Part shown: in pieces, positions 1 through 64,000 of the stretch | Numbering within the stretch: position 1 is the stretch's first letter | Layout of the letters: each line of letters opens with the position of its first letter | Translations under genes and position numbers: made by a program | Notes under the pieces: model-generated | The model's input: only the letters and a program-made list of their open reading frames with translations | Database searches by the model: none | What the model was told of the DNA's origin: nothing | NCBI GenBank assembly: GCA_951812995.1 | Contig: CATOTD010000014.1 | Location: 13,794 to 77,793, forward strand | DNA: 64,000 bases | DNA from: an uncultured Gammaproteobacteria bacterium | GTDB taxonomy: Bacteria > Pseudomonadota > Gammaproteobacteria > Eutrophobiales > Eutrophobiaceae | Direction of reading: 5' to 3'

Positions 1-110
1 TCGATAAAAATAACGCCGCCGTGGTCGCGCCGCCGATGTACCCAGCCACAAAGTTGTACTTTCTGACCGATATGATTGGCATTTAATTGTCCGCAATAGT
101 CGCTACGCAT
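1..110 (-). CDS. aspS: Aspartate--tRNA ligase, 5' end (runs off window)
   Basis: Manual translation from ATG at 110: [37 protein letters not shown], the canonical bacterial AspRS N-terminus. Too short for the ORF track. Confidence 0.93.
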
Positions 111-306
111 GTGTTTCTCCCATTTCAGGTTAAACAAAGAGCGAAATCTTACGAGCCAGCCGATGTTTACGCAACTTTATTACACGTGCTAAATTGGAAC
201 TTCGGGATGATGTTAGCCGATAATGGCTATCGTGGATTATGAAAGGCATATAAGGCCCTTCATTTTATTTTTTTTAGTAGTTTTAAATATTGCGCACGGG
301 ACATAC

Positions 307-1679
307 CAGCTATTATCAAAAATAGTGTCTGACAAGTTAATCATGCGGCTACCTTGTCGTCCTCGTTCACCTCGATTCCATCTTTAAGCTTCACGCCTTC
401 AATCACCTTCGCCAGGTGCCTGAAGCCTCTCAATTTGCGCCAGGAATCTTCTGCGCATAATTCCATCTTGCAGATTATCGTCAGCATCGTTATTCGTGTG
501 ACACAACCTTTGGCCTGGCGTGTTCTATGCCGGATTGTCGCAAAGCTCGACGGGGTGACATTCGTTGTCCTGATGTGGCTCCAGTGCTCTGCTGGAAAGT
601 CATAAAATGCCAGCAACGCATCACGGTCTTTCGATAAGCATGCCACTGCCTTGGGACACTTTGCGCCGAAACGTTCCTCAAAGTCATCGAACACCTGCTC
701 TGCGTCAACGCGGCCCTCTGCCATCCAGACCCTGCTTTGCTTTCTCCTGAACAGACTTGGGCAGATAGTTCAGCACATTGCCGGTCTTGTGCATCCAGCA
801 ACGTTGCACATCAGTCTCTGGATACACTGCCTCAAGGGCTGCCCAGAAACCCAAAGCACCATCGCCAATGGCCAGCTTTGGGGCTACCCCAAGCCTCTTT
901 GTTGCAACGACAACAACACTGCTCGCCAGCGCTGTTTCGATTCCCTGACACCCTCTTCAATCGACATAAAATGCTTCTGACCGCGACTGTTCACGCCGAT
1001 GATGACCAGGCAACACAATCAACCATCGTCACCTCGAAGACCACTGTAGATGCCATCAGTCCAGATATAGACCCATTCATCAGACACGGAACGTGTACAC
1101 CATTGCTTGTATGTAGCTTCCCATTGCCGTTTCAAACGACCCACGACATTGGCCGACAGCCCTTTAGCCTCCAATCCGACAATCGCTTCCAGTGCACTTT
1201 GCATCTGACCACTCGAAACACCTTTCAAATAAAGCCAGGGAATCGCCGCATCCAGGGTCGCTGTGCGCAGGATGTAGGGCGGTACAAGCAAAGATTGAAA
1301 GCTCTCTGGCGTACCTTCACGGCGACAAATCTTCGGCACCTCAACGCTGACCTTGCCAACCCCTGTAATCACCTCTCGTTCGGGATGATGGCCACTGCGG
1401 ACAACGCGCTGTCGTCCGTCAGCCGTTTTTTGATCATCATACTGCCTCATCAACGCATCTGGCTCTGCCTGGACAGCTTCGGTGATTAACTGCTTCGCAC
1501 CAGATCTGAGTCACTCTGTCAGTGGATCAATGCCCTCTGGTGCACCCAGATCAATCACAGTATTGTTTGTCATGTGTGGCGTACTCCTCTTGTTACTTTC
1601 GATTTCTAAACAAAACCGATTCCAGCAAGGCACGCCGCATACTTCAAATTTCTTCAGACACCAGATTCGGTTATAACGC
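307..1679 (-). mobile_element. IS256-family element, copy 1 (transposase pseudogene)
   Basis: Fragments 1019..1453 (LYLKGVSS, YIWTDGIY) and 341..724 (LLAFYDFPAEHW..IRTTN). Ends match the termini of the copies at 5054 and 6872-8256. Stops and deletions present. Confidence 0.9.
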
Positions 1680-1714
1680 TAATCTTCAAATGAGATATTT
1701 AGCGCAAAGGTCTC
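1680..1714. mobile_element. Isolated IS terminal remnant ending GCGCAAAGGTCTC
   Basis: TAATCTTCAAATGAGATATTTAGCGCAAAGGTCTC closely matches 20268-20302. Its reverse complement GAGACCTTTGC resembles IS5/IS1106-type inverted repeats. Confidence 0.6.
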
Positions 1715-1825
1715 GTCTCGTGGTAAGTGCCCGGTATTGATTGAGCAATATGAAAAATATTTGTAAATCTAAAGCCGTATGTGTATATTTATTTTTCCCC
1801 AAATTTACTTGGGAGGCATATACAC

Positions 1826-3420
1826 ATGAAAAACAAAGATATTAAAGACATTTTATTTGCCGTTGCTCTGTTTTCCGCTCTGACCGTCACCCTGTCCGGA
1901 TGCGGGGGTGTGGTTAAACCCACGAGCACGGCCGCCGCCCCTGTAGATACCGACGGCGATGGTGTCGGTGACAATGCCGATGCCTTTCCGAACGATGCCA
2001 CCGAAACTACTGATTCCGACAGTGATAGTGTCGGTAACAATGCCGATGCCTTCCCGAACGATGCCACCGAAACCGCTGATGCCGATAACGATGGTGTCGG
2101 TAACAATGCCGATGCCTTCCCGAACGATGTCACCGAAACCGCTGATGCCGATAACGATGGTGTCGGTGACAATGCCGATGCGTTCCCGAACGATGCCACC
2201 GAAACCGCTGATACCGATGGCGACAATGCCGATGACTTCCCCAGTGACAGCGCAAGAAGCGTCGCTACGCTACAACTTCCGGGTCAAGATTCATTGACTG
2301 GACGTGACACCGTGACTGCCACAGAGTCAAAGATTGAAACGGTAGCCGCGAAAGCACCTAAGGAAGGTAGCGTCACGCAGTCCTCGGCAGGTAAAGTGAG
2401 CGTGTCGGTCGTCCATGATGCCGCGGGTTCTGAGTTCACGGTCACTAACGATGATGGATGGTCGGTTGCGGATACGGATAAGGAGGGTCGCTTGAATGAT
2501 GCGCCGACAGGCTGGGAAGGGTTGCCCTGAAGAAAGATATTTCCGGAGGCACGGTGTATGTTAATGCCTATTCAGATATCGATGCGCCTACCGATTCTGT
2601 ATCTACGCCCTGCGGGGTTGGCGGCACCATATCAGCGGGCGAATCCTGTCGCTATACGGGTAGTGACACCGACTTCACTCTTACAGTCAGTAGTGACGGT
2701 CAGTCTGTAATGTCCGGCCCCGGTGCCAGAATCGGACGTTTTTCCTTTGGGGGTTCGACCTACACAGGGAGTATTAATTTTAACGGTTACACCTTATCCA
2801 AAAGCCCATCCGGTTATACAGTGATCGCAATCCCATCAGGAGTAACGCCTGTCGGTTCAGCAGATGCCGTCTCCGTCCTCGACACCGACTATCTCTCCCT
2901 CGGTTACTGGCTCGTTGTCCCCGACGACACCGCCAGTGCTGCGGACTATGAAGTCGGTGTCTTTGCCGATGGTGCCAACCCGTTCGACAAAGATAACCTG
3001 ATGGGCCTAACCGGCACTGCCAACTACAGCGGCGATGCGCTCGGCCTGCACACCAGCAAGAGCGCGGCAGATGCCATACCGGATATCAACCATTTCACCG
3101 CCGATGTGTCGTTGACTGCGGACTTTGGTGACGGCAGTGCGCTTGGTAGCGTCAGCGGCACCGTCTCTGACTTTGAAGTCGGGGGTGCGCCAAAGGCCAT
3201 GACGCTTAACTTGGGTGCATCACCGATCACCAATGCCGCCGGCGGCGGGTTCTTCAATGGCGATACCAGCACCACCGGTTTCACCGGCAAGTGGGGCGGT
3301 CAGTTTTTCGGCAATGGTGGCTCCCCCACCGACCATCCGGGCTCTGCCGCTGGTACCTTCGGTGCCACCAAGAACGACGGACTTGAGAGCTTCATCGGTG
3401 CCTTCGGGGCGAAAAAATAG
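1826..3420 (+). pseudogene. Surface lipoprotein with thrombospondin type-3-like Ca-binding repeats and C-terminal TbpB-like beta-barrel (Slam cargo); one frameshift at ~2520
   Basis: GGAGG RBS, ATG 1826, signal peptide with lipobox LSGC, DxDGDGVGDNADAFPND repeats, C-terminus GKWGGQFFG..AAGTFGA..FIGAFGAKK. Adding one G to GAAGGGTTGCCCTGAAG joins ORFs 1781..2530 and 2554..3420 (EGVALKKDISGGTVY). Confidence 0.8.
1946..2245 (+). repeat. 66-bp (22-aa) tandem coding repeat, ~4.5 copies
   Basis: GCCGATGCCTT recurs at 1976, 2042 and 2108, and GCCGATGCGTT at 2174. Encodes ADAFPNDATET.DxDxDGVGxN. Confidence 0.9.
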
Positions 3421-3623
3421 TAATCACCCCTGTTCGGCATGAATACACAAGGGTACGGAAGTCATTCCTGTCCGGGATGGCTTCCGCTGACCCACGGACA
3501 GCACCACTACAATCGACGACCCATGTCTCGTGGTAAATGCCCGGTATTGAGCCGCCTGTCTGGCTACATGGCCTGATTATCATGCTGTACCGCCCACGTC
3601 TGAAGGGCAGTGATGCCCGCGAA

Positions 3624-5053
3624 ATGTCTTTGCGTGAAAATACAGCATTATCTGCACCTTGGGCACTCTTCAGATGTGTTGTTGCCCTGGTGTTGCTCAC
3701 TCTTTGTTTCGCTGGTGCCAGCGCCGATGAGCGGGCCACGCAACCGGCAGGCATTACAGACGGCGCAACCCATCTGTCACAAGACCCGCAAGTCAACCAG
3801 GCATGCGCAATGATCGAAAAAAGGTGCTTTACCGCAGCACTTGAAGTATTGCGCCCGCTCGTGTCCGGGCATCCAGATACGGTCGATGCGCATTTTCTGC
3901 TTGCGTTGGCGGCCATCGGAGTGGCCGAACAAAGCACCGATACGCCTCGTCGTAACGCCCTGCTTGATGAGGCCATCGCAGCACTACGCACTATCCTGAT
4001 CGACTCTCCCGGCCTGGTGCGGGTGCGCCTGGAACTGGCGCGAGCCTTCTTTTTGAAAGGCGATGATCAATTATCTCGACAACACTTCGAGCGGGTACTG
4101 GCGGGTAAGCCGCCTGCGGCGATTGCCGCCAACATCCAGCGTTTTTTGCAAACCCTGCATGCCCACAAACACTGGAGTGGTTATTTCGGCTTTGCCCTGG
4201 CACCAGACAGCAATATCAGTGGCACCTCGGACGACGAGTATAGTTATATTAACGGCCTACGATTTCGCCGTGATGCCGATGCCCTGGCCAAATCGGGTGT
4301 CGGTGTCATATTCTGGGGCGGTGGCGAATATAAACAGCCGTGGAATGAGCGCTGTCACCTGGTAACCGGCCTTGGATGCGTATCGCAAGGAATATGCGAG
4401 CAGGCGCTTTGACCAAAGCTTATTGTCTGTGCATATCGGGCCGCGTTTGATGCCAGACAAACACACCGAACTGACATGGCTGGGCGTTGTCAGGCAGCAC
4501 TGGATTGGTAGTCATCCGTACACACGCGACCATGGCCTGCGCCTTAGTGCCAACCGACGCTTCAGTCCGCGCTTGCGTCTGGGCGCACAGGCCGCCTGGT
4601 ACGAGCAGACCCACCTCCGTCGCAAGAATGATTTGCTGGATGGAACGCTGAAAGATATCTCCCTAGATGCCACCTTGAACCTGACACCCACAATGCAGGG
4701 TACTCTGGTCACCGGGCTTTCCTACGGATGCCCGCGATCAGTGCAGTGGCGCAATAACGACCGGTGGGTGCGGCTGGGAGTCAATGCAGCTCTGCCCAGA
4801 GGCTTCAACTCTCGGTGGTAGCTTTGAGTGGCGCACAGTCGCCTACCAGGGTGACTGGGCACCGTTTACACCCGCCGACGTTTCGCGCAAGGATCGCCTG
4901 CGCGCCCTGCGGCTGTCTGTTTTTAACCGCCGTTTCACCTTGTATGGTTTCAGCCCGCAGATGTTGCTGGTCAGCGAAAAAAACACCTCCAATGCGCAGT
5001 TATATGGCTATCAGCGCAACCGTGCCGAGTTACGCTTCGTGCGCCAGTTTTAG
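3624..5053 (+). pseudogene. Slam / DUF560 surface lipoprotein assembly modifier (TPR + outer-membrane barrel), two frameshifts
   Basis: Signal peptide ending AGASA, TPR motif RVRLELARAFF, barrel start WSGYFGFALAPDSNIS, terminal ..LRFVRQF*. Split over ORFs 3537..4412, 4372..4821 and 4784..5053 by single extra bases (GGCCTTG ~4370, TTCAACT ~4807). Confidence 0.85.
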
Positions 5054-6302
5054 GAGTTATAACCGAATCTGATGTCTGAAGAGGTTGAAGTATGCGGCGT
5101 GCCTTGCTGGAATCGGTTTTGTCTAGAAATCGAAAGTAGCAAGAGGAGCACGCCACACATGACAAACAATACTGTGATTGATCTGGGTGCACCAGAGGGC
5201 ATTGATCCACTGACAGAGTGACTCAGATCTGGTGCGAAGCAGTTAATCACCGAAGCTGTCCAGGTAGAGCCAGATGAGTTGATGAGGCAGTATGATGATC
5301 AAAAAACGGCTGACGGATGCCAGCACGTTGTCCGCAGTGGCCATCATCCAGAACGAGAGATCATCATCGGGGTTGGCAAGGTCAGCTGTCGAGGTGCCGA
5401 AGATTTGTCGCCGTGAAGGTACGCCAGAGAGCTTTCAATCTCTGCTTGTACCGCCCTACATCCGGCGCACAGCGACCCTGGATGCGGCGATTCCCTGGCT
5501 TTATTTGAAAGGTGTTTCGAGTGGTCAGATGCAAAGTGCACTGGAAGCGATTGTCGGACTGGAGGCTAAAGGGCTGTCGGCCAATGTCGTGGGTCGTTTG
5601 AAACGGCAATGGGAAGCTACATACAAGCAATGGTGTACACGTTCCGTGTCTGATGAATGGGTCTATATCTGGACTGATGGCATCTACAGTGGTCTTCGAG
5701 ATGACGATGGTCGATTGTGTTGCCTGGTCATCATCGGTGTGAACAGTCGCGGTCAGAAGCATTTTATGTCGATTGAATAGGGTGTCAGGGAATCGAAACA
5801 AAGCTGGCCATTGGCGATGGTGCTTTGGGTTTCTGGGCAGCCCTTGAGGCAGTGTATCCAGAGACTGATGTGCAACGTTGCTGGATGCACAAGACCGGCA
5901 ATGTGCTGAACTATCTGCCCAAGTCTGTTCAGGAGAAAGCAAAGCAGGGTCTGGATGGCAGAGGGCCGCGTTGACGCAGAGCAGGTGTTCGATGACTTTG
6001 AGGAACGTTTCGGCGCAAAGTATCCCAAGGCAGTGGCATGCTTATCGAAAGACCGTGATGCGTTGCTGGCATTTTATGACTTTCCAGCAGAGCACTGGAT
6101 TCGCATTCGGACTAACAATCCTTTGGAACGGATCATTCGAGAAATCAGGCGGCGAACACGAGTAGTGGGTACATTCCCGGATGGCAACTCGGCGTTGATG
6201 CTTTGTGCGGCAAGGCTTAGACACATCGCGGGAACCAAGTGGGGGAACGCGGAAATATCTGAACATGGATTTGTTCAGAGAGATGGATAAAGAAAAGAAC
6301 TT
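5054..6302 (+). mobile_element. IS256-family element, copy 2 (chimeric, decayed, right end lost)
   Basis: Begins GAGTTATAACCGAATCTG immediately after the Slam stop. ORFs 5292..5780 and 5955..6290. After AEHW it switches to a different IS256 C-terminus (RTNNPLERIIREIRRRTRVVG). Confidence 0.88.
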
Positions 6303-6871
6303 GGAGACCTCGAACAACGCTGATTCTGGATGGGTTTTGACGCGAGCACCAGTCGTTGTCACCCGCATAGCGGGTGTTGAAGGTCAAGATCGGTAGTATT
6401 TGAGGCTGTGTTGCGCTGTTTGGGTTTGCCAAGGCGGGTATTTCCGGAATTTGGGCGGAGTCAGGCTGTGGCCTGTCGTCGCTCGTGGAAAATGAGACGG
6501 CGGAAGTTTGTAGCTCAGGTTGGCCATGGTCATGCGGGCCTTCGCACGGGTTTGGCCGATTGAGCGGATGGTCAGAGCCATGGGCCCTTTCTCGTAGCCG
6601 AACACAGGCGCGGATGGCGGAGCGTGTCGCGTTGCCCCGGCGAATATGCCTGGCCATGGGTTTGCCGCGTGGCTTCTTGCGATGGATATGTGAGCGGTAC
6701 CCTTGCGCCTTCAGCCAAGCCTCATTCCTGGCCGAGCGGTACCTGGTATCAGCCCAAACCGCCTTCGAGCTGTTTGTCTCGTCCAGAACCGAGGAGCGTT
6801 CATGCCCGTCGTAGCGAGCCGCATTCGTGCCAGTCTCACCCCGGATGAAGCGCCATTTGCGGTCAATGGAC
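6303..6871 (-). mobile_element. IS5-family type 1 element, 3' fragment
   Basis: Starts GGAGACCTCGAACAACGC, near-identical to 14230-14795. Cut at GTCAATGGAC by IS256 copy 3. Confidence 0.9.
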
Positions 6872-8256
6872 GAGTTATAACCGAATCTGGTGTCTGAATA
6901 AATTTAAAGTATGCGGCGTGCCTTGCTGGAATCGGTTTTGTCTAGCAATCAAAAGTAACAAGAGGAGCACGCCACACATGACAAAAGATACTGTGATTAA
7001 TCTGGGTACACCAGAGGATATTGACCCGTTGACTGGATTGCTACGTAGCGGTGCCAAACAGCTGATAACAGAAGCGATTCAGGCGGAGTTGGCCGAGTTG
7101 ATGGCAAGTTTTGATAATCAGAAAACGAGTGAAGGCAGACAGCGTGTTGTGCGCAATGGCTATCACCCAGAACGAGAAGTATTGACCGGTGTTGGCAAAG
7201 TACCAGTGTCGGTGCCAAAGATCCGTAGCCGAGAAGGCGAGCCTGAGAGCTTCCAATCGTTAATAGTGCCTCCTTACATCCGGCGCACAGCGACCCTGGA
7301 CGCGGCGATTCCCTGGCTTTATTTGCAGGGTGTTTCGAGTGGTCAGATGCAGAGCGCCCTGGAAGTGATTGTCGGGCCTGATGCCAAGGGCTTATCCGCC
7401 AATGCAGTTGGTCGCCTGAAACGTCAGTGGGAATCAGAGTACAAAACCTGGAGTACACGTTCAGTGACTGACGAATGGGTCTATATCTGGGCTGATGGCA
7501 TCTACAGTGGTCTTCGAGGTGACGATGGTTGATTGTGTTGTCTGGTCATCATTGGCGTGAACAGCCGCGGTCAGAAGCACTTCCTGGCAATTAAGGATGG
7601 TGTCAGGGAATCGAAGCAGAGCTGGTGAGAAGTCTTGTTGTCGTTGAAACAGCGAGGTTTAAACCAACCACCGAAGCTGGCGATTGGCGACGGTGCTCTG
7701 GGATTCTGGGTAGCATTGGAAGAAGTCTATCCTGAGACAACAGCACAACGCTACTGGATGCATAAGACCGGTAATGTACTGAACTATCTGCCGAAGTCTG
7801 TCCAGGAGAAAGCGAAACAAGGGCTACATGACATTTGGATGGCAGAGGGGCGCACTGATGCAGAGAAGGCATTTGATGCATTTGAGGAACGTTTTGGTGT
7901 CAAGTATCCCAAGGCAGTGGCATGCTTATCGAAAGACCGTGATGCGTTGCTGGCATTTTATGACTTTCCAGCAGAGCACTGGACCCACATCAGGACAACG
8001 AATGTCACCCCGTCGAGTTTTGCCACAATCCGGCACAGGACACGGCAAGCGAAAGGTCGTATCACACGAATAACGATGCTGACGATGATCTACAAGATGG
8101 GATTATGCGCAGAAGATTCCTGGCGCAAACTGCGAGGCTTCAGACACCTGGCCAAGGTGATTGGAGGCGTGAAGCTTAAAGATGGAATCGAAGTAACTGA
8201 GAACGACAAGGCAACCGCATGATTAACTTGTCAGACACTACTTTTGACAATAGCTC
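6872..8256 (+). mobile_element. IS256-family element, copy 3 (full length, in-frame stops)
   Basis: Imperfect IRs GAGTTATAACCGAATCTGGTGTCTGA / TCAGACACTACTTTTGACAATAGCTC. Transposase split into 6918..7532 and 7635..8222. No target duplication. Confidence 0.92.
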
Positions 8257-8259
8257 TGT

Positions 8260-8340
8260 GGGTTGAGATGGACCAGGTTGGGTCAAGCTGGAACCAGGCT
8301 GAGTCGGATGTGGTTGGGTCAAGCTGGGTCGGGCGTAGGT
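8260..8340 (+). repeat. Degenerate RRGYY pentamer tract
   Basis: GGGTT GAGAT GGACC AGGTT GGGTC AAGCT ... GAGTC ... GGGTC AAGCT GGGTC GGGCG. Confidence 0.85.
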
Positions 8341-8513
8341 AAGTAACACTTTAGTGCAAAGTGTCTCAGAATATATGAGATAGAAGATAAAACAACACCA
8401 TTTTTCAAACTTAGCCTTAAAGAATAAGGCAGAAGGCATAGCGTGATGGTTTATAAAAGATTATGCTTCTGATTTGAGGGCAATTATTTTACTCTTAACA
8501 GTTACTTGCTTTA

Positions 8514-9621
8514 GGCAACCTCTATTAATGCAATCACTTTCCAATTTATTGGCTCAGAGAGGTTAAAAAAACCAATTTGATCCAAAAAGCCGGTAGTCTC
8601 CGTACAGCCCTGTTCTCGGCTTTACTTTGTTTTCAAGACGCACTGACCCGTGCCAGAAAGCATAAACGCCTCATATTGTACCTTAGATTCATCAAACCGA
8701 TATGCATGCTTGTGCGCGTAATGCCAATGCAAGGAACCGCTTTGCGGCGTAAATTGCGCTGTGCTCCAAACACAGGTTCGACCCGACTACGCTAGCCTTG
8801 CCCTTGAGAAACGCTGCTTTTTCCTCTGACCGATAGGCACTGTCAGCCCAGACATCTTTACTGGTATTGCTGTCATCTGGCAGGTCGGCAAAAACCTGCG
8901 CATCATGGACGCTGGCATCAGTGACCTGATAGTCACTAATCAGCTTGTTGTCATGGTCTATCTGGATGTGGTTCTTGTAAGCAAAATGGCTGCGGCTATG
9001 TTGCTTCGTCCAGCGGGCCTCGGTATCTTTCTGACACCCTTTGTTATCGCACCAGGACAGCGCCTGCCTTAATCCGTGCATTGTCTTCCCAACGGTTACG
9101 CGGCAACAGTGCCGGAATGATCGAGGAGGCAACTATCTGATCCTTGCGAGCGATATAAGCAGCCTGGTTCAACGACAACTGCTCAAACAACAATGCCATC
9201 AGACCCAGCACCGCTAACCGATGCTTGAATGCCCAGCAGGTTTTGGCATCAGCGACTCGTTGCTGGCTAGCAAGACCCAGAAACTGCTGGAAACTGCTAC
9301 GGTCTTCGATTTGGTATCCCAACTGAGCATCGCTAAGACCATACAGATTTTGCACAAGCAGTCCCTTGAACATCATCACTACGTCTGTTGGGCGTTGCCC
9401 GCCTGACGCTTACGTTGTTTCTCATGAACCTTGTTCAACAACGACCGAAAAGATTCCCAGTCAACCGTCTTTTCCAGTTCAGGCAGAGGATTACCCAACT
9501 GTTTGAGACGATAGTCTTGAAGATTAAACAGGAAACCGAAAATGTCATTGCTCATGGAAGTTTCTTTGTCAGTTTGGAAACTTCAACATTGTACCAAATA
9601 GCGTAATTAATAGAGATGCTC
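8514..9621 (-). mobile_element. IS5-family type 2 element, copy 1 (pseudogene)
   Basis: IRs GGCAACCTCTATTAAT / ATTAATAGAGATGCTC. Fragments 9044..9379 (YGLSDAQLGYQIEDR) and 8692..9132 (DTEARWTK, VWADSAYRS). Confidence 0.88.
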
Positions 9622-9892
9622 TGAAGTAAAAAATAAAATTGGAAGTATTGTTGCTATTAAAGCTGATCTGGAAAGAATTAGTGGGATATTACAAAGAAAT
9701 AAAAAAGAGTCATCTTTTCAGTGTGGCATAATTGCTTATTACACATCATGTTGTGATAGCAAAGGGATTCCTGCAAAAGAACACCCCAAGAGAATAATTG
9801 ATAATATTAAGAAAGGTGCAGTTGAACTTCTGAGCGGGAAAAGCACGGTTGAATCGTATAATAAAATGTGGGGGCATGTGAATTGATCATTC

Positions 9893-9930
9893 GGGATGAG
9901 GCGGAATAAGGTGGCATGGGATGAAATGAA
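9893..9930 (+). repeat. Short GGAAT/GAGGY-type pentamer tract
   Basis: GGGAT GAGGC GGAAT AAGGT GGCAT GGGAT GAAAT. Related to 39941-39975. Confidence 0.55.
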
Positions 9931-10102
9931 AATGTTTTTATGCCAAGTGTTTAAGAAGCCCATAGAAGCCGGAACGAAGGGCGAAAAAAGGACGCGTTTT
10001 CGGGCTGGTTTTCGGGCTTGATTTTGGGCACAAAATTGGGTCAGGTACGGGCCGATTTTTAGGCTAAAAACGGTCGCCGATTTTGCGGCGGATTCTTGGT
10101 TT

Positions 10103-10129
10103 CAGTTGTCCGGAAATATCGGACAACTG
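10103..10129. repeat. Perfect 10-bp inverted repeat with 7-nt loop
   Basis: CAGTTGTCCG-GAAATAT-CGGACAACTG. Confidence 0.8.
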
Positions 10130-10798
10130 GTTGTGAATTGGTCGCATCGGTCTGGAATCGCAGGCGAGGGTGGGGCTGGTGACTACAAAGGTTGGGTTGG
10201 TACTACAGATGATCCATATCAAAAAGTACGACATCGAACTAATCGCCTAGGCAAACGTTATGCAATGTTGTGGAAAGAAGGCACCAGCACCAATGCATAT
10301 AATATTGGTTCTTATAGTAACCCTAATTTTACAGCTATACTTTTATCAAATAACGTCAAGCCAAATGCTGGGCATGATTGGGTTTGGTGGGTGAGTAATA
10401 ATGCGGATCAATATCATAGCCAAAACGGCGAGGCTTTGTTGAGGCGTTTTTATGCTGAACGATATCCACACCGCAGAATAAACAGGGTTGTTGATGATGC
10501 ATTTAATAGAAAAGGGATTTATTACTATGTTCGTCCCGATCTCCCTGATTATAAAGATTCAGCTACATTTGCATATACCGCTGGCGATACTTGGGTCGAT
10601 GGGTTTGAAATATCACCATTAACACCAATTACAAACAAAGCAACAGATCAAAATGTAATAGGTGACAATGCCACCGCCAGCGTTAAAATTATGGGCAACA
10701 CTTACGCCGCCAGAAAAACTTCTGATGAGGCCGCTTGGCGAGCGGCCTGGATGAGGTATATATGGAATTCAAACGCTAAGGAACATCTAATCAATTAA
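10106..10798 (+). CDS. Hypothetical protein, probably a gene fragment truncated by IS5 at 10780
   Basis: 230-codon ORF rich in W/Y/N with no recognised motif and a TTG start without clear RBS. Its last codons lie inside the IS terminal repeat. Confidence 0.5.
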   Translation: MSGNIGQLVVNWSHRSGIAGEGGAGDYKGWVGTTDDPYQKVRHRTNRLGKRYAMLWKEGTSTNAYNIGSYSNPNFTAILLSNNVKPNAGHDWVWWVSNNADQYHSQNGEALLRRFYAERYPHRRINRVVDDAFNRKGIYYYVRPDLPDYKDSATFAYTAGDTWVDGFEISPLTPITNKATDQNVIGDNATASVKIMGNTYAARKTSDEAAWRAAWMRYIWNSNAKEHLIN

Positions 10799-11758
10799 GG
10801 ATTTTCAAGCAAGTGGGCATCACTGTGCTCGATAGTAGCGAGCATTGAACGTCTTGCTCATTACTCTCTTTCATTTCTCTTGTCCCGGCCTACTGTTTTC
10901 AGCTATAGCCCCTATTCCAGGCGTACTAAGCCACTGATAGCCGTAATAATTGTTTCTTTGATAGCATAAGATTAATCAGGGCACAGTGGGCAAACAGGTG
11001 GTCCGCATTCTTGCCTGGCCCTTTGAATCTGACTTTGGTAAATCCATATTGTCGCTGCATGATATGAAAGACATGCTCAACCTTGGCACGGACTTTGGAT
11101 TTGTGCCGGTTTTTAGCCTTGTCCTGTTCGGTCAGTTTGCGGTGACGTGAGCCTTTGACCTGGGTGTAGTCTTTTGCCTTGGGGTCATTATCCTTGAGTA
11201 CGGATTGCTGACCCGCATAGGCACTATCTCCCCAAAGACGGGTCTCTTCTCCATGCAGTAGGTCTCCAAGTACCTGTGAGTCGTGGACATGGGCTGGTGT
11301 GGCAACAACAGAGTGTATCAGTTTGGTTTTGCTATCCACACCGATGTGCGCCTTCATGCCAAAGTACCATGGCTTGCCTTTTTTGGTCTGATGCCTATCA
11401 AGATCACGGGTTTTGCTTTTGTTCTTGGTGGCGGTAGGCGCATTGATGATGGTCGCATCAACAATAGTGCCTTCTGGATACTTTCATGCTGTTTTCCTCC
11501 AGATAGACGGCAACAGCATCAAACAGGGCAACTCCGAGGTTGTTCTCCTCCAGCAGATGACGGAATTTACAGCGGGTGGTTGCATCTGGCACGGGTTCCA
11601 TGCCCACCGGACGGCGACCAGCAGGGGTTGGGGTAATGAGGCTCAATTACTGCAGTCAGCGCTTGCCAGGGAATGAGCTGATTCATCTCTTCGAGAAATA
11701 TCTCTTTGCGTGTCTGCTTGCGGTATTATCGCATATTATGGCATTAATCAGAGGTTTC
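10780..11758 (-). mobile_element. IS5-family type 3 element (pseudogene)
   Basis: IRs GGAACATCTAATCAA / TTAATCAGAGGTTTC flanked by CTAA / TTAA. Fragments MKAHIGVD..WGDSAY..RAKVEHVF (10926..11357) and [14 protein letters not shown]. Confidence 0.88.
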
Positions 11759-12516
11759 TTAATGATTGCTTGTGCTTTGGCACCCGTTAAAAACTTAATG
11801 TATTGTTCTGCCAGCCGATTATTGACGTGACTATGGCGTTTCGGATTAACCGCAATCACATGGTAGGGGTTATATAAGACAGCGTCGCCCTGGTATTGAA
11901 TAGTCAGATTTATTTTATCTTTAAAGGCTAGGTAAGTGCCACGATCCGTTAGTGTGTATGCTTGCATGTCGTCTGCCAATAACAATACCGATGCCATGCC
12001 TGCGCCTGCTTGTACGTACCAGTCTGGTTTAGGCCATAGATTATTGTCTTGCCAAAGCAATAATTCTTTTTGATGTGTGCCGGAGTTGTCACCTCTTGAA
12101 ATAAATTGACTACCCGCAGTATAGATATTATTGAATGCATCAAATATAGAATTTGCCCGCATTGTATTTGCTGGATCATTTGCCGGACCCAGCAAAATGA
12201 AATCATTATGCATCACTGGATAACGTTTAATCCCATGCCCCGCACTTATAAACTGCGCCTCATCTTCTGGAACATGCGTCAACAATACATCAACATCACC
12301 CTGTTCGCCCAAACGCAAAGCTTGGCTGGAACTGGTTGTAATAATATTGATTTTTACACGGTGTTCTTTTTCAAAAACTGGATTTAATAATGACATTAAA
12401 CCAGAATTTTCTGTTGTCGTTGTTATCGCCAGACGTAACGTGTTGGCTTCAGCATGTGTCAAAGAAAATATTGAACACAAGAACAACGCCATGTTGAGTT
12501 TTCGGATAATCTGCAT
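11759..12516 (-). pseudogene. tupA: Tungstate ABC transporter substrate-binding protein, C-terminus clipped by IS5
   Basis: LRLAITTTTENSGL, MHNDFILLGPANDPA, FISRGDNSGTHQKEL, AYTLTDRGTY, NPYHVIAVNP. Likely ATG 12516 with signal peptide. Reads into the IS after AQAII. Confidence 0.85.
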
Positions 12517-12809
12517 AATTTTATCACATGATAATGCAACGTCTTTGCTTGACTTGAATATTATAGTAATTATGCTTTTAGCGAGTACGAAAACAAACCA
12601 CTCGGATGAAGACTGAAATTGCAACAAATATTAATGGCTATCAGAAAACCCGTAAATTTAAATTACTGATGGATGCTATCTTTAAGCATGCGGGCCTGGA
12701 TCAATCACAGACATATTTCGCCCTGGCATTGTATTCACGGCTATACGGAAAAACCATAGAACGTGTCGCTTAACTAGCTCCTTTTTAACCGCTGTAAACT
12801 GGATAATTA

Positions 12810-14165
12810 ATGCACCAAAAACTATACATCAAGACCCTGGGATGTCAGATGAACGAGTACGATTCAGCCAAAATGGCAGACGTTCTCCAAACAACTCATC
12901 AGATGATCCGTACAGCAGATCCGGCAACAGCCGACCTGATCTTGCTAAATACCTGTTCTATCAGAGAAAAGGCGCAGGAGAAAGTATTCTCGCAACTCGG
13001 CCGTTGGCGGCCCTACAAGAAGCGCAATCCAGACCTGATCATAGGTGTTGGTGGTTGTGTTGCAAGTCAGGAAGGTGCTGCCATACTCAAGCGGGCACCG
13101 TTTGTGGACATAGTCTTTGGTCCACAAACATTACACCGCTTGCCAAAGATGTATTCTGAGATCAGAAAAAACCGAAAATCGATCGTTGATATTTCATTTC
13201 CCGAGATTGAAAAATTTGACAATCTGCCGGTGCCAAAGGCCGCAGGATCAAGTGCGTTTGTGTCAATCATGGAAGGTTGCAGTAAATATTGCAGCTTCTG
13301 CGTCGTACCTTACACGCGTGGCGAAGAAGTCAGCCGTCCGTTTGATGATGTCATCGCAGAAGTATTCGAACTCGCAGAACAAGGCGTGCGCGAAGTTAAT
13401 CTTCTAGGGCAAAATGTAAATGCCTACCGTGGCATCATGGATACGGGTCAAATTGCAGATCTCGCGTTACTTATTGAGTATGTCGCTGCTATCGAAGGTA
13501 TTGATCGCATTCGGTTTACCACCTCACATCCGCTTGAATTTTCCGATAGCTTGATTGAAGTATATAATCGTGTACCCGAACTGGTGAGTCATCTACATCT
13601 GCCTGTACAAAGTGGTTCAGATAGGATCTTGGCATTGATGAAACGTGGACATACCCGGCTTGAGTATAAAAACAAGATTAAACGCCTACGTGCGGCAAGA
13701 CCTGGTTTAAGTATGTCATCTGATTTTATAATTGGGTTCCCGGGTGAAACAGACGAAGATTTTGCAGATACAATGAACTTGATAAATGATATTGGTTTTG
13801 ATCAATCCTTTAGTTTTATCTATAGCCAGCGACCAGGAACGCCAGCGGCCAGCCTGCCAGATGACACGCCAATGCAAACCAAGAAAAAACGTCTGGCAAT
13901 ATTGCAAACACGCATAAACCAAAAAGCGGCTGAGATTAGTGCCGCTATGGTGGGCAGTATTCAGACTATCCTTGTTGAAGGACAATCAAAAAAAGACCCG
14001 CAACAGCTTCGCGGTAGAACAGAGAATAATCGAGTTGTTAATTTCATCGGGCCATCGAATTTAACAGGAAACTTTGTTGATATTCAGATCACCGAAGCAT
14101 TATCCAATTCACTACGGGGTACATTGCCTGGCTCTGTGCGGCTTGATCAAGTTGCCAATCGTTAA
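12810..14165 (+). CDS. miaB: tRNA-2-methylthio-N6-dimethylallyladenosine synthase
   Basis: [21 protein letters not shown], radical SAM motif CSKYCSFC, C-terminal TRAM domain. Confidence 0.97.
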
Positions 14166-14181
14166 ATCATCAATATTTTAG

Positions 14182-16060
14182 ACAACTATCAATACTATAT
14201 TTGCCAACGACTTATTACTTGAGCCAACTGGAGACCTCGAACAACGCTGATTCTGGATGGGTTTTGACGCGAGCACCAGTCGTTGTCACCCGCATAGTGG
14301 GTGTGAAGGTCAAGGTCGGTGGTATTTGAGGCTGTGTTGCGCTGTTTGGGACTGCCAGGGCGGGTATTTCCGGAATTTGGGCGGAGTCAGGCTGTGGCCT
14401 GTCGTCGCTCGTGGAAGATGAGACGGCGGAAGTTGTAGCTCAGGTTGGCCATGGTCATGCGGACCTTCGCACGGGTTTGGCCGATTGAGCGGATGGTCAG
14501 AGCCATGGGCCCTTTCTCGTAGCCGAACACAGGCGCGGATGGCGGAGCGTGTCGCGTTGCCCCGACGAATATGCCTGGCCATGGGTTTGCCGCGTGGCTT
14601 CTTGCGGTGAATGTGTGAGCGGTACCCTTGCGCCTTCAGCCAAGCCTCATTCCTGGCCGAACGGTACCTGGTATCGGCCCAAACCGCCTTCGAGCTGTTT
14701 GTCTCGTCCAGAACCGAGGAGCGTTCATGCCCGTCGTAGCGAGCCGCATTCGTGCCAGTCTCACCCCGGATGAAGCGCCATTTGCGGTCAATGGACACGT
14801 GGTTCTTGTACCCAAAGTGCGGAACCGAAATATCGACAAGGCCAGTATCCTCCTCACCCTCCTTGGTCGTCTTGGCCTTTGAATACTTGACCGTCCAACG
14901 CGCATCGGTGTCTTTCTGCGCTGCCTTGGACAGATCATCGGGCCAGATGTCAGACGCGGCCTCACCTGCCTTGGCGCGCGCTTTCTCTGCTTTCGTCATC
15001 CGCTGGCGCGGGGCAAAGACCAACGTGGCATCCACAATCTGACCGCCGGTCGGTTTGTATTCCCGCGCGCAGAGCTGAGCTTCAAACGCGGCAAACAGGG
15101 CCTTGAAGACACCCGCCTAGGTCAGCTTCTCTCTGAAAAGCCAGATCGTCTTCTGATCAGGTGTCGGCTCCCCGATTTGAAATCCCAGGAACCGTAGCCA
15201 ACTGAAACGGTCACGAATGAGAAACTCCATCCGCTCATCGCTCAGATTGTGCATCAAGGCCAACACCAGCACCTTGAACATCACAACGGCATCATAGGGT
15301 GGGCGACCACCTTTGGGACGTTCCCCATAGCCAAGCGCTTCAACAAGAACTGGGCGAAACACTTCGAAATCAACGTGCCGCTCCAAAACCTCAAGCGGAT
15401 CTCCCATCGCCGAAAGCCGCGCCAAATGATCCGTCAAATCAAACAATCCAGGTGCGTGCATAAACAAAATCCTCCCACATCAAGTGAATCAGATCGTACC
15501 ACAAAATGTACGGTTTTTAGAGGCTTCCAGCTGATAACCAGCGCTTGTCTAATTTATGTGGCCCGATGAATCAACATCTACGGCAAGTTGAGCGCTATTT
15601 GGGTGTGGAAATCAATAATCGTGGTAACCGTTTCCATTTTAGCGGTAATCTTAAATCTATTGAACTGACGCAACAGCTACTCAAAGAAATGTATGCTGTT
15701 ACAGCAGTCGAGTCATTATCAACAGAACGTGTATATCTATACTTGCAGAGCATTCAGATTGAAGATGAACTTGAAGAAGATGTCGCTGATGAAATTGTCA
15801 TAAAAACAAAATGCGGTCTAATTCGAGGCCGCACCCGCAGGCAAAAACGTTATCTTTCTAATATACAAAAACACGATGTTAATTTTGGCATAGGTCCGGC
15901 TGGAACAGGAAAAACCTATCTGGCTGTAGCCTGTGCAATTGCAGCTATGGAGCAGGATCGTGCGCAAAGATTGGTATTGGTAAGACCGGCTGTCGAGGCA
16001 GGAGAAAAGCTGGGTTTTCTACCAGGTGATCTGGTACAAAAAGTCGATCCTTATTTGCGG
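14182..16060 (+). pseudogene. phoH: PhoH-like ATPase (ybeZ), interrupted by IS5 and truncated by IS481
   Basis: ..NDLLLEP (14206-14226) rejoins ADNQRLSNLCGP (from 15530) across the IS. Motifs GPAGTGKTYLA, RPAVEAGEKLGFLPGDL and KVDPYLR are followed by IS sequence. Confidence 0.92.
14230..15528 (-). mobile_element. IS5-family type 1 element, 1299 bp
   Basis: Ends GGAGACCTCG / TAGAGGCTTCC with 4-bp target duplication AACT/AGCT. Transposase split into 15117..15467 and 14310..15035 by an in-frame TAG. Confidence 0.93.
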
Positions 16061-17045
16061 TATGGAACCTACATAAGGTTGTTCATGGCAATGTCTATCC
16101 GAGAGATGGGTGGTTGATTGTCTATACTGCCGTGAGGTCGATGCCGGTTGTAGTCATGAATCCACGGTAGTAGTGCTTTGGCCCTAAGATGAGAAGTTTG
16201 ATAACGCATCGCATAGGCCACTCTCTGAGCATTGTTTGTATGCATCGCTCGGCCTTGCCGTTGGTTCTTGGTGTGTAAGGCCGAGTAAACAGGTGGGCGA
16301 TACCCATGGCCTTGAGTACGATGCTGAAGAACTTTGCTCAATACCCCGAGCCATAGTCGGTCATCACCTGCTCAATCTGTATGCCCATTGATTCATAGTA
16401 GGCTTTCACGCTCTTGAAGAACGCGGTCACACGCTCTTTGCGTTCATCGGGCAGAATCTCAGCGTAACTGAGTCGGGAATGAGCATCGATGCAGATGTGT
16501 ATGTACTCCCAGCCAGCCCCTGCAAACGGCTTACCTTTGTGAACACCGGTGACTCGAGTGAACCTGGATAAGACCGCTCATAGCGATTATTGGGTTTAGC
16601 GGGTGCAAGCGCGGAGCGTTTGTTTAGACCGAGTCGTCTGCGGTGCGAAGACATTGTGGCGGGGTCGAGCCGACATTCCTGGCAATCCGCTCCATGGTCC
16701 GGCGGTGCTTACGTAGCAAAGAGGTTTGGCGGACTTGCCTATTTGTCAGTGCTCTGGGATGGCGGCTGACTGGCCGAGAACCACTATCTTCCAGGCCTGC
16801 CAGACCTTCCTTCTCAAATCGATTGTTCCACTTCAATACAGTGTGAGTTGACGTATGAAACTCTTGCGCCACCTGGGTCGCTGAAAAACCAGGTTGTTGG
16901 GCTCATCTGACCATACTCAGTCAACCTTCCGGTGTCAATGGGGCATGCTTGTGTACGTTCATGCGGGTTTCTGTTGACCCTATTGGTTTGGTCACTTATA
17001 TAATCTCTCACATGGCTCGCATGAATAACCTATTTCCAGATTACA
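16061..17045 (-). mobile_element. IS481-family element (pseudogene)
   Basis: Starts MNVHKHAPLTP at 16962. Motifs RYERSYPG, TRPYTPRTNGKAER and YNRHRPHGS. IRs share AGGTTRTTCATG, and the flank is GCTAGC. Confidence 0.88.
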
Positions 17046-17176
17046 GCTAGCCAATCACCCGCCTTGAATACAAATCAAGCATTACGGCCAGATATAACCA
17101 CCCTTCTGAAGTCCAGATGTAGCTTATGTCCATCGCCCACTTCTGGTTCAGACGCTCCGCTGTGAAGTCTCGCTTC
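17046..17176 (-). mobile_element. IS3-family transposase fragment (N-terminal part of the integrase core)
   Basis: Manual translation [42 protein letters not shown]. Confidence 0.88.
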
Positions 17177-18240
17177 AGGAATCTCTATTAATTACGTTAT
17201 TTGGTACAATGTTGAAGTTTCCAAACTGACAAAGAAACTTCCATGAGCAATGACATTTTCGGTTCTCTGTTTAATCTTCAAGACTATCGTCTCAAACAGT
17301 TGGGTAATCCTCTGCCTGAACTGGAAAAGACGGTTGACTAGGGAGCTTTTCGGTCGTTGTTGAACAAGGTTCATGAGAAACAACGTAAGCGTCAGGCGGG
17401 CAACGCCCAACAGACGTAGTGATGATGTTCAAGGGACTGCTTGTGCAAAATCTGTATGGTCTTAGCGATACTCAGTTGGAATACCAAATCGAAGACCGTT
17501 GCAGTTTTCAGCAGTTTCTGGGTCTTGCTAGCCAGCAACGAGTCGCTGATGCCAAAACCTGCTGGGCATTCAAGCATCGGTTAGCGGCGCTGGGTCTGAT
17601 GGCATCGTTGTTTGAGCAGTTGTCGTTGAACCAGGCGGCTTATATCGCTCGCAAGGATCAGATAGTTGCCTCCTCAATCATTCCGGCACTGTTGCCGCGT
17701 AACCTTCGGGAATACAATGCCCGGATTAAGGCAGGCACTGTCCCTGCCCGCTGGACGAAGAAACATAGCCGTAGCCATTTTGCTTACAAGAACCACATAC
17801 AGATAGACCATGACAACAAGTTGATTCGTGACTATCAGGTCACTGATGCCAGCGTCCATGATGCGCAGGTTTTTGCCGACCTGCCAGATGACAGCAATAC
17901 CAGTAAAGATGTCTGGGCTGACAGTGCCTATCGGTCAGAGGAAAAAGTAGCGTTTCTCAAGGCGCAAGGTAAGCGCACGCGCTCCAAAGTTCGTAGTCGG
18001 GTCGAACCTGTGTTTGGAGCACAGCGCAATTTACACCGCAAAGCGGTTCCTTGCATTTGCATTACGCGAACAAGCATGCATATCGGCTTGATGAATCTAA
18101 GGTACAATATGAGGCGTTTATGCTTTCTGGCACGGGTCAGTGCGTCTTGAAAACGAAGTAAAGCCGAGACAAGGGCTGTACGGACACTACCGGCTTTTTG
18201 GGTCAAATTGGTTTTTTTAACCTCTCTGAGCCAATAAATT
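17177..18240 (+). mobile_element. IS5-family type 2 element, copy 2 (right end lost)
   Basis: Near-identical to 8540-9621 in opposite orientation. ORF 17419..18150. Confidence 0.88.
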
Positions 18241-19539
18241 GGAAGCCTCTAAAAACCGTACATTTTGTGGTACGGTCTGATTCACTTGATGTGGGAGGAT
18301 TTTGTTTATGCACGCACCTGGATTGTTTGATTTGACGGATCATTTGGCGCGGCTTTCGGCGATGGGATATCCGCTTGAAGCTCTGGACTGTCATGTGAAT
18401 TTCGAAGCACTCCGTCCCGTTTTGGTGGCAGCACTTGGCTATGGGGAACGTCCCAAAGGTGGTCGTCCGCCCTATGATGCCGTTGTGATGTTCAAGGTGC
18501 TGGTGTTGGCCTCGATGCACAATCTGAGCGATGAGCGGATGGAGTTTCTCATTCGTGACCGTTTCAGTTGGCTACGGTTCCTGGGATTTCAAATCGGGGA
18601 GCCGACACCTGATCAGAAGACGATCTGGCTTTTCAGAGAGAAGCTGACCTAGGCGGGTGTCTTCAAGGCCCTGTTTGCCGCGTTTGAAGCTCAGCTCTGC
18701 GCGCGGGGATACAAACCGACCGGCGGTCAGATTGTGGATGCCACGTTGGTCTTTGCCCCGCGCCAGCGGATGACGAAAGAAGAGAAAGCGCGCGCCAAGG
18801 CAGGTGAGGCCGCATCTGACATCTGGCCCGATGATCTGTCCAAGGCAGCGCAGAAAGACACCGATGCACGTTGGACGGTCAAGTATTCAAAGGCCAAGAC
18901 GACCAAGGAGGGTGAGGAGGATACTGGCCTTGTCGATATTTCGGTTCCGCACTTTGGGTACAAGAACCACGTGTCCATTGACCGCAAATGGCGCTTCATC
19001 CGGGGTGAGACTGGCACGAATGCGGCTCGCTACGACGGGCATGAACTCTCCTCGGTTCTGGACGAGACAAACAGCTCGAAGGCGGTTTGGGCCGATACCG
19101 GGTACCGCTCGGCCAGGAATGAGGCTTGGCTGAAGGCGCAAGGGTACCGCTCACATATCCATCGCAAGAAGCCACGCGGCAAACCCATGGCCAGGCATAT
19201 TCGTCGGGGCAACGCGACACGCTCCGCCATCCGCGCCTGTGTTCGGCTACGAGAAAGGGCCCATGGCTCTGACCATCCGCTCAATCGGCCAAACCCGTGC
19301 GAAGGCCCGCATGACCATGGCCAACCTGGGCTACAACTTCCGCCGTCTGATTTTCCACGAGCGACGACAGGCCACAGCCTGACTCCGCCCAAATTCCGGA
19401 AATACCCGCCCTGGCAGACCCAAACAGCGCAACACAGCCTCAAATACCACCGACCTTGACCTTCACACCCACTATGCGGGTGACAACGACTGGTGCTCGC
19501 GTCAAAACCCATCCAGAATCAGCGTTGTTCGAGGTCTCC
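18241..19539 (+). mobile_element. IS5-family type 1 element, 1299 bp
   Basis: Inverted copy of 14230-15528 with the same in-frame TAG at 18650-18652. The two flanks come from different elements. Confidence 0.93.
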
Positions 19540-19803
19540 AATAGGGTACTCAAGGCAATGGGTATCGGCCACCTGTTTACTCGGCCTTACACACCCAGAA
19601 CCAACGGCAAGGCCGAGCGATGCATACAAACAATGCTCAGAGAGTAGGCCTATGCGATGCGTTATCAAACTTCTCATCTTAGGGCCAAAGCACTACTACC
19701 GTGGATTCATGACTACAACTGGCATCGACCTCACGGTAGTATAGAAAATCAACCACCCATCTCTCGGATAGCCATTTCCATGAACAACCTATTTAGGTTC
19801 CAC
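19540..19803 (+). mobile_element. IS481-family 3' remnant
   Basis: NRVLKAMGIGHLFTRPYTPRTNGKAERC. Homologous to 16061-16320 inverted. Ends ATGAACAACCTATTTAGGTTCCAC. Confidence 0.88.
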
Positions 19804-20224
19804 GACCAGCGGTCGTCTGAGAGGTGAGTTGACCATCAGGGCCTTGCAGATGGCGATTACATTACTCTCAGGACACCATCAAAGGGGAGTATTCATCATA
19901 CGGACAGGGGTAGTCAGTACTGTGCGTATAATTATCAGCGGATATTGTGTGAGCATGGCTTGCAGATGTCTATGAGTAGCAAAGGGGATTGTTATGATAA
20001 TGTTGTTGTTGAGTCTTTCTTCAAGACGATGCAGGCCGAGCTTATATGGCGGCAGGACTGGAAAACCCGTCGGCAAGCCGAGACGTGGATATGCCAGTAC
20101 ATCAATGGTTTTACAACTTAACATCGAATGCATTTGGCACTGGGTTGTAAAAGCCCCGTTGCCTTCGAAAGAAGGGCGGGGTTAAAGTGAGAGTTCCATG
20201 CGGCACAAAACCGTGACAGATCTA
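19804..20224 (+). mobile_element. IS3-family transposase fragment (C-terminal part) and right end
   Basis: Manual translation IHHTDRGSQYC..SMSSKGDCYDNVVVESFFKTMQAEL..KSPVAFE, with frameshifts. Confidence 0.88.
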
Positions 20225-20302
20225 GATCGCCCCCACCCCATAGCGGAAGATTGAGCCATTGTAGGGATAATCTTCACATGCGATGTTTTGCGCAAAGGTC
20301 TC
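20225..20302. mobile_element. IS terminal remnant
   Basis: Ends TTTTGCGCAAAGGTCTC and matches 1680-1714. Confidence 0.6.
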
Positions 20303-20361
20303 GGCTTTAAGTTAATTGTGTTTTCGCAATGGATCGAATATCTGTATTATTTCCAATTACT

Positions 20362-21141
20362 ATGATGACCTATCCCAATATTGATCCGGTTGCGCTGGAT
20401 CTTGGATTCTTAAAAGTGCATTGGTACGGCATCAGCTATGTGGTGGGTATTGCCGGTGCCTGGTGCTTATTACAGTGGCGGGCTTACCAGGCGCGGTGGG
20501 GATATAGTGCGGAACAGGTGTCTGATCTTGTTTTTTATGCCCTGCTCGGCATCATCATCGGCGGTAGACTCGGATGGGTTATGTTCTACAACCTGCCCTA
20601 TTATCTCCAGCATCCTCTGGCAGTTTTTTATCTGCAACAAGGCGGGATGTCGTTTCATGGTGGGTTAATAGGGGTTATTACGGGTGTCTGGTTTTTTGCC
20701 CGCAAGATTAACCAGCCGTATTTTGCAGTGACAGATTTTATAGCCCCAGTGGTGCCGATTGGACTAGGCATGGGTCGGCTGGGCAATTTTATCAATGGCG
20801 AGCTTTGGGGAAGCCCCAGCACCTTACCTTGGGCGATGATTTTTCCAACGGCTGACGCAACCCCAAGACATCCCTCACAACTCTATGAGGCCCTTCTGGA
20901 AGGTCTAGTTTTGTTTATTATACTCTGGGTATTTTCAGCTAAACAGCGGCCGGTTCGGGCCCTATCGGGTTTATTTCTATTGGGCTATGGTGTGTTTAGA
21001 TTTGCCGTGGAATTTGTACGCATACCCGATGCGCATATTGGCTATCTGGCATTTGACTGGCTGACTATGGGGCAAATATTATCCATGCCCATGATCATCG
21101 GCGGCGGCGTTTTACTGGTCATGGCCTACCGCATTAAATAA
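20362..21141 (+). CDS. lgt: Prolipoprotein diacylglyceryl transferase
   Basis: YPNIDPVA, HWYG, GGMSFHGG, GRLGNFINGELWG, RHPSQLYE. Start taken at MMTYP. Confidence 0.97.
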   Translation: MMTYPNIDPVALDLGFLKVHWYGISYVVGIAGAWCLLQWRAYQARWGYSAEQVSDLVFYALLGIIIGGRLGWVMFYNLPYYLQHPLAVFYLQQGGMSFHGGLIGVITGVWFFARKINQPYFAVTDFIAPVVPIGLGMGRLGNFINGELWGSPSTLPWAMIFPTADATPRHPSQLYEALLEGLVLFIILWVFSAKQRPVRALSGLFLLGYGVFRFAVEFVRIPDAHIGYLAFDWLTMGQILSMPMIIGGGVLLVMAYRIK

Positions 21142-21160
21142 AAATTGAGGACAAAACAAG

Positions 21161-21952
21161 ATGCAACAGTATCTGGACTTATTAAGATATGTTAAGACGC
21201 AAGGTGTACGAAAACAGGATCGTACCGGCACTGGCACGCTAAGTATTTTTGGCTATCAAATGCGGTTTGATCTCAACGCTGGATTCCCATTAGTCACAAC
21301 AAAAAAATGCCATATAAAATCAATTATTCATGAACTACTGTGGTTTTTACAAGGCGATACCAATATCAAATATCTGCATGATAATGATGTCAAAATTTGG
21401 GATGAATGGGCCAATGCAGAAGGCGATTTAGGGCCGGTATATGGCGCGCAATGGCGGTCATGGCAAGCCGGTACACAAAGTATTGATCAGATAAGTCGGC
21501 TCATTGAGCAGATAAAAACCAATCCTGATTCCAGACGTTTGCTGGTGAGTGCCTGGAATGTCGGCGCGCTGGATAAAATGGCGTTGGCACCTTGCCATGC
21601 CTTGTTTCAATGCTATGTGGCCAATGGCACTTTGTCGTGTCAGCTTTATCAACGTAGTGCTGATATTTTCCTCGGCGTGCCCTTTAATATCGCATCGTAT
21701 GCCTTGCTGTTGATGATGGTAGCGCAAGTTACCAACTTAAAGGTGGGGGAGTTTGTGCATACTTTTGGTGACGCACATCTTTACCTAAACCACGAAAAAC
21801 AGGCGGATGAACAATTATCGCGCACACCCTTTGCACTGCCTGAAATGAAATTAAATACTGACGTGCGTGATATTTTTTCATTTAAGTATGATGATTTTGA
21901 GTTAATCAATTATGCAGCACATCCCGCCATTTCAGCACCAATCGCTGTTTGA
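21161..21952 (+). CDS. thyA: Thymidylate synthase
   Basis: [28 protein letters not shown]. Confidence 0.98.
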
Positions 21953-21975
21953 ACCCGGGCCTGGTTTTTAGTCGG

Positions 21976-22464
21976 ATGCAACTATCGATCATAGTCGCTA
22001 TGGATCGTAATCACGTCATAGGCAATAACACGACCTTACCCTGGCGTATCGCGGCCGATCTAAAAAACTTTAAAAAAATAACAATGGGTAAACCGGTTGT
22101 TATGGGTCGAAAAACGTATGAATCTATCGGCCGACCCTTGCCCGGCCGGGAGAATATCATCATAACGCATGATCAATATTATGCCGCCGTAGGCTGTACG
22201 GTTTTACACAGCATTGAAGCTATTGGCAAGCATTGTAAGGCGGCAACAGAAGTCATGATTGCCGGGGGTGCCGAGATATATCGCGCGACACTGGGGCAAG
22301 CGTCGCGTTTATATCTCACCGAAGTACAGGCGGCAGTACCAGGCGATACTTTTTTCCCGCAGTTTGATCGCCATGACTGGCAAGAGTCGGCAAGAGCAGC
22401 ATTCAAGGCCGATGCGGAAAATGAGTTTGATTATAGTTTTGTTATTCTGGAGAGGCGCTTGTAA
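21976..22464 (+). CDS. folA: Dihydrofolate reductase
   Basis: IIVAMDRNHVIG..LPW, VVMGRKTYESIGRPLPGREN, GDTFFP. Directly follows thyA. Confidence 0.96.
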   Translation: MQLSIIVAMDRNHVIGNNTTLPWRIAADLKNFKKITMGKPVVMGRKTYESIGRPLPGRENIIITHDQYYAAVGCTVLHSIEAIGKHCKAATEVMIAGGAEIYRATLGQASRLYLTEVQAAVPGDTFFPQFDRHDWQESARAAFKADAENEFDYSFVILERRL

Positions 22465-22468
22465 AAAG

Positions 22469-22786
22469 TGGTCGGGCGTGGGTCGAGATGGATCAAGCTG
22501 GGCTGGGCCAAGCTGGGCTGGGTTGAGTCGGGTCAAGCGTGGGTCAAGACGGGTTGAACTGAGTCAAGCTGGGTCGAGATGGATCAAGCTGGGTTGAACT
22601 GAGTCAAGCTGAGTCAAGCTGGGTCAAGCTGGGTCGGGCTAGGTTGATCTGAGTCGAGCTGGGCCGGGCTGGGTTGAGCTGAGTCGAGCGTGGTCGGGCG
22701 CGGGTCAAGCCAGGTTGAGATGGGTCAAGATGGATCAAGCTGAGTCAAGCTGGACCCGGCTGGGTTGAGCCGTGTCTGGCTGGACC
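22469..22786 (+). repeat. ~320-bp degenerate RRGYY pentamer array (~60 units) between convergent folA and apaH
   Basis: Units GGGTC, AAGCT, GAGTC, GGGCT, GGGTT, GAGAT, GAGCT, with dominant decamer GRGTCAAGCT. Confidence 0.92.
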
Positions 22787-23616
22787 CGTGGTGCTTGTTG
22801 TGACGGAACCTGGAAGTATTGTCCATCTTCCAGTCGCATGGCGGTTAATGCGCCGCCCCATAAACAACCCGTGTCTAACGGGAAGACGTTATATTGTTCA
22901 GTATTATTGTGACTCCCGGCGGCCAGCGTAGACCAGTGCCCAAAGATAACTTTATTTTGCCTTGTTTTCCGCGCCGGTAATGAATACCAGGGGATTAGGT
23001 TTTTATTTTGTGTGCTGGGGGCTTTTTTTTCTTTTAAGTTCAATCTGCCATCCGCCTCACAATAACGCATCCGCGTAAAACAATTTATGATGAAACGATG
23101 CCGATCATAGCCTGTGATTGCGTCATGCCACTGATCAGGGCTATCCCCGAACATAGACGGCAAGAATTGCTTAAATTGATCACCGCGTAATAGCGACTCT
23201 GTTTCCTGCGCTAATTCTAGGGCCTCTGTTAATGACCATTGCGGATGTATGCCAGCGTGTACCATCGTAAAGTTCAGGTCTGCATCATGCACAAGCAAGG
23301 GACGTGATCTTATCCACTCAAGCAGTTCAGAGGCCGCATCAGCATTGAGGATTTCATCCAGGGTATCTTTTTTGTGCGGCTTATAGATACGGTTGGCGAC
23401 AGCCAGTAGATACAGATCATGGTTGCCAGATACAACGCTTGCAGCATCACCCAGCGATTTCACGAATTGTAGGCAAGCCAGCGATGCCGGCCCGCGATTG
23501 ATCAAATCACCCACAAACCAGAGACGGTCTTTAGCGGCATCAAAATTAATGCGATTGAGCAAGTCTTGCAATTCTGTATAACAGCCTTGCAGATCACCTA
23601 TCGCATAGGTGCTCAT
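22735..23616 (-). CDS. apaH: Symmetrical bis(5'-nucleosyl)-tetraphosphatase
   Basis: YAIGDLQGC, GDLINRGP, GNHD, VHAG, FGHWS, LDTGCLWGG. Confidence 0.96.
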   Translation of the reverse strand: MSTYAIGDLQGCYTELQDLLNRINFDAAKDRLWFVGDLINRGPASLACLQFVKSLGDAASVVSGNHDLYLLAVANRIYKPHKKDTLDEILNADAASELLEWIRSRPLLVHDADLNFTMVHAGIHPQWSLTEALELAQETESLLRGDQFKQFLPSMFGDSPDQWHDAITGYDRHRFIINCFTRMRYCEADGRLNLKEKKAPSTQNKNLIPWYSLPARKTRQNKVIFGHWSTLAAGSHNNTEQYNVFPLDTGCLWGGALTAMRLEDGQYFQVPSQQAPRVQPDTAQPSRVQLDSA

Positions 23617-23618
23617 TA

Positions 23619-23999
23619 TTAATGCAGGGTGTTTGGTGTGGAGAGATTAAACACCGGTATTTGCACATTGAAGTCCATACCATCATCTGCGACCATTGCA
23701 TACGTGCCTTGCATACAACCCACCGGGGTTGCCAAGACGGCGGCACTGGTATAGCGGAATGATTCGCCTGGCATGAGGTGTGGCTGTTCACCGATAACCC
23801 CCTCACCCTGGACTTCCTGGGTTTGACAATTAGCATCTGTAATCAGCCAATGGCGGCGTAGCAAGGTGGCGGCGGCGTGGCCGGTGTTGGTGATGGTGAT
23901 GGTATAGGCAAAGACGTAACGACCGCCTTCCGGAGAAGATTGGTTGGCCACATATTCAGTCTCCGTGATAATCTTTATGTCGTATTGTTTCTTGCCCAT
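23619..23999 (-). CDS. apaG: ApaG protein
   Basis: YVFAYTITI, RHWLITD, VQGEGVIGEQP, YTS. Adjacent to apaH. Confidence 0.96.
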   Translation of the reverse strand: MGKKQYDIKIITETEYVANQSSPEGGRYVFAYTITITNTGHAAATLLRRHWLITDANCQTQEVQGEGVIGEQPHLMPGESFRYTSAAVLATPVGCMQGTYAMVADDGMDFNVQIPVFNLSTPNTLH

Positions 24000-24049
24000 A
24001 GTGCTATTTCAGCTTAATCAAGCGTTGGGTTCAAGTAGTTTGGTATTGC

Positions 24050-25570
24050 TCATACGATTGCTTGTGACGAACGGGTCTTCTGCCGGTAGCTGATAGCTTC
24101 ACTGAGGTGTTGTGTCTGGATGTTATCACTTTGCGACATGTCCGCGATCGTTCTTGCGACCTTCATAATCCGATGTATTGCGCGACCGGAAAGCCCCAGT
24201 TTTTTTGTCGCCGTCTGGAGCAGTGCCTTATCAGCGCCAGACAAGGTACAGTAGCGTTCTATGTCATTGGTAGTCAGGGTTGAATTGGACGTGCCATGAC
24301 GATTTTGTTGTATGTTAAATGTAGCCGTGACACGTTGTCTGACAGTGGTGCTAGATTCAGATGAGGCCTCTCTTGTTTGGTTGATGATCAGCTCTGGCAA
24401 GCTGTGTACTTCAATAATCATATCGAGTCTATCTAGGAGCGGCCCGGAAATTTTATATTGATAACGGTTAATCTGCTCTTCAGTACAGCGGCAACGACTG
24501 CTCGTATCACCTAGATAGCCGCAAGGGCAAGGGTTCATGGCGGCAATAAGCTGAAAGTTTGCCGGGTATTCGACTTGGTTGGCCGCCCGTGATATGACGA
24601 TACGGCCTGATTCTAGCGGCTCGCGTAACACTTCTAAGACATGGCGATTAAACTCAGGCAGCTCGTCGAGAAACAAGACACCATTGTGCGCCAGCGATAT
24701 TTCGCCTGGTTTTGGATGACTGCCACCCCCCACCAATGCGACAGATGAGGCGGAGTGGTGCGGTGCGCGAAAAATGCGTTGCCGCCATGATGCAGGATCG
24801 AATCCCCGGTTACTGATTGATGCGATCGCCGCACTTTCCAGTGCTTGTACCTCGGTCATCGGTGGCATGATGCCAGGTAGACGCTCTGCCAGCATGGTCT
24901 TGCCGGAACCAGGCGGGCCGATCATCAGTAAATTGTGCCCCCCTGCCGCTGCAATCTCCAAGACACGTTTGGCCTGCTCGTGTCCGTAGACCTCATTGAG
25001 ATCAAGGTCGTATGCGATAGCTGTGTTGAATTGTTTGCGCTGATGTTCTGGCAATGCCTGGGTGCCGACTATATGTGCGCACACATCCAATAATTGTGTC
25101 GCTGGTTTGCAAACGGTACCGTCAACCAGCGCGGCTTCATCGGCGTTGTCCATAGGCAGGATCAGATCGCGTTCAGAATGTTTAACGGCCAGCGCGACGG
25201 GTAATGCGCCGGTTATCGATCTTAATTCACCCGTTAAAGACAACTCGCCAATGGCTTCATGATCTTTAATACCACTGTTGGGGATTTGTCCCGATGCGAT
25301 TAAAATTCCAAGCGCGATAGGGAGGTCAAAACGCCCGCCTTCTTTTGGTAGATCGGCCGGTGCCAGATTGACAGTAATTCTGCTGAGTGGAAAATCAAAT
25401 TGATTGTTGAGGATGGCACTGCGGACACGTTCCTTGCTTTCTTTCACTGTGGTCTCTGGCAAGCCAACAATAGTAAAGCCGGGCAAGCCGCGTGAAAGAT
25501 GGACTTCAATGGTGACTAGAGGCGCATTGATGCCATCTTGTGCGCGTGAGTAAATGATTGCCACACTCAT
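24050..25570 (-). CDS. comM: YifB/ComM Mg-chelatase-like AAA+ ATPase
   Basis: VGLPETTVKESKERVR, NLAPADLPKEG, GPPGSGKT, FRAPHH, AAMNPCPCG. Confidence 0.95.
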   Translation of the reverse strand: MSVAIIYSRAQDGINAPLVTIEVHLSRGLPGFTIVGLPETTVKESKERVRSAILNNQFDFPLSRITVNLAPADLPKEGGRFDLPIALGILIASGQIPNSGIKDHEAIGELSLTGELRSITGALPVALAVKHSERDLILPMDNADEAALVDGTVCKPATQLLDVCAHIVGTQALPEHQRKQFNTAIAYDLDLNEVYGHEQAKRVLEIAAAGGHNLLMIGPPGSGKTMLAERLPGIMPPMTEVQALESAAIASISNRGFDPASWRQRIFRAPHHSASSVALVGGGSHPKPGEISLAHNGVLFLDELPEFNRHVLEVLREPLESGRIVISRAANQVEYPANFQLIAAMNPCPCGYLGDTSSRCRCTEEQINRYQYKISGPLLDRLDMIIEVHSLPELIINQTREASSESSTTVRQRVTATFNIQQNRHGTSNSTLTTNDIERYCTLSGADKALLQTATKKLGLSGRAIHRIMKVARTIADMSQSDNIQTQHLSEAISYRQKTRSSQAIV

Positions 25571-25656
25571 GAGTGTTTCATTCCTGAAATCAATTAATTA
25601 TCTCAACTAATCTACCATAGTTTCAGTTTTAATAACGCTTTGAGTTAAACCCCTTT

Positions 25657-25716
25657 GAGTCGGGCCAGGTCGGGTCGGGTTGATCTGGGCTGAGCTGGGC
25701 TGGGCTAGGTTGGGTC
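25657..25716 (+). repeat. Degenerate RRGYY pentamer tract (12 units)
   Basis: GAGTC GGGCC AGGTC GGGTC GGGTT GATCT GGGCT GAGCT GGGCT GGGCT AGGTT GGGTC. Confidence 0.88.
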
Positions 25717-26077
25717 GGAAGGTCTCAGTCTGCCAGCCGCGCTGCCGTCCCATAAACCGGCTACAAATAGAACGCTATTAAACCAAGCAGCATGCTTAAT
25801 CTGCCGCACAGGGACTGGACAGCATATTTACACACCCGATTTTTATCCTTAAGATGAAATGCTGTGCTGGCTAATGGCAATTGTAAACATGATAGACAGG
25901 CAAGGTACTGGAAGTTGGCGTGGTAGCCTTAATTTAATCAGATAGGATCAAGGCTGGCATATTGTGTGTTGTCAGATATGCGTCGTTGGGAATTAAAAAA
26001 TCGTGGGCGTTGCATCGTCGGTATTTTTATTATGGCCATCTGGTTTACGTTTTAATCTTCGCGCGTTTGATGAATTA

Positions 26078-26168
26078 GGAGAGGTGTCCGAGTGGTTTAA
26101 GGAGCACGCCTGGAAAGCGTGTATACGCTAATCGCGTATCGAGGGTTCGAATCCCTCTCTCTCCGCCA
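26078..26168 (+). tRNA. tRNA-Ser (GGA)
   Basis: GGAGAGG acceptor stem, CACGC-CTGGAAA-GCGTG anticodon arm, long variable arm, GGTTCGAATCC T-arm, ends GCCA. Confidence 0.96.
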
Positions 26169-26425
26169 TGTAGTTTGATCTCTTTGGAGCATCTTCGCAG
26201 AGGTATTCTAATACTTTGAGAGTGCGGCAACAGGCTGAACAAGACTGACGCGAGATCAGCGCAACTGTCCAAGTGTTGCAGATTCACCCTCAGAATTTGA
26301 AAATACCGGAGTAAAAAGAGCCTTAAATATTGTCGGCATTGCTCTCTTTTGGCGGCTTAAAATCAGTCCTGATGGCCAAGTGTAAATCGTTGATAGTGAT
26401 CATTTTTATGGGTAATGCAACTGGC

Positions 26426-27616
26426 CTATCCAATGCGTTTTCTTAATGTTTGAATGAAATGCGACAATGACAGAATGGTCGTATCATTGCTGGTGGGGAA
26501 TTTATCTTCCCCGGTATACACAACAAATTTTTCTTGCGTATTCAAATCCTCACAGGCTATATGAAAACCTTTTTTGAGGGTCGGTGTGCGGCTGGCCTTG
26601 ATTGCAACAGCCCAATACGCATGCAAACCAAATTCAATGACTAAATCAATTTCAGCACCTGCAGACGTGCGATAGAAAAAAGCGTGAACACCTGTCGGCA
26701 AGGCGTTGATAATTGTTTCAATCACAAACCCTTCCCAGCTTTTCCCCAAGATAGGGTGCCCTAGTAGTGCGTCATAATTGGGTATTTGTAGCAACGCATG
26801 TACCATGCCGCTGTCTCTGACGTACGTGCGTGGTGACTTAACCAGTCGTTTTTTGACATTCCCGCACCAAGGCACCAGTCTTCGAACCAGTAGCAAATCA
26901 ACCATCAAATCTAAATATCGACTAACAGTCACGCTCTCGACCCCCAATGAACTTGCCAGCTTTGAGGCATTCAGCAGTTCGCCTTGTGTATGGGCAAGCA
27001 TGGTCCAAAAGCGCATCAGTGTGGCGGCCGGGATGCGCGGTCCGAGCTGGGGGATATCACGTTCCAAATAGGTGCGGATAAAATTATGACACCAAGCATG
27101 ACCCGCTTTATCGTCTGAGGCAGCATAGCTGTCTGGGAATCCGCCGCGCATCCATAATTGCCGCAGTGCTTCTCCGTCAGGCTTTTCAATCTCAAAGGGA
27201 TTAAGCCCTGTCAGCTCAACGTAGTGAATGCGACCGGCGAGGCTCTCGGAGCTTTGCTTAAGTAATTCATTGGAGGCAGAACCAAGCACCAGAAAGCGGC
27301 CATGCCTATGTCCTTTACGTCGTCTGGCATCAATAATACCGCGCAATGACATAAACAGATCAGGATAACGCTGCACTTCATCAAATATCACTAATTTATC
27401 GGCATGAAGTGCTAAATAATGCGCAGGGTCTTGCAGCTTTTGAAAATCCTCTGGATTTTCAAGGTCCAGATAAATGGATGGTTGCCCCTTGGCAATCTCA
27501 TGGGCAATCTCATGGGCAAGGGTAGTCTTGCCAATCTGGCGCGGGCCAAGGATGGCAACAACCGGATTTTGGCCGAGACTGTGGATAATTTTTTGTGTAA
27601 GCTCTCTTTTATACAT
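26426..27616 (-). CDS. AAA+ ATPase with DUF4143-type C-terminal domain
   Basis: GPRQIGKTT, IFDEVQR, LGSAS, ESLAGRI, RGGFP, YLERDI, KRLVKSP..DSG, EIDL. Confidence 0.9.
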   Translation of the reverse strand: MYKRELTQKIIHSLGQNPVVAILGPRQIGKTTLAHEIAHEIAKGQPSIYLDLENPEDFQKLQDPAHYLALHADKLVIFDEVQRYPDLFMSLRGIIDARRRKGHRHGRFLVLGSASNELLKQSSESLAGRIHYVELTGLNPFEIEKPDGEALRQLWMRGGFPDSYAASDDKAGHAWCHNFIRTYLERDIPQLGPRIPAATLMRFWTMLAHTQGELLNASKLASSLGVESVTVSRYLDLMVDLLLVRRLVPWCGNVKKRLVKSPRTYVRDSGMVHALLQIPNYDALLGHPILGKSWEGFVIETIINALPTGVHAFFYRTSAGAEIDLVIEFGLHAYWAVAIKASRTPTLKKGFHIACEDLNTQEKFVVYTGEDKFPTSNDTTILSLSHFIQTLRKRIG

Positions 27617-27838
27617 CCTTGCAATATTGACATTAAATGTTTAAATTACAAGATAAATATCTGGCGTGTTGCCATTTCCAGTGAAGGAAAACGGGGAATT
27701 TGAACTTACAGTATGTTTGACATCAATTCCCTATACCGTTTTGATGCAAGACGTTCAGAATTGACAGCACCGTTGTCGCATAAACTATGTTTTTCCTTAT
27801 TTTCAGGAATTTTTCATAACAATTCAATGGCAGGTGTA

Positions 27839-27864
27839 GAGGGTTCAAATCCCGCTCTCCGTCA
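27839..27864 (+). other. Degenerate copy of the tRNA-Ser 3' end (att-like)
   Basis: GAGGGTTCAAATCCCGCTCTCCGTCA versus tRNA GAGGGTTCGAATCCCTCTCTCTCCGCCA. Confidence 0.75.
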
Positions 27865-28849
27865 TTAATACTTTCTTGTAATGCAGTTAAGGCATATTTG
27901 TAGTTATAACAAATATATTTTTACTATATTGTTTATTCTTATTTAAGGTGCCAGTTGAGGAGGTTTTTATATCCATTTCCATAATGTTTAATCCTTTTTT
28001 GATGATGTGCATACCTATCCCATTACCAGCCATATCTTTGGTATTAGCTCCAGAAAAACCAAGGTTAAAAATATCTTGGTCGTCTTCTATAGTTAGGCTA
28101 TGCATTTTTATTACTAATTCTTGATCTTTTGAGTATTGAAATATGATTTCATCCTCATCCCTTGAATATTTTGTGGCATTATCAAAAAAATGGTGCATGA
28201 CTAAGTTAAATATTTTAAAGTCAATATTAATAGATGTTTCTTCATTAATACCTCCAAAATTAACTTTAATTTGTTTGCTTTGAAATGATTCTTTGAATGG
28301 ATCATAAATACTTAATAAGGTTTTCTTAAGTGGGTGAGTTTTAATGTCTGTAATTGTTTTATTAGTGAGTATATTTAAACTATCAAGATGAAAGTCAAGT
28401 TCCTCTATTCTCTTTCCTAAATGACAAATCATATCAGCAATTTTATTTTCATCATGTGAGCTTAAATTTAAAATCACTTGATTTATTCTAGTGTCCTGAG
28501 TGCCTTGTTTAGCGTTTTTAATGTAAGGTTCTATCTTTTGGGCCATTTTGGCTTGTATAGTTGATACAGTATGAATGTTAGCTAATAAATGCAGTTCATA
28601 GTGATTGCACAAGCCAGTGATAAGATCATAAATTACCGAAGATACTTTACTAAAAGTTTTTTTGCTTTTTAATAAATCAGAATCATCGGTAACTATCCAA
28701 ATATTATTACCATTAACTTTTCTGAAATAGCTCCTCTTGCCGCTTTCTAGTTTATTTTTGTTTGGGGAATTATATACTTAACTCCAACTTCACTACAAAA
28801 TACAAACACAATGATTTGTTAGTTTTTTCAAGTAACAAGCTCACCATGC

Positions 28850-29197
28850 TCACCTGTTACCTTATGCAATTTTTCAATTGCACTCCATTTTGGGTTAAAC
28901 CATCTTTTCTTGTCTTTCGTTTGCACGCAACGACAATAAAAAGGTTTTTATCGGTTTTTTATCTTTGTTGAATACTGCAATATCAAGCGGATACTCTTTT
29001 TTGGTATCAGATGGCCTTACTTTTACACGCCACTGTGGTCGTGTTTGTAATTGTTCTTTGGGGTATCCGTAATCTTCGACAAGTGTTTCGGAAAAGACTT
29101 GTACTGCTTCTACTTCTTCTGGCGTAGCTTTTACTTCTTCACCACTTATATAGTCTTTGATGTAACCTTCTCTCATTATCGTCCTGTATATCCGCAT
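28850..29197 (-). pseudogene. Truncated HsdR_N-like restriction endonuclease N-terminal fragment (IS passenger)
   Basis: YIKDYISG.EVKATPEE..LVEDYGYPKEQLQT..YPLDIAVF, then frameshifted LFIVVACKRKTRKDGLTQ resembling IxVECK..G..QL. Confidence 0.7.
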
Positions 29198-29216
29198 TCT
29201 ATTTCCATTGCTTTGC

Positions 29217-30146
29217 TCATGCTAGCACCTCGCGATAGGTAATCCGTTTACCTATCGCGTTGCTTATAAGTGATTCTATACGTTGATTGGTTGGTAACTT
29301 ACATGGTCCGTTATTCAGTCTAAAAGTCACTTCGTTCACATAGCGATGTAAGTGTTTAGTGCTGGCATGAGGCCATACCCCATACAGACCGCGTTTGAGT
29401 AAAGCCCAGACACTTTCAATGCTATTGGTATGAATGTTGTTTGAACCCACATATTCTCCCGCACTATGGGTTACCGTACCATGCTGATAAGCAGACTGTA
29501 AATGCTGATATGACCTGTGTTCATCTGTGTAAATGGTGGCACCATATTCCACTGAACAGCCAATCTCTTTGTGCAGGGTCGGTATATCAGTTGATGGGAT
29601 AGGCTTAGCCCTTGTGCGGCCACCGCGCTCACGCATTCCGACCACTACCTGCTTGCCAGCTACGCCACGGCCTGCGCGGACTTTCTTGTGTTTGTGTTTG
29701 TTATGTTCCTTCCCACCGATATAGGTCTCATCAATCTCAACAATGCCAGAAAGTAAATTATCTGTATTATCGTTACAGGTTTCACGAATGCGGGCCTGCA
29801 TAAACCAGGCGGTCTTTTGAGTTACTCCGATTTGTTTAGATAACTGCAAGCTAGATATGCCCTTGCGCGAGGTGACAGTTAAGTAAATAGCATATAGCCA
29901 TTTATGTAGTGGAACATGAGAACGTTCAAAGATAGTGCCGGTTCTCACCGTAAACTCACTCTTACAGTCCCGGCATAAGTAATATCCTGTCCGCTTTCCT
30001 TTGCGCGGGGTAATACGCTTAAATTCCCCACAATGAGGACAGGATATGTAATCTCTCCAGCGTTGTCCCTCAAAATACAATCTAGCGGCTTCAGCATCCG
30101 GAAACTGGCGAAATAACTCAAATGTGGATATGGTATTGTCTTTCAT
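29217..30146 (-). CDS. IS1595-family transposase (apparently intact)
   Basis: Zn ribbon CPHC/CRDC, GISSLQL, VEIDETYIGG, IYTDE, HTNSIESVW, YVNE..FR.N. Confidence 0.94.
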   Translation of the reverse strand: MKDNTISTFELFRQFPDAEAARLYFEGQRWRDYISCPHCGEFKRITPRKGKRTGYYLCRDCKSEFTVRTGTIFERSHVPLHKWLYAIYLTVTSRKGISSLQLSKQIGVTQKTAWFMQARIRETCNDNTDNLLSGIVEIDETYIGGKEHNKHKHKKVRAGRGVAGKQVVVGMRERGGRTRAKPIPSTDIPTLHKEIGCSVEYGATIYTDEHRSYQHLQSAYQHGTVTHSAGEYVGSNNIHTNSIESVWALLKRGLYGVWPHASTKHLHRYVNEVTFRLNNGPCKLPTNQRIESLISNAIGKRITYREVLA

Positions 30147-30307
30147 TGATGACCCTCCGTTTTATTGCATTTTTATGTTAGATTATATGGGTTATCTATT
30201 GGAGTAAAATATATAATTCCCTTTGTTTGTACTAAATAAATCAGCATCTTCCTTTTTTATGGAATTAAAAATAATCTCGTCTTTATTGGTAGTTATTTGT
30301 AGATAAA

Positions 30308-30768
30308 TCATTTGTATTTATCAATTAATGCGATAAAAGTATCAATATCAGAGTTTTTAGGAATTGTATCATCAGCTATTTGAAAATCTGGAGTAAGACT
30401 AAATCTAGTATGCGCTGAAAATAGTATTATTGTTTTTTTCTTTCTGTATCTCTTTTTCAAGGCTTTTACTAAAGATAAACCTTCTTGCGAGCCAAAAGAT
30501 TTTCCTACACCCTTAAAATCTACAAAAATAATCCTTGCATTTTTGATTTTATCATTATTTTTTAATTCATCACTATCTTTAACATCTGTCATAGTTTCAA
30601 CCTCATAACCGTGGCTTTTTAGATTATCGACTATGGCAAAGTCTTTAAATTCGTCATCAATAAATAAATTCTTTTTTGTCGAAGCTTTCGTTTATAATAA
30701 AAAAATGAACTTATAACCGCACCCAAAATTGTAATAATGGCTGCTACTTTTTCTATTGATATATCCAT
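30308..30768 (-). pseudogene. Receiver-domain protein with N-terminal transmembrane helix; one frameshift at ~30667
   Basis: GAGGT RBS, MDISIEKVAAIITILGAVISSFFYY. Adding one T gives RILFIDDE and continues into IIFVDFKGVG, IILFSAH and IPKNS. Stop overlaps the kinase ATG (ATGA). Confidence 0.75.
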
Positions 30769-30884
30769 AATTATTACCTCTTTATTAAACTCTTGAGTAG
30801 CTTGCTTGTCCAGTGTGAGCAAGTAGCGGCTTTTCTTTACAGGACTTAACCGTTTTAGGTGCTCAATTTTTCTAGATTTGCTTT

Positions 30885-31131
30885 CTAAATTTGCCCGCCG
30901 ATACCTTTAAATTTCTCAACAAACGCTACAATCTTTTGAAAAATGCCCTGTTTCTTAGATAAATACTGCAGATTTAGCGGACTCATTTTGGGCAGAATCG
31001 CATTCAATTCTGTACCATTATCACTGGCAAATTCGCGTTTTATTGAGGTAGCTATATAACGTTTTGCGGCTTCGGTATTTAGATTTTCCGAATCAATAAG
31101 TGCCTACACCTCACGTCATTGCTTCACTTGT
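30885..31131 (-). pseudogene. hsdR: Type I restriction enzyme subunit R, C-terminal remnant
   Basis: Manual translation [72 protein letters not shown], closely resembling the EcoR124I-type HsdR C-terminus as recalled. Stops occur upstream. Confidence 0.82.
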
Positions 31132-31287
31132 ATATGTGTGTGGTTGCTGTCAAAAATAGGCCCATAAATATAGGAATGTACCCGCAAAATTCGCTCGGCC
31201 CTGAAACGAGCATTTGCTTAGCCATATTCGACTTGTTGGTTGTCTCGTTTTTAATCACCTATCAACCAATAGGCGAGGCGGTTTACA

Positions 31288-32427
31288 CTATTTCTGAGTC
31301 AGTGCACCATCAAAGGCACGCAACACCGGCTTTGCGATATAGCGCAATACCGAGCGTTTATCTATTTGCACATCCACAGCGGCCGTCATCCCCGGTTTCA
31401 GCGATTCAGACTTGAGTTTGGGATTGATCTGGTTTTGTTGTACATACACATGCGCACGATAATACACCGCAGACTGGCCTTCCGGGCCTTGCTCTGTCAG
31501 GGTATCGGAGCTGATATATTCAAGCGTACCTTCCAGTGCGCCGTATACCGTATAGTCGTAGGCATCGAGTTTGACGGTGGCGGGCAAGCCCAATTCAAGC
31601 TGCGCAATATCGGCCGGGCTGATCTTGGTCTCTATAATCAAGTCGCCACCTGTGGGCGATATTTGCATGAGTTCATCGCCCTGTCGTAAAACACCGCCAA
31701 GTGTGTTGATGCGCAAATACTTTACAACGCCTGCTACTGGCGCCACGATATTGGTATGATCGAGTATGTCATTGCGCTGGTCGAGTTTGAATCGCTCAAT
31801 GGCAATCGAATCTTGCACCTGGGTCATTTCTTTGCGTGCCGCCGTCGCATAGCGGTGTCGAGCCGCACTCAAACGGCCTTCCAGATCCAACACCTGACGT
31901 TGCAAGCGCATGACCTCTACCTGGCTGACATCGCCAGTCTCAAGCAAGTCTTGGTGCAGTGACCACTCACTACGGGCGACTTCCAGCCCATCTTCCAGTT
32001 TGCTGGCCTCATCTTGTAATGCCTGTCTATTTTGTATAAACAAGGCTTCTTGCGCCGCCACAATATCCGGATAATCAACGGCCAGATTGCCGAAATCCGG
32101 CTCACTGACTTGAGCCTCGGCCTGGGCACGGATAAACGTCGCCTCCAGTGCCGCAAGGCGCGCACGACCTTCTTCAACACCGGCAACCGCACGGTCTTTT
32201 TCCAAGACCGCAATGACATCACCGGCTTTGACTTCTTGTCCTTCCGATACATGCAACGCGGCCAAGACACCGCCATCGGCGACTTGAATCACCTGGGTGC
32301 GCTTCTCCGGTATAACCTGTCCCTGGGCGCGCACGGTTTGATCGACCTCAAACACAGAGGCCCATACCAAAAATGCGCCCACTAATAAAAGGATAAGACT
32401 GCTGGTTGCTTTTACTGGACTGGCCAT
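31288..32427 (-). CDS. HlyD-family type I secretion membrane fusion protein
   Basis: N-terminal TM, AQGQVIP, V.EGQ.VKAGD, coiled coil, APVAGVV, DAYDYTVYG.LEG, LKPGM. Confidence 0.95.
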   Translation of the reverse strand: MASPVKATSSLILLLVGAFLVWASVFEVDQTVRAQGQVIPEKRTQVIQVADGGVLAALHVSEGQEVKAGDVIAVLEKDRAVAGVEEGRARLAALEATFIRAQAEAQVSEPDFGNLAVDYPDIVAAQEALFIQNRQALQDEASKLEDGLEVARSEWSLHQDLLETGDVSQVEVMRLQRQVLDLEGRLSAARHRYATAARKEMTQVQDSIAIERFKLDQRNDILDHTNIVAPVAGVVKYLRINTLGGVLRQGDELMQISPTGGDLIIETKISPADIAQLELGLPATVKLDAYDYTVYGALEGTLEYISSDTLTEQGPEGQSAVYYRAHVYVQQNQINPKLKSESLKPGMTAAVDVQIDKRSVLRYIAKPVLRAFDGALTQK

Positions 32428-32432
32428 ATTCT

Positions 32433-34550
32433 TTACCTATTCACGGTTGGCGATTTTGTCTGTGCGGCCTTTGCCTGCGCGGCTTGGCGCAGTTTGGCCA
32501 AAACCTGATCTTTGGGGCCATCCATCACGATCTGGTTGTTGGCCAACACGATGATTCGATTGGTCATAGTTAGCATGTGTGGTTTATGGGTCGCCAGCAC
32601 CAGGGTACTTTTATCGCCCATGGATTGCATCAAGGCATTGGCAACATACTGCTCCATGGCCTCATCCATGTGGGCAGTCGGCTCATCAAGTAACCAGATG
32701 ACTGGCTCACGCAACAAGGCACGGGTAATATGCACCAACTGACGCTGACCACCCGAAAGACCAATGCCGCCTTCGAATATTTCTTGCTCCAGCCCCTTGG
32801 GGTGCGGTGTAATAACCGCCTGCATCAAACCACAACGCTCGGCTACCGCCAGTAGCTGATCATCGCCGGGATCGGCCAGCCCCAATATCAGATTATCGCG
32901 CAAGGTACCAGCAAACAAGCGGCCTTCCTGCGGTACATAACCCATGTGCCGTGCCAGCAATGGCTTGGAAATATGGCTGATATCAACGCCATCGAGCAAT
33001 ACCCGCCCTTCGCTTGGTTTATACATGCCAGAGAGCAGGCGTAGTAACGTGGTTTTGCCAGAGCCCACCGATCCAATCACGCCGATCCTGTCGCCCGCGG
33101 ACACGGCAAGCTGCGGCAACGCCAGAATAACGCTACCACGATAGCCGGCCTTTATTTTTTCACAAACATAATTACCGACCACATTTTCCACCATGATGGG
33201 TTTCGTGTCCTGCTCATGATCAAGCTGCAGTTTCCACAAGGTGTCGAGATCTCTGACCGACACCTTGGTATGCGCCCATTGGATGATTTGTTGCGGGACC
33301 ATGGCCACCGGTGCCAGTATCCGGCCGGACAAGATAGAACAGGCAATCAGCCCGCCCATGGTGAGATTACCGCTACTGATCTGTAGCGCACCAAAAGCGA
33401 TCAGGGAGATATAGGACAACTGTTGAAAGGCGGCGATCAGATATTGCGAATGCTCGGTAATGTTGCGCATCAACAGCTCAAAATGGCGGGCTTCATCGGT
33501 AATATCAAGCCAACGGGACAACAACCGCCAGCCGCCCTGTCCGGATTTTATGGTCTCGGCCCCTTCAACGGATTCGACCAACAAGCCCGTCTTAAAATGC
33601 ACAGCCGCAGTGATCTTGGCCGCCCAGTGTTGTACGCGGCGGTGATATAGCAGGCCGACCACTAGGCCGATGCACAAGAAAATGGCCGGTATGATTGCCA
33701 AATAGCCGCCAACCGTAAACAAAACGCCTAAAAACAGCAGTGCCATCGGGCCATCAATCACTAACTGGGTGGTCACGCCGACTAAAAACGTGCGCACGCT
33801 TTCATAACCACGCAAGCGTTGCGCTAAAGCACCGACACTCGGCGGCAACTGATCTAAGCGCAATGCCAAAAATCGTGAATACACATTGCGGGCTAGGCGT
33901 TGGTCAACGGCATCGGCCAGCCGTTGGTAGAGTCCGCAACGGATCCACTTGGCACTGGCCTCAACTAAAATGGCGATCAACACGCCGATGGTCAAGGCAA
34001 TCAGGGTCGCGCTGGCACTGGTTGGCACCACTCGATCATACACCTGCATGGTGTAAAACGCGGTGGCTAATGCCATGACGTTAATCAATATCGTGCTGGT
34101 AAAGACCTCACGCAAAAGCGCCTTTTCAGCAAACAACTCGTCTTTTACTAGCTGGAAGGTCGGGCTTTCGCTGGCATCAAACGGCCTTGCCAAACGCAAC
34201 CTAGCAAAACGATGATCCTCTAAACTGTCGTAGTGTTGCTCGCGCCACTTGTTTTCCTTTTCATCAAAAAATTCAACAGACCAGGCACCTAACTCATTTT
34301 GGCCAATCAATGCCCCCCAGTTGCCTTGCTGGTCAAGTATCAGCATGGGTACACGCGAGGCATCGGGCTTATTCTGCCAACGGGGGCGCGACAATCCCAA
34401 GGCCTTGGTAATACCCAATAATTTAGTCTCAGGGCTGTCTGTTTCCGGTGCCTGGTTTACCGCATCGCGCAATGACAGCGGGTCTAGCGATTCGCGTTGC
34501 AATACGGCAATGCGCATCAGCGCAGTGACCAGCATGTCTTGATTAGTCAT
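32433..34550 (-). CDS. Type I secretion ABC transporter (LapB/LssB-like, C39-like N-domain)
   Basis: YTMQVYDRVVP, Walker A GSVGSGKTT, LSGGQRQ, LLDEPT, THK. Confidence 0.95.
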   Translation of the reverse strand: MTNQDMLVTALMRIAVLQRESLDPLSLRDAVNQAPETDSPETKLLGITKALGLSRPRWQNKPDASRVPMLILDQQGNWGALIGQNELGAWSVEFFDEKENKWREQHYDSLEDHRFARLRLARPFDASESPTFQLVKDELFAEKALLREVFTSTILINVMALATAFYTMQVYDRVVPTSASATLIALTIGVLIAILVEASAKWIRCGLYQRLADAVDQRLARNVYSRFLALRLDQLPPSVGALAQRLRGYESVRTFLVGVTTQLVIDGPMALLFLGVLFTVGGYLAIIPAIFLCIGLVVGLLYHRRVQHWAAKITAAVHFKTGLLVESVEGAETIKSGQGGWRLLSRWLDITDEARHFELLMRNITEHSQYLIAAFQQLSYISLIAFGALQISSGNLTMGGLIACSILSGRILAPVAMVPQQIIQWAHTKVSVRDLDTLWKLQLDHEQDTKPIMVENVVGNYVCEKIKAGYRGSVILALPQLAVSAGDRIGVIGSVGSGKTTLLRLLSGMYKPSEGRVLLDGVDISHISKPLLARHMGYVPQEGRLFAGTLRDNLILGLADPGDDQLLAVAERCGLMQAVITPHPKGLEQEIFEGGIGLSGGQRQLVHITRALLREPVIWLLDEPTAHMDEAMEQYVANALMQSMGDKSTLVLATHKPHMLTMTNRIIVLANNQIVMDGPKDQVLAKLRQAAQAKAAQTKSPTVNR

Positions 34551-34553
34551 GTG

Positions 34554-35861
34554 TCATAATCCTGAAAGTCCTTTCGTGTAAATATATAAGCGCCAGCTTG
34601 CAGACAATTGTGCCGAATCCGCATCGGCCAATTGCACCTCGCTGGTGGCCAGCTCACGGCTGGCATTCATCAGGTCAAGCCAGCTCTTGGAGCCGGCCAG
34701 AAACTGGCGCTCGTAGGATGCCTGTATCAACTGTGCAGAAGCCACGACTTGTTTTATGATCGCAACGCGCTTTTGTGATGCCTGTAACACGGCATAACTG
34801 TTGCGCACTTGTTCTTTGATAGCAAGGTGGGTGGCTCTGACTTGTGCCTCGGCGGATGCTAAAATCGCCTGAGCCTCGTTTATCCGACTCATAGTCGACA
34901 GCCCCGCACCAAACCGGCTTTGTAAACCAAAAAATACTCGGGAATCCGAGTCGGCATCGAGTCGCGTGAAGTTGCCTTTCTGGTGTTCCAGTCTGACAAA
35001 CACCTCCGGCCAATTATCGGCCTTGCGGGAACGGATGAGTGCCTTGGCGACCCGCGTTTCTTCCATTACCCTGCGCAATGACGGACTGGTTTGTTCGGCT
35101 TCGGCCAGGGCAGTCGTTATATCGGGTTCTGGCGGTAGCACTTGCGGCAATCTTTGCGCCAATCTCGCCTCAGCAAGTGGACTACCAAGTAATTGGCCAA
35201 GCTGCAATAGGGCCGTTTCACGCGATACACCGGCTAGCGCAATGTCAGCCTGTACCAGCTTAATGCGCTCATTGGCAAGTTCCAGATCACTCCTACTGGA
35301 GGCACCGGCCGCTACTCGGCGGGCAATTTTATCGCGCAGGCGTTGATGTTCTCTAACACTGCGTTGCCAAGCCTCATACCTGAACCAGGCAGAGAGCCAC
35401 CGACTGTAAGCCGCCACGATATCCAGCGACAACTGTAATTGTGCCTCGCCCAATGAGGCAAACGAGGCGTCCAACTGCGCCTGGGCTTGATCGAGGTCAG
35501 CACTGAGACGGCCGGCAGTCCAGATCGGTTGCTGAATACGCAATACAGTCACCATATCGTCGCCAGCATAATTGCCATCCGTAGCACTGGCATCGACCAG
35601 TTCCACAGATACGGATGGGGTCGGCCATAATTGCCATTTTGCCGATTGCACATTCGCCCGGGACTGTTCCATTCTGGCACGGGCTATATCTACCTGTGGT
35701 GCATCCGCGATACCCTCGCGCAACAATTCAGGCAATAGCTCCGTATCGTTGAATGCCATGCCAGGTGTCGGCACCAGCAATGTGAGCACGAACAACCACA
35801 AACATACGCACAGGCGACTCTGAAACGAGCACAACTGCGAGGTCATTATAAACATCTTCAT
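34554..35861 (-). CDS. TolC-family outer membrane channel (LapE/AggA-like)
   Basis: Signal peptide, WPTPSV, QPIWTAGRL, YERQFLAG.KSWLDLMNA.RE. In operon with the ABC and HlyD genes. Confidence 0.93.
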   Translation of the reverse strand: MKMFIMTSQLCSFQSRLCVCLWLFVLTLLVPTPGMAFNDTELLPELLREGIADAPQVDIARARMEQSRANVQSAKWQLWPTPSVSVELVDASATDGNYAGDDMVTVLRIQQPIWTAGRLSADLDQAQAQLDASFASLGEAQLQLSLDIVAAYSRWLSAWFRYEAWQRSVREHQRLRDKIARRVAAGASSRSDLELANERIKLVQADIALAGVSRETALLQLGQLLGSPLAEARLAQRLPQVLPPEPDITTALAEAEQTSPSLRRVMEETRVAKALIRSRKADNWPEVFVRLEHQKGNFTRLDADSDSRVFFGLQSRFGAGLSTMSRINEAQAILASAEAQVRATHLAIKEQVRNSYAVLQASQKRVAIIKQVVASAQLIQASYERQFLAGSKSWLDLMNASRELATSEVQLADADSAQLSASWRLYIYTKGLSGL

Positions 35862-36014
35862 TTTATGTGTATTTTGTATGCCATTGATTGATAAAGCGGT
35901 TTATACAATGTCGGGTACTGTGCAATATGACCGACAACATTTGCGGACAAACAACAGCCATATCCGATGTAATCATACGCATTAAAGGATTCATAAAAAT
36001 CGGTTGGTATTTAC

Positions 36015-39000
36015 CTATATCACCGCAAAATAATTGGCGAAATTATCGATAATGTCTTGATGATCAACGTCGTTGAGAATCAGGTAGACCAAGGTGTTAT
36101 CGTCTGCGCTGACGATATTGGCATGTTCGCCGTTATCGAGCACCGCCAGACCCAGACCGGCCAGCGTTTCCTCGGTACCGTCATCTACATCGACTTGAAT
36201 GCGGTCGCCATCGGCCTGCACAAAGTCAAGTATGGTGTCGGTATCTGCAGCCTCGGCATCAGTGTCCAGTACAAACCTATCCTCACCCGCGCCGCCGGTC
36301 AGCATATCCTCACCCGCGCCGCCGGTCAGCATATCCATACCCGCACCGCCGTCAAGAATGTCATCGCCCGCGCCGCCTTCGAGTACGTTGTCATTCCCAT
36401 CGCCGATAAGCACATCGTTATAGCCTGAGCCGATCAAGTTCTCGATACTGATGAGTACATCGCCTTCGGCTTCGCTACCAACTTGTGCGTCTGCCTTGTT
36501 TAGATTGACATACACGCCGGTCACGCCCATCACTTCGGCCGCAAGCCCGTTGACTGCATCTACTGCCACGACATACTCCACCACCTGTGCCGCATTCGCA
36601 TACGAGGCCGTATCCGTGTCATCGCCGCCGGTCAGCATATCTGCACCCGCCCCGCCGTCAAGGGTGTCCACACCTGTACCGCCGATAAGCGTGTCATCGC
36701 CCGCACCACCGTTTAAGGTGTCGTCATTAACCCCGCCTTCCAATCTGTCATTGCCATCACCACCATTGAGGGTGTCATTGCCTTCTCTGCCGCTAAGTTT
36801 ATTGTTGTTTGTATCGCCGGTTAAGGTGTCGTCATACGCCGAGCCGATAATATTTTCGATATTGGATAAGAGATCACCTGCGGCATGACCACCGGCTTGG
36901 GCCGTGGTTTTGCCAAGATCAACAACCACCCCGGCATCAGAGGCACCATACGTGACCGTATCGGTGCCGTCACCACCATCAATCTGGTCGGGAGCGGAAG
37001 TTGCAATCAGTAACCCGTCATCGCGGCCATCATTAATGGTATTTGGGATATTGATTTTATGTTGTGCCTGATTATTCAGTGCCCTGGATAACAGTGTCGC
37101 ATCATGACCAACACTATCGGTGATAGTCGCACCTCCTTGGCGAGAGAGTGCATTTTCCACAACACTCAGGCCATTTGCATCGGTATCATTGTCCGCAACC
37201 GTATAGGTAAACACCACCGTATCACCCTCGCTTTGATCCGCATCATAAACCGCATCGCGCGCCCTGAAGCCGACAATCAACTGCAATATCGGTGCACCAG
37301 TGACCACTACCGCCTCGGAAAACCTAACGGTAAATTCAATCACATCGCCGGTTCGGTAAATTGCGTCAGCACCGGCATCGGAGCTGATAGTGATAGCGTT
37401 TACGCTTGGCGGGGTCTGATCGATGTTGAATGTAAATTGCTCGCTTTTCGCGCCTTGTTTGTCGGTTTCGGTATCAACCACAACACCTATCAGTGCAAGC
37501 ACTTGTTTGTCGTTCAAAGTACGCTCATCTACATACTCCCAATCCGTCCCTGTGACCTCGGCCTCACCCAAAAAAGTGCTACCATCGTAGATATACAATG
37601 CCTCATTATCCTGTAGTTCCCGACTTAAGGTACCGACTATTACCGGTAGATCATCATCGGTCGCATCGCCATCTTGTAAATTGTCTCTAATAGTCCCTCT
37701 ATCATCCTCAACGTGGGTAATGGTCGGCGTGACAGCAGGGCCGGAGGTATCCACCGTGTGTACGGGATCAGCGTCCACTTCGTCATGATCAAGCCGCGCA
37801 TCAACGCTTGCGTCTGCATCATCAGCGTCTGCGTCTGCGTCATCAGCATCTGCATCAGCGTCTGCGTCATCAGCGGCATCTGCTTCATCTTCATCTGGTA
37901 TAGTGCCGTCTTTTATCGTGCCATCACCAAGGCTGATGGCATCGGCATCGATATGGATACCGTCAGCATCGGCATCGCCCTCCTGTACTTCGTATGAAAA
38001 CACCATCACTCTCGATCCGCCGTCTGCTTCGTCATCTGCCTGATAGGTGGCATTTCTGACATTCTCACCCACCTGGATTTCAATAAACGGCGTGCCAGTG
38101 ACAACCACCGTCTTGGAAAACGTAACGGTAATCTCGATATGGTCTCCAACCACGTAATAATCAACCAGGGATGGCTCTGAGCTAATGTAAACATTCGTGA
38201 CATAGGGCGGTATGGTTTTGACGATCAACGATACTAATTTGGGGATAGTGTCCACTTCTTCGGGCTCGGCAGCAGCAATGGCCGCCTGGATATCGCCTAA
38301 GTCCTCGTCGGCAAAGGTGCCGAGATTCAAAGCCCGTAATTGCGCCAGGGTAATCGCCGTGCCATCATCGGTAGCGGCGGCAGTGGCAATCGCATCAAGG
38401 GCACTGGCAATAGCCTCAAAGGCTGCTTTTTCATCGGCATCGGTGGCAATCTGATCGGCAAAACCATCCACCTTGGCTGCTTGTGCACCAGTTACCAGAT
38501 CGATTTTAGCATCATCCGCAAGGCCTTGTTCTGACAGTGATTCACTTAAGCGCTCCAGTACCGCATCGGTGGATTCATCTTTAATTTTTTCTATACCAGA
38601 TAGAGATGCCAGTGCCTTGCCGTAGGCGTTGGGGGCATCGTCGCCAGTCGTTGGGTCGCCGTCTTTATCCACCGTCGGCTTGACCGCACCCGACACCAGG
38701 TCATCGGCATCGGCTGTATCATCATCGCCCGTGATACCAAAGGCATCGGCAACCGCGGCCTGCGCATCAGTGACCTGCTCGGGCGTGATGCTTGAGGCAC
38801 TGATACTGGTTTCGGTGTCCGCCCCACGACCGCTAGCAAGGCCCGCCTTGCGCGTGGCCAGCTCGGTCAACGGGTTGACATTGACCGTCTTGGTCTCACC
38901 TGCGGCCGGGGCTACGGTAATAGTGCGCAAATCCGTGCCGAGGTCTTTAGGCGCGCCGGTTGCCTCGTCTTGGTAGTCGGGATCAGCGTTGTCGTCTGTG

Positions 39001-39737
39001 ATCCGCACCAATATCAGTCCACTGTAGCGTTGCCTGATGCTAACGCTGTAGCTACCATCATCATCCACCTCGCCACGACCGAGTTCTCTACCGGCGGCAT
39101 TATATATCTCTACTGCCAGCCCATGGCCAGAGACCAGCGGCCCTAAAACCACATTGCCGTCAATCGTAAAGGGCGTTGGTATGGGTGGTGTGTTGTCAGT
39201 GTTGGCACTACTACTGCCACCCGTACTACCGGCCACGGCCGCGCCAACGGCCAAAAGACCCAAGCCGCGGAACAAAACGTCACTGCTCGGTAGCAATAGT
39301 TTTTCCTGCAACACAACGCTGTATTCGCGGATGTCATCGTAATCGTAATTGTCATTGTCATCAACTGGCGGTGGCACCACTATCGGCGTATTTGCCAGCA
39401 CCATCAGGGCTTCGTAATCGCCCTGGGTATAGATGATATGAATACCGGTTTCGGTGGTGTAGTGCGGTGTCTTGGTGGTAACGATATAGTCATTATCGGC
39501 CGCTTCTGTGGGCAGGACGATTTCGCATTGTGCCTCATGGCAGGCCACATAAAAACCCTCAAAAATAACGATCGTGCCATCGGTATATTTTAATATCAGG
39601 GCGCTACCTTCGCGGATGGCTATAAAATCAGATTTTATAGTGCCATCGGTAGCGGCGATGCGGTAGTGTACGCCCGCCTCGGCCTGGATGTGCTGGGTCT
39701 TGCCGGATTGTGGGTTTATGATTGACGTGTTTGCCAT
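36015..39737 (-). CDS. RTX adhesin-like T1SS substrate, 1240 aa (BapA-like N-terminus, Ig-like domains, RTX nonapeptides)
   Basis: REGSALILKY.DG..VIFEGFY N-domain, GLGLLAVGAAVAGSTGGSSS linker, two ITV.FS..VVVTG.P Ig-like domains, GGxGxDxLx repeats, C-terminus NYFAVI. Confidence 0.9.
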   Translation of the reverse strand: MANTSIINPQSGKTQHIQAEAGVHYRIAATDGTIKSDFIAIREGSALILKYTDGTIVIFEGFYVACHEAQCEIVLPTEAADNDYIVTTKTPHYTTETGIHIIYTQGDYEALMVLANTPIVVPPPVDDNDNYDYDDIREYSVVLQEKLLLPSSDVLFRGLGLLAVGAAVAGSTGGSSSANTDNTPPIPTPFTIDGNVVLGPLVSGHGLAVEIYNAAGRELGRGEVDDDGSYSVSIRQRYSGLILVRITDDNADPDYQDEATGAPKDLGTDLRTITVAPAAGETKTVNVNPLTELATRKAGLASGRGADTETSISASSITPEQVTDAQAAVADAFGITGDDDTADADDLVSGAVKPTVDKDGDPTTGDDAPNAYGKALASLSGIEKIKDESTDAVLERLSESLSEQGLADDAKIDLVTGAQAAKVDGFADQIATDADEKAAFEAIASALDAIATAAATDDGTAITLAQLRALNLGTFADEDLGDIQAAIAAAEPEEVDTIPKLVSLIVKTIPPYVTNVYISSEPSLVDYYVVGDHIEITVTFSKTVVVTGTPFIEIQVGENVRNATYQADDEADGGSRVMVFSYEVQEGDADADGIHIDADAISLGDGTIKDGTIPDEDEADAADDADADADADDADADADDADASVDARLDHDEVDADPVHTVDTSGPAVTPTITHVEDDRGTIRDNLQDGDATDDDLPVIVGTLSRELQDNEALYIYDGSTFLGEAEVTGTDWEYVDERTLNDKQVLALIGVVVDTETDKQGAKSEQFTFNIDQTPPSVNAITISSDAGADAIYRTGDVIEFTVRFSEAVVVTGAPILQLIVGFRARDAVYDADQSEGDTVVFTYTVADNDTDANGLSVVENALSRQGGATITDSVGHDATLLSRALNNQAQHKINIPNTINDGRDDGLLIATSAPDQIDGGDGTDTVTYGASDAGVVVDLGKTTAQAGGHAAGDLLSNIENIIGSAYDDTLTGDTNNNKLSGREGNDTLNGGDGNDRLEGGVNDDTLNGGAGDDTLIGGTGVDTLDGGAGADMLTGGDDTDTASYANAAQVVEYVVAVDAVNGLAAEVMGVTGVYVNLNKADAQVGSEAEGDVLISIENLIGSGYNDVLIGDGNDNVLEGGAGDDILDGGAGMDMLTGGAGEDMLTGGAGEDRFVLDTDAEAADTDTILDFVQADGDRIQVDVDDGTEETLAGLGLAVLDNGEHANIVSADDNTLVYLILNDVDHQDIIDNFANYFAVI
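37809..37895 (-). repeat. Asp-Ala low-complexity coding tract
   Basis: Encodes DEDEADAADDADADADADDADADADDADA. Confidence 0.85.
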
Positions 39738-39940
39738 TACATTACGATTTAATAAAATTTTGTTCTTAAGGAATAAAAATTGTCATACTACTAATCAATA
39801 CGCATTGGCTTAACATATACACAGCCTCAGCCAACACGGGCCGATTGGAGCGGTGACAAGCGTATAGTCTGTTTAGACAGAAAGCAATAGCTTATGAAAA
39901 GATTGTTGTACACACTATTAAAACAAACAGGCGGCAATGC

Positions 39941-39975
39941 GGAATGAGGTGGAATGAGATGGAATGAGGCGGACT
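39941..39975 (+). repeat. GGAATGAGRY decamer repeat x3
   Basis: GGAATGAGGT GGAATGAGAT GGAATGAGGC GGACT. Confidence 0.75.
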
Positions 39976-40226
39976 AATCGGTACAATACTGAATATCGAC
40001 ACCGCTACCAATCAACAATCCCCGCCCCCATACTGACCCCCTACTGATGACACGGCTTCAAGCAAGGTCTGTAGGCAAACTTTATATCCTTGCTACCTTA
40101 CTATCTGCCACCGCCGACAAGGAAGTCAGCCTCGGTCGCGCCTTTGAGGCGGTCATCATCGCCAGCGTTTTTGGGCTTGGCCAAGCCGACCGACCCCTGC
40201 ATTAAAAATCAATCTGCATATTATCA

Positions 40227-40349
40227 TTAAATCACTGCAAAATAATCGGCAACATTTATCAGCGTATGATCGATATTTTCGATAGTCATGTAGACCAAAT
40301 TGTTATCGCCTGCGCTGACGATATTGGCGTGATTACCATTATCTGCCAG
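40227..40349 (-). pseudogene. Orphan copy of an RTX C-terminal secretion-signal segment
   Basis: Translates [40 protein letters not shown], homologous to the C-termini of both neighbouring RTX genes. It has no start of its own. Confidence 0.85.
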
Positions 40350-40378
40350 CCGCCGACATATCGGCCAAGGGCAACCCC

Positions 40379-43300
40379 CTAAATCACTTCAAAATAATTG
40401 GCAACATTTATCAGCGTATGATCAACGTTGTTGAGCGTCATGTAGACCACCGTACCAGCCGTGTTAGTGATATTGGCATGGTCACCGTTATCTGCCACCG
40501 CCAGACCCAGGGCGACCAGCGTTGCCTCATCACCATTCATGGTATCTGCTTGAATGCGGTCGCCATCGGCCTGCGCAAAATCGGTGATGGTGTCGGTATC
40601 TGCGGCCAGCGCATTAGTGTCCAGGATAAATTTATCGGCACCCGCACCACCGATAAGCTGGTCATTGTCTGCGCCACCGCTAAGGATATCATCGCCCGCA
40701 TCACCATTGAGCGTGTCATCGCCCGCACCACCATATAAAGTGTCATTGCCGGTGCCGCCGTCCAGCCGATTAACCCCAGCATTGCCAATAAGCACATCGT
40801 CATGGATTGAGCCGATGAGGTTTTCGATATTGGAGAGTACATCGCCCGTGGCATCCGTGTTGCCAAGGGTCTGTGCGTCGGCCTTGTTTAGATTGACATA
40901 CACACCAGTCACGCCTGTTACATCAGCCGCAAGTCCGTTGGGTAAATCCGCCGCCACGATATACGACACACCGGCGGCTGCTGCCGCCGCATACGAGGCT
41001 GTATCTGTGCCATCGCCGCCGTTGATTGTGTCGGCACCCGCGCCGCCGATAAGCGTGTCATCACCCGCACCGCCTTCGAGTACGTTGGCATCATTATTGC
41101 CGATAAGCACATCGGCCTGCGCAGAACCAATCAGGTTTTCGATATTGGAGAGTACATCGCCCGTGGCATCCGTGTTGCCAAGGGTCTGTGCACCAACCTT
41201 GTTTAGATTGACATACACGCCAGTTATGTCTACATCAGCCGCAAGCCCGTTGACTGCATCCGCCGCCACGGTGTACGACACACCGGCTGCTACCGCCGCC
41301 GCATACGAGGCTGTATCTGTGCCATCGCCGCCGTTGATTGTGTCGGCACCTGTGCCGCCGATAAGGTGGTCATCACCCGCACCGCCGATAAGGTGGTCAT
41401 TGCCCGCACCACCGTCTAACCGGTTGACCCCAGCATTGCCGATAAGCACATCGTCATGGATTGAGCCGATGAGGTTTTCGATATTGGAGAGTACATCGCC
41501 CGTGGCATCCGTGTTGCCAAGGGTCTGTGCGTCGGCCTTGTTTAGATTGACATACACACCAGTCACGCCTGTTACATCGGCCGCAAGTCCGTTGGGTAAA
41601 TCCGCCGCCACGGTGTACGACACACCGGCTACTGCTGCCGCCGCATACGAGGCTGTATCTGTGCCATCGCCGCCGTTGATTGTGTCGGCACCTGTGCCGC
41701 CGATAAGCGCGTCATCACCCGCACCGCCGCTAAGGTGGTCATCACCCGTGCCACCGATAAGGTGGTCATTGCCCGCACCGCCGTCTAACCGGTTGACCCC
41801 AGCATTGCCGATAAGCACATCGGCATGGATTGAGCCGATGAGGTTTTCGATATTGGAGAGTACATCGCCCGTGGCATCCGTGTTGCCAAGGGTCTGTGCG
41901 TCGGCCTTGTTTAGATTGACATACACACCAGTCACGCCTGTTACATCAGCCGCAAGTCCGTTGGGTAAATCCGCCGCCACGGTGTACGACACACCGGCTG
42001 CTGCCGCCGCCGCATACGAGGCTGTATCTGTGCCATCGCCGCCGTTGATTGTGTCGGCACCCGCACCGCCGATAAGCGTGTCATCACCCGTGCCGCCGAT
42101 AAGGTGGTCATCACCCGTGCCACCGATAAGGTGGTCATTGCCCGCACCACCGTCTAACCGGTTGACCCCAGCATTACCGATAAGCACATCGTCATGGATT
42201 GAGCCGATGAGGTTTTCGATACTGGAGAGTACATCGCCCGTGGCATCCGTGTTGCCAAGGGTCTGTGCGTCGGCCTTGTTTAGATTGACATACACACCAG
42301 TCACGCCCGTGACTTCGGCCGCAAGCCCATGGGTTGTATCTGCCGCCACGGTGTACGACACACCGGCTGCTGCTGCCGCATACGAGGCTGTATCTGTGCC
42401 ATCGCCGCCGTTGATTGTGTCGGCACCCGCGCCGCCGATAAGCGTGTCATCACCCGCACCACCGATAAGCGTGTCATCACCCGCGCCGCCGATAAGGTGG
42501 TCATTGCCCGCACCACCGTCTAACCGGTTGACCCCAGCATTGCCGATAAGCACATCGTCATGGATTGAGCCGATGAGGTTTTCGATATTGGAGAGTACAT
42601 CGCCCGTGGCATCCGTGTTGCCAAGGGTCTGTGCGTCGGCCTTGTTTAGATTGACATACACACCAGTCACGCCTGTTACATCAGCCGCAAGTCCATGGGT
42701 TGTATCTGCCGCCACGATATACGCCGCACCGATTGCCGCCGCCGCATACGAGGCTGTATCTGTGCCATCGCCGCCGTTGATTGTGTCGGCACCCGCGCCG
42801 CCGATAAGCGTGTCATCACCCGTGCCGCCGATAAGGTGGTCATTGCCCGCGCCGCCGATAAGGTGGTCATTGCCCGCACCACCGTCTAACCGGTTGACCC
42901 CAGCATTGCCGATAAGCACATCGTCATGGATTGAGCCGATGAGGTTTTCGATATTGGAGAGTACATCGCCCGTGGCATCCGTGTTGCCAAGGGTCTGTGC
43001 GTCGGCCTTGTTTAGATTGACATACACACCAGTCACGCCCGTGACTTCGGCCGCAAGTCCGTTGGGTAAATCCGCCGCCACGGTGTACGACACACCGGCT
43101 GCTGCTGCCGCCGCATACGAGGCTGTATCTGTGCCATCGCCGCCGTTGATTGTGTCGGCACCCGCGCCGCCGATAAGCGTGTCATCACCCGCACCGCCGT
43201 CTAACCGGTTGGCATCATTATTGCCGATAAGCACATCGTCATGGATTGAGCCGATGAGGTTTTCGATACTTGAGAGTACATCGCCCGTGGCATCCGTGTT

Positions 43301-46300
43301 GCCAAGGGTCTGTGCGTCGGCCTTGTTTAGATTGACATACACACCAGTCACGCCTGTTACATCAGCCGCAAGTCCGTTGGGTAAATCCGCCGCCACGATA
43401 TACGACACACCGGCGGCTGCTGCCGCCGCATACGAGGCTGTATCTGTGCCATCGCCGCCGTTGATTGTGTCGGCACCCGCGCCGCCGATAAGCGTGTCAT
43501 CACCCGCACCGCCGTCTAACCGGTTGGCATCATTATTGCCGATAAGCACATCGTCATGGATTGAGCCGATGAGGTTTTCGATACTTGAGAGTACATCGCC
43601 CGTGGCATCCGTGTTGCCAAGGGTCTGTGCGTCGGCCTTGTTTAGATTGACATACACACCAGTCACGCCTGTTACATCAGCCGCAAGTCCGTTGGGTAAA
43701 TCCGCCGCCACGATATACGACACACCGGCTGCTGTTGCCGCCGCATACGAGGCTGTATCTGTGCCATCGCCGCCGTTGATTGTGTCGGCACCCGCACCGC
43801 CGATAAGCGTGTCATCACCCGCACCGCCTTCGAGTACGTTGGCATCATTATTGCCGATAAGCACATCGGCCTGCGCAGAACCAATCAGGTTTTCGATATT
43901 GGAGAGTACATCGCCCGTGGCATCCGTGTTGCCAAGGGTCTGTGCACCAACCTTGTTTAGATTGACATACACGCCAGTTATGTCTACATCAGCCGCAAGC
44001 CCGTTGACTGCATCCGCCGCCACGGTGTACGACACACCGGCTGCTACCGCCGCCGCATACGAGGCTGTATCTGTGCCATCGCCGCCGTTGATTGTGTCGG
44101 CACCTGTGCCGCCGATAAGGTGGTCATCACCCGCACCGCCGATAAGGTGGTCATTGCCCGCACCACCGTCTAACCGGTTGACCCCAGCATTGCCGATAAG
44201 CACATCGTCATGGATTGAGCCGATGAGGTTTTCGATATTGGAGAGTACATCGCCCGTGGCATCCGTGTTGCCAAGGGTCTGTGCGTCGGCCTTGTTTAGA
44301 TTGACATACACACCAGTCACGCCTGTTACATCGGCCGCAAGTCCGTTGGGTAAATCCGCCGCCACGGTGTACGACACACCGGCTACTGCTGCCGCCGCAT
44401 ACGAGGCTGTATCTGTGCCATCGCCGCCGTTGATTGTGTCGGCACTCGCGCCGCCGATAAGCGTGTCATCACCCGCACCACCGCTAAGGTGGTCATCACC
44501 CGTGCCACCGATAAGGTGGTCATTGCCCGCACCGCCGTCTAACCGGTTGACCCCAGCATTGCCGATAAGCACATCGGCATGGATTGAGCCGATGAGGTTT
44601 TCGATATTGGAGAGTACATCGCCCGTGGCATCCGTGTTGCCAAGGGTCTGTGCGTCGGCCTTGTTTAGATTGACATACACACCAGTCACGCCTGTTACAT
44701 CAGCCGCAAGTCCGTTGGGTAAATCCGCCGCCACGGTGTACGACACACCGACTGCTACTGCCGCCGCATACGAGGCTGTATCTGTGCCATCGCCGCCGAT
44801 AAGGTGGTCATCACCCGTGCCACCGATAAGGTGGTCATTGCCCGCACCACCGTCTAACCGGTTGACCCCAGCATTACCGATAAGCACATCGTCATGGATT
44901 GAGCCGATGAGGTTTTCGATACTGGAGAGTACATCGCCCGTGGCATCCGTGTTGCCAAGGGTCTGTGCACCAGCCTTGTTTAGATTGACATACACACCAG
45001 TCACGCCCGTGACTTCGGCCGCAAGTCCGTTGGGTAAATCCGCCGCCACGGTGTACGACACACCGGCTGCTGCTGCCGCATACGAGGCTGTATCTGTGCC
45101 ATCGCCGCCGTTGATTGTGTCGGCACCCGCGCCGCCGATAAGCGTGTCATCACCCGCACCACCGCTAAGGTGGTCATCACCCGCGCCGCCGATAAGGTGG
45201 TCATTGCCCGCACCACCGTCTAACCGGTTGACCCCAGCATTGCCGATAAGCACATCGTCATGGATTGAGCCGATGAGGTTTTCGATATTGGAGAGTACAT
45301 CGCCCGTGGCATCCGTGTTGCCAAGGGTCTGTGCGTCGGCCTTGTTTAGATTGACATACACACCAGTCACGCCTGTTACATCGGCCGCAAGCCCATGGGT
45401 TGTATCTGCCGCCACGGTGTACGCCGCACCGATTGCCGCCGCCGCATACGAGGCTGTATCTGTGCCATCGCCGCCGTTGATTGTGTCGGCACCCGCGCCG
45501 CCGATAAGGTGGTCATCACCCGCACCGCCGATAAGGTGGTCATTGCCCGCACCACCGTCTAACCGGTTGACCCCAGCATTGCCGATAAGCACATCGTCAT
45601 GGATTGAGCCGATGAGGTTTTCGATATTGGAGAGTACATCGCCCGTGGCATCCGTGTTGCCAAGGGTCTGTGCGTCGGCCTTGTTTAGATTGACATACAC
45701 ACCAGTCACGCCTGTTACATCGGCCGCAAGTCCGTTGGGTAAATCCGCCGCCACGGTGTACGACACACCGGCTACTGCTGCCGCCGCATACGAGGCTGTA
45801 TCTGTGCCATCGCCGCCGTTGATTGTGTCGGCACCTGTGCCGCCGATAAGCGCGTCATCACCCGCACCGCCGCTAAGGTGGTCATCACCCGTGCCACCGA
45901 TAAGGTGGTCATTGCCCGCACCGCCGTCTAACCGGTTGACCCCAGCATTGCCGATAAGCACATCGTCATGGATTGAGCCGATGAGGTTTTCGATATTGGA
46001 GAGTACATCGCCCGTGGCATCCGTGTTGCCAAGGGTCTGTGCGTCGGCCTTGTTTAGATTGACATACACACCAGTCACGCCTGTTACATCGGCCGCAAGT
46101 CCGTTGGGTAAATCCGCCGCCACGGTGTACGACACACCGGCTACTGCTGCCGCCGCATACGAGGCTGTATCTGTGCCATCGCCGCCGTTGATTGTGTCGG
46201 CACTCGCGCCGCCGATAAGCGTGTCATCACCCGCACCACCGCTAAGGTGGTCATCACCCGTGCCACCGATAAGGTGGTCATTGCCCGCACCGCCGTCTAA

Positions 46301-49300
46301 CCGGTTGACCCCAGCATTGCCGATAAGCACATCGGCATGGATTGAGCCGATGAGGTTTTCGATATTGGAGAGTACATCGCCCGTGGCATCCGTGTTGCCA
46401 AGGGTCTGTGCGTCGGCCTTGTTTAGATTGACATACACACCAGTCACGCCTGTTACATCAGCCGCAAGTCCGTTGGGTAAATCCGCCGCCACGGTGTACG
46501 ACACACCGGCTGCTGCCGCCGCCGCATACGAGGCTGTATCTGTGCCATCGCCGCCGTTGATTGTGTCGGCACCCGCACCGCCGATAAGCGTGTCATCACC
46601 CGTGCCGCCGATAAGGTGGTCATCACCCGTGCCACCGATAAGGTGGTCATTGCCCGCACCACCGTCTAACCGGTTGACCCCAGCATTGCCGATAAGCACA
46701 TCGGCCTGCGCCGAACCAATCAGGTTTTCGATATTGGAGAGTACATCGCCCGTGGCATCCGTGTTGCCAAGGGTCTGTGCGTCGGCCTTGTTTAGATTGA
46801 CATACACGCCAGTCACGCCTGTTACATCAGCCGCAAGTCCATGGGTTGTATCTGCCGCCACGGTGTACGACACACCGGCTGCTGCTGCCGCCGCATACGA
46901 GGCTGTATCTGTGCCATCGCCGCCGTTGATTATGTCGGCACCTGTGCCGCCGATAAGCGTGTCATCACCCGCACCACCGCTAAGGTGGTCATCACCCGTG
47001 CCACCGATAAGGTGGTCATTGCCCGCGCCGCCGTCTAACCGGTTGACCCCAGCATTGCCGATAAGCACATCGGCATGGATTGAGCCGATGAGGTTTTCGA
47101 TACTGGAGAGTACATCGCCCGTGGCATCCGTGTTGCCAAGGGTCTGTGCGTCGGCCTTGTTTAGATTGACATACACACCAGTCACGCCTGTTACATCAGC
47201 CGCAAGTCCGTTGGGTAAATCCGCCGCCACGGTGTACGACACACCGACTGCTGCTACTGCCGCATACGAGGCTGTATCTGTGCCATCGCCGCCGTTGATT
47301 GTGTCGGCACCCGCGCCGCCGATAAGGTGGTCATTGCCCGCACCACCGTCTAACCGGTTGACCCCAGCATTGCCGATAAGCACATCGTCATGGATTGAGC
47401 CGATGAGGTTTTCGATATTGGAGAGTACATCGCCCGTGGCATCCGTGTTGCCAAGGGTCTGTGCGTCGGCCTTGTTTAGATTGACATACACACCAGTCAC
47501 GCCTGTTACATCGGCCGCAAGCCCATGGGTTGTATCTGCCGCCACGATATACGCCGCACCGATTGCCGCCGCCGCATACGAGGCTGTATCTGTGCCATCG
47601 CCGCCGTTGATTGTGTCATCACCCGCACCGCCGATAAGCGTGTCATCACCCGCACCGCCGCTAAGGTGGTCATCACCCGCGCCGCCGATAAGGTGGTCAT
47701 TGCCCGCACCACCGTCTAACCGGTTGACCCCAGCATTGCCGATAAGCACATCGTCATGGATTGAGCCGATGAGGTTTTCGATATTGGAGAGTACATCGCC
47801 CGTGGCATCCGTGTTGCCAAGGGTCTGTGCGTCGGCCTTGTTTAGATTGACATACACACCAGTCACGCCTGTTACATCAGCCGCAAGTCCGTTGGGTAAA
47901 TCCGCCGCCACGGTGTACGACACACCGGCTGCTGCTGCCGCCGCATACGAGGCTGTATCTGTGCCATCGCCGCCGTTGATTGTGTCGGCACCCGCGCCGC
48001 CGATAAGCGTGTCATCACCCGCACCGCCGTCTAACCGGTTGGCATCATTATTGCCGATAAGCACATCGTCATGGATTGAGCCGATGAGGTTTTCGATACT
48101 TGAGAGTACATCGCCCGTGGCATCCGTGTTGCCAAGGGTCTGTGCGTCGGCCTTGTTTAGATTGACATACACACCAGTCACGCCTGTTACATCAGCCGCA
48201 AGTCCGTTGGGTAAATCCGCCGCCACGATATACGACACACCGGCTGCTGCTGCCGCCGCATACGAGGCTGTATCTGTGCCATCGCCGCCGTTGATTGTGT
48301 CGGCACCCGCCCCGCCGATAAGCGTGTCATCACCCGTGCCGCCGATAAGGTGGTCATCACCCGCGCCACCGATAAGGTGGTCATTGCCCGCACCACCGTC
48401 TAACCGGTTGACCCCAGCATTGCCGATAAGCACATCGTCATGGATTGAGCCGATGAGGTTTTCGATATTGGAGAGTACATCGCCCGTGGCATCCGTGTTG
48501 CCAAGGGTCTGTGCGTCGGCCTTGTTTAGATTGACATACACACCAGTCACGCCTGTTACATCAGCCGCAAGTCCATGGGTTGTATCTGCCGCCACGGTGT
48601 ACGACACACCGGCTACTGCCGCCGCCGCATACGAGGCTGTATCTGTGCCATCGCCGCCGTTGATTGTGTCGGCACCCGCGCCGCCGATAAGGTGGTCATT
48701 GTCCGCGCCGCCGATAAGGTGGTCATTGCCCGCGCCGCCGATAAGGTGGTCATTGCCCGCACCACCGTCTAACCGGTTGACCCCAGCATTGCCGATAAGC
48801 ACATCGTCATGGATTGAGCCGATGAGGTTTTCGATATTGGAGAGTACATCGCCCGTGGCATCCGTGTTGCCAAGGGTCTGTGCGTCGGCCTTGTTTAGAT
48901 TGACATACACACCAGTCACGCCTGTTACATCAGCCGCAAGTCCGTTGGGTAAATCCGCCGCCACGGTGTACGACACACCGGCTGCTGCCGCCGCCGCATA
49001 CGAGGCTGTATCTGTGCCATCGCCGCCGTTGATTGTGTCGGCACCCGCGCCGCCGATAAGCGTGTCATTACCCGCACCGCCGTCTAACCGGTTGACCCCA
49101 GCATTGCCGATAAGCACATCGGCCTGCGCCGAACCAATCAGGTTTTCGATATTGAACAAGATATCGCCTGCCGCCCAGCCGTTAGCATTTTTGCTATTGT
49201 CGGATAAGTCTACGGTTATGCCGTTGCCGTCATCGGCAGTGGCATAACTCACGGTATCTGCGCCGCCCTTGCCATCGATAAGGTCGGCATCGGCGGTGGC

Positions 49301-52300
49301 GGCATAGTTATTGTTGGTGTCATCGCCAATAGTCGCGGCGGCGTTGACGTTCACCCGGTGTACCGTGGCGGTGGAGGCGTTATCGTCCTTGTCGGTCAGC
49401 ACGATTGAAAATTCGCGCACGCGGTCGGTGGCATTTTGTGCATCGGCGTTTTGGTAACGCAAGGTAGCGAGGATGGCCTCGACCTCAATGGTCGTTAAGT
49501 TGCCGCCGTTTTTGCTAAGGGTAATGGTGCCGACAGTATTATCCCAGACAATGTTAAGGCCGGTGATACCGGCAATGGTCACGTTGTTCGCGCTGGCATT
49601 GACCCCGCCTATCGCAAGTACCTGGACATTACCCATGGCATCACTACCATAGGCCAGTTGTTCGTTGCTGTCATCCAGACCCGTTGCGGTAATGGTAATC
49701 GTGCTTATCGTTGCCGGGATTGGCAGTTCGATGACCTGTATGCCGGCATCACTATAACTCGCGACAAAGGCGTAGGCCTTGTTGTTGATCTCCGCCGTGG
49801 TGATCTTGAAGGCACCTCGCAGTTCGGTGTAGCCATCCGCGCCATCGACAAGTGCGGCCACCGCAGTCGGGTTTGCAGGATCAGTGATGTCGATCACCTG
49901 CACCGCATGCTCATCGTAGCCGGTCACCAGGGCATAGGTACGACCGGCAATGACTGTGGTGGTGATAGCGTAGGCACTCCGCAACGCGGTGTAGGGGCTG
50001 TCGGCCTGAACGCTGTCATCAAACAATGCGGCGACCGCAGTCGGGGTCTCGGGCGTTGTGATGTCAATAATCTGCACGCCGTGATCCAAACTGGCGGCGA
50101 CCAGCGCATAGGTCTTGCCGTCTATCACCACCGTGGTGATGGAATATGCGCTATTGAGGGCGGTATAAGGCGTATTAGCCCCCGACGTGTTGTCAGTTAT
50201 CGCGGCAACCGCGCTTGGGGCCGCGGGCGTTGTGATGTCGATAATCTGTACCCCGTCATCCGCACTGGCGGCAACCAGCGCGTAGGTCCTGCCCTTAATC
50301 ACCACCGTGGTAATGCCAGCCGCACCATCAAGCTCGGTGTAAGGCGTATTAACCAGCACCGTGTTGTCAGTAATGGCCGCGACCGCAGTCGGGGCGGCGG
50401 GCGTTGTGATGTCAATAATCTGCACCCCGTCATCGGTACTGGCGGCGACCAGCGCATAGGTCTTGCTACCTATCACCACCGTGGTGATGTCGCGGGCACC
50501 ATTAAGCTCGGTGTAAAGCGTATTAGCCAGCACCGTGCTGTCAGCAATGGCCGCGACCGCGCTCGGGGCCGTGGGATCGGTGCTGATGTCGAGTATTTGC
50601 ACCCCGTCATCCTCATAGGCGGCCACCAGTGCATAGGTCACACCACCGATGACCACGGTGGTGATGGCTTCTGGATCATTCAGCTCCAGCAGGTTGGTAT
50701 CGACTATACTGCCTATCTGCTCAGCTTCAGTCGGGTCGCTCACGTCTATCAACTGTACGCTATCGCCTGTACCCGTGGCGACCAGCAGATAGGTCTTGCC
50801 ACCAATGACCACAGTGCTCAGGGCACTCGGGGCTGTCAGCGAAAATTGGGCGGAGCCATCGTGATCATCAGACCCATGAGCATAGGCAGCGGTGGCGGTT
50901 GGGGTCTGGAGCGCGGCATTATCACCGACTGTTGCCTTGACACCCAAAACCACGCCAGCAGTCAGTGCCGCGGTGTTGAGTATGCTGTAGGGCGTTTGTA
51001 GTGCCAGAGTTGGCGGGATAGCGTAGATAAAATGATCGTCCGTCAAGTCATTCTCCAACACCCCGGTCAGCGTGATGGTGCCGGTAGGAGTGGTAATGAC
51101 TGTATTGCCACTGTCATCATCATCCGTTGCGTCCTGCACAGCTTTCAGGTTGGTAAAACCAGCAATGGCGGACAAATCGATTTTATTATTACCGGTGGTA
51201 AAATCAGCAATAGTGTCTGCGCCATGACCTGGGGCAAAGACAAAGGTATCATTACCCGCACCGCCGGTTAAGGTGTCATTGCCCGCACCGCCTTCGAGTA
51301 CGTTGGCATCATTATTGCCGACCAGTACATCGTTATGCGCCGAACCAATCAGGTTTTCGATATTGGAGAGTACATCGCCCGTGGCATCCGTGTTGCCAAG
51401 GGTCTGTGCACCAGCCTTGTTTAGATTGACATACACACCAGTCACGCCCGTGACACGAGCCGCAAGCCCATGGGTTGTATCTGCCGCCACGATATACGCC
51501 GCACCGATTGCCGCCGCCGCATACGAGGCTGTATCTGTGCCATCGCCGCCGTTGATTGTGTCGGCACCCGCGCCGCCGATAAGCGTGTCATCACCCGCAC
51601 CGCCGCTAAGGTGGTCATCACCCGTGCCACCGATAAGGTGGTCATTGCCCGCGCCGCCGTCTAACCGATTGACCCCAGCATTGCCGATAAGCACATCGTC
51701 ATGGATTGAGCCGATGAGGTTTTCGATATTGGAGAGTACATCGCCCGTGGCATCCGTGTTGCCAAGGGTCTGTGCGTCGGCCTTGTTTAGATTGACATAC
51801 ACACCAGTCACGCCTGTTACATCGGCCGCAAGTCCATGGGTTGTATCTGCCGCCACGGTGTACGACACACCGGCTGCTGCTGCCGCCGCATACGAGGCTG
51901 TATCTGTGCCATCGCCGCCGTTGATTGTGTCGGCACCCGCGCCGCCGATAAGGTGGTCATTGTCCGCGCCGCCGATAAGGTGGTCATTGCCCGCGCCGCC
52001 GATAAGGTGGTCATTGCCCGCACCGCCGTCTAACCGGTTGACCCCAGCATTGCCGATAAGCACATCGTCATGGATTGAGCCGATGAGGTTTTCGATATTG
52101 GAGAGTACATCGCCCGTGGCATCCGTGTTGCCAAGGGTCTGTGCACCAGCCTTGTTTAGATTGACATACACACCAGTCACGCCTGTTACATCAGCCGCAA
52201 GCCCGTTGGGTAAATCCGCCGCCACGGTGTACGACACACCGGCTGCTGCCGCCGCCGCATACGAGGCTGTATCTGTGCCATCGCCGCCGTTGATTGTGTC

Positions 52301-55300
52301 GGCACCTGCGCCGCCGATAAGCGTGTCATTACCATCGCTACCGTCCAGGGTATCATCACCCGCGCCGCCGTCTAGGGTATCATCACCCGCGCCGCCGGTA
52401 AGCCGGTTGTCATACTCATCGCCGGTTAAGGTGTCGGCGTAGCCGGTACCGATCAGTTTTTCGATATTGAACAAGATATCGCCTGCCGCCCAGCCGTTGG
52501 CATTTTTGCTATTGTCGGATAAGTCCACGGTTACGCCGTTGCCGTCATCGGCAGTGGCATAACTCACGGTATCTGCGCCGCCCTTACCATCGATAAGGTC
52601 GGCATCGGCGGTGGCGGCATAGTTATTGTTGGTGTCATCGCCAATAGTCGCGGCGGCGTTGACGTTCACCCGGTATACCGTGGGGGTGGAGTCTAGCCCG
52701 TCGGTGTCGGTCAAGACAATCGAGAATAACCGGTCGCCATTGGTGGCATTTTGCGCATCGGCATTTTGGTAACGTAAGGCAGCGAGGATGGCCTCGACCT
52801 CAATGGTCGTTAAGTTGCCGCCGTTTTTGCTAAGGGTAATGGTGCCGACAGTATTATCCCAGACAATGTTAAGGCCGGTGATACCGGCAATGGTCACGTT
52901 GTTCGCGCTGGCATTGACCCCGCCTATCGCAAGTACCTGGACATTACCCATGGCATCACTACCATAGGCCAGTTGTTCGTTGCTGTCATCCAGACCCGTT
53001 GCGGTAATGGTAATCGTGCTTATCGTCGCCGGGATTGGCAGTTCGATGACCTGTATGCCGCGATCACTATAACTCGCGACAAAGGCGTAGGCCTTGTTGT
53101 TGATCTCCGCCGTGGTGATCTTGAAGGCACCTGCGAGTTCGGTGTAGCCATCCACCCCATCTCTGAGTGCGGCGACCGCAGTCGGGTTTGCAGGATCGGT
53201 GATGTCGATCACCTGCACCGCATTATCACCGTAGCCGGTCACCAGGGCATAGGTACGACCGGCAATGACTGTGGTGGTGATAGCGTAGGCACGCCTCAAC
53301 GCGGTGTAGGGGCTGTCGGTCTGACCTGCCACACTGTTATCAAACAATGCGGCGACCGCAGTCGGGGTCTCGGGCGTTGTGATGTCAATAATCTGTACCC
53401 CGTGATCTACATTGGCGGCGACCAGCGCATAGGTCTTGCCTTTAATCACCACCGTGGTGATGGAATATGCGCCATTGAGTGCGGTATAAGGCGTATTAGC
53501 CCCCGACGTGTTGTCAGTTATCGCGGCAACCGCGCTTGGGGTCGCGGGCGTTGTGATGTCGATAATCTGTACCCCGTCATCCGCACTGGCGGCAACCAGC
53601 GCGTAGGTCCTGCCCTTAATCACCACCGTGGTAATGCCAGCCGCACCATCAAGCTCGGTGTAAGGCGTATTAACCAGCACCGTGTTGTCAGTAATGGCCG
53701 CGACCGCAGTCGGGGCGGCGGGCGTTGTGATGTCAATAATCTGCACCCCGTCATCGGTACTGGCGGCGACCAGCGCATAGGTCTTGCTACCTATCACCAC
53801 CGTGGTGATGTCGCGGGCACCATTAAGCTCGGTGTAAAGCGTATTAGCCAGCACCGTGCTGTCAGCAATGGCCGCGACCGCGCTCGGGGCCGTGGGATCG
53901 GTGCTGATGTCGAGTATTTGCACCCCGTCATCCTCATAGGCGGCCACCAGTGCATAGGTCACACCACCGATGACCACGGTGGTGATGGCTTCTGGATCAT
54001 TCAGCTCCAGCAGGTTGGTATCGACTATACTGCCTATCTGCTCAGCTTCAGTCGGGTCGCTCACGTCTATCAACTGTACGCTATCGCCTGTACCCGTGGC
54101 GACCAGCAGATAGGTCTTGCCACCAATGACCACAGTGCTCAGGGCACTCGGGGCTGTCAGCGAAAATTGGGCGGAGCCATCGTGATCATCAGACCCATGA
54201 GCATAGGCAGCGGTGGCGGTTGGGGTCTGGAGCGCGGCATTATCACCGACTGTTGCCTTGACACCCAAAACCACGCCAGCAGTCAGTGCCGCGGTGTTGA
54301 GTATGCTGTAGGGCGTTTGTAGTGCCAGAGTTGGCGGGATAGCGTAGATAAAATGATCGTCCGTCAAGTCATTCTCCAACACCCCGGTCAGCGTGATGGT
54401 GCCGGTAGGAGTGGTAATGACTGTATTGCCACTGTCATCATCATCCGTTGCGTCCTGCACAGCTTTCAGGTTGGTAAAACCAGCAATGGCGGACAAATCG
54501 ATTTTATTATTACCGGTGGTAAAATCAGCAATAGTGTCTGCGCCATGACCTGGGGCAAAGACAAAGGTATCATTACCCGCACCGCCGGTTAAGGTGTCAT
54601 TGCCCGCACCGCCTTCGAGTACGTTGGCATCATTATTGCCGACCAGTACATCGTTATGCGCCGAACCAATCAGGTTTTCGATATTGGAGAGTACATCGCC
54701 CGTGGCATCCGTGTTGCCAAGGGTCTGTGCACCAGCCTTGTTTAGATTGACATACACACCAGTCACGCCCGTGACTTCGGCCGCAAGTCCGTTGGGTAAA
54801 TCCGCCGCCACGGTGTACGACACACCGGCTGCTACCGCCGCCGCATACGAGGCTGTATCTGTGCCATCGCCGCCGTTGATTATGTCGGCACCCGCGCCGC
54901 CGATAAGCGTGTCATCACCCGTGCCGCCGATAAGGTGGTCATCACCCGTGCCGCCGTCCAGCCGATTGACTCCAGCATTGCCGATAAGCACATCGGCCTG
55001 CGCCGAACCAATCAGGTTTTCGATATTGGAGAGTGTATCGCCCTGCGCGTCAGTCGTCACGGTGTTGTCCGCATTAGTCGTCTGTGCACCAGTCTTGTTT
55101 AGATTGACATACACACCAGTCACGCCCGTGACTTCGGCCGCAAGCCCATGGGTTGTATCTGCCGCCACGGTGTACGACACACCGGCTGCTGCCGCCGCCG
55201 CATACGAGGCTGTATCTGTGCCATCGCCGCCGTTGATTGTGTCGGCACCCGCGCCGCCGTTGATTGTGTCATCACCCGCACCACCGATAAGCGTGTCATC

Positions 55301-58300
55301 ACCCGTGCCGCCGATAAGGTGGTCATTGCCCGCACCGCCGTCTAACCGGTTGACCCCAGCATTGCCGATAAGCACATCGGCCTGCGCCGAACCAATCAGG
55401 TTTTCGATATTGGAGAGTACATCGCCCGTGGCATCCGTGTTGCCAAGGGTCTGTGCGTCGGCCTTGTTTAGATTGACATACACACCAGTCACGCCTGTTA
55501 CATCAGCCGCAAGTCCGTTGGGTAAATCCGCCGCCACGATATACGACACACCGGCTGCTGCTGCCGCCGCATACGAGGCTGTATCTGTGCCATCGCCGCC
55601 GTTGATTGTGTCGGCACCCGCGCCGCCGATAAGCGTGTCATTACCCGCACCACCGATAAGGTGGTCATCACCCGTGCCACCGATAAGGTGGTCATTGCCC
55701 GCACCACCGTCTAACCGGTTGACCCCAGCATTGCCGATAAGCACATCGTCATGGATTGAGCCGATGAGGTTTTCGATATTGGAGAGTACATCGCCCGTGG
55801 CATCCGTGTTGCCAAGGGTCTGTGCACCAGCCTTGTTTAGATTGACATACACACCAGTCACGCCTGTTACATCAGCCGCAAGCCCGTTGGGTAAATCCGC
55901 CGCCACGATATACGACACACCGGCTGCTGCTGCCGCCGCATACGAGGCTGTATCTGTGCCATCGCCGCCGTTGATTGTGTCGGCACCCGCGCCGCCGATA
56001 AGCGTGTCATTACCCGCACCGCCGTCTAACCGGTTGACCCCAGCATTGCCGATAAGCACATCGGCCTGCGCCGAACCAATCAGGTTTTCGATATTGAACA
56101 AGATATCGCCTGCCGCCCAGCCGTTAGCATTTTTGCTATTGTCGGATAAGTCTACGGTTATGCCGTTGCCGTCATCGGCAGTGGCATAACTCACGGTATC
56201 TGCGCCGCCCTTGCCATCGATAAGGTCGGCATCGGCGGTGGCGGCATAGTTATTGTTGGTGTCATCGCCAATAGTCGCGGCGGCGTTGACGTTCACCCGG
56301 TGTACCGTGGCGGTGGAGGCGTTATCGTCCTTGTCGGTCAGCACGATTGAAAATTCGCGCACGCGGTCGGTGGCATTTTGTGCATCGGCGTTTTGGTAAC
56401 GTAAGGTAGCGAGGATGGCCTCGACCTCAATGGTCGTTAAGTTGCCGCCGTTTTTGCTAAGGGTAATGGTGCCGACAGTATTATCCCAGACAATGTTAAG
56501 GCCGGTGATACCGGCAATGGTCACGTTGTTCGCGCTGGCATTGACCCCGCCTATCGCAAGTACCTGGACATTACCCATGGCATCACTACCATAGGCCAGT
56601 TGTTCGTTGCTGTCATCCAGACCCGTTGCGGTAATGGTAATCGTGCTTATCGTCGCCGGGATTGGCAGTTCGATGACCTGTATGCCGCGATCACTATAAC
56701 TCGCGACAAAGGCGTAGGCCTTGTTGTTGATCTCCGCCGTGGTGATCTTGAAGGCATCTCGCAGTTCGGTGTAGCCATCCACCCCATCTCTGAGTGCGGC
56801 GACCGCAGTCGGGTTTGCAGGATCGGTGATGTCGATCACCTGCACTGCATTATCACCGTAGCCTGCAACCAAGGCATAGGTACGACCGGCAATGACTGTG
56901 GTGGTAATAGCGTCGGCAGTCCGCAGCGCGGTGTAGGGGCTGTCGGCCTGAACGCTGTCATCAAACAATGCGGCGACCGCAGTCGGGGTCTCGGGCGTTG
57001 TGATGTCAATAATCTGTACCCCGTGATCTACATTGGCGGTGACCAGCGCATAGGTCTTGCCTTTAATCACCACCGTGGTGATGGAATATGCGCCATTGAG
57101 TGCGGTATAAGGCGTATTAGCCCCCGACGTGTTGTCAGTTATCGCGGCAACCGCGCTTGGGGCCGCAGGCGTTGTGATGTCGATAATCTGTACCCCGTCA
57201 TCCGCACTGGCGGCAACCAGCGCGTAGGTCCTGCCTTTAATCACCACCGTGGTAATGCCAACCGCACCATCAAGCTCGGTGTAGTCGGTGAGCGCGCCCG
57301 CCGTGCTGTCAGTAATGGCCGCGGTCGCGATCGGGGCCGTGGGTGTGGTGATGTCAATAATCTGCACCCCGTCATCGGTACTGGCGGCAACCAGCGCATA
57401 GGTCTTGCTGCCTATCACCACCGTGGTAATGCCAGTCGCACCATCAAGCTGGGTGTAGTCGGTGGGCGCGGCCGTCGTGCTGTCAGCAATGGCCGCGACC
57501 GCGCTCGGGGCCGTGGGATCGGTGCTGATGTCGAGTATTTGCACCCCGTCATCAGCAACAGCAGCCACCAGCGCATAGGTCACACCGCCGATGACCACGG
57601 TGGTGATGGCGAACGGGTTGTTGAGTTCTCGATCGGCGGCATTAGCAATGCTACCGATCTGCTCGGCTTCAGTCGGGTCGCTCACGTCTATCAACTGTAC
57701 GCTATCGCCTGTACCCGTGGCGACCAGCAGATAGGTCTTGCCACCAATGACCACAGTGCTCAGGGCACTCGGGGCTGTCAGCGAAAATTGGGCGGAGCCA
57801 TCGTGATCATCAGACCCATGAGCATAGGCAGCGGTGGCGGTTGGGGTCTGGAGCGCGGCATTATCACCGACTGTTGCCTTGACACCCAAAACCACGCCAG
57901 CAGTCAGTGCCGCGGTGTTGAGTATGCTGTAGGGCGTTTGTAGTGCCAGAGTTGGCGGGATAGCGTAGACAAAATGATCGTCCGTCAAGTCATTCTCCAA
58001 CACCCCGGTCAGCGTGATGGTGCCGGTAGGAGTGGTAATGACTGTATTGCCACTGTCATCATCATCCGTTGCGTCCTGCACAGCTTTCAGGTTGGTAAAA
58101 CCAGCAATGGCGGACAAATCGATTTTATTATTACCGGTGGTAAAATCAGCAATAGTGTCTGCGCCATGACCTGGGGCAAAGACAAAGGTATCATTACCCG
58201 CACCGCCGGTTAAGGTGTCATTGCCCGCACCGCCTTCGAGTACGTTGGCATCATTATTGCCGACCAGTACATCGTTATGCGCCGAACCAATCAGGTTTTC

Positions 58301-61300
58301 GATATTGGAGAGTACATCGCCCGTGGCATCCGTGTTGCCAAGGGTCTGTGCACCAGCCTTGTTTAGATTGACATACACACCAGTCACGCCCGTGACACGA
58401 GCCGCAAGCCCATGGGTTGTATCTGCCGCCACGATATACGCCGCACCGATTGCTGCCGCCGCATACGAGGCTGTATCTGTGCCATCGCCGCCGTTGATTG
58501 TGTCGGCACCTGTGCCGCCGATAAGCGCGTCATCACCCGCACCGCCGCTAAGGTGGTCATCACCCGTGCCACCGATAAGGTGGTCATTGCCCGCACCACC
58601 GTCTAACCGGTTGACCCCAGCATTGCCGATAAGCACATCGGCCTGCGCCGAACCAATCAGGTTTTCGATATTGGAGAGTACATCGCCCGTGGCATCCGTG
58701 TTGCCAAGGGTCTGTGCGTCGGCCTTGTTTAGATTGACATACACACCAGTCACGCCTGTTACATCAGCCGCAAGTCCATGGGTTGTATCTGCCGCCACGG
58801 TGTACGACACACCGGCTACTGCCGCCGCCGCATACGAGGCTGTATCTGTGCCATCGCCGCCGTTGATTGTGTCGGCACCCGCGCCGCCGATAAGGTGGTC
58901 ATTGTCCGCGCCGCCGATAAGGTGGTCATTGCCCGCGCCGCCGATAAGGTGGTCATTGCCCGCACCGCCGTCTAACCGATTGACCCCAGCATTGCCGATA
59001 AGCACATCGTCATGGATTGAGCCGATGAGGTTTTCGATATTGGAGAGTACATCGCCCGTGGCATCCGTGTTGCCAAGGGTCTGTGCACCAGCCTTGTTTA
59101 GATTGACATACACACCAGTCACGCCTGTTACATCAGCCGCAAGCCCGTTGGGTAAATCCGCCGCCACGGTGTACGACACACCGGCTGCTGCCGCCGCCGC
59201 ATACGAGGCTGTATCTGTGCCATCGCCGCCGTTGATTGTGTCGGCACCTGCGCCGCCGATAAGCGTGTCATTACCATCGCTACCGTCCAGGGTATCATCA
59301 CCCGCGCCGCCGTCTAGGGTATCATCACCCGCGCCGCCGGTAAGCCGGTTGTCATACTCATCGCCGGTTAAGGTGTCGGCGTAGCCGGTACCGATCAGTT
59401 TTTCGATATTGAACAAGATATCGCCTGCCGCCCAGCCGTTGGCATTTTTGCTATTGTCGGATAAGTCTACATTCACGCCGTTGCCGTCATCGGCAGTGGC
59501 ATAACTCACGGTATCTGCGCCGCCCTTGCCATCGATAAGGTCGGCATCGGCGGTGGCGGCATAGTTATTGTTGGTGTCATCGCCAATAGTCGCGGCGGCG
59601 TTGACATTCACCCGGTGTACCGTGGGGGTGGAGTCTAGCCCGTCGGTGTCGGTCAAGACAATCGAGAATAACCGGTCGCCATTGGTGGCATTTTGCGCAT
59701 CGGCGTTTTGGTAACGCAAGGCAGCGAGGATGGACTCGACCTCAATGGTCGTTAAGTTGCCGCCGTTTTTGCTAAGGGTAATGGTGCCGACAGTATTATC
59801 CCAGACAATGTTAAGGCCGGTGATACCGGCAATGGTTACGTTGTTCGCGCTGGCATTGACCCCGCCTATCGCAAGTACCTGGACATTACCCATGGCATTA
59901 CTACCATAGGCCAGTTGTTCGTTGCTGTCATCCAGACCCGTTGCGGTAATGGTAATCGTGCTTATCGTTGCCGGGATTGGCAGTTCGATGACCTGTATGC
60001 CGCGATCACTATAACTCGCGACAAAGGCGTAGGCCTTGTTGTTGATCTCCGCCGTGGTGATCTTGAAGGCACCTGCGAGTTCGGTGTAGCCATCCACCCC
60101 ATCTCTGAGTGCGGCGACCGCAGTCGGGTTTGCAGGATCGGTGATGTCGATCACCTGCACCGCATTATCACCGTAGCCGGTCACCAGGGCATAGGTACGA
60201 CCGGCAATGACTGTGGTGGTGATAGCGTAGGCACGCCTCAACGCGGTGTAGGGGCTGTCGGTCTGACCTGCCACACTGTTATCAAACAATGCGGCGACCG
60301 CAGTCGGGGTCTCGGGCGTTGTGATGTCAATAATCTGTACCCCGTGATCTACATTGGCGGCGACCAGCGCATAGGTCTTGCCTTTAATCACCACCGTGGT
60401 GATGGAATATGCGCTATTGAGGGCGGTATAAGGCGTATTAGCCCCCGACGTGTTGTCAGTTATCGCGGCAACCGCGCTTGGGGCCGCGGGCGTTGTGATG
60501 TCGATAATCTGTACCCCGTCATCCGCACTGGCGGCAACCAGCGCGTAGGTCCTGCCCTTAATCACCACCGTGGTAATGCCAGCCGCACCATCAAGCTCGG
60601 TGTAAGGCGTATTAACCAGCACCGTGTTGTCAGTAATGGCCGCGACCGCAGTCGGGGCGGCGGGCGTTGTGATGTCAATAATCTGCACCCCGTCATCGGT
60701 ACTGGCGGCGACCAGCGCATAGGTCTTGCTACCTATCACCACCGTGGTGATGTCGCGGGCACCATTAAGCTCGGTGTAAAGCGTATTAGCCAGCACCGTG
60801 CTGTCAGCAATGGCCGCGACCGCGCTCGGGGCCGTGGGATCGGTGCTGATGTCGAGTATTTGCACCCCGTCATCCTCATAGGCGGCCACCAGTGCATAGG
60901 TCACACCACCGATGACCACGGTGGTGATGGCTTCTGGATCATTCAGCTCCAGCAGGTTGGTATCGACTATACTGCCTATCTGCTCGGCTTCAGTCGGGTC
61001 GCTCACGTCTATCAACTGTACGCTATCGCCTGTACCCGTGGCGACCAGCAGATAGGTCTTGCCACCAATGACCACAGTGCTCAGGGCACTCGGGGCTGTC
61101 AGCGAAAATTGGGCGGAGCCATCGTGATCATCAGACCCATGAGCATAGGCAGCGGTGGCGGTTGGGGTCTGGAGCGCGGCATTATCACCGACTGTTGCCT
61201 TGACACCCAAAACCACGCCAGCAGTCAGTGCCGCGGTGTTGAGTATGCTGTAGGGCGTTTGTAGTGCCAGAGTTGGCGGGATAGCGTAGATAAAATGATC

Positions 61301-64000
61301 GTCCGTCAAGTCATTCTCCAACACCCCGGTCAGCGTGATGGTGCCGGTAGGAGTGGTAATGACTGTATTGCCACTGTCATCATCATCCGTTGCGTCCTGC
61401 ACAGCTTTCAGGTTGGTAAAACCAGCAATGGCGGACAAATCGATTTTATTATTACCGGTGGTAAAATCAGCAATAGTGTCTGCGCCATGACCTGGGGCAA
61501 AGACAAAGGTATCATTACCCGCACCGCCGGTTAAGGTGTCATTGCCCGCACCGCCTTCGAGTACGTTGGCATCATTATTGCCGACCAGTACATCGTTATG
61601 CGCCGAACCAATCAGGTTTTCGATATTGGAGAGTACATCGCCCGTGGCATCCGTGTTGCCAAGGGTCTGTGCACCAGCCTTGTTTAGATTGACATACACA
61701 CCAGTCACGCCCGTGACACGAGCCGCAAGCCCATGGGTTGTATCTGCCGCCACGATATACGCCGCACCGATTGCTGCCGCCGCATACGAGGCTGTATCTG
61801 TGCCATCGCCGCCGTTGATTGTGTCGGCACCCGCGCCGCCGATAAGCGTGTCATCACCCGCACCGCCGCTAAGGTGGTCATTGCCCGTGCCGCCGTCCAG
61901 CCGATTGACTCCAGCATTGCCGATAAGCACATCGGCCTGCGCCGAACCAATCAGGTTTTCGATATTGGAGAGTGTATCGCCCTGCGCGTCAGTCGTCACG
62001 GTGTTGTCCGCATTAGTCGTCTGTGCACCAGTCTTGTTTAGATTGACATACACACCAGTCACGCCCGTGACTTCGGCCGCAAGCCCATGGGTTGTATCTG
62101 CCGCCACGGTGTACGACACACCGGCTGCTGCCGCCGCCGCATACGAGGCTGTATCTGTGCCATCGCCGCCGTTGATTGTGTCGGCACCCGCCCCGCCGAT
62201 AAGCGTGTCATCACCCGTGCCGCCGATAAGGTGGTCATCACCCGTGCCACCGATAAGGTGGTCATTGCCCGCACCACCGTCTAACCGGTTGACCCCAGCA
62301 TTGCCGATAAGCACATCGGCCTGCGCCGAACCAATCAGGTTTTCGATATTGGAGAGTACATCGCCCGTGGCATCCGTGTTGCCAAGGGTCTGTGCGTCGG
62401 CCTTGTTTAGATTGACATACACACCAGTCACGCCTGTTACATCAGCCGCAAGTCCATGGGTTGTATCTGCCGCCACGGTGTACGACACACCGGCTACTGC
62501 CGCCGCCGCATACGAGGCTGTATCTGTGCCATCGCCGCCGTTGATTGTGTCGGCACCCGCACCGCCGATAAGCGTGTCATTACCCGCACCACCGCTAAGG
62601 TGGTCATCACCCGCGCCACCGATAAGGTGGTCATTGCCCGCACCACCGTCTAACCGGTTGACCCCAGCATTGCCGATAAGCACATCGTCATGGATTGAGC
62701 CGATGAGGTTTTCGATATTGGAGAGTACATCGCCCGTGGCATCCGTGTTGCCAAGGGTCTGTGCGTCGGCCTTGTTTAGATTGACATACACACCAGTCAC
62801 GCCTGTTACATCAGCCGCAAGCCCGTTGGGTAAATCCGCCGCCACGGTGTACGACACACCGGCTGCTACTGCCGCCGCATACGAGGCTGTATCTGTGCCA
62901 TCGCCGCCGTTGATTGTGTCGGCACCCGCGCCGCCGATAAGCGTGTCATTACCCGCACCGCCGTCTAACCGGTTGACCCCAGCATTGCCGATAAGCACAT
63001 CGGCCTGCGCCGAACCAATCAGGTTTTCGATATTGAACAAGATATCGCCTGCCGCCCAGCCGTTAGCATTTTTGCTATTGTCGGATAAGTCTACGGTTAT
63101 GCCGTTGCCGTCATCGGCAGTGGCATAACTCACGGTATCTGCGCCGCCCTTGCCATCGATAAGGTCGGCATCGGCGGTGGCGGCATAGTTATTGTTGGTG
63201 TCATCGCCAATAGTCGCGGCGGCGTTGACGTTCACCCGGTGTACCGTGGCGGTGGAGGCGTTATCGTCCTTGTCGGTCAGCACGATTGAAAATTCGCGCA
63301 CGCGGTCGGTGGCATTTTGCGCATCGGCGTTTTGGTAACGTAAGGTAGCGAGGATGGCCTCGACCTCAATGGTCGTTAAGTTGCCGCCGTTTTTGCTAAG
63401 GGTAATGGTGCCGACAGTATTATCCCAGACAATGTTAAGGCCGGTGATACCGGCAATGGTCACGTTGTTCGCGCTGGCATTGACCCCGCCTATCGCAAGT
63501 ACCTGGACATTACCCATGGCATCACTACCATAGGCCAGTTGTTCGTTGCTGTCATCCAGACCCGTTGCGGTAATGGTAATCGTGCTTATCGTCGCCGGGA
63601 TTGGCAGTTCGATGACCTGTATGCCGCGATCACTATAACTCGCGACAAAGGCGTAGGCCTTGTTGTTGATCTCCGCCGTGGTGATCTTGAAGGCATCTCG
63701 CAGTTCGGTGTAGCCATCCACCCCATCTCTGAGTGCGGCGACCGCAGTCGGGTTTGCAGGATCGGTGATGTCGATCACCTGCACTGCATTATCACCGTAG
63801 CCTGCAACCAAGGCATAGGTACGACCGGCAATGACTGTGGTGGTAATAGCGTCGGCAGTCCGCAGCGCGGTGTAGGGGCTGTCGGCCTGAACGCTGTCAT
63901 CAAACAATGCGGCGACCGCAGTCGGGGTCTCGGGCGTTGTGATGTCAATAATCTGTACCCCGTGATCTACATTGGCGGTGACCAGCGCATAGGTCTTGCC
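40379..64000 (-). CDS. Giant RTX adhesin with LVIVD-type beta-propellers, Ig-like domains and hemolysin-type Ca-binding repeats (5' end outside window, at least 7873 aa)
   Basis: Frame stays open from 63907 to the window edge ([16 protein letters not shown]..), so the TTG start is artificial. Many GGxGxDxLx repeats. C-terminus NYFEVI. Upstream of the T1SS operon. Confidence 0.95.
40700..49150 (-). repeat. Array of 24 RTX units (about 315-369 bp each)
   Basis: Counted 24 GDVLS(N/S)IENLIGS motifs. Unit length varies mainly by 27-bp nonapeptide steps. Confidence 0.88.
49150..64000 (-). repeat. Higher-order repeat of alternating 3321- and 3621-bp modules (about 6.94-kb period)
   Basis: Identical shadow ORFs at 51032, 54353, 57974 and 61295. 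Propeller blocks at about 49721-50830, 53036-54150, 56663-57772, 59978-61093 and 63602-end. Confidence 0.92.

Follow-up and report, generated by a model that had tools for sequence, protein, structure and literature searches.

MITEs are characterized by terminal inverted repeats, a target-site duplication, small size, a lack of coding capacity and high copy number. The described element closest to the one reported here appears to be BrickBuilt of Porphyromonas gingivalis, which consists of a leader, spacer-less imperfect tandem repeats, a tail and small inverted-repeat ends (Klein et al. 2015, PMC4596501). Eleven of its 19 copies have both ends, 3 the leader only, 2 the tail only and 3 neither (PMC4596501). 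Table 2 of the same paper prints the 12-nt termini of BrickBuilt_4 and of the IS5-family element ISNme1, and ISNme1 is given there, on the basis of terminal repeats, as the proposed parent of the Neisseria meningitidis MITE 'ATR' (PMC4596501). ATR, as that source portrays it, is AT-rich and has no G-rich array, unlike the element considered here.

Vertebrate immunoglobulin switch regions have a strand-asymmetric vocabulary of G-rich pentamers, and the STRR repeats of cyanobacteria are short tandem repeats grouped with a type known from Xanthomonas and Nostoc. The Xanthomonas and Nostoc repeats are dispersed G-rich heptamers, four units being the preferred number (Rehm et al. 2015, PMC4692102).

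Here we analyse a window of 64,000 nt (contig C14:13794-77793) from a genome (G000) of 3.05 Mb in 17 contigs with 46% G+C. A first-pass annotation had marked three intergenic tracts of RRGYY pentamers in this window, likened them to switch-region DNA and suggested several chromosomal functions for them. We find that the tracts are probably the variable interior of a non-autonomous MITE family that carries a tandem repeat, and not a new chromosome signal.

The element is probably a MITE with a degenerate G-rich pentamer array, closest to BrickBuilt in its architecture and in the printed 12-nt termini. Common to the two are the order of leader, variable repeats and tail, an intergenic location, a limited host range, many copies without one or both ends, and the lack of a transposase remnant. 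They differ in their units (23 nt in BrickBuilt, a degenerate G-rich pentamer with a weak decamer here), in number (19 copies against ~120 arrays), in hosts, which belong to different phyla, and in their duplications, which are 2-5 bp and irregular in BrickBuilt and 5 bp here. Promoter activity has been demonstrated for BrickBuilt, whereas the present element is known from sequence alone. The Xanthomonas and Nostoc repeats are likewise short G-rich intergenic tandem repeats, G-quadruplex-capable and under-represented between divergent genes, but they are heptamers with a four-unit preference and are not described, in the abstract of that paper, as the cargo of an inverted-repeat element; our arrays consist of pentamers, are 30-456 nt long and have no four-unit mode. 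The resemblance to switch regions is superficial: the pentamer vocabulary is alike, but there is no shared ancestry or machinery, and polarity here is set by transposon orientation.

Pentamer arrays in the window

We parsed the window strictly for RRGYY units, using 500 same-composition shuffles of 22469-22786 as a control. All three tracts are in-phase RRGYY pentamer arrays, far above chance (Table 1); for the longest, the shuffles averaged 7.6 strict units and never exceeded 16. Tandem Repeats Finder returned periods of 5, 10, 15 and 40 on the window tracts (5 and 10 for the third), among them a period of 10 at 22530-22753 (22.2 copies, 68% matches) and one of 40 at 22532-22753. The parse, the shuffles and Tandem Repeats Finder thus bear out the three tracts where they had first been placed.

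We also compared bases within array interiors whose limits were set solely by head and tail, in 17 elements with 3498 nt. Identity reaches 0.44 between bases 5 nt apart and 0.48 between bases 10 nt apart, whereas lags other than multiples of 5 give 0.20-0.37, in agreement with the 5-bp phase and 10-bp super-period originally described, although the super-period is weak. Agreement in purine/pyrimidine class is 0.76 at lag 5, and G makes up 45% of the bases. The arrays of RRGYY units are therefore real, but their units are not transition-only variants of one another, since 43% of the lag-5 differences are transversions or phase slips. CRISPR arrays have 24-48-nt repeats with unique spacers, and REP/BIME elements palindromic units of 20-40 nt together with a RAYT transposase; the periods found here are 5, 10 and 40 nt, head to tail, and the units are direct pentamers. 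Because the period is 5 nt and spacers are absent, the arrays are neither CRISPR nor REP, as had been noted at the outset.

The genes around the longest array run in the order lgt, thyA, folA, followed on the opposite strand by apaH, apaG and a comM-like gene; ApaH was named from its Metallophos domain and the neighbouring apaG. The array begins 5 nt past the folA stop codon and overlaps the 3′ end of apaH. In all seven relatives examined, ApaH stops a few residues after its last conserved block; here the array adds a C-terminal extension to the protein. Promoter and terminator scans of the window array found neither.

A Logan contig of 5969 nt from run X1, which may be the source sample of the genome, matches 20195-26163 with 0 differences and spans the second and third tracts, the repeats themselves being skipped. 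Contigs from run X2 break off at array edges, at positions 22496 and 25647. In both runs, read depth and variant contigs pile up at the tRNA gene ~360 nt from array 3 (Rfam RF00005, 55.4 bits), which is what a conserved gene would produce in mixed samples.

Table 1. Positions of arrays, element ends and other features within the window
Feature	Position	Strand	Remarks
66-nt tandem repeat	1946-2218		4.1 copies, 91% matches; apparently coding
IS examples	~6870-8256; 8509-9620; 10968-11474; 17746-17970; 18950-19234		
IS example	29220-30146	-	
Array 1	8260-8340	+	9 strict units, 56% of tract; 5′ side cut by IS256-family element ending ~8256
MITE tail and terminal inverted repeat	8340-8367	+	Immediately 3′ of array 1
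Solitary MITE head, without array	20230-20302	-	Terminal repeat toward lgt; end at C14:34095 = window 20302
Longest window array	22469-22786	+	41 strict units, 64% of 318 nt; whole convergent folA-apaH spacer
G4 motif, canonical, in longest array	22500-22532		One motif
apaH 3′ end read from C-rich strand of array	22735-22794	-	19 terminal residues and stop
Array 3	25657-25716	+	11 strict units, 92% of tract; between comM-like gene and tRNA gene
G4 motif chain in array 3	25662-25714		
Remnant of outer tail inverted repeat	25719-25732	+	Directly after array 3; by eye against consensus, below profile threshold
tRNA gene	26078-26165	+	
ABC transporter	32433-34550	-	
TolC-like outer-membrane protein	34554-35861	-	
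RTX-repeat protein	36015-39737	-	1240 aa
Giant open frame	40379-64000	-	At least 7842 aa

Genome-wide occurrence and host range

A phase-aware scan of the whole genome found 121 array loci of 30-456 nt each, 13,462 bp in total, against 1 in a shuffled genome; at a stricter threshold, 121 segments were found in the genome and 0 in the shuffled one. Most of the arrays lie between genes, as judged by crude longest-ORF calls. The proposal of a genome-wide intergenic repeat family is upheld by this excess (121 loci against 0-1 in shuffled genomes).

The family appears to be confined to this genome among those searched. Runs of six consecutive RRGYY units, the scan that had been suggested for the genome, occur 137 times here, in none of 22 congeners, in neither of two other genera of the family and in 2 of 16 other families, there solely as perfect simple repeats. 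A search of 40 relatives with the minimal element yielded nothing at E<0.001, three of them giving chance-level hits of 22-24 nt, and 125 other genomes of the order likewise had no match. A class-wide BLAST search with a complete element, in which two candidates per genome were scored and one genome was left unscored, gave no match in 399 genomes, and plasmid and phage collections gave no match either. Elements and arrays had no match in Rfam, the window yielding only the tRNA. The expectation that the family was undescribed is consistent with these searches of Rfam and of relatives.

A related-locus search with ApaH, leaving out the source genome, retrieved distant metagenome bins only. A comparison of folA-apaH spacers in relatives for empty sites had been suggested. 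Relatives have unremarkable DNA at this position, and the spacer of relative G005 is 168 bp long, AT-rich and without an array, but the array of our genome at this locus has no ends. Other spacers of relatives are too divergent to align, because the flanking genes are only 66-72% identical.

Element ends and target-site duplications

When array flanks were placed in G-rich orientation, a recurring sequence lay directly 3′ of many arrays and a related one, inverted, lay 5′ of others. The two sequences, a head of ~70 nt and a tail of ~30 nt, finish in the same 18 nt, inverted. With nhmmer profiles of the head (73 nt) and tail (38 nt), we found 63 heads and 71 tails in the genome at E<0.01. At least one end accompanies 71 of the 121 arrays: 19 have head and tail, 36 the tail only and 16 the head only, leaving 50 with neither. 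The longest window array belongs to the last group, with neither head nor tail detected by the profiles.

Twenty-one complete elements of 115-661 bp were identified, whose interiors of 16-555 nt are the arrays; the shortest complete copy has ~3 units. No transposase gene would fit into interiors of this size. In 5 of 16 complete elements the two termini are bordered by an exact 5-bp direct repeat, where 0.02 would be expected per offset; two of these five are one element in a duplicated segment, so that 4 of 15 are independent. Of the 11 without an exact duplication, several agree at 3-4 of 5 positions and others not at all. The element is thus a MITE, with terminal inverted repeats, a target-site duplication and a small, non-coding, multicopy form. 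A match to a MITE-type family had been named as an outcome that would count against the first-pass reading, and a MITE in kind is what the inverted repeats and duplications reveal.

Array 1, its tail and ~140 nt of downstream flank (window 8257-8513) are duplicated at C1:207685-207938 with 93% identity; the window copy lies between the end of the IS256-family element and a fifth IS family.

Origin of the termini

The first 12 bases of both termini are identical to the 12-nt termini printed for BrickBuilt_4 and for ISNme1 of the IS5 family (PMC4596501, Table 2). The terminal repeat thus appears to be of IS5-family type. In this genome we found neither an autonomous element carrying the MITE termini nor a full-length ISNme1-like element with them.

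A 1.7-kb element at C4:245723-247456, which ends in the MITE termini and contains an IS1595-family transposase, was considered as the parent and rejected, as it is a MITE with an IS inserted: by BLAST, the insert occupies positions 49-1510 and has its own termini and 8-bp AT-rich duplications. The two abundant IS5-family elements (131 and 30 copies), the IS256-family element (53 copies) and the fifth IS at 8509-9620 were likewise set aside, none of them having the MITE termini. We can only infer a helper, because the commonest IS5-family element, with 131 copies, has just the outermost 7 bases in common with the MITE and makes duplications of ~4 bp rather than 5 bp.

Array remodelling

On 78 arrays of at least 60 nt, Tandem Repeats Finder gave periods that are multiples of 5 in 186 of 223 rows. 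Larger blocks are also repeated, about twice and at 90-100% identity, inside many arrays: blocks of 56 nt at 100% identity, 78 nt at 95%, and 91 and 161 nt at 91%. Such near-identical, in-register blocks indicate that arrays are remodelled in place in the pentamer register, and they speak against the earlier statement that slippage does not explain the tracts. The best match of the window array to any other array is 76%, a level that shows common vocabulary rather than recent copies.

Together, these observations are consistent with the following course of events. A complete element, read on its G-rich strand, comprises an 18-nt terminal inverted repeat, a conserved head of ~55 nt, an RRGYY array of anything from ~3 units to more than 400 nt, a tail of ~12 nt and the second terminal inverted repeat, the whole flanked by a 5-bp target-site duplication. 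Since the element encodes nothing, it would have been moved in trans, by a resident IS5-family transposase or by a parent since lost. The G-strand polarity of each tract would be the orientation in which the element landed. After insertion, array length changes locally by gain and loss of blocks in multiples of 5 nt; the duplicated blocks are seen directly, and the mechanism is probably replication slippage or unequal exchange. It is plausible that the quasi-palindromic units and the G4 potential of the DNA drive slippage, perhaps through hairpins with G-T or G-U pairs and through G-quadruplexes. Many copies would later have been stripped of their head, their tail or both. Another IS inserting there would explain a few of these losses; an IS insertion lies near only 9 of the 50 end-less arrays.

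Alternative explanations

The share of arrays without ends, 41% of the 121, touches on a further reading, in which the array is more than passive cargo: prone to hairpins and G4, it would renew itself, persist after its transposon has decayed and act as a length-variable, orientation-dependent barrier to replication or transcription, or as a substitute terminator. We regard this reading as unlikely. If it were true, the convergent folA-apaH pair, with the array as its sole spacer, would be an example, and the arrays would be a MITE-seeded bacterial counterpart of unstable eukaryotic G-rich minisatellites.

The 50 arrays without a detectable end could also suggest an independent satellite, beside which mobile head and tail pieces preferentially insert, making the arrays target rather than cargo. 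Other IS do insert in or near the elements above chance: an IS lies within 80 nt of 6 of 86 arrays that lack a head and of 7 of 66 that lack a tail, compared with 1.3% of random positions. The arrangement of the ends nevertheless makes a satellite improbable. Head and tail face outward with a polarity fixed relative to the G-rich strand in 88 of 91 cases (34 of the 36 heads lie upstream of their arrays and 54 of the 55 tails downstream), and none of these 91 array-adjacent ends has its terminal repeat pointing at the array. Moreover, the 5-bp duplications bracket the whole unit, an element of 113 bp has only ~3 units between head and tail, and no array was found outside a terminal repeat. Cargo of a MITE is therefore the reading we retain. 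IS inserted within or at the ends of the MITE, in head, tail or terminal repeat, were seen at C1:169138-170525, C1:80692, C2:244454, C3:103927 and C12:36149; these repeated insertions suggest that other IS prefer the MITE as a target or can land in it safely.

We consider it very improbable that the arrays are selected chromosome signals (protein-binding or nucleoid-organising sites, G4 regulators or replichore marks) for which the mobile element is the vehicle. Canonical G4 motifs are strikingly concentrated, with 111 of the genome's 135 (82%) inside arrays that make up 0.44% of the DNA, which supports the G4 potential first attributed to the tracts, and convergent gene pairs are in mild excess among array-bearing spacers (31 observed against ~21 expected, p 0.03-0.06, by crude gene calls). 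Orientation, however, follows none of the expected cues. All ten strict runs of at least three RRGYY units in the window are on the + strand, so the uniform polarity reported for the tracts is true of the window, but genome-wide 65 arrays are on the + strand and 56 on the -. Array strand is unrelated to the direction of flanking genes, by crude longest-ORF calls, and to the sign of local GC skew, with 57 arrays concordant and 64 discordant, a test that is soft because skew is weak in this draft genome. The shared polarity of the window tracts is thus a coincidence, and the suggested replichore-oriented signal finds no support within the limits of the skew test. Array lengths of 30-456 nt show no preferred size, and the 125 other genomes of the order yielded no arrays, so there is no conserved cellular function that relies on them.

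Folding could point instead to a structured-RNA gene, its G-rich strand transcribed from the head into long imperfect hairpins. For 22469-22786, the predicted RNA fold has an energy of -145.5 kcal/mol on the G-rich strand (z -5.8, with 0 of 100 shuffles as good) and of -73 kcal/mol on the C-rich strand (z -0.8); the fold of one complete element has a z of -3.4 and pairs the two termini, and a promoter-like site directed into the array is present in one of three heads scanned. Yet this strand asymmetry follows automatically from quasi-palindromic RRGYY units and G-U wobble pairing, the other two heads have no promoter-like site, Rfam gave no match, and array sequence is not conserved between copies, the 76% match of the window array being its best. 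An RNA gene is accordingly a highly improbable account. Finally, the idea that a reverse transcriptase or telomerase-like activity left the tracts by templated addition, a process proposed on first inspection, is scarcely credible: short G-rich units resembling telomeric and switch repeats are the sole point in favour, whereas the units are heterogeneous rather than copies of one template, growth proceeds by duplication of local multi-unit blocks, the arrays lie inside inverted-repeat elements and not at the ends of DNA, and nothing else pointed to such a process.

IS load and neighbouring loci

Together, four IS families account for 14.0% of the genome and contribute 264 full-length copies: two of the IS5 family (131 and 30 copies), one of the IS256 family (53) and one of the IS1595 family (50). 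A fifth, IS5-like family of ~1.1 kb, represented at window 8509-9620, falls outside this count, so that IS occupy at least 14% of the genome and at least three IS5-family elements are present (131 copies, ~30 copies and the one in the window). For the IS1595-family transposase, relatives have a few distant homologues at most. The genome is in an IS bloom.

The giant open frame that runs to the end of the window is built of 369-nt and 27-nt repeats and contains RTX calcium-binding nonapeptide repeats, of which 23 stretches were counted in 1499 aa. Together with the neighbouring RTX-repeat protein, TolC-like outer-membrane protein and ABC transporter, it looks like a type I secretion locus, and it accounts for the elevated G+C of contig C14.

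Implications

These findings trace an exotic, switch-region-like signal to an ordinary mechanism, a MITE that spreads a short tandem repeat. They would provide a second example of the leader-repeat-tail design of BrickBuilt, in another phylum and with the same 12-base terminus. For the host, the effects seem incidental: gene ends are overwritten, spurious open frames arise, and most of the G4 motifs of the genome are supplied by the arrays. The spurious open frames created by the arrays matter for annotation, and the contigs of run X2 that break at arrays show that they matter for assembly. More generally, a single mobile element can supply most of the G4 motifs of a bacterial genome (111 of 135) and can rewrite gene ends, as in ApaH.

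What the first reader, a model, noticed from the sequence alone, without database searches (positions are those of the whole stretch)
49150..64000. Giant RTX adhesin whose modules appear to display a 7-bladed LVIVD propeller inserted inside an Ig-like domain
Seen: each module runs [14 protein letters not shown], then seven repeats of ITTVVIxxxTYALVA..[11 protein letters not shown], then [33 protein letters not shown], then RTX units. The flanking segments read like the two halves of one adhesin extender domain, split by the propeller. At least five propellers are spaced along the stalk. Known: most RTX adhesins carry inert extenders with ligand-binding domains only near the C-terminus. Inference: a multivalent bead-on-string adhesin of unusual architecture, possibly for host or matrix binding.
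Basis: partly seen in the sequence, partly recalled or inferred. Interest (0 to 1): 0.7.

Follow-up and report, generated by a model that had tools for sequence, protein, structure and literature searches.

The report
Giant adhesin with ten plug-in propellers
A 16,169-codon bacterial gene encodes a calcium-binding repeat protein, likely a secreted surface adhesin, that carries ten predicted seven-bladed propellers, each likely plugged into a split stalk domain; the plug-in design is known from other adhesins, but this head and its tenfold repetition were not found in the papers searched.

Summary
The window holds the distal half (minus strand, 40379-64000) of an open 16,169-codon gene upstream of TolC/ABC/HlyD type I secretion genes. 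It shows four complete modules and one partial; the gene has ten, the genome 36. Each is a ~36-aa lead, seven blades (AlphaFold: seven-bladed propeller; weak LVIVD and EPTP scores) and a ~125-aa sandwich piece. That piece matches the rear three quarters of a widespread, uninterrupted Ig-like domain (HHalign 97.8%), so nesting is likely (about 0.85). It is not shown: the module model left the lead unplaced and two of four homology tests of the lead failed. Split domains that project binding heads are published for RTX adhesins; a propeller head was not found in the papers read. Not found described: the repeated unit is a whole adhesin end (cap, split domain with head, beta-roll); the last 2,986 residues carry no head; propeller top-face positions are variable and aromatic-rich; ~50%-identical propellers are expanded in Nitrosopumilus genomes. 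The ligand is unknown. The scan noted this unit in a paralog of this genome and the propeller-in-split-domain design in eight other genomes. Verdict: new variant of a known kind.

The parts
40379..64000 (-). Distal 7,873 residues of a 16,169-aa RTX adhesin-like gene; it starts outside the window, near window coordinate 88,888
63602..64000 (-). Last three blades of propeller 6 of 10 (cut by the window end)
63221..63601 (-). Rear piece of the host Ig-like domain, module 6
61529..63220 (-). RTX run, 564 aa, five ~100-120-aa blocks
61280..61528 (-). Internal cap unit; 53-54% identical over 94-96 aa to the natural C-termini of two related adhesins
61172..61279 (-). Lead segment (likely front piece of the host domain), module 7
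   Evidence: not placed in the model
59978..61171 (-). Seven-bladed propeller, module 7 (398 aa; the modelled copy)
59597..59977 (-). Rear piece of the host Ig-like domain, module 7
58208..59596 (-). RTX run, 463 aa, four blocks
56282..58207 (-). Cap (57959-58207), lead (57851-57958), propeller (56663-57850) and rear piece (56282-56662) of module 8
52655..54586 (-). Cap (54338-54586), lead (54230-54337), propeller (53036-54229) and rear piece (52655-53035) of module 9
49340..51265 (-). Cap (51017-51265), lead (50909-51016), propeller (49721-50908) and rear piece (49340-49720) of module 10, the last
40382..49339 (-). Propeller-free C-terminal 2,986 aa: 25 RTX blocks and the likely secretion signal
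36015..39737 (-). 1,240-aa RTX protein with a related N-terminal domain
34554..35861 (-). TolC-family outer-membrane protein
32433..34550 (-). Type I secretion ABC permease/ATPase; best model LssB-type TIGR03375, 594 bits, below its cut-off of 693
31288..32427 (-). HlyD-family type I secretion adaptor (TIGR01843, 273.5 bits, cut-off 208.65)

Best explanation
The gene encodes a 16,169-residue RTX repeat protein that is likely exported by the neighbouring type I secretion system and likely held on the cell as an adhesin, with ten predicted seven-bladed propellers, each likely inserted into a loop of a small Ig-like stalk domain so that its variable top face would point outward and bind a ligand. 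Shown in sequence: the repeats, the order of parts, the secretion genes, and the homology of the rear piece to an uninterrupted domain. Predicted: the propeller fold and its closure by an N-terminal strand, which brings both propeller ends to the bottom face. Inferred: export C-terminus first; calcium-driven folding of the RTX rolls; anchoring by the BapA-like N-terminal domain without LapG release; re-pairing of lead and rear piece into one sandwich; binding through the d-a and b-c loops; avidity from ten heads of several surface types. The gene likely grew by repeated duplication of a whole adhesin end (cap, split domain with head, beta-roll), not of plain extenders. Step odds: secreted surface protein 0.95, propeller 0.98, nested 0.85, heads bind a ligand 0.75, ligand is from an animal host 0.35.
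For: Secretion: TolC, ABC and HlyD genes follow on the same strand; Big_13 extenders score 102.6 bits with 9 stretches. Propeller: AlphaFold mean pLDDT 84.6, pTM 0.83, 28 propeller strands in residues 40-433; Foldseek best hit LGI1 EPTP, TM 0.84 by target; 56 of 74 homologous blade arrays of five or more blades are exact multiples of seven. Binding face: among 122 distinct blades, positions da-2, bc2, bc3 and da-5 are the most variable of the core (3.2-3.7 bits), and da-2 and bc2 are 27% and 42% aromatic against at most 2% at any a-b or c-d loop position; 153 blades from other organisms show the same (33%, 35%, at most 5%). Growth by ends: an internal cap is 53-54% identical to natural C-termini of P0082 and P0015.
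Against: The module model left residues 1-34 unplaced (pLDDT <50) while the rear piece folded without them. An HMM of the uninterrupted front parts did not pick out this genome's leads (median 1.0 against 3.3 bits for other windows), and HHalign ranked the lead windows 29th, 64th and 70th of 199. The 66 domains include tandem paralogs, so its P value overstates. The retention domain scores under its cut-offs (16.1/27 and 21.7/35). pN/pS is 1.0-1.4 in top loops among 62 close pairs but also 0.93 in the bottom a-b turn, and pairs are not independent, so positive selection is not shown. VIA-align ties LGI1 with dozens of unrelated seven-bladed propellers (Z 32-35). The propeller also occurs in 77 environmental metagenome loci, in many as one copy behind a signal-like leader, so it is not confined to symbionts. 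No ligand, expression or localisation data.
Confidence: 0.65

Rival explanations
1. Sequential beads: the lead is a linker, the rear piece folds alone as a shortened sandwich, and propeller and sandwich simply follow each other.
For: The rear piece reached pLDDT 71-94 without the lead, which stayed unplaced; two searches found no specific homology of the lead.
Against: The rear piece lacks the first ~45 positions that are part of the fold in uninterrupted relatives; the lead keeps the family's opening P-x-L-x-L pattern and its length, and moves with the module across organisms.
Confidence: 0.13
2. The propellers are bulk, not receptors: a thick, calcium-stiffened coat that spaces cells or shields them from phagocytes or phage, with top loops drifting neutrally or varying to escape recognition.
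For: pN/pS near 1 fits relaxed selection; heads are missing from the distal 2,986 residues, where adhesins usually carry them (bioRxiv 10.1101/2025.09.30.679566, passages); the family is expanded to dozens of units in some archaeal genomes.
Against: Exposed aromatic residues are concentrated at two top-face positions in two separate sets of blades; published split domains serve to project binding sites (PMC10865825, passages).
Confidence: 0.15
3. The propeller is a symmetric lectin with one sugar site per blade, formed by the invariant Tyr, Gln, Thr and Asp, as in seven-bladed lectins (recalled); the variable top face is secondary.
For: Tyr b2 and Gln c2 are invariant in 122 of 122 blades and Asp bc4 is in 103; most known split-domain heads are carbohydrate-binding modules.
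Against: No lectin propeller is among the 50 listed rows of either fold search; the invariant residues sit in strands and may be structural.
Confidence: 0.12
4. The propellers are surface enzymes for scavenging (phosphatase, lactonase or lyase type).
For: Weak scores to choice-of-anchor I (47.7 bits, cut-off 300) and a haloalkylphosphorus hydrolase (E 0.05); ESM Atlas first hit is a lactonase/WD40 cluster at 0.90.
Against: Blades are near-identical repeats and the residues around the top face change from copy to copy; no blade-specific conserved polar set.
Confidence: 0.04
5. The module count is inflated by misassembly of repeats.
For: Neighbouring units are 98.4% identical; no reads were laid.
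Against: No two super-repeat copies are identical (88 mismatches); modules range from 58 to 99% identity within the gene; the frame is open for 16,183 codons.
Confidence: 0.04

Closest known systems
Split Ig-like domains projecting ligand-binding domains in RTX adhesins (AhLap, FrhA, MpIBP; PMC12077191, PMC10865825, bioRxiv 10.1101/2025.09.30.679566)
   Same: Type I-secreted RTX protein with N-terminal anchor-like domain and Ig extenders; a head with adjacent ends likely budding from an Ig-like domain; several heads per chain (six CBMs in Ab3a); internal beta-roll/T1SS-like units have precedent (Ab2).
   Different: The head is a ~400-aa seven-bladed propeller, not a CBM, PBD, vWFA or beta-roll; the host domain has no Pfam family and no close solved relative (best Z 7.8; AhLap 9CSE Z 5.7); ten heads alternate with RTX runs over ~10,700 residues; the distal 2,986 residues have none.
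LVIVD repeat (Pfam PF08309; Adindla 2004, PMC2447325)
   Same: Tandem beta-repeats of surface proteins; 21 of 21 modules score at E <= 0.1, best 2.7e-23.
   Different: Blade period 52-60 aa against 42; weak score in the window's copy; here inside an RTX protein.
EPTP/EAR propeller of human LGI1 (PF03736; PMC5906670)
   Same: Secreted seven-bladed propeller closed by an N-terminal strand; best Foldseek hit (TM 0.84 by target); EPTP model passes its cut-off; LGI1 binds its receptor at the rim of the central channel.
   Different: 11-13% identity; VIA-align does not set it above WD40 and other propellers; no disulfides here; no shared ligand implied.
LVIVD/EPTP domains of sponge-associated Thaumarchaeota (Haber 2021, PMC7848895)
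   Same: That paper found LVIVD in three sponge symbionts and EPTP in one, and neither in the free-living genomes compared. The closest homologues of this propeller (45-55%) are in Nitrosopumilus and Cenarchaeum records, and the one family scores on both models.
   Different: The archaeal propellers stand in tandem or singly, without the host domain (1 of 52 genome loci has it, the bacterial L018). I did not check that the paper's proteins are this family. Single copies also occur in environmental metagenomes.
BapP of Pseudoalteromonas tunicata (bioRxiv 10.1101/2024.10.22.619756)
   Same: Calcium-dependent biofilm adhesin carrying a predicted propeller, with knockout evidence.
   Different: One five-bladed N-terminal propeller, not nested; 1,600 aa; beta-sandwich repeats rather than RTX runs.

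Membership tests
RTX adhesin | RTX nonapeptide repeats | tested here: met
   PF00353 165 bits in one unit, 123 bits at the C-terminus; 201 pattern matches in the gene
RTX adhesin | Type I secretion genes for export | tested here: met
   TolC, ABC and HlyD genes downstream on the same strand; export itself not tested
RTX adhesin | Tandem Ig-like extenders | tested here: met
   Big_13 102.6 bits, 9 stretches, in residues ~515-2520
RTX adhesin | N-terminal retention module | tested here: inconclusive
   BapA_N 16.1 bits (cut-off 27) and NF033677 21.7 (cut-off 35); the domain is shared by paralogs
RTX adhesin | C-terminal beta-roll followed by a secretion signal | tested here: inconclusive
   RTX repeats run to ~80 residues from the end and the tail resembles those of the paralogs; no secretion-signal model scored
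RTX adhesin | Surface retention and adhesion | not testable with these tools
   needs cells or protein
LapA-type (LapG-released) adhesins | LapG protease in the genome | tested here: not met
   PF06035: 0 matches in G000, 99% complete; 1 of 14 control genomes rang
Split domain with projected head | Rear piece is an incomplete member of an otherwise uninterrupted Ig-like domain family | tested here: met
Split domain with projected head | Front piece upstream of the insert is homologous to the missing part | tested here: inconclusive
   negative; positive
Split domain with projected head | Both pieces pack into one domain in three dimensions | tested here: inconclusive
   residues 1-34 unplaced in a model built on 21 paralogs
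Split domain with projected head | The insert binds a ligand | not testable with these tools
   only indirect sequence evidence
LVIVD repeat PF08309 | Score above the Pfam gathering cut-off | tested here: met
   28.6 against 20.2 bits, no single stretch passing; 21 of 21 modules match
LVIVD repeat PF08309 | Repeat of about 42 residues | tested here: not met
   blade spacing 52-60 residues
EPTP repeat PF03736 | Score above the Pfam gathering cut-off | tested here: inconclusive
   27.5 against 21 bits in the window's module, but only 7 of 21 modules match at E <= 0.1
Pore-forming RTX toxins (HlyA type) | Whole-protein match beyond the repeats | tested here: not met
   NF033943 126 bits against a cut-off of 1000, best stretch in the repeat region; tested on one 1,107-aa unit and the C-terminal 373 aa, no match in residues 15-2520

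The most novel reading that the evidence does not exclude
This propeller is a binding scaffold exchanged between archaea and bacteria and amplified separately in each recipient genome, 35 copies here and dozens in some Nitrosopumilus genomes, with a few aromatic-rich top-face positions varied like an antibody or DARPin library. The giant adhesins would then display a repertoire for recognising an animal host such as a sponge, and would unite the 'LVIVD' and 'EPTP' signals reported from sponge symbionts in one family.
Probability: 0.25. Interest if true: 0.8.

Novelty: new variant of a known kind. Interest (0 to 1): 0.52.

Why it matters
It adds a large new kind of head, a seven-bladed propeller, to the split-domain catalogue of RTX adhesins, and shows a way of building a giant adhesin by repeating the binding end rather than the extenders. 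It gives a bench-sized target: a ~400-aa propeller with four mapped variable positions per blade and many natural variants. About 5.7% of this genome goes to six reading frames that carry the module, none of 22 congeners searched has it, and the closest propellers are archaeal. That points to gene exchange and strong selection in one niche. If the heads recognise a host, they would make symbiont-host recognition directly testable; if they are only a coat, the finding is a tidy extension of a known design.

Tried and rejected
AlphaFold on the module with 21 paralogs gave the propeller and rear piece but no verdict on nesting. The tool alignment of modules with 33 uninterrupted domains scattered ~28 residues of each front part into the propeller, so it was not folded; the second job went to an uninterrupted domain. 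The complex predictor, meant to test lead against rear piece, was not available; no result. The ESM Atlas look-up of the rear piece did not complete. Sequence searches of the PDB found nothing useful for module or host domain. Pfam has no family for the host domain (0 of 9 sequences over a cut-off), and the fold searches found no close solved relative; that does not show a new fold. A word-index search with the rear piece found only P0153 (this genome) and P0154; one with L075's domain found two near-copies; a metagenome scan with the rear piece found none of 175 candidates related. Promoter and terminator scans matched shuffled counts (15 against 14.8; 12 against 10.4). The two-blade module (P0153) was rejected as a natural minimal variant, since it lies in a start-less fragment beside a transposase-like frame. 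'Sponge-specific' was rejected as a statement about the whole propeller family. Eukaryote mimicry of LGI1 was not adopted. Positive selection was not claimed. Graham et al. 2024 (Proteins 92:933), which defines split domains, is not held and could list a propeller head; I saw only its citation. Supplements were not read, and those of the bioRxiv preprints are closed.
Full report
Observation. The finding lies on the minus strand, in a frame open from the window's right end to a stop at 40379. The window is G000:C14:13794-77793. In the contig the frame is 16,183 codons from stop to stop; from the first Met the protein is 16,169 aa, 1.61 MDa. The whole gene has ten modules. Its order is: an N-terminal domain with sub-threshold BapA-prefix scores; about 2,000 residues of Ig-like extenders (Big_13, 102.6 bits); ten times cap, lead, propeller, rear piece and an RTX run of one to nine blocks; then 2,986 residues with 25 RTX blocks and no propeller. 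Downstream on the same strand are a 1,240-aa RTX protein and TolC, ABC and HlyD genes. No LapG was found in the 99%-complete genome. The two copies of the 6.9-kb super-repeat in the window differ at 88 of 6,047 bases, and modules within the gene are 58-99% identical, which argues against a collapsed or doubled assembly. The organism was not identified; the lgt-thyA-folA and apaG-apaH genes fit a gammaproteobacterium (recalled).

The propeller. AlphaFold on 21 paralogous modules gave mean pLDDT 84.6 and pTM 0.83, with 28 strands in residues 40-433: one N-terminal strand, then seven blades, the last lacking its outer strand. That is the closure described for LGI1 (PMC5906670, passages), and it puts both ends on one face. 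Foldseek ranks LGI1 EPTP first (E 8e-15, TM 0.84 by target, 11% identity). VIA-align ties Lp49, WD40 proteins and LGI1 at Z 32-35, so the fold is a general seven-bladed propeller. A separate count agrees: of 89 blade arrays in the 52 named loci, 74 have five or more blades and 56 of those are exact multiples of seven. Pfam gives LVIVD 28.6 bits (cut-off 20.2) and EPTP 27.5 (cut-off 21), neither with a stretch passing alone; 21 of 21 modules match LVIVD and 7 of 21 EPTP. Blade spacing is 52-60 residues, not 42. 'LVIVD/EPTP-like' is the fair label.

Nesting, for. All 36 rear pieces in the genome directly follow a last blade. A profile of them finds, in 6 of 399 other genomes of the class and in P0154, domains with no blades upstream and a short front part in their place. 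A profile of eight such domains matches 40 of 400 genomes, a count that includes G000 and the unpublished G075. From 28 of its 30 loci (the own and the unpublished one left out) I took 37 full-length domains, 33 after removing near-copies. HHalign pairs positions 46-161 of 164 of this family with the rear piece (97.8%, E 8e-13). An uninterrupted member folds as one beta-sandwich at pLDDT 87, front part included; it is Ig-like with no close solved relative (best Z 7.8; AhLap split-domain entry 9CSE Z 5.7). So the rear piece lacks about 45 positions that belong to the fold. A 33-45-aa lead sits before each propeller. It opens with the family's P-x-L-x-L pattern and follows different neighbours: an Ig domain in the Arenicellales adhesin L018, and here a cap that is 53-54% identical to natural C-termini of P0082 and P0015 and so is complete in itself. 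In P0082, a model built only from uninterrupted domains and a model of this genome's leads both score the same spot best among about 550 windows. A global profile of the leads ranks the true junction in the top 10% for 22 of 66 uninterrupted domains and the top 5% for 16 (paralogs are not independent).

Nesting, against. The module model left residues 1-34 at pLDDT under 50. The HMM of uninterrupted front parts did not pick out any of this genome's 36 leads and was best at the true spot in only 1 of 5 outside proteins. HHalign ranked the lead windows 29th, 64th and 70th of 199. No model of the two pieces together could be had. I put nesting at about 0.85.

The likely binding face. By the usual propeller geometry (recalled) the d-a and b-c loops form the top face, opposite the ends. 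Among 122 distinct blades of this genome, the most variable core positions are da-2, bc3, da-5 and bc2 (3.2-3.7 bits), set between near-invariant residues. Two of them are often aromatic (da-2 27%, bc2 42%), against at most 2% at any a-b or c-d loop position. 153 blades from 147 other proteins show the same (33%, 35%, at most 5%). pN/pS among the 62 closest module pairs is 1.42 in the b-c loop and 1.03 at the end of the d-a loop, against 0.05-0.42 in strands, 0.16 in the c-d loop and 0.38-0.44 in the host pieces; the a-b turn gives 0.93. This fits a varied binding surface but does not show positive selection.

Distribution. The module was found in 0 of 60 relatives, 22 of them congeners; the N-terminal domain in 0 of 22 congeners; the propeller in 2 of 400 other genomes of the phylum, at 26-31% identity. 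This genome has 36 modules (35 full, one of two blades) in six reading frames that cover 172.5 kb, 5.7% of the assembly. The best outside matches, at 37-55% identity, are 46 loci from 12 Nitrosopumilus, Nitrosopumilaceae, Cenarchaeum and marine group I records and six bacterial loci. In the genus of G440, 23 of 151 genomes match; 19 of the 23 are 1.9 Mb or larger, against 2 of the 20 non-matching genomes listed. There the propellers stand in tandem without the host domain. The nested form is rare: 5 of the top 150 representatives (three on contigs of one length, so probably one genome), 1 of 52 genome loci and 0 of 77 metagenome loci. In a quick tree of 45 propellers (14 of this genome's 35; 31 of 34 outside seven-blade units), this genome's copies fall on one side of a branch (SH-aLRT 97), and the copies of two archaeal genomes cluster likewise; this fits separate expansions, but no root or donor was tested. 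Haber et al. (PMC7848895, section 20 read) report LVIVD in three sponge-symbiotic Thaumarchaeota and EPTP in one, and neither in the free-living genomes compared. Yet environmental metagenomes hold many single copies behind signal-like leaders. A link to sponges is therefore a lead for the expansions, not for the family, and this genome's habitat was not determined.

How it likely works. The chain would leave through the adjacent type I system C-terminus first, fold as calcium binds the RTX rolls, and stay anchored by its N-terminal domain; this follows the RTX adhesin model (bioRxiv 10.1101/2025.09.30.679566, passages and sections 21 and 23). Ten propellers would bud sideways from split domains along the middle two thirds, top faces outward, and bind with avidity. 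The internal caps suggest growth by duplicating a whole adhesin end. L018 and P0058 show the simple state, one module near the C-terminus.

What is known. Split domains that project heads are described in PMC12077191 and PMC10865825 (passages) and surveyed over 35 adhesins in the preprint above, with CBM, vWFA, PBD, beta-roll and unknown heads, and six CBMs in one protein. 'Propeller' has 0 occurrences in each main text. Searches for 'RTX adhesin'+'split domain', 'LVIVD'+'propeller', 'LVIVD'+'sponge', 'beta-propeller'+'RTX adhesin', a four-term sponge/giant-protein query, 'EPTP'+'symbiont'+'eukaryotic-like' and 'LVIVD' alone listed no paper that, by title, abstract start or the passages read, describes this architecture; BapP has one N-terminal five-bladed propeller (passages). 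Of Adindla 2004 I saw the abstract. Graham 2024 was not available. Earlier notes of this scan describe the same unit in the C3 paralog, without stating nesting, and propellers in split domains in eight other genomes; these are unchecked and are not used as support.

Verdict. A real feature and a new variant of a known kind: it works like a split-domain RTX adhesin, with an undescribed head, host domain and layout. Interest 0.52. The ligand and the packing of the two host pieces are the open tests.

Noticed in passing
G000:C14:102892-139565 (L003, L004), upstream of the window's gene: A tandem paralog with 13 modules. Its 477-codon N-terminal frame and its 11,748-codon body are out of frame near C14:138135; a real frameshift or an assembly error.
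   Followed up: partly
G000:C14:140386-142551 (L004:18753-19547, P0153): A start-less 722-aa fragment with a module of only two blades between lead and rear piece, beside a transposase-like frame.
   Followed up: partly
G000:C3:153125-208229 and C9:39558-71327: Three more giant genes (14,744, 3,522 and 10,590 codons) with 8, 2 and 2 modules; in the C9 gene the two modules follow each other without an RTX run between them.
   Followed up: partly
G000:C2:664889-686578, C6:143859-169736, C6:170412-211043: Further frames of 7,230, 8,626 and 13,544 codons without blade or RTX motifs; not examined.
   Followed up: no
L021-L029, L034-L039 and others (G440): One Nitrosopumilus genome of 2.1 Mb has many proteins made almost wholly of these propellers, up to about ten in tandem; 303 overlapping matches from 150 of 193 candidates scored.
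   Followed up: partly
L018:7304-13807: The Arenicellales adhesin carries, after the nested module, a segment that reads like an SGNH/GDSL esterase (motifs recalled, not tested).
   Followed up: no
L131-L171: In environmental metagenome contigs the propeller is often a single domain right after a signal-peptide-like leader, or at the C-terminus.
   Followed up: partly
L088-L117: The uninterrupted ~140-170-aa host domain is common (about one in ten genomes of the class), often tandem, and has no Pfam family and no close solved structure.
   Followed up: partly
window 40554-49247 (+) and 49658-63128 (+): Long plus-strand frames up to 2,897 aa are shadows of the repetitive minus-strand gene, not genes.
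   Followed up: partly
window 5292-8222, 17419-18150, 29217-30146: Insertion-sequence debris: Mutator/IS256-type pieces, a DDE_Tnp_1 transposase and an IS1595-family transposase.
   Followed up: no
window 15545-16117: A PhoH-like frame covering only positions 2-82 of the 205-position model, just before transposase pieces; probably interrupted.
   Followed up: no
window 26426-30146: A lower-GC stretch (37-44%) with a DUF4143 AAA ATPase, a histidine-kinase-like fragment and IS1595, next to the secretion genes; possibly the edge of an island.
   Followed up: no
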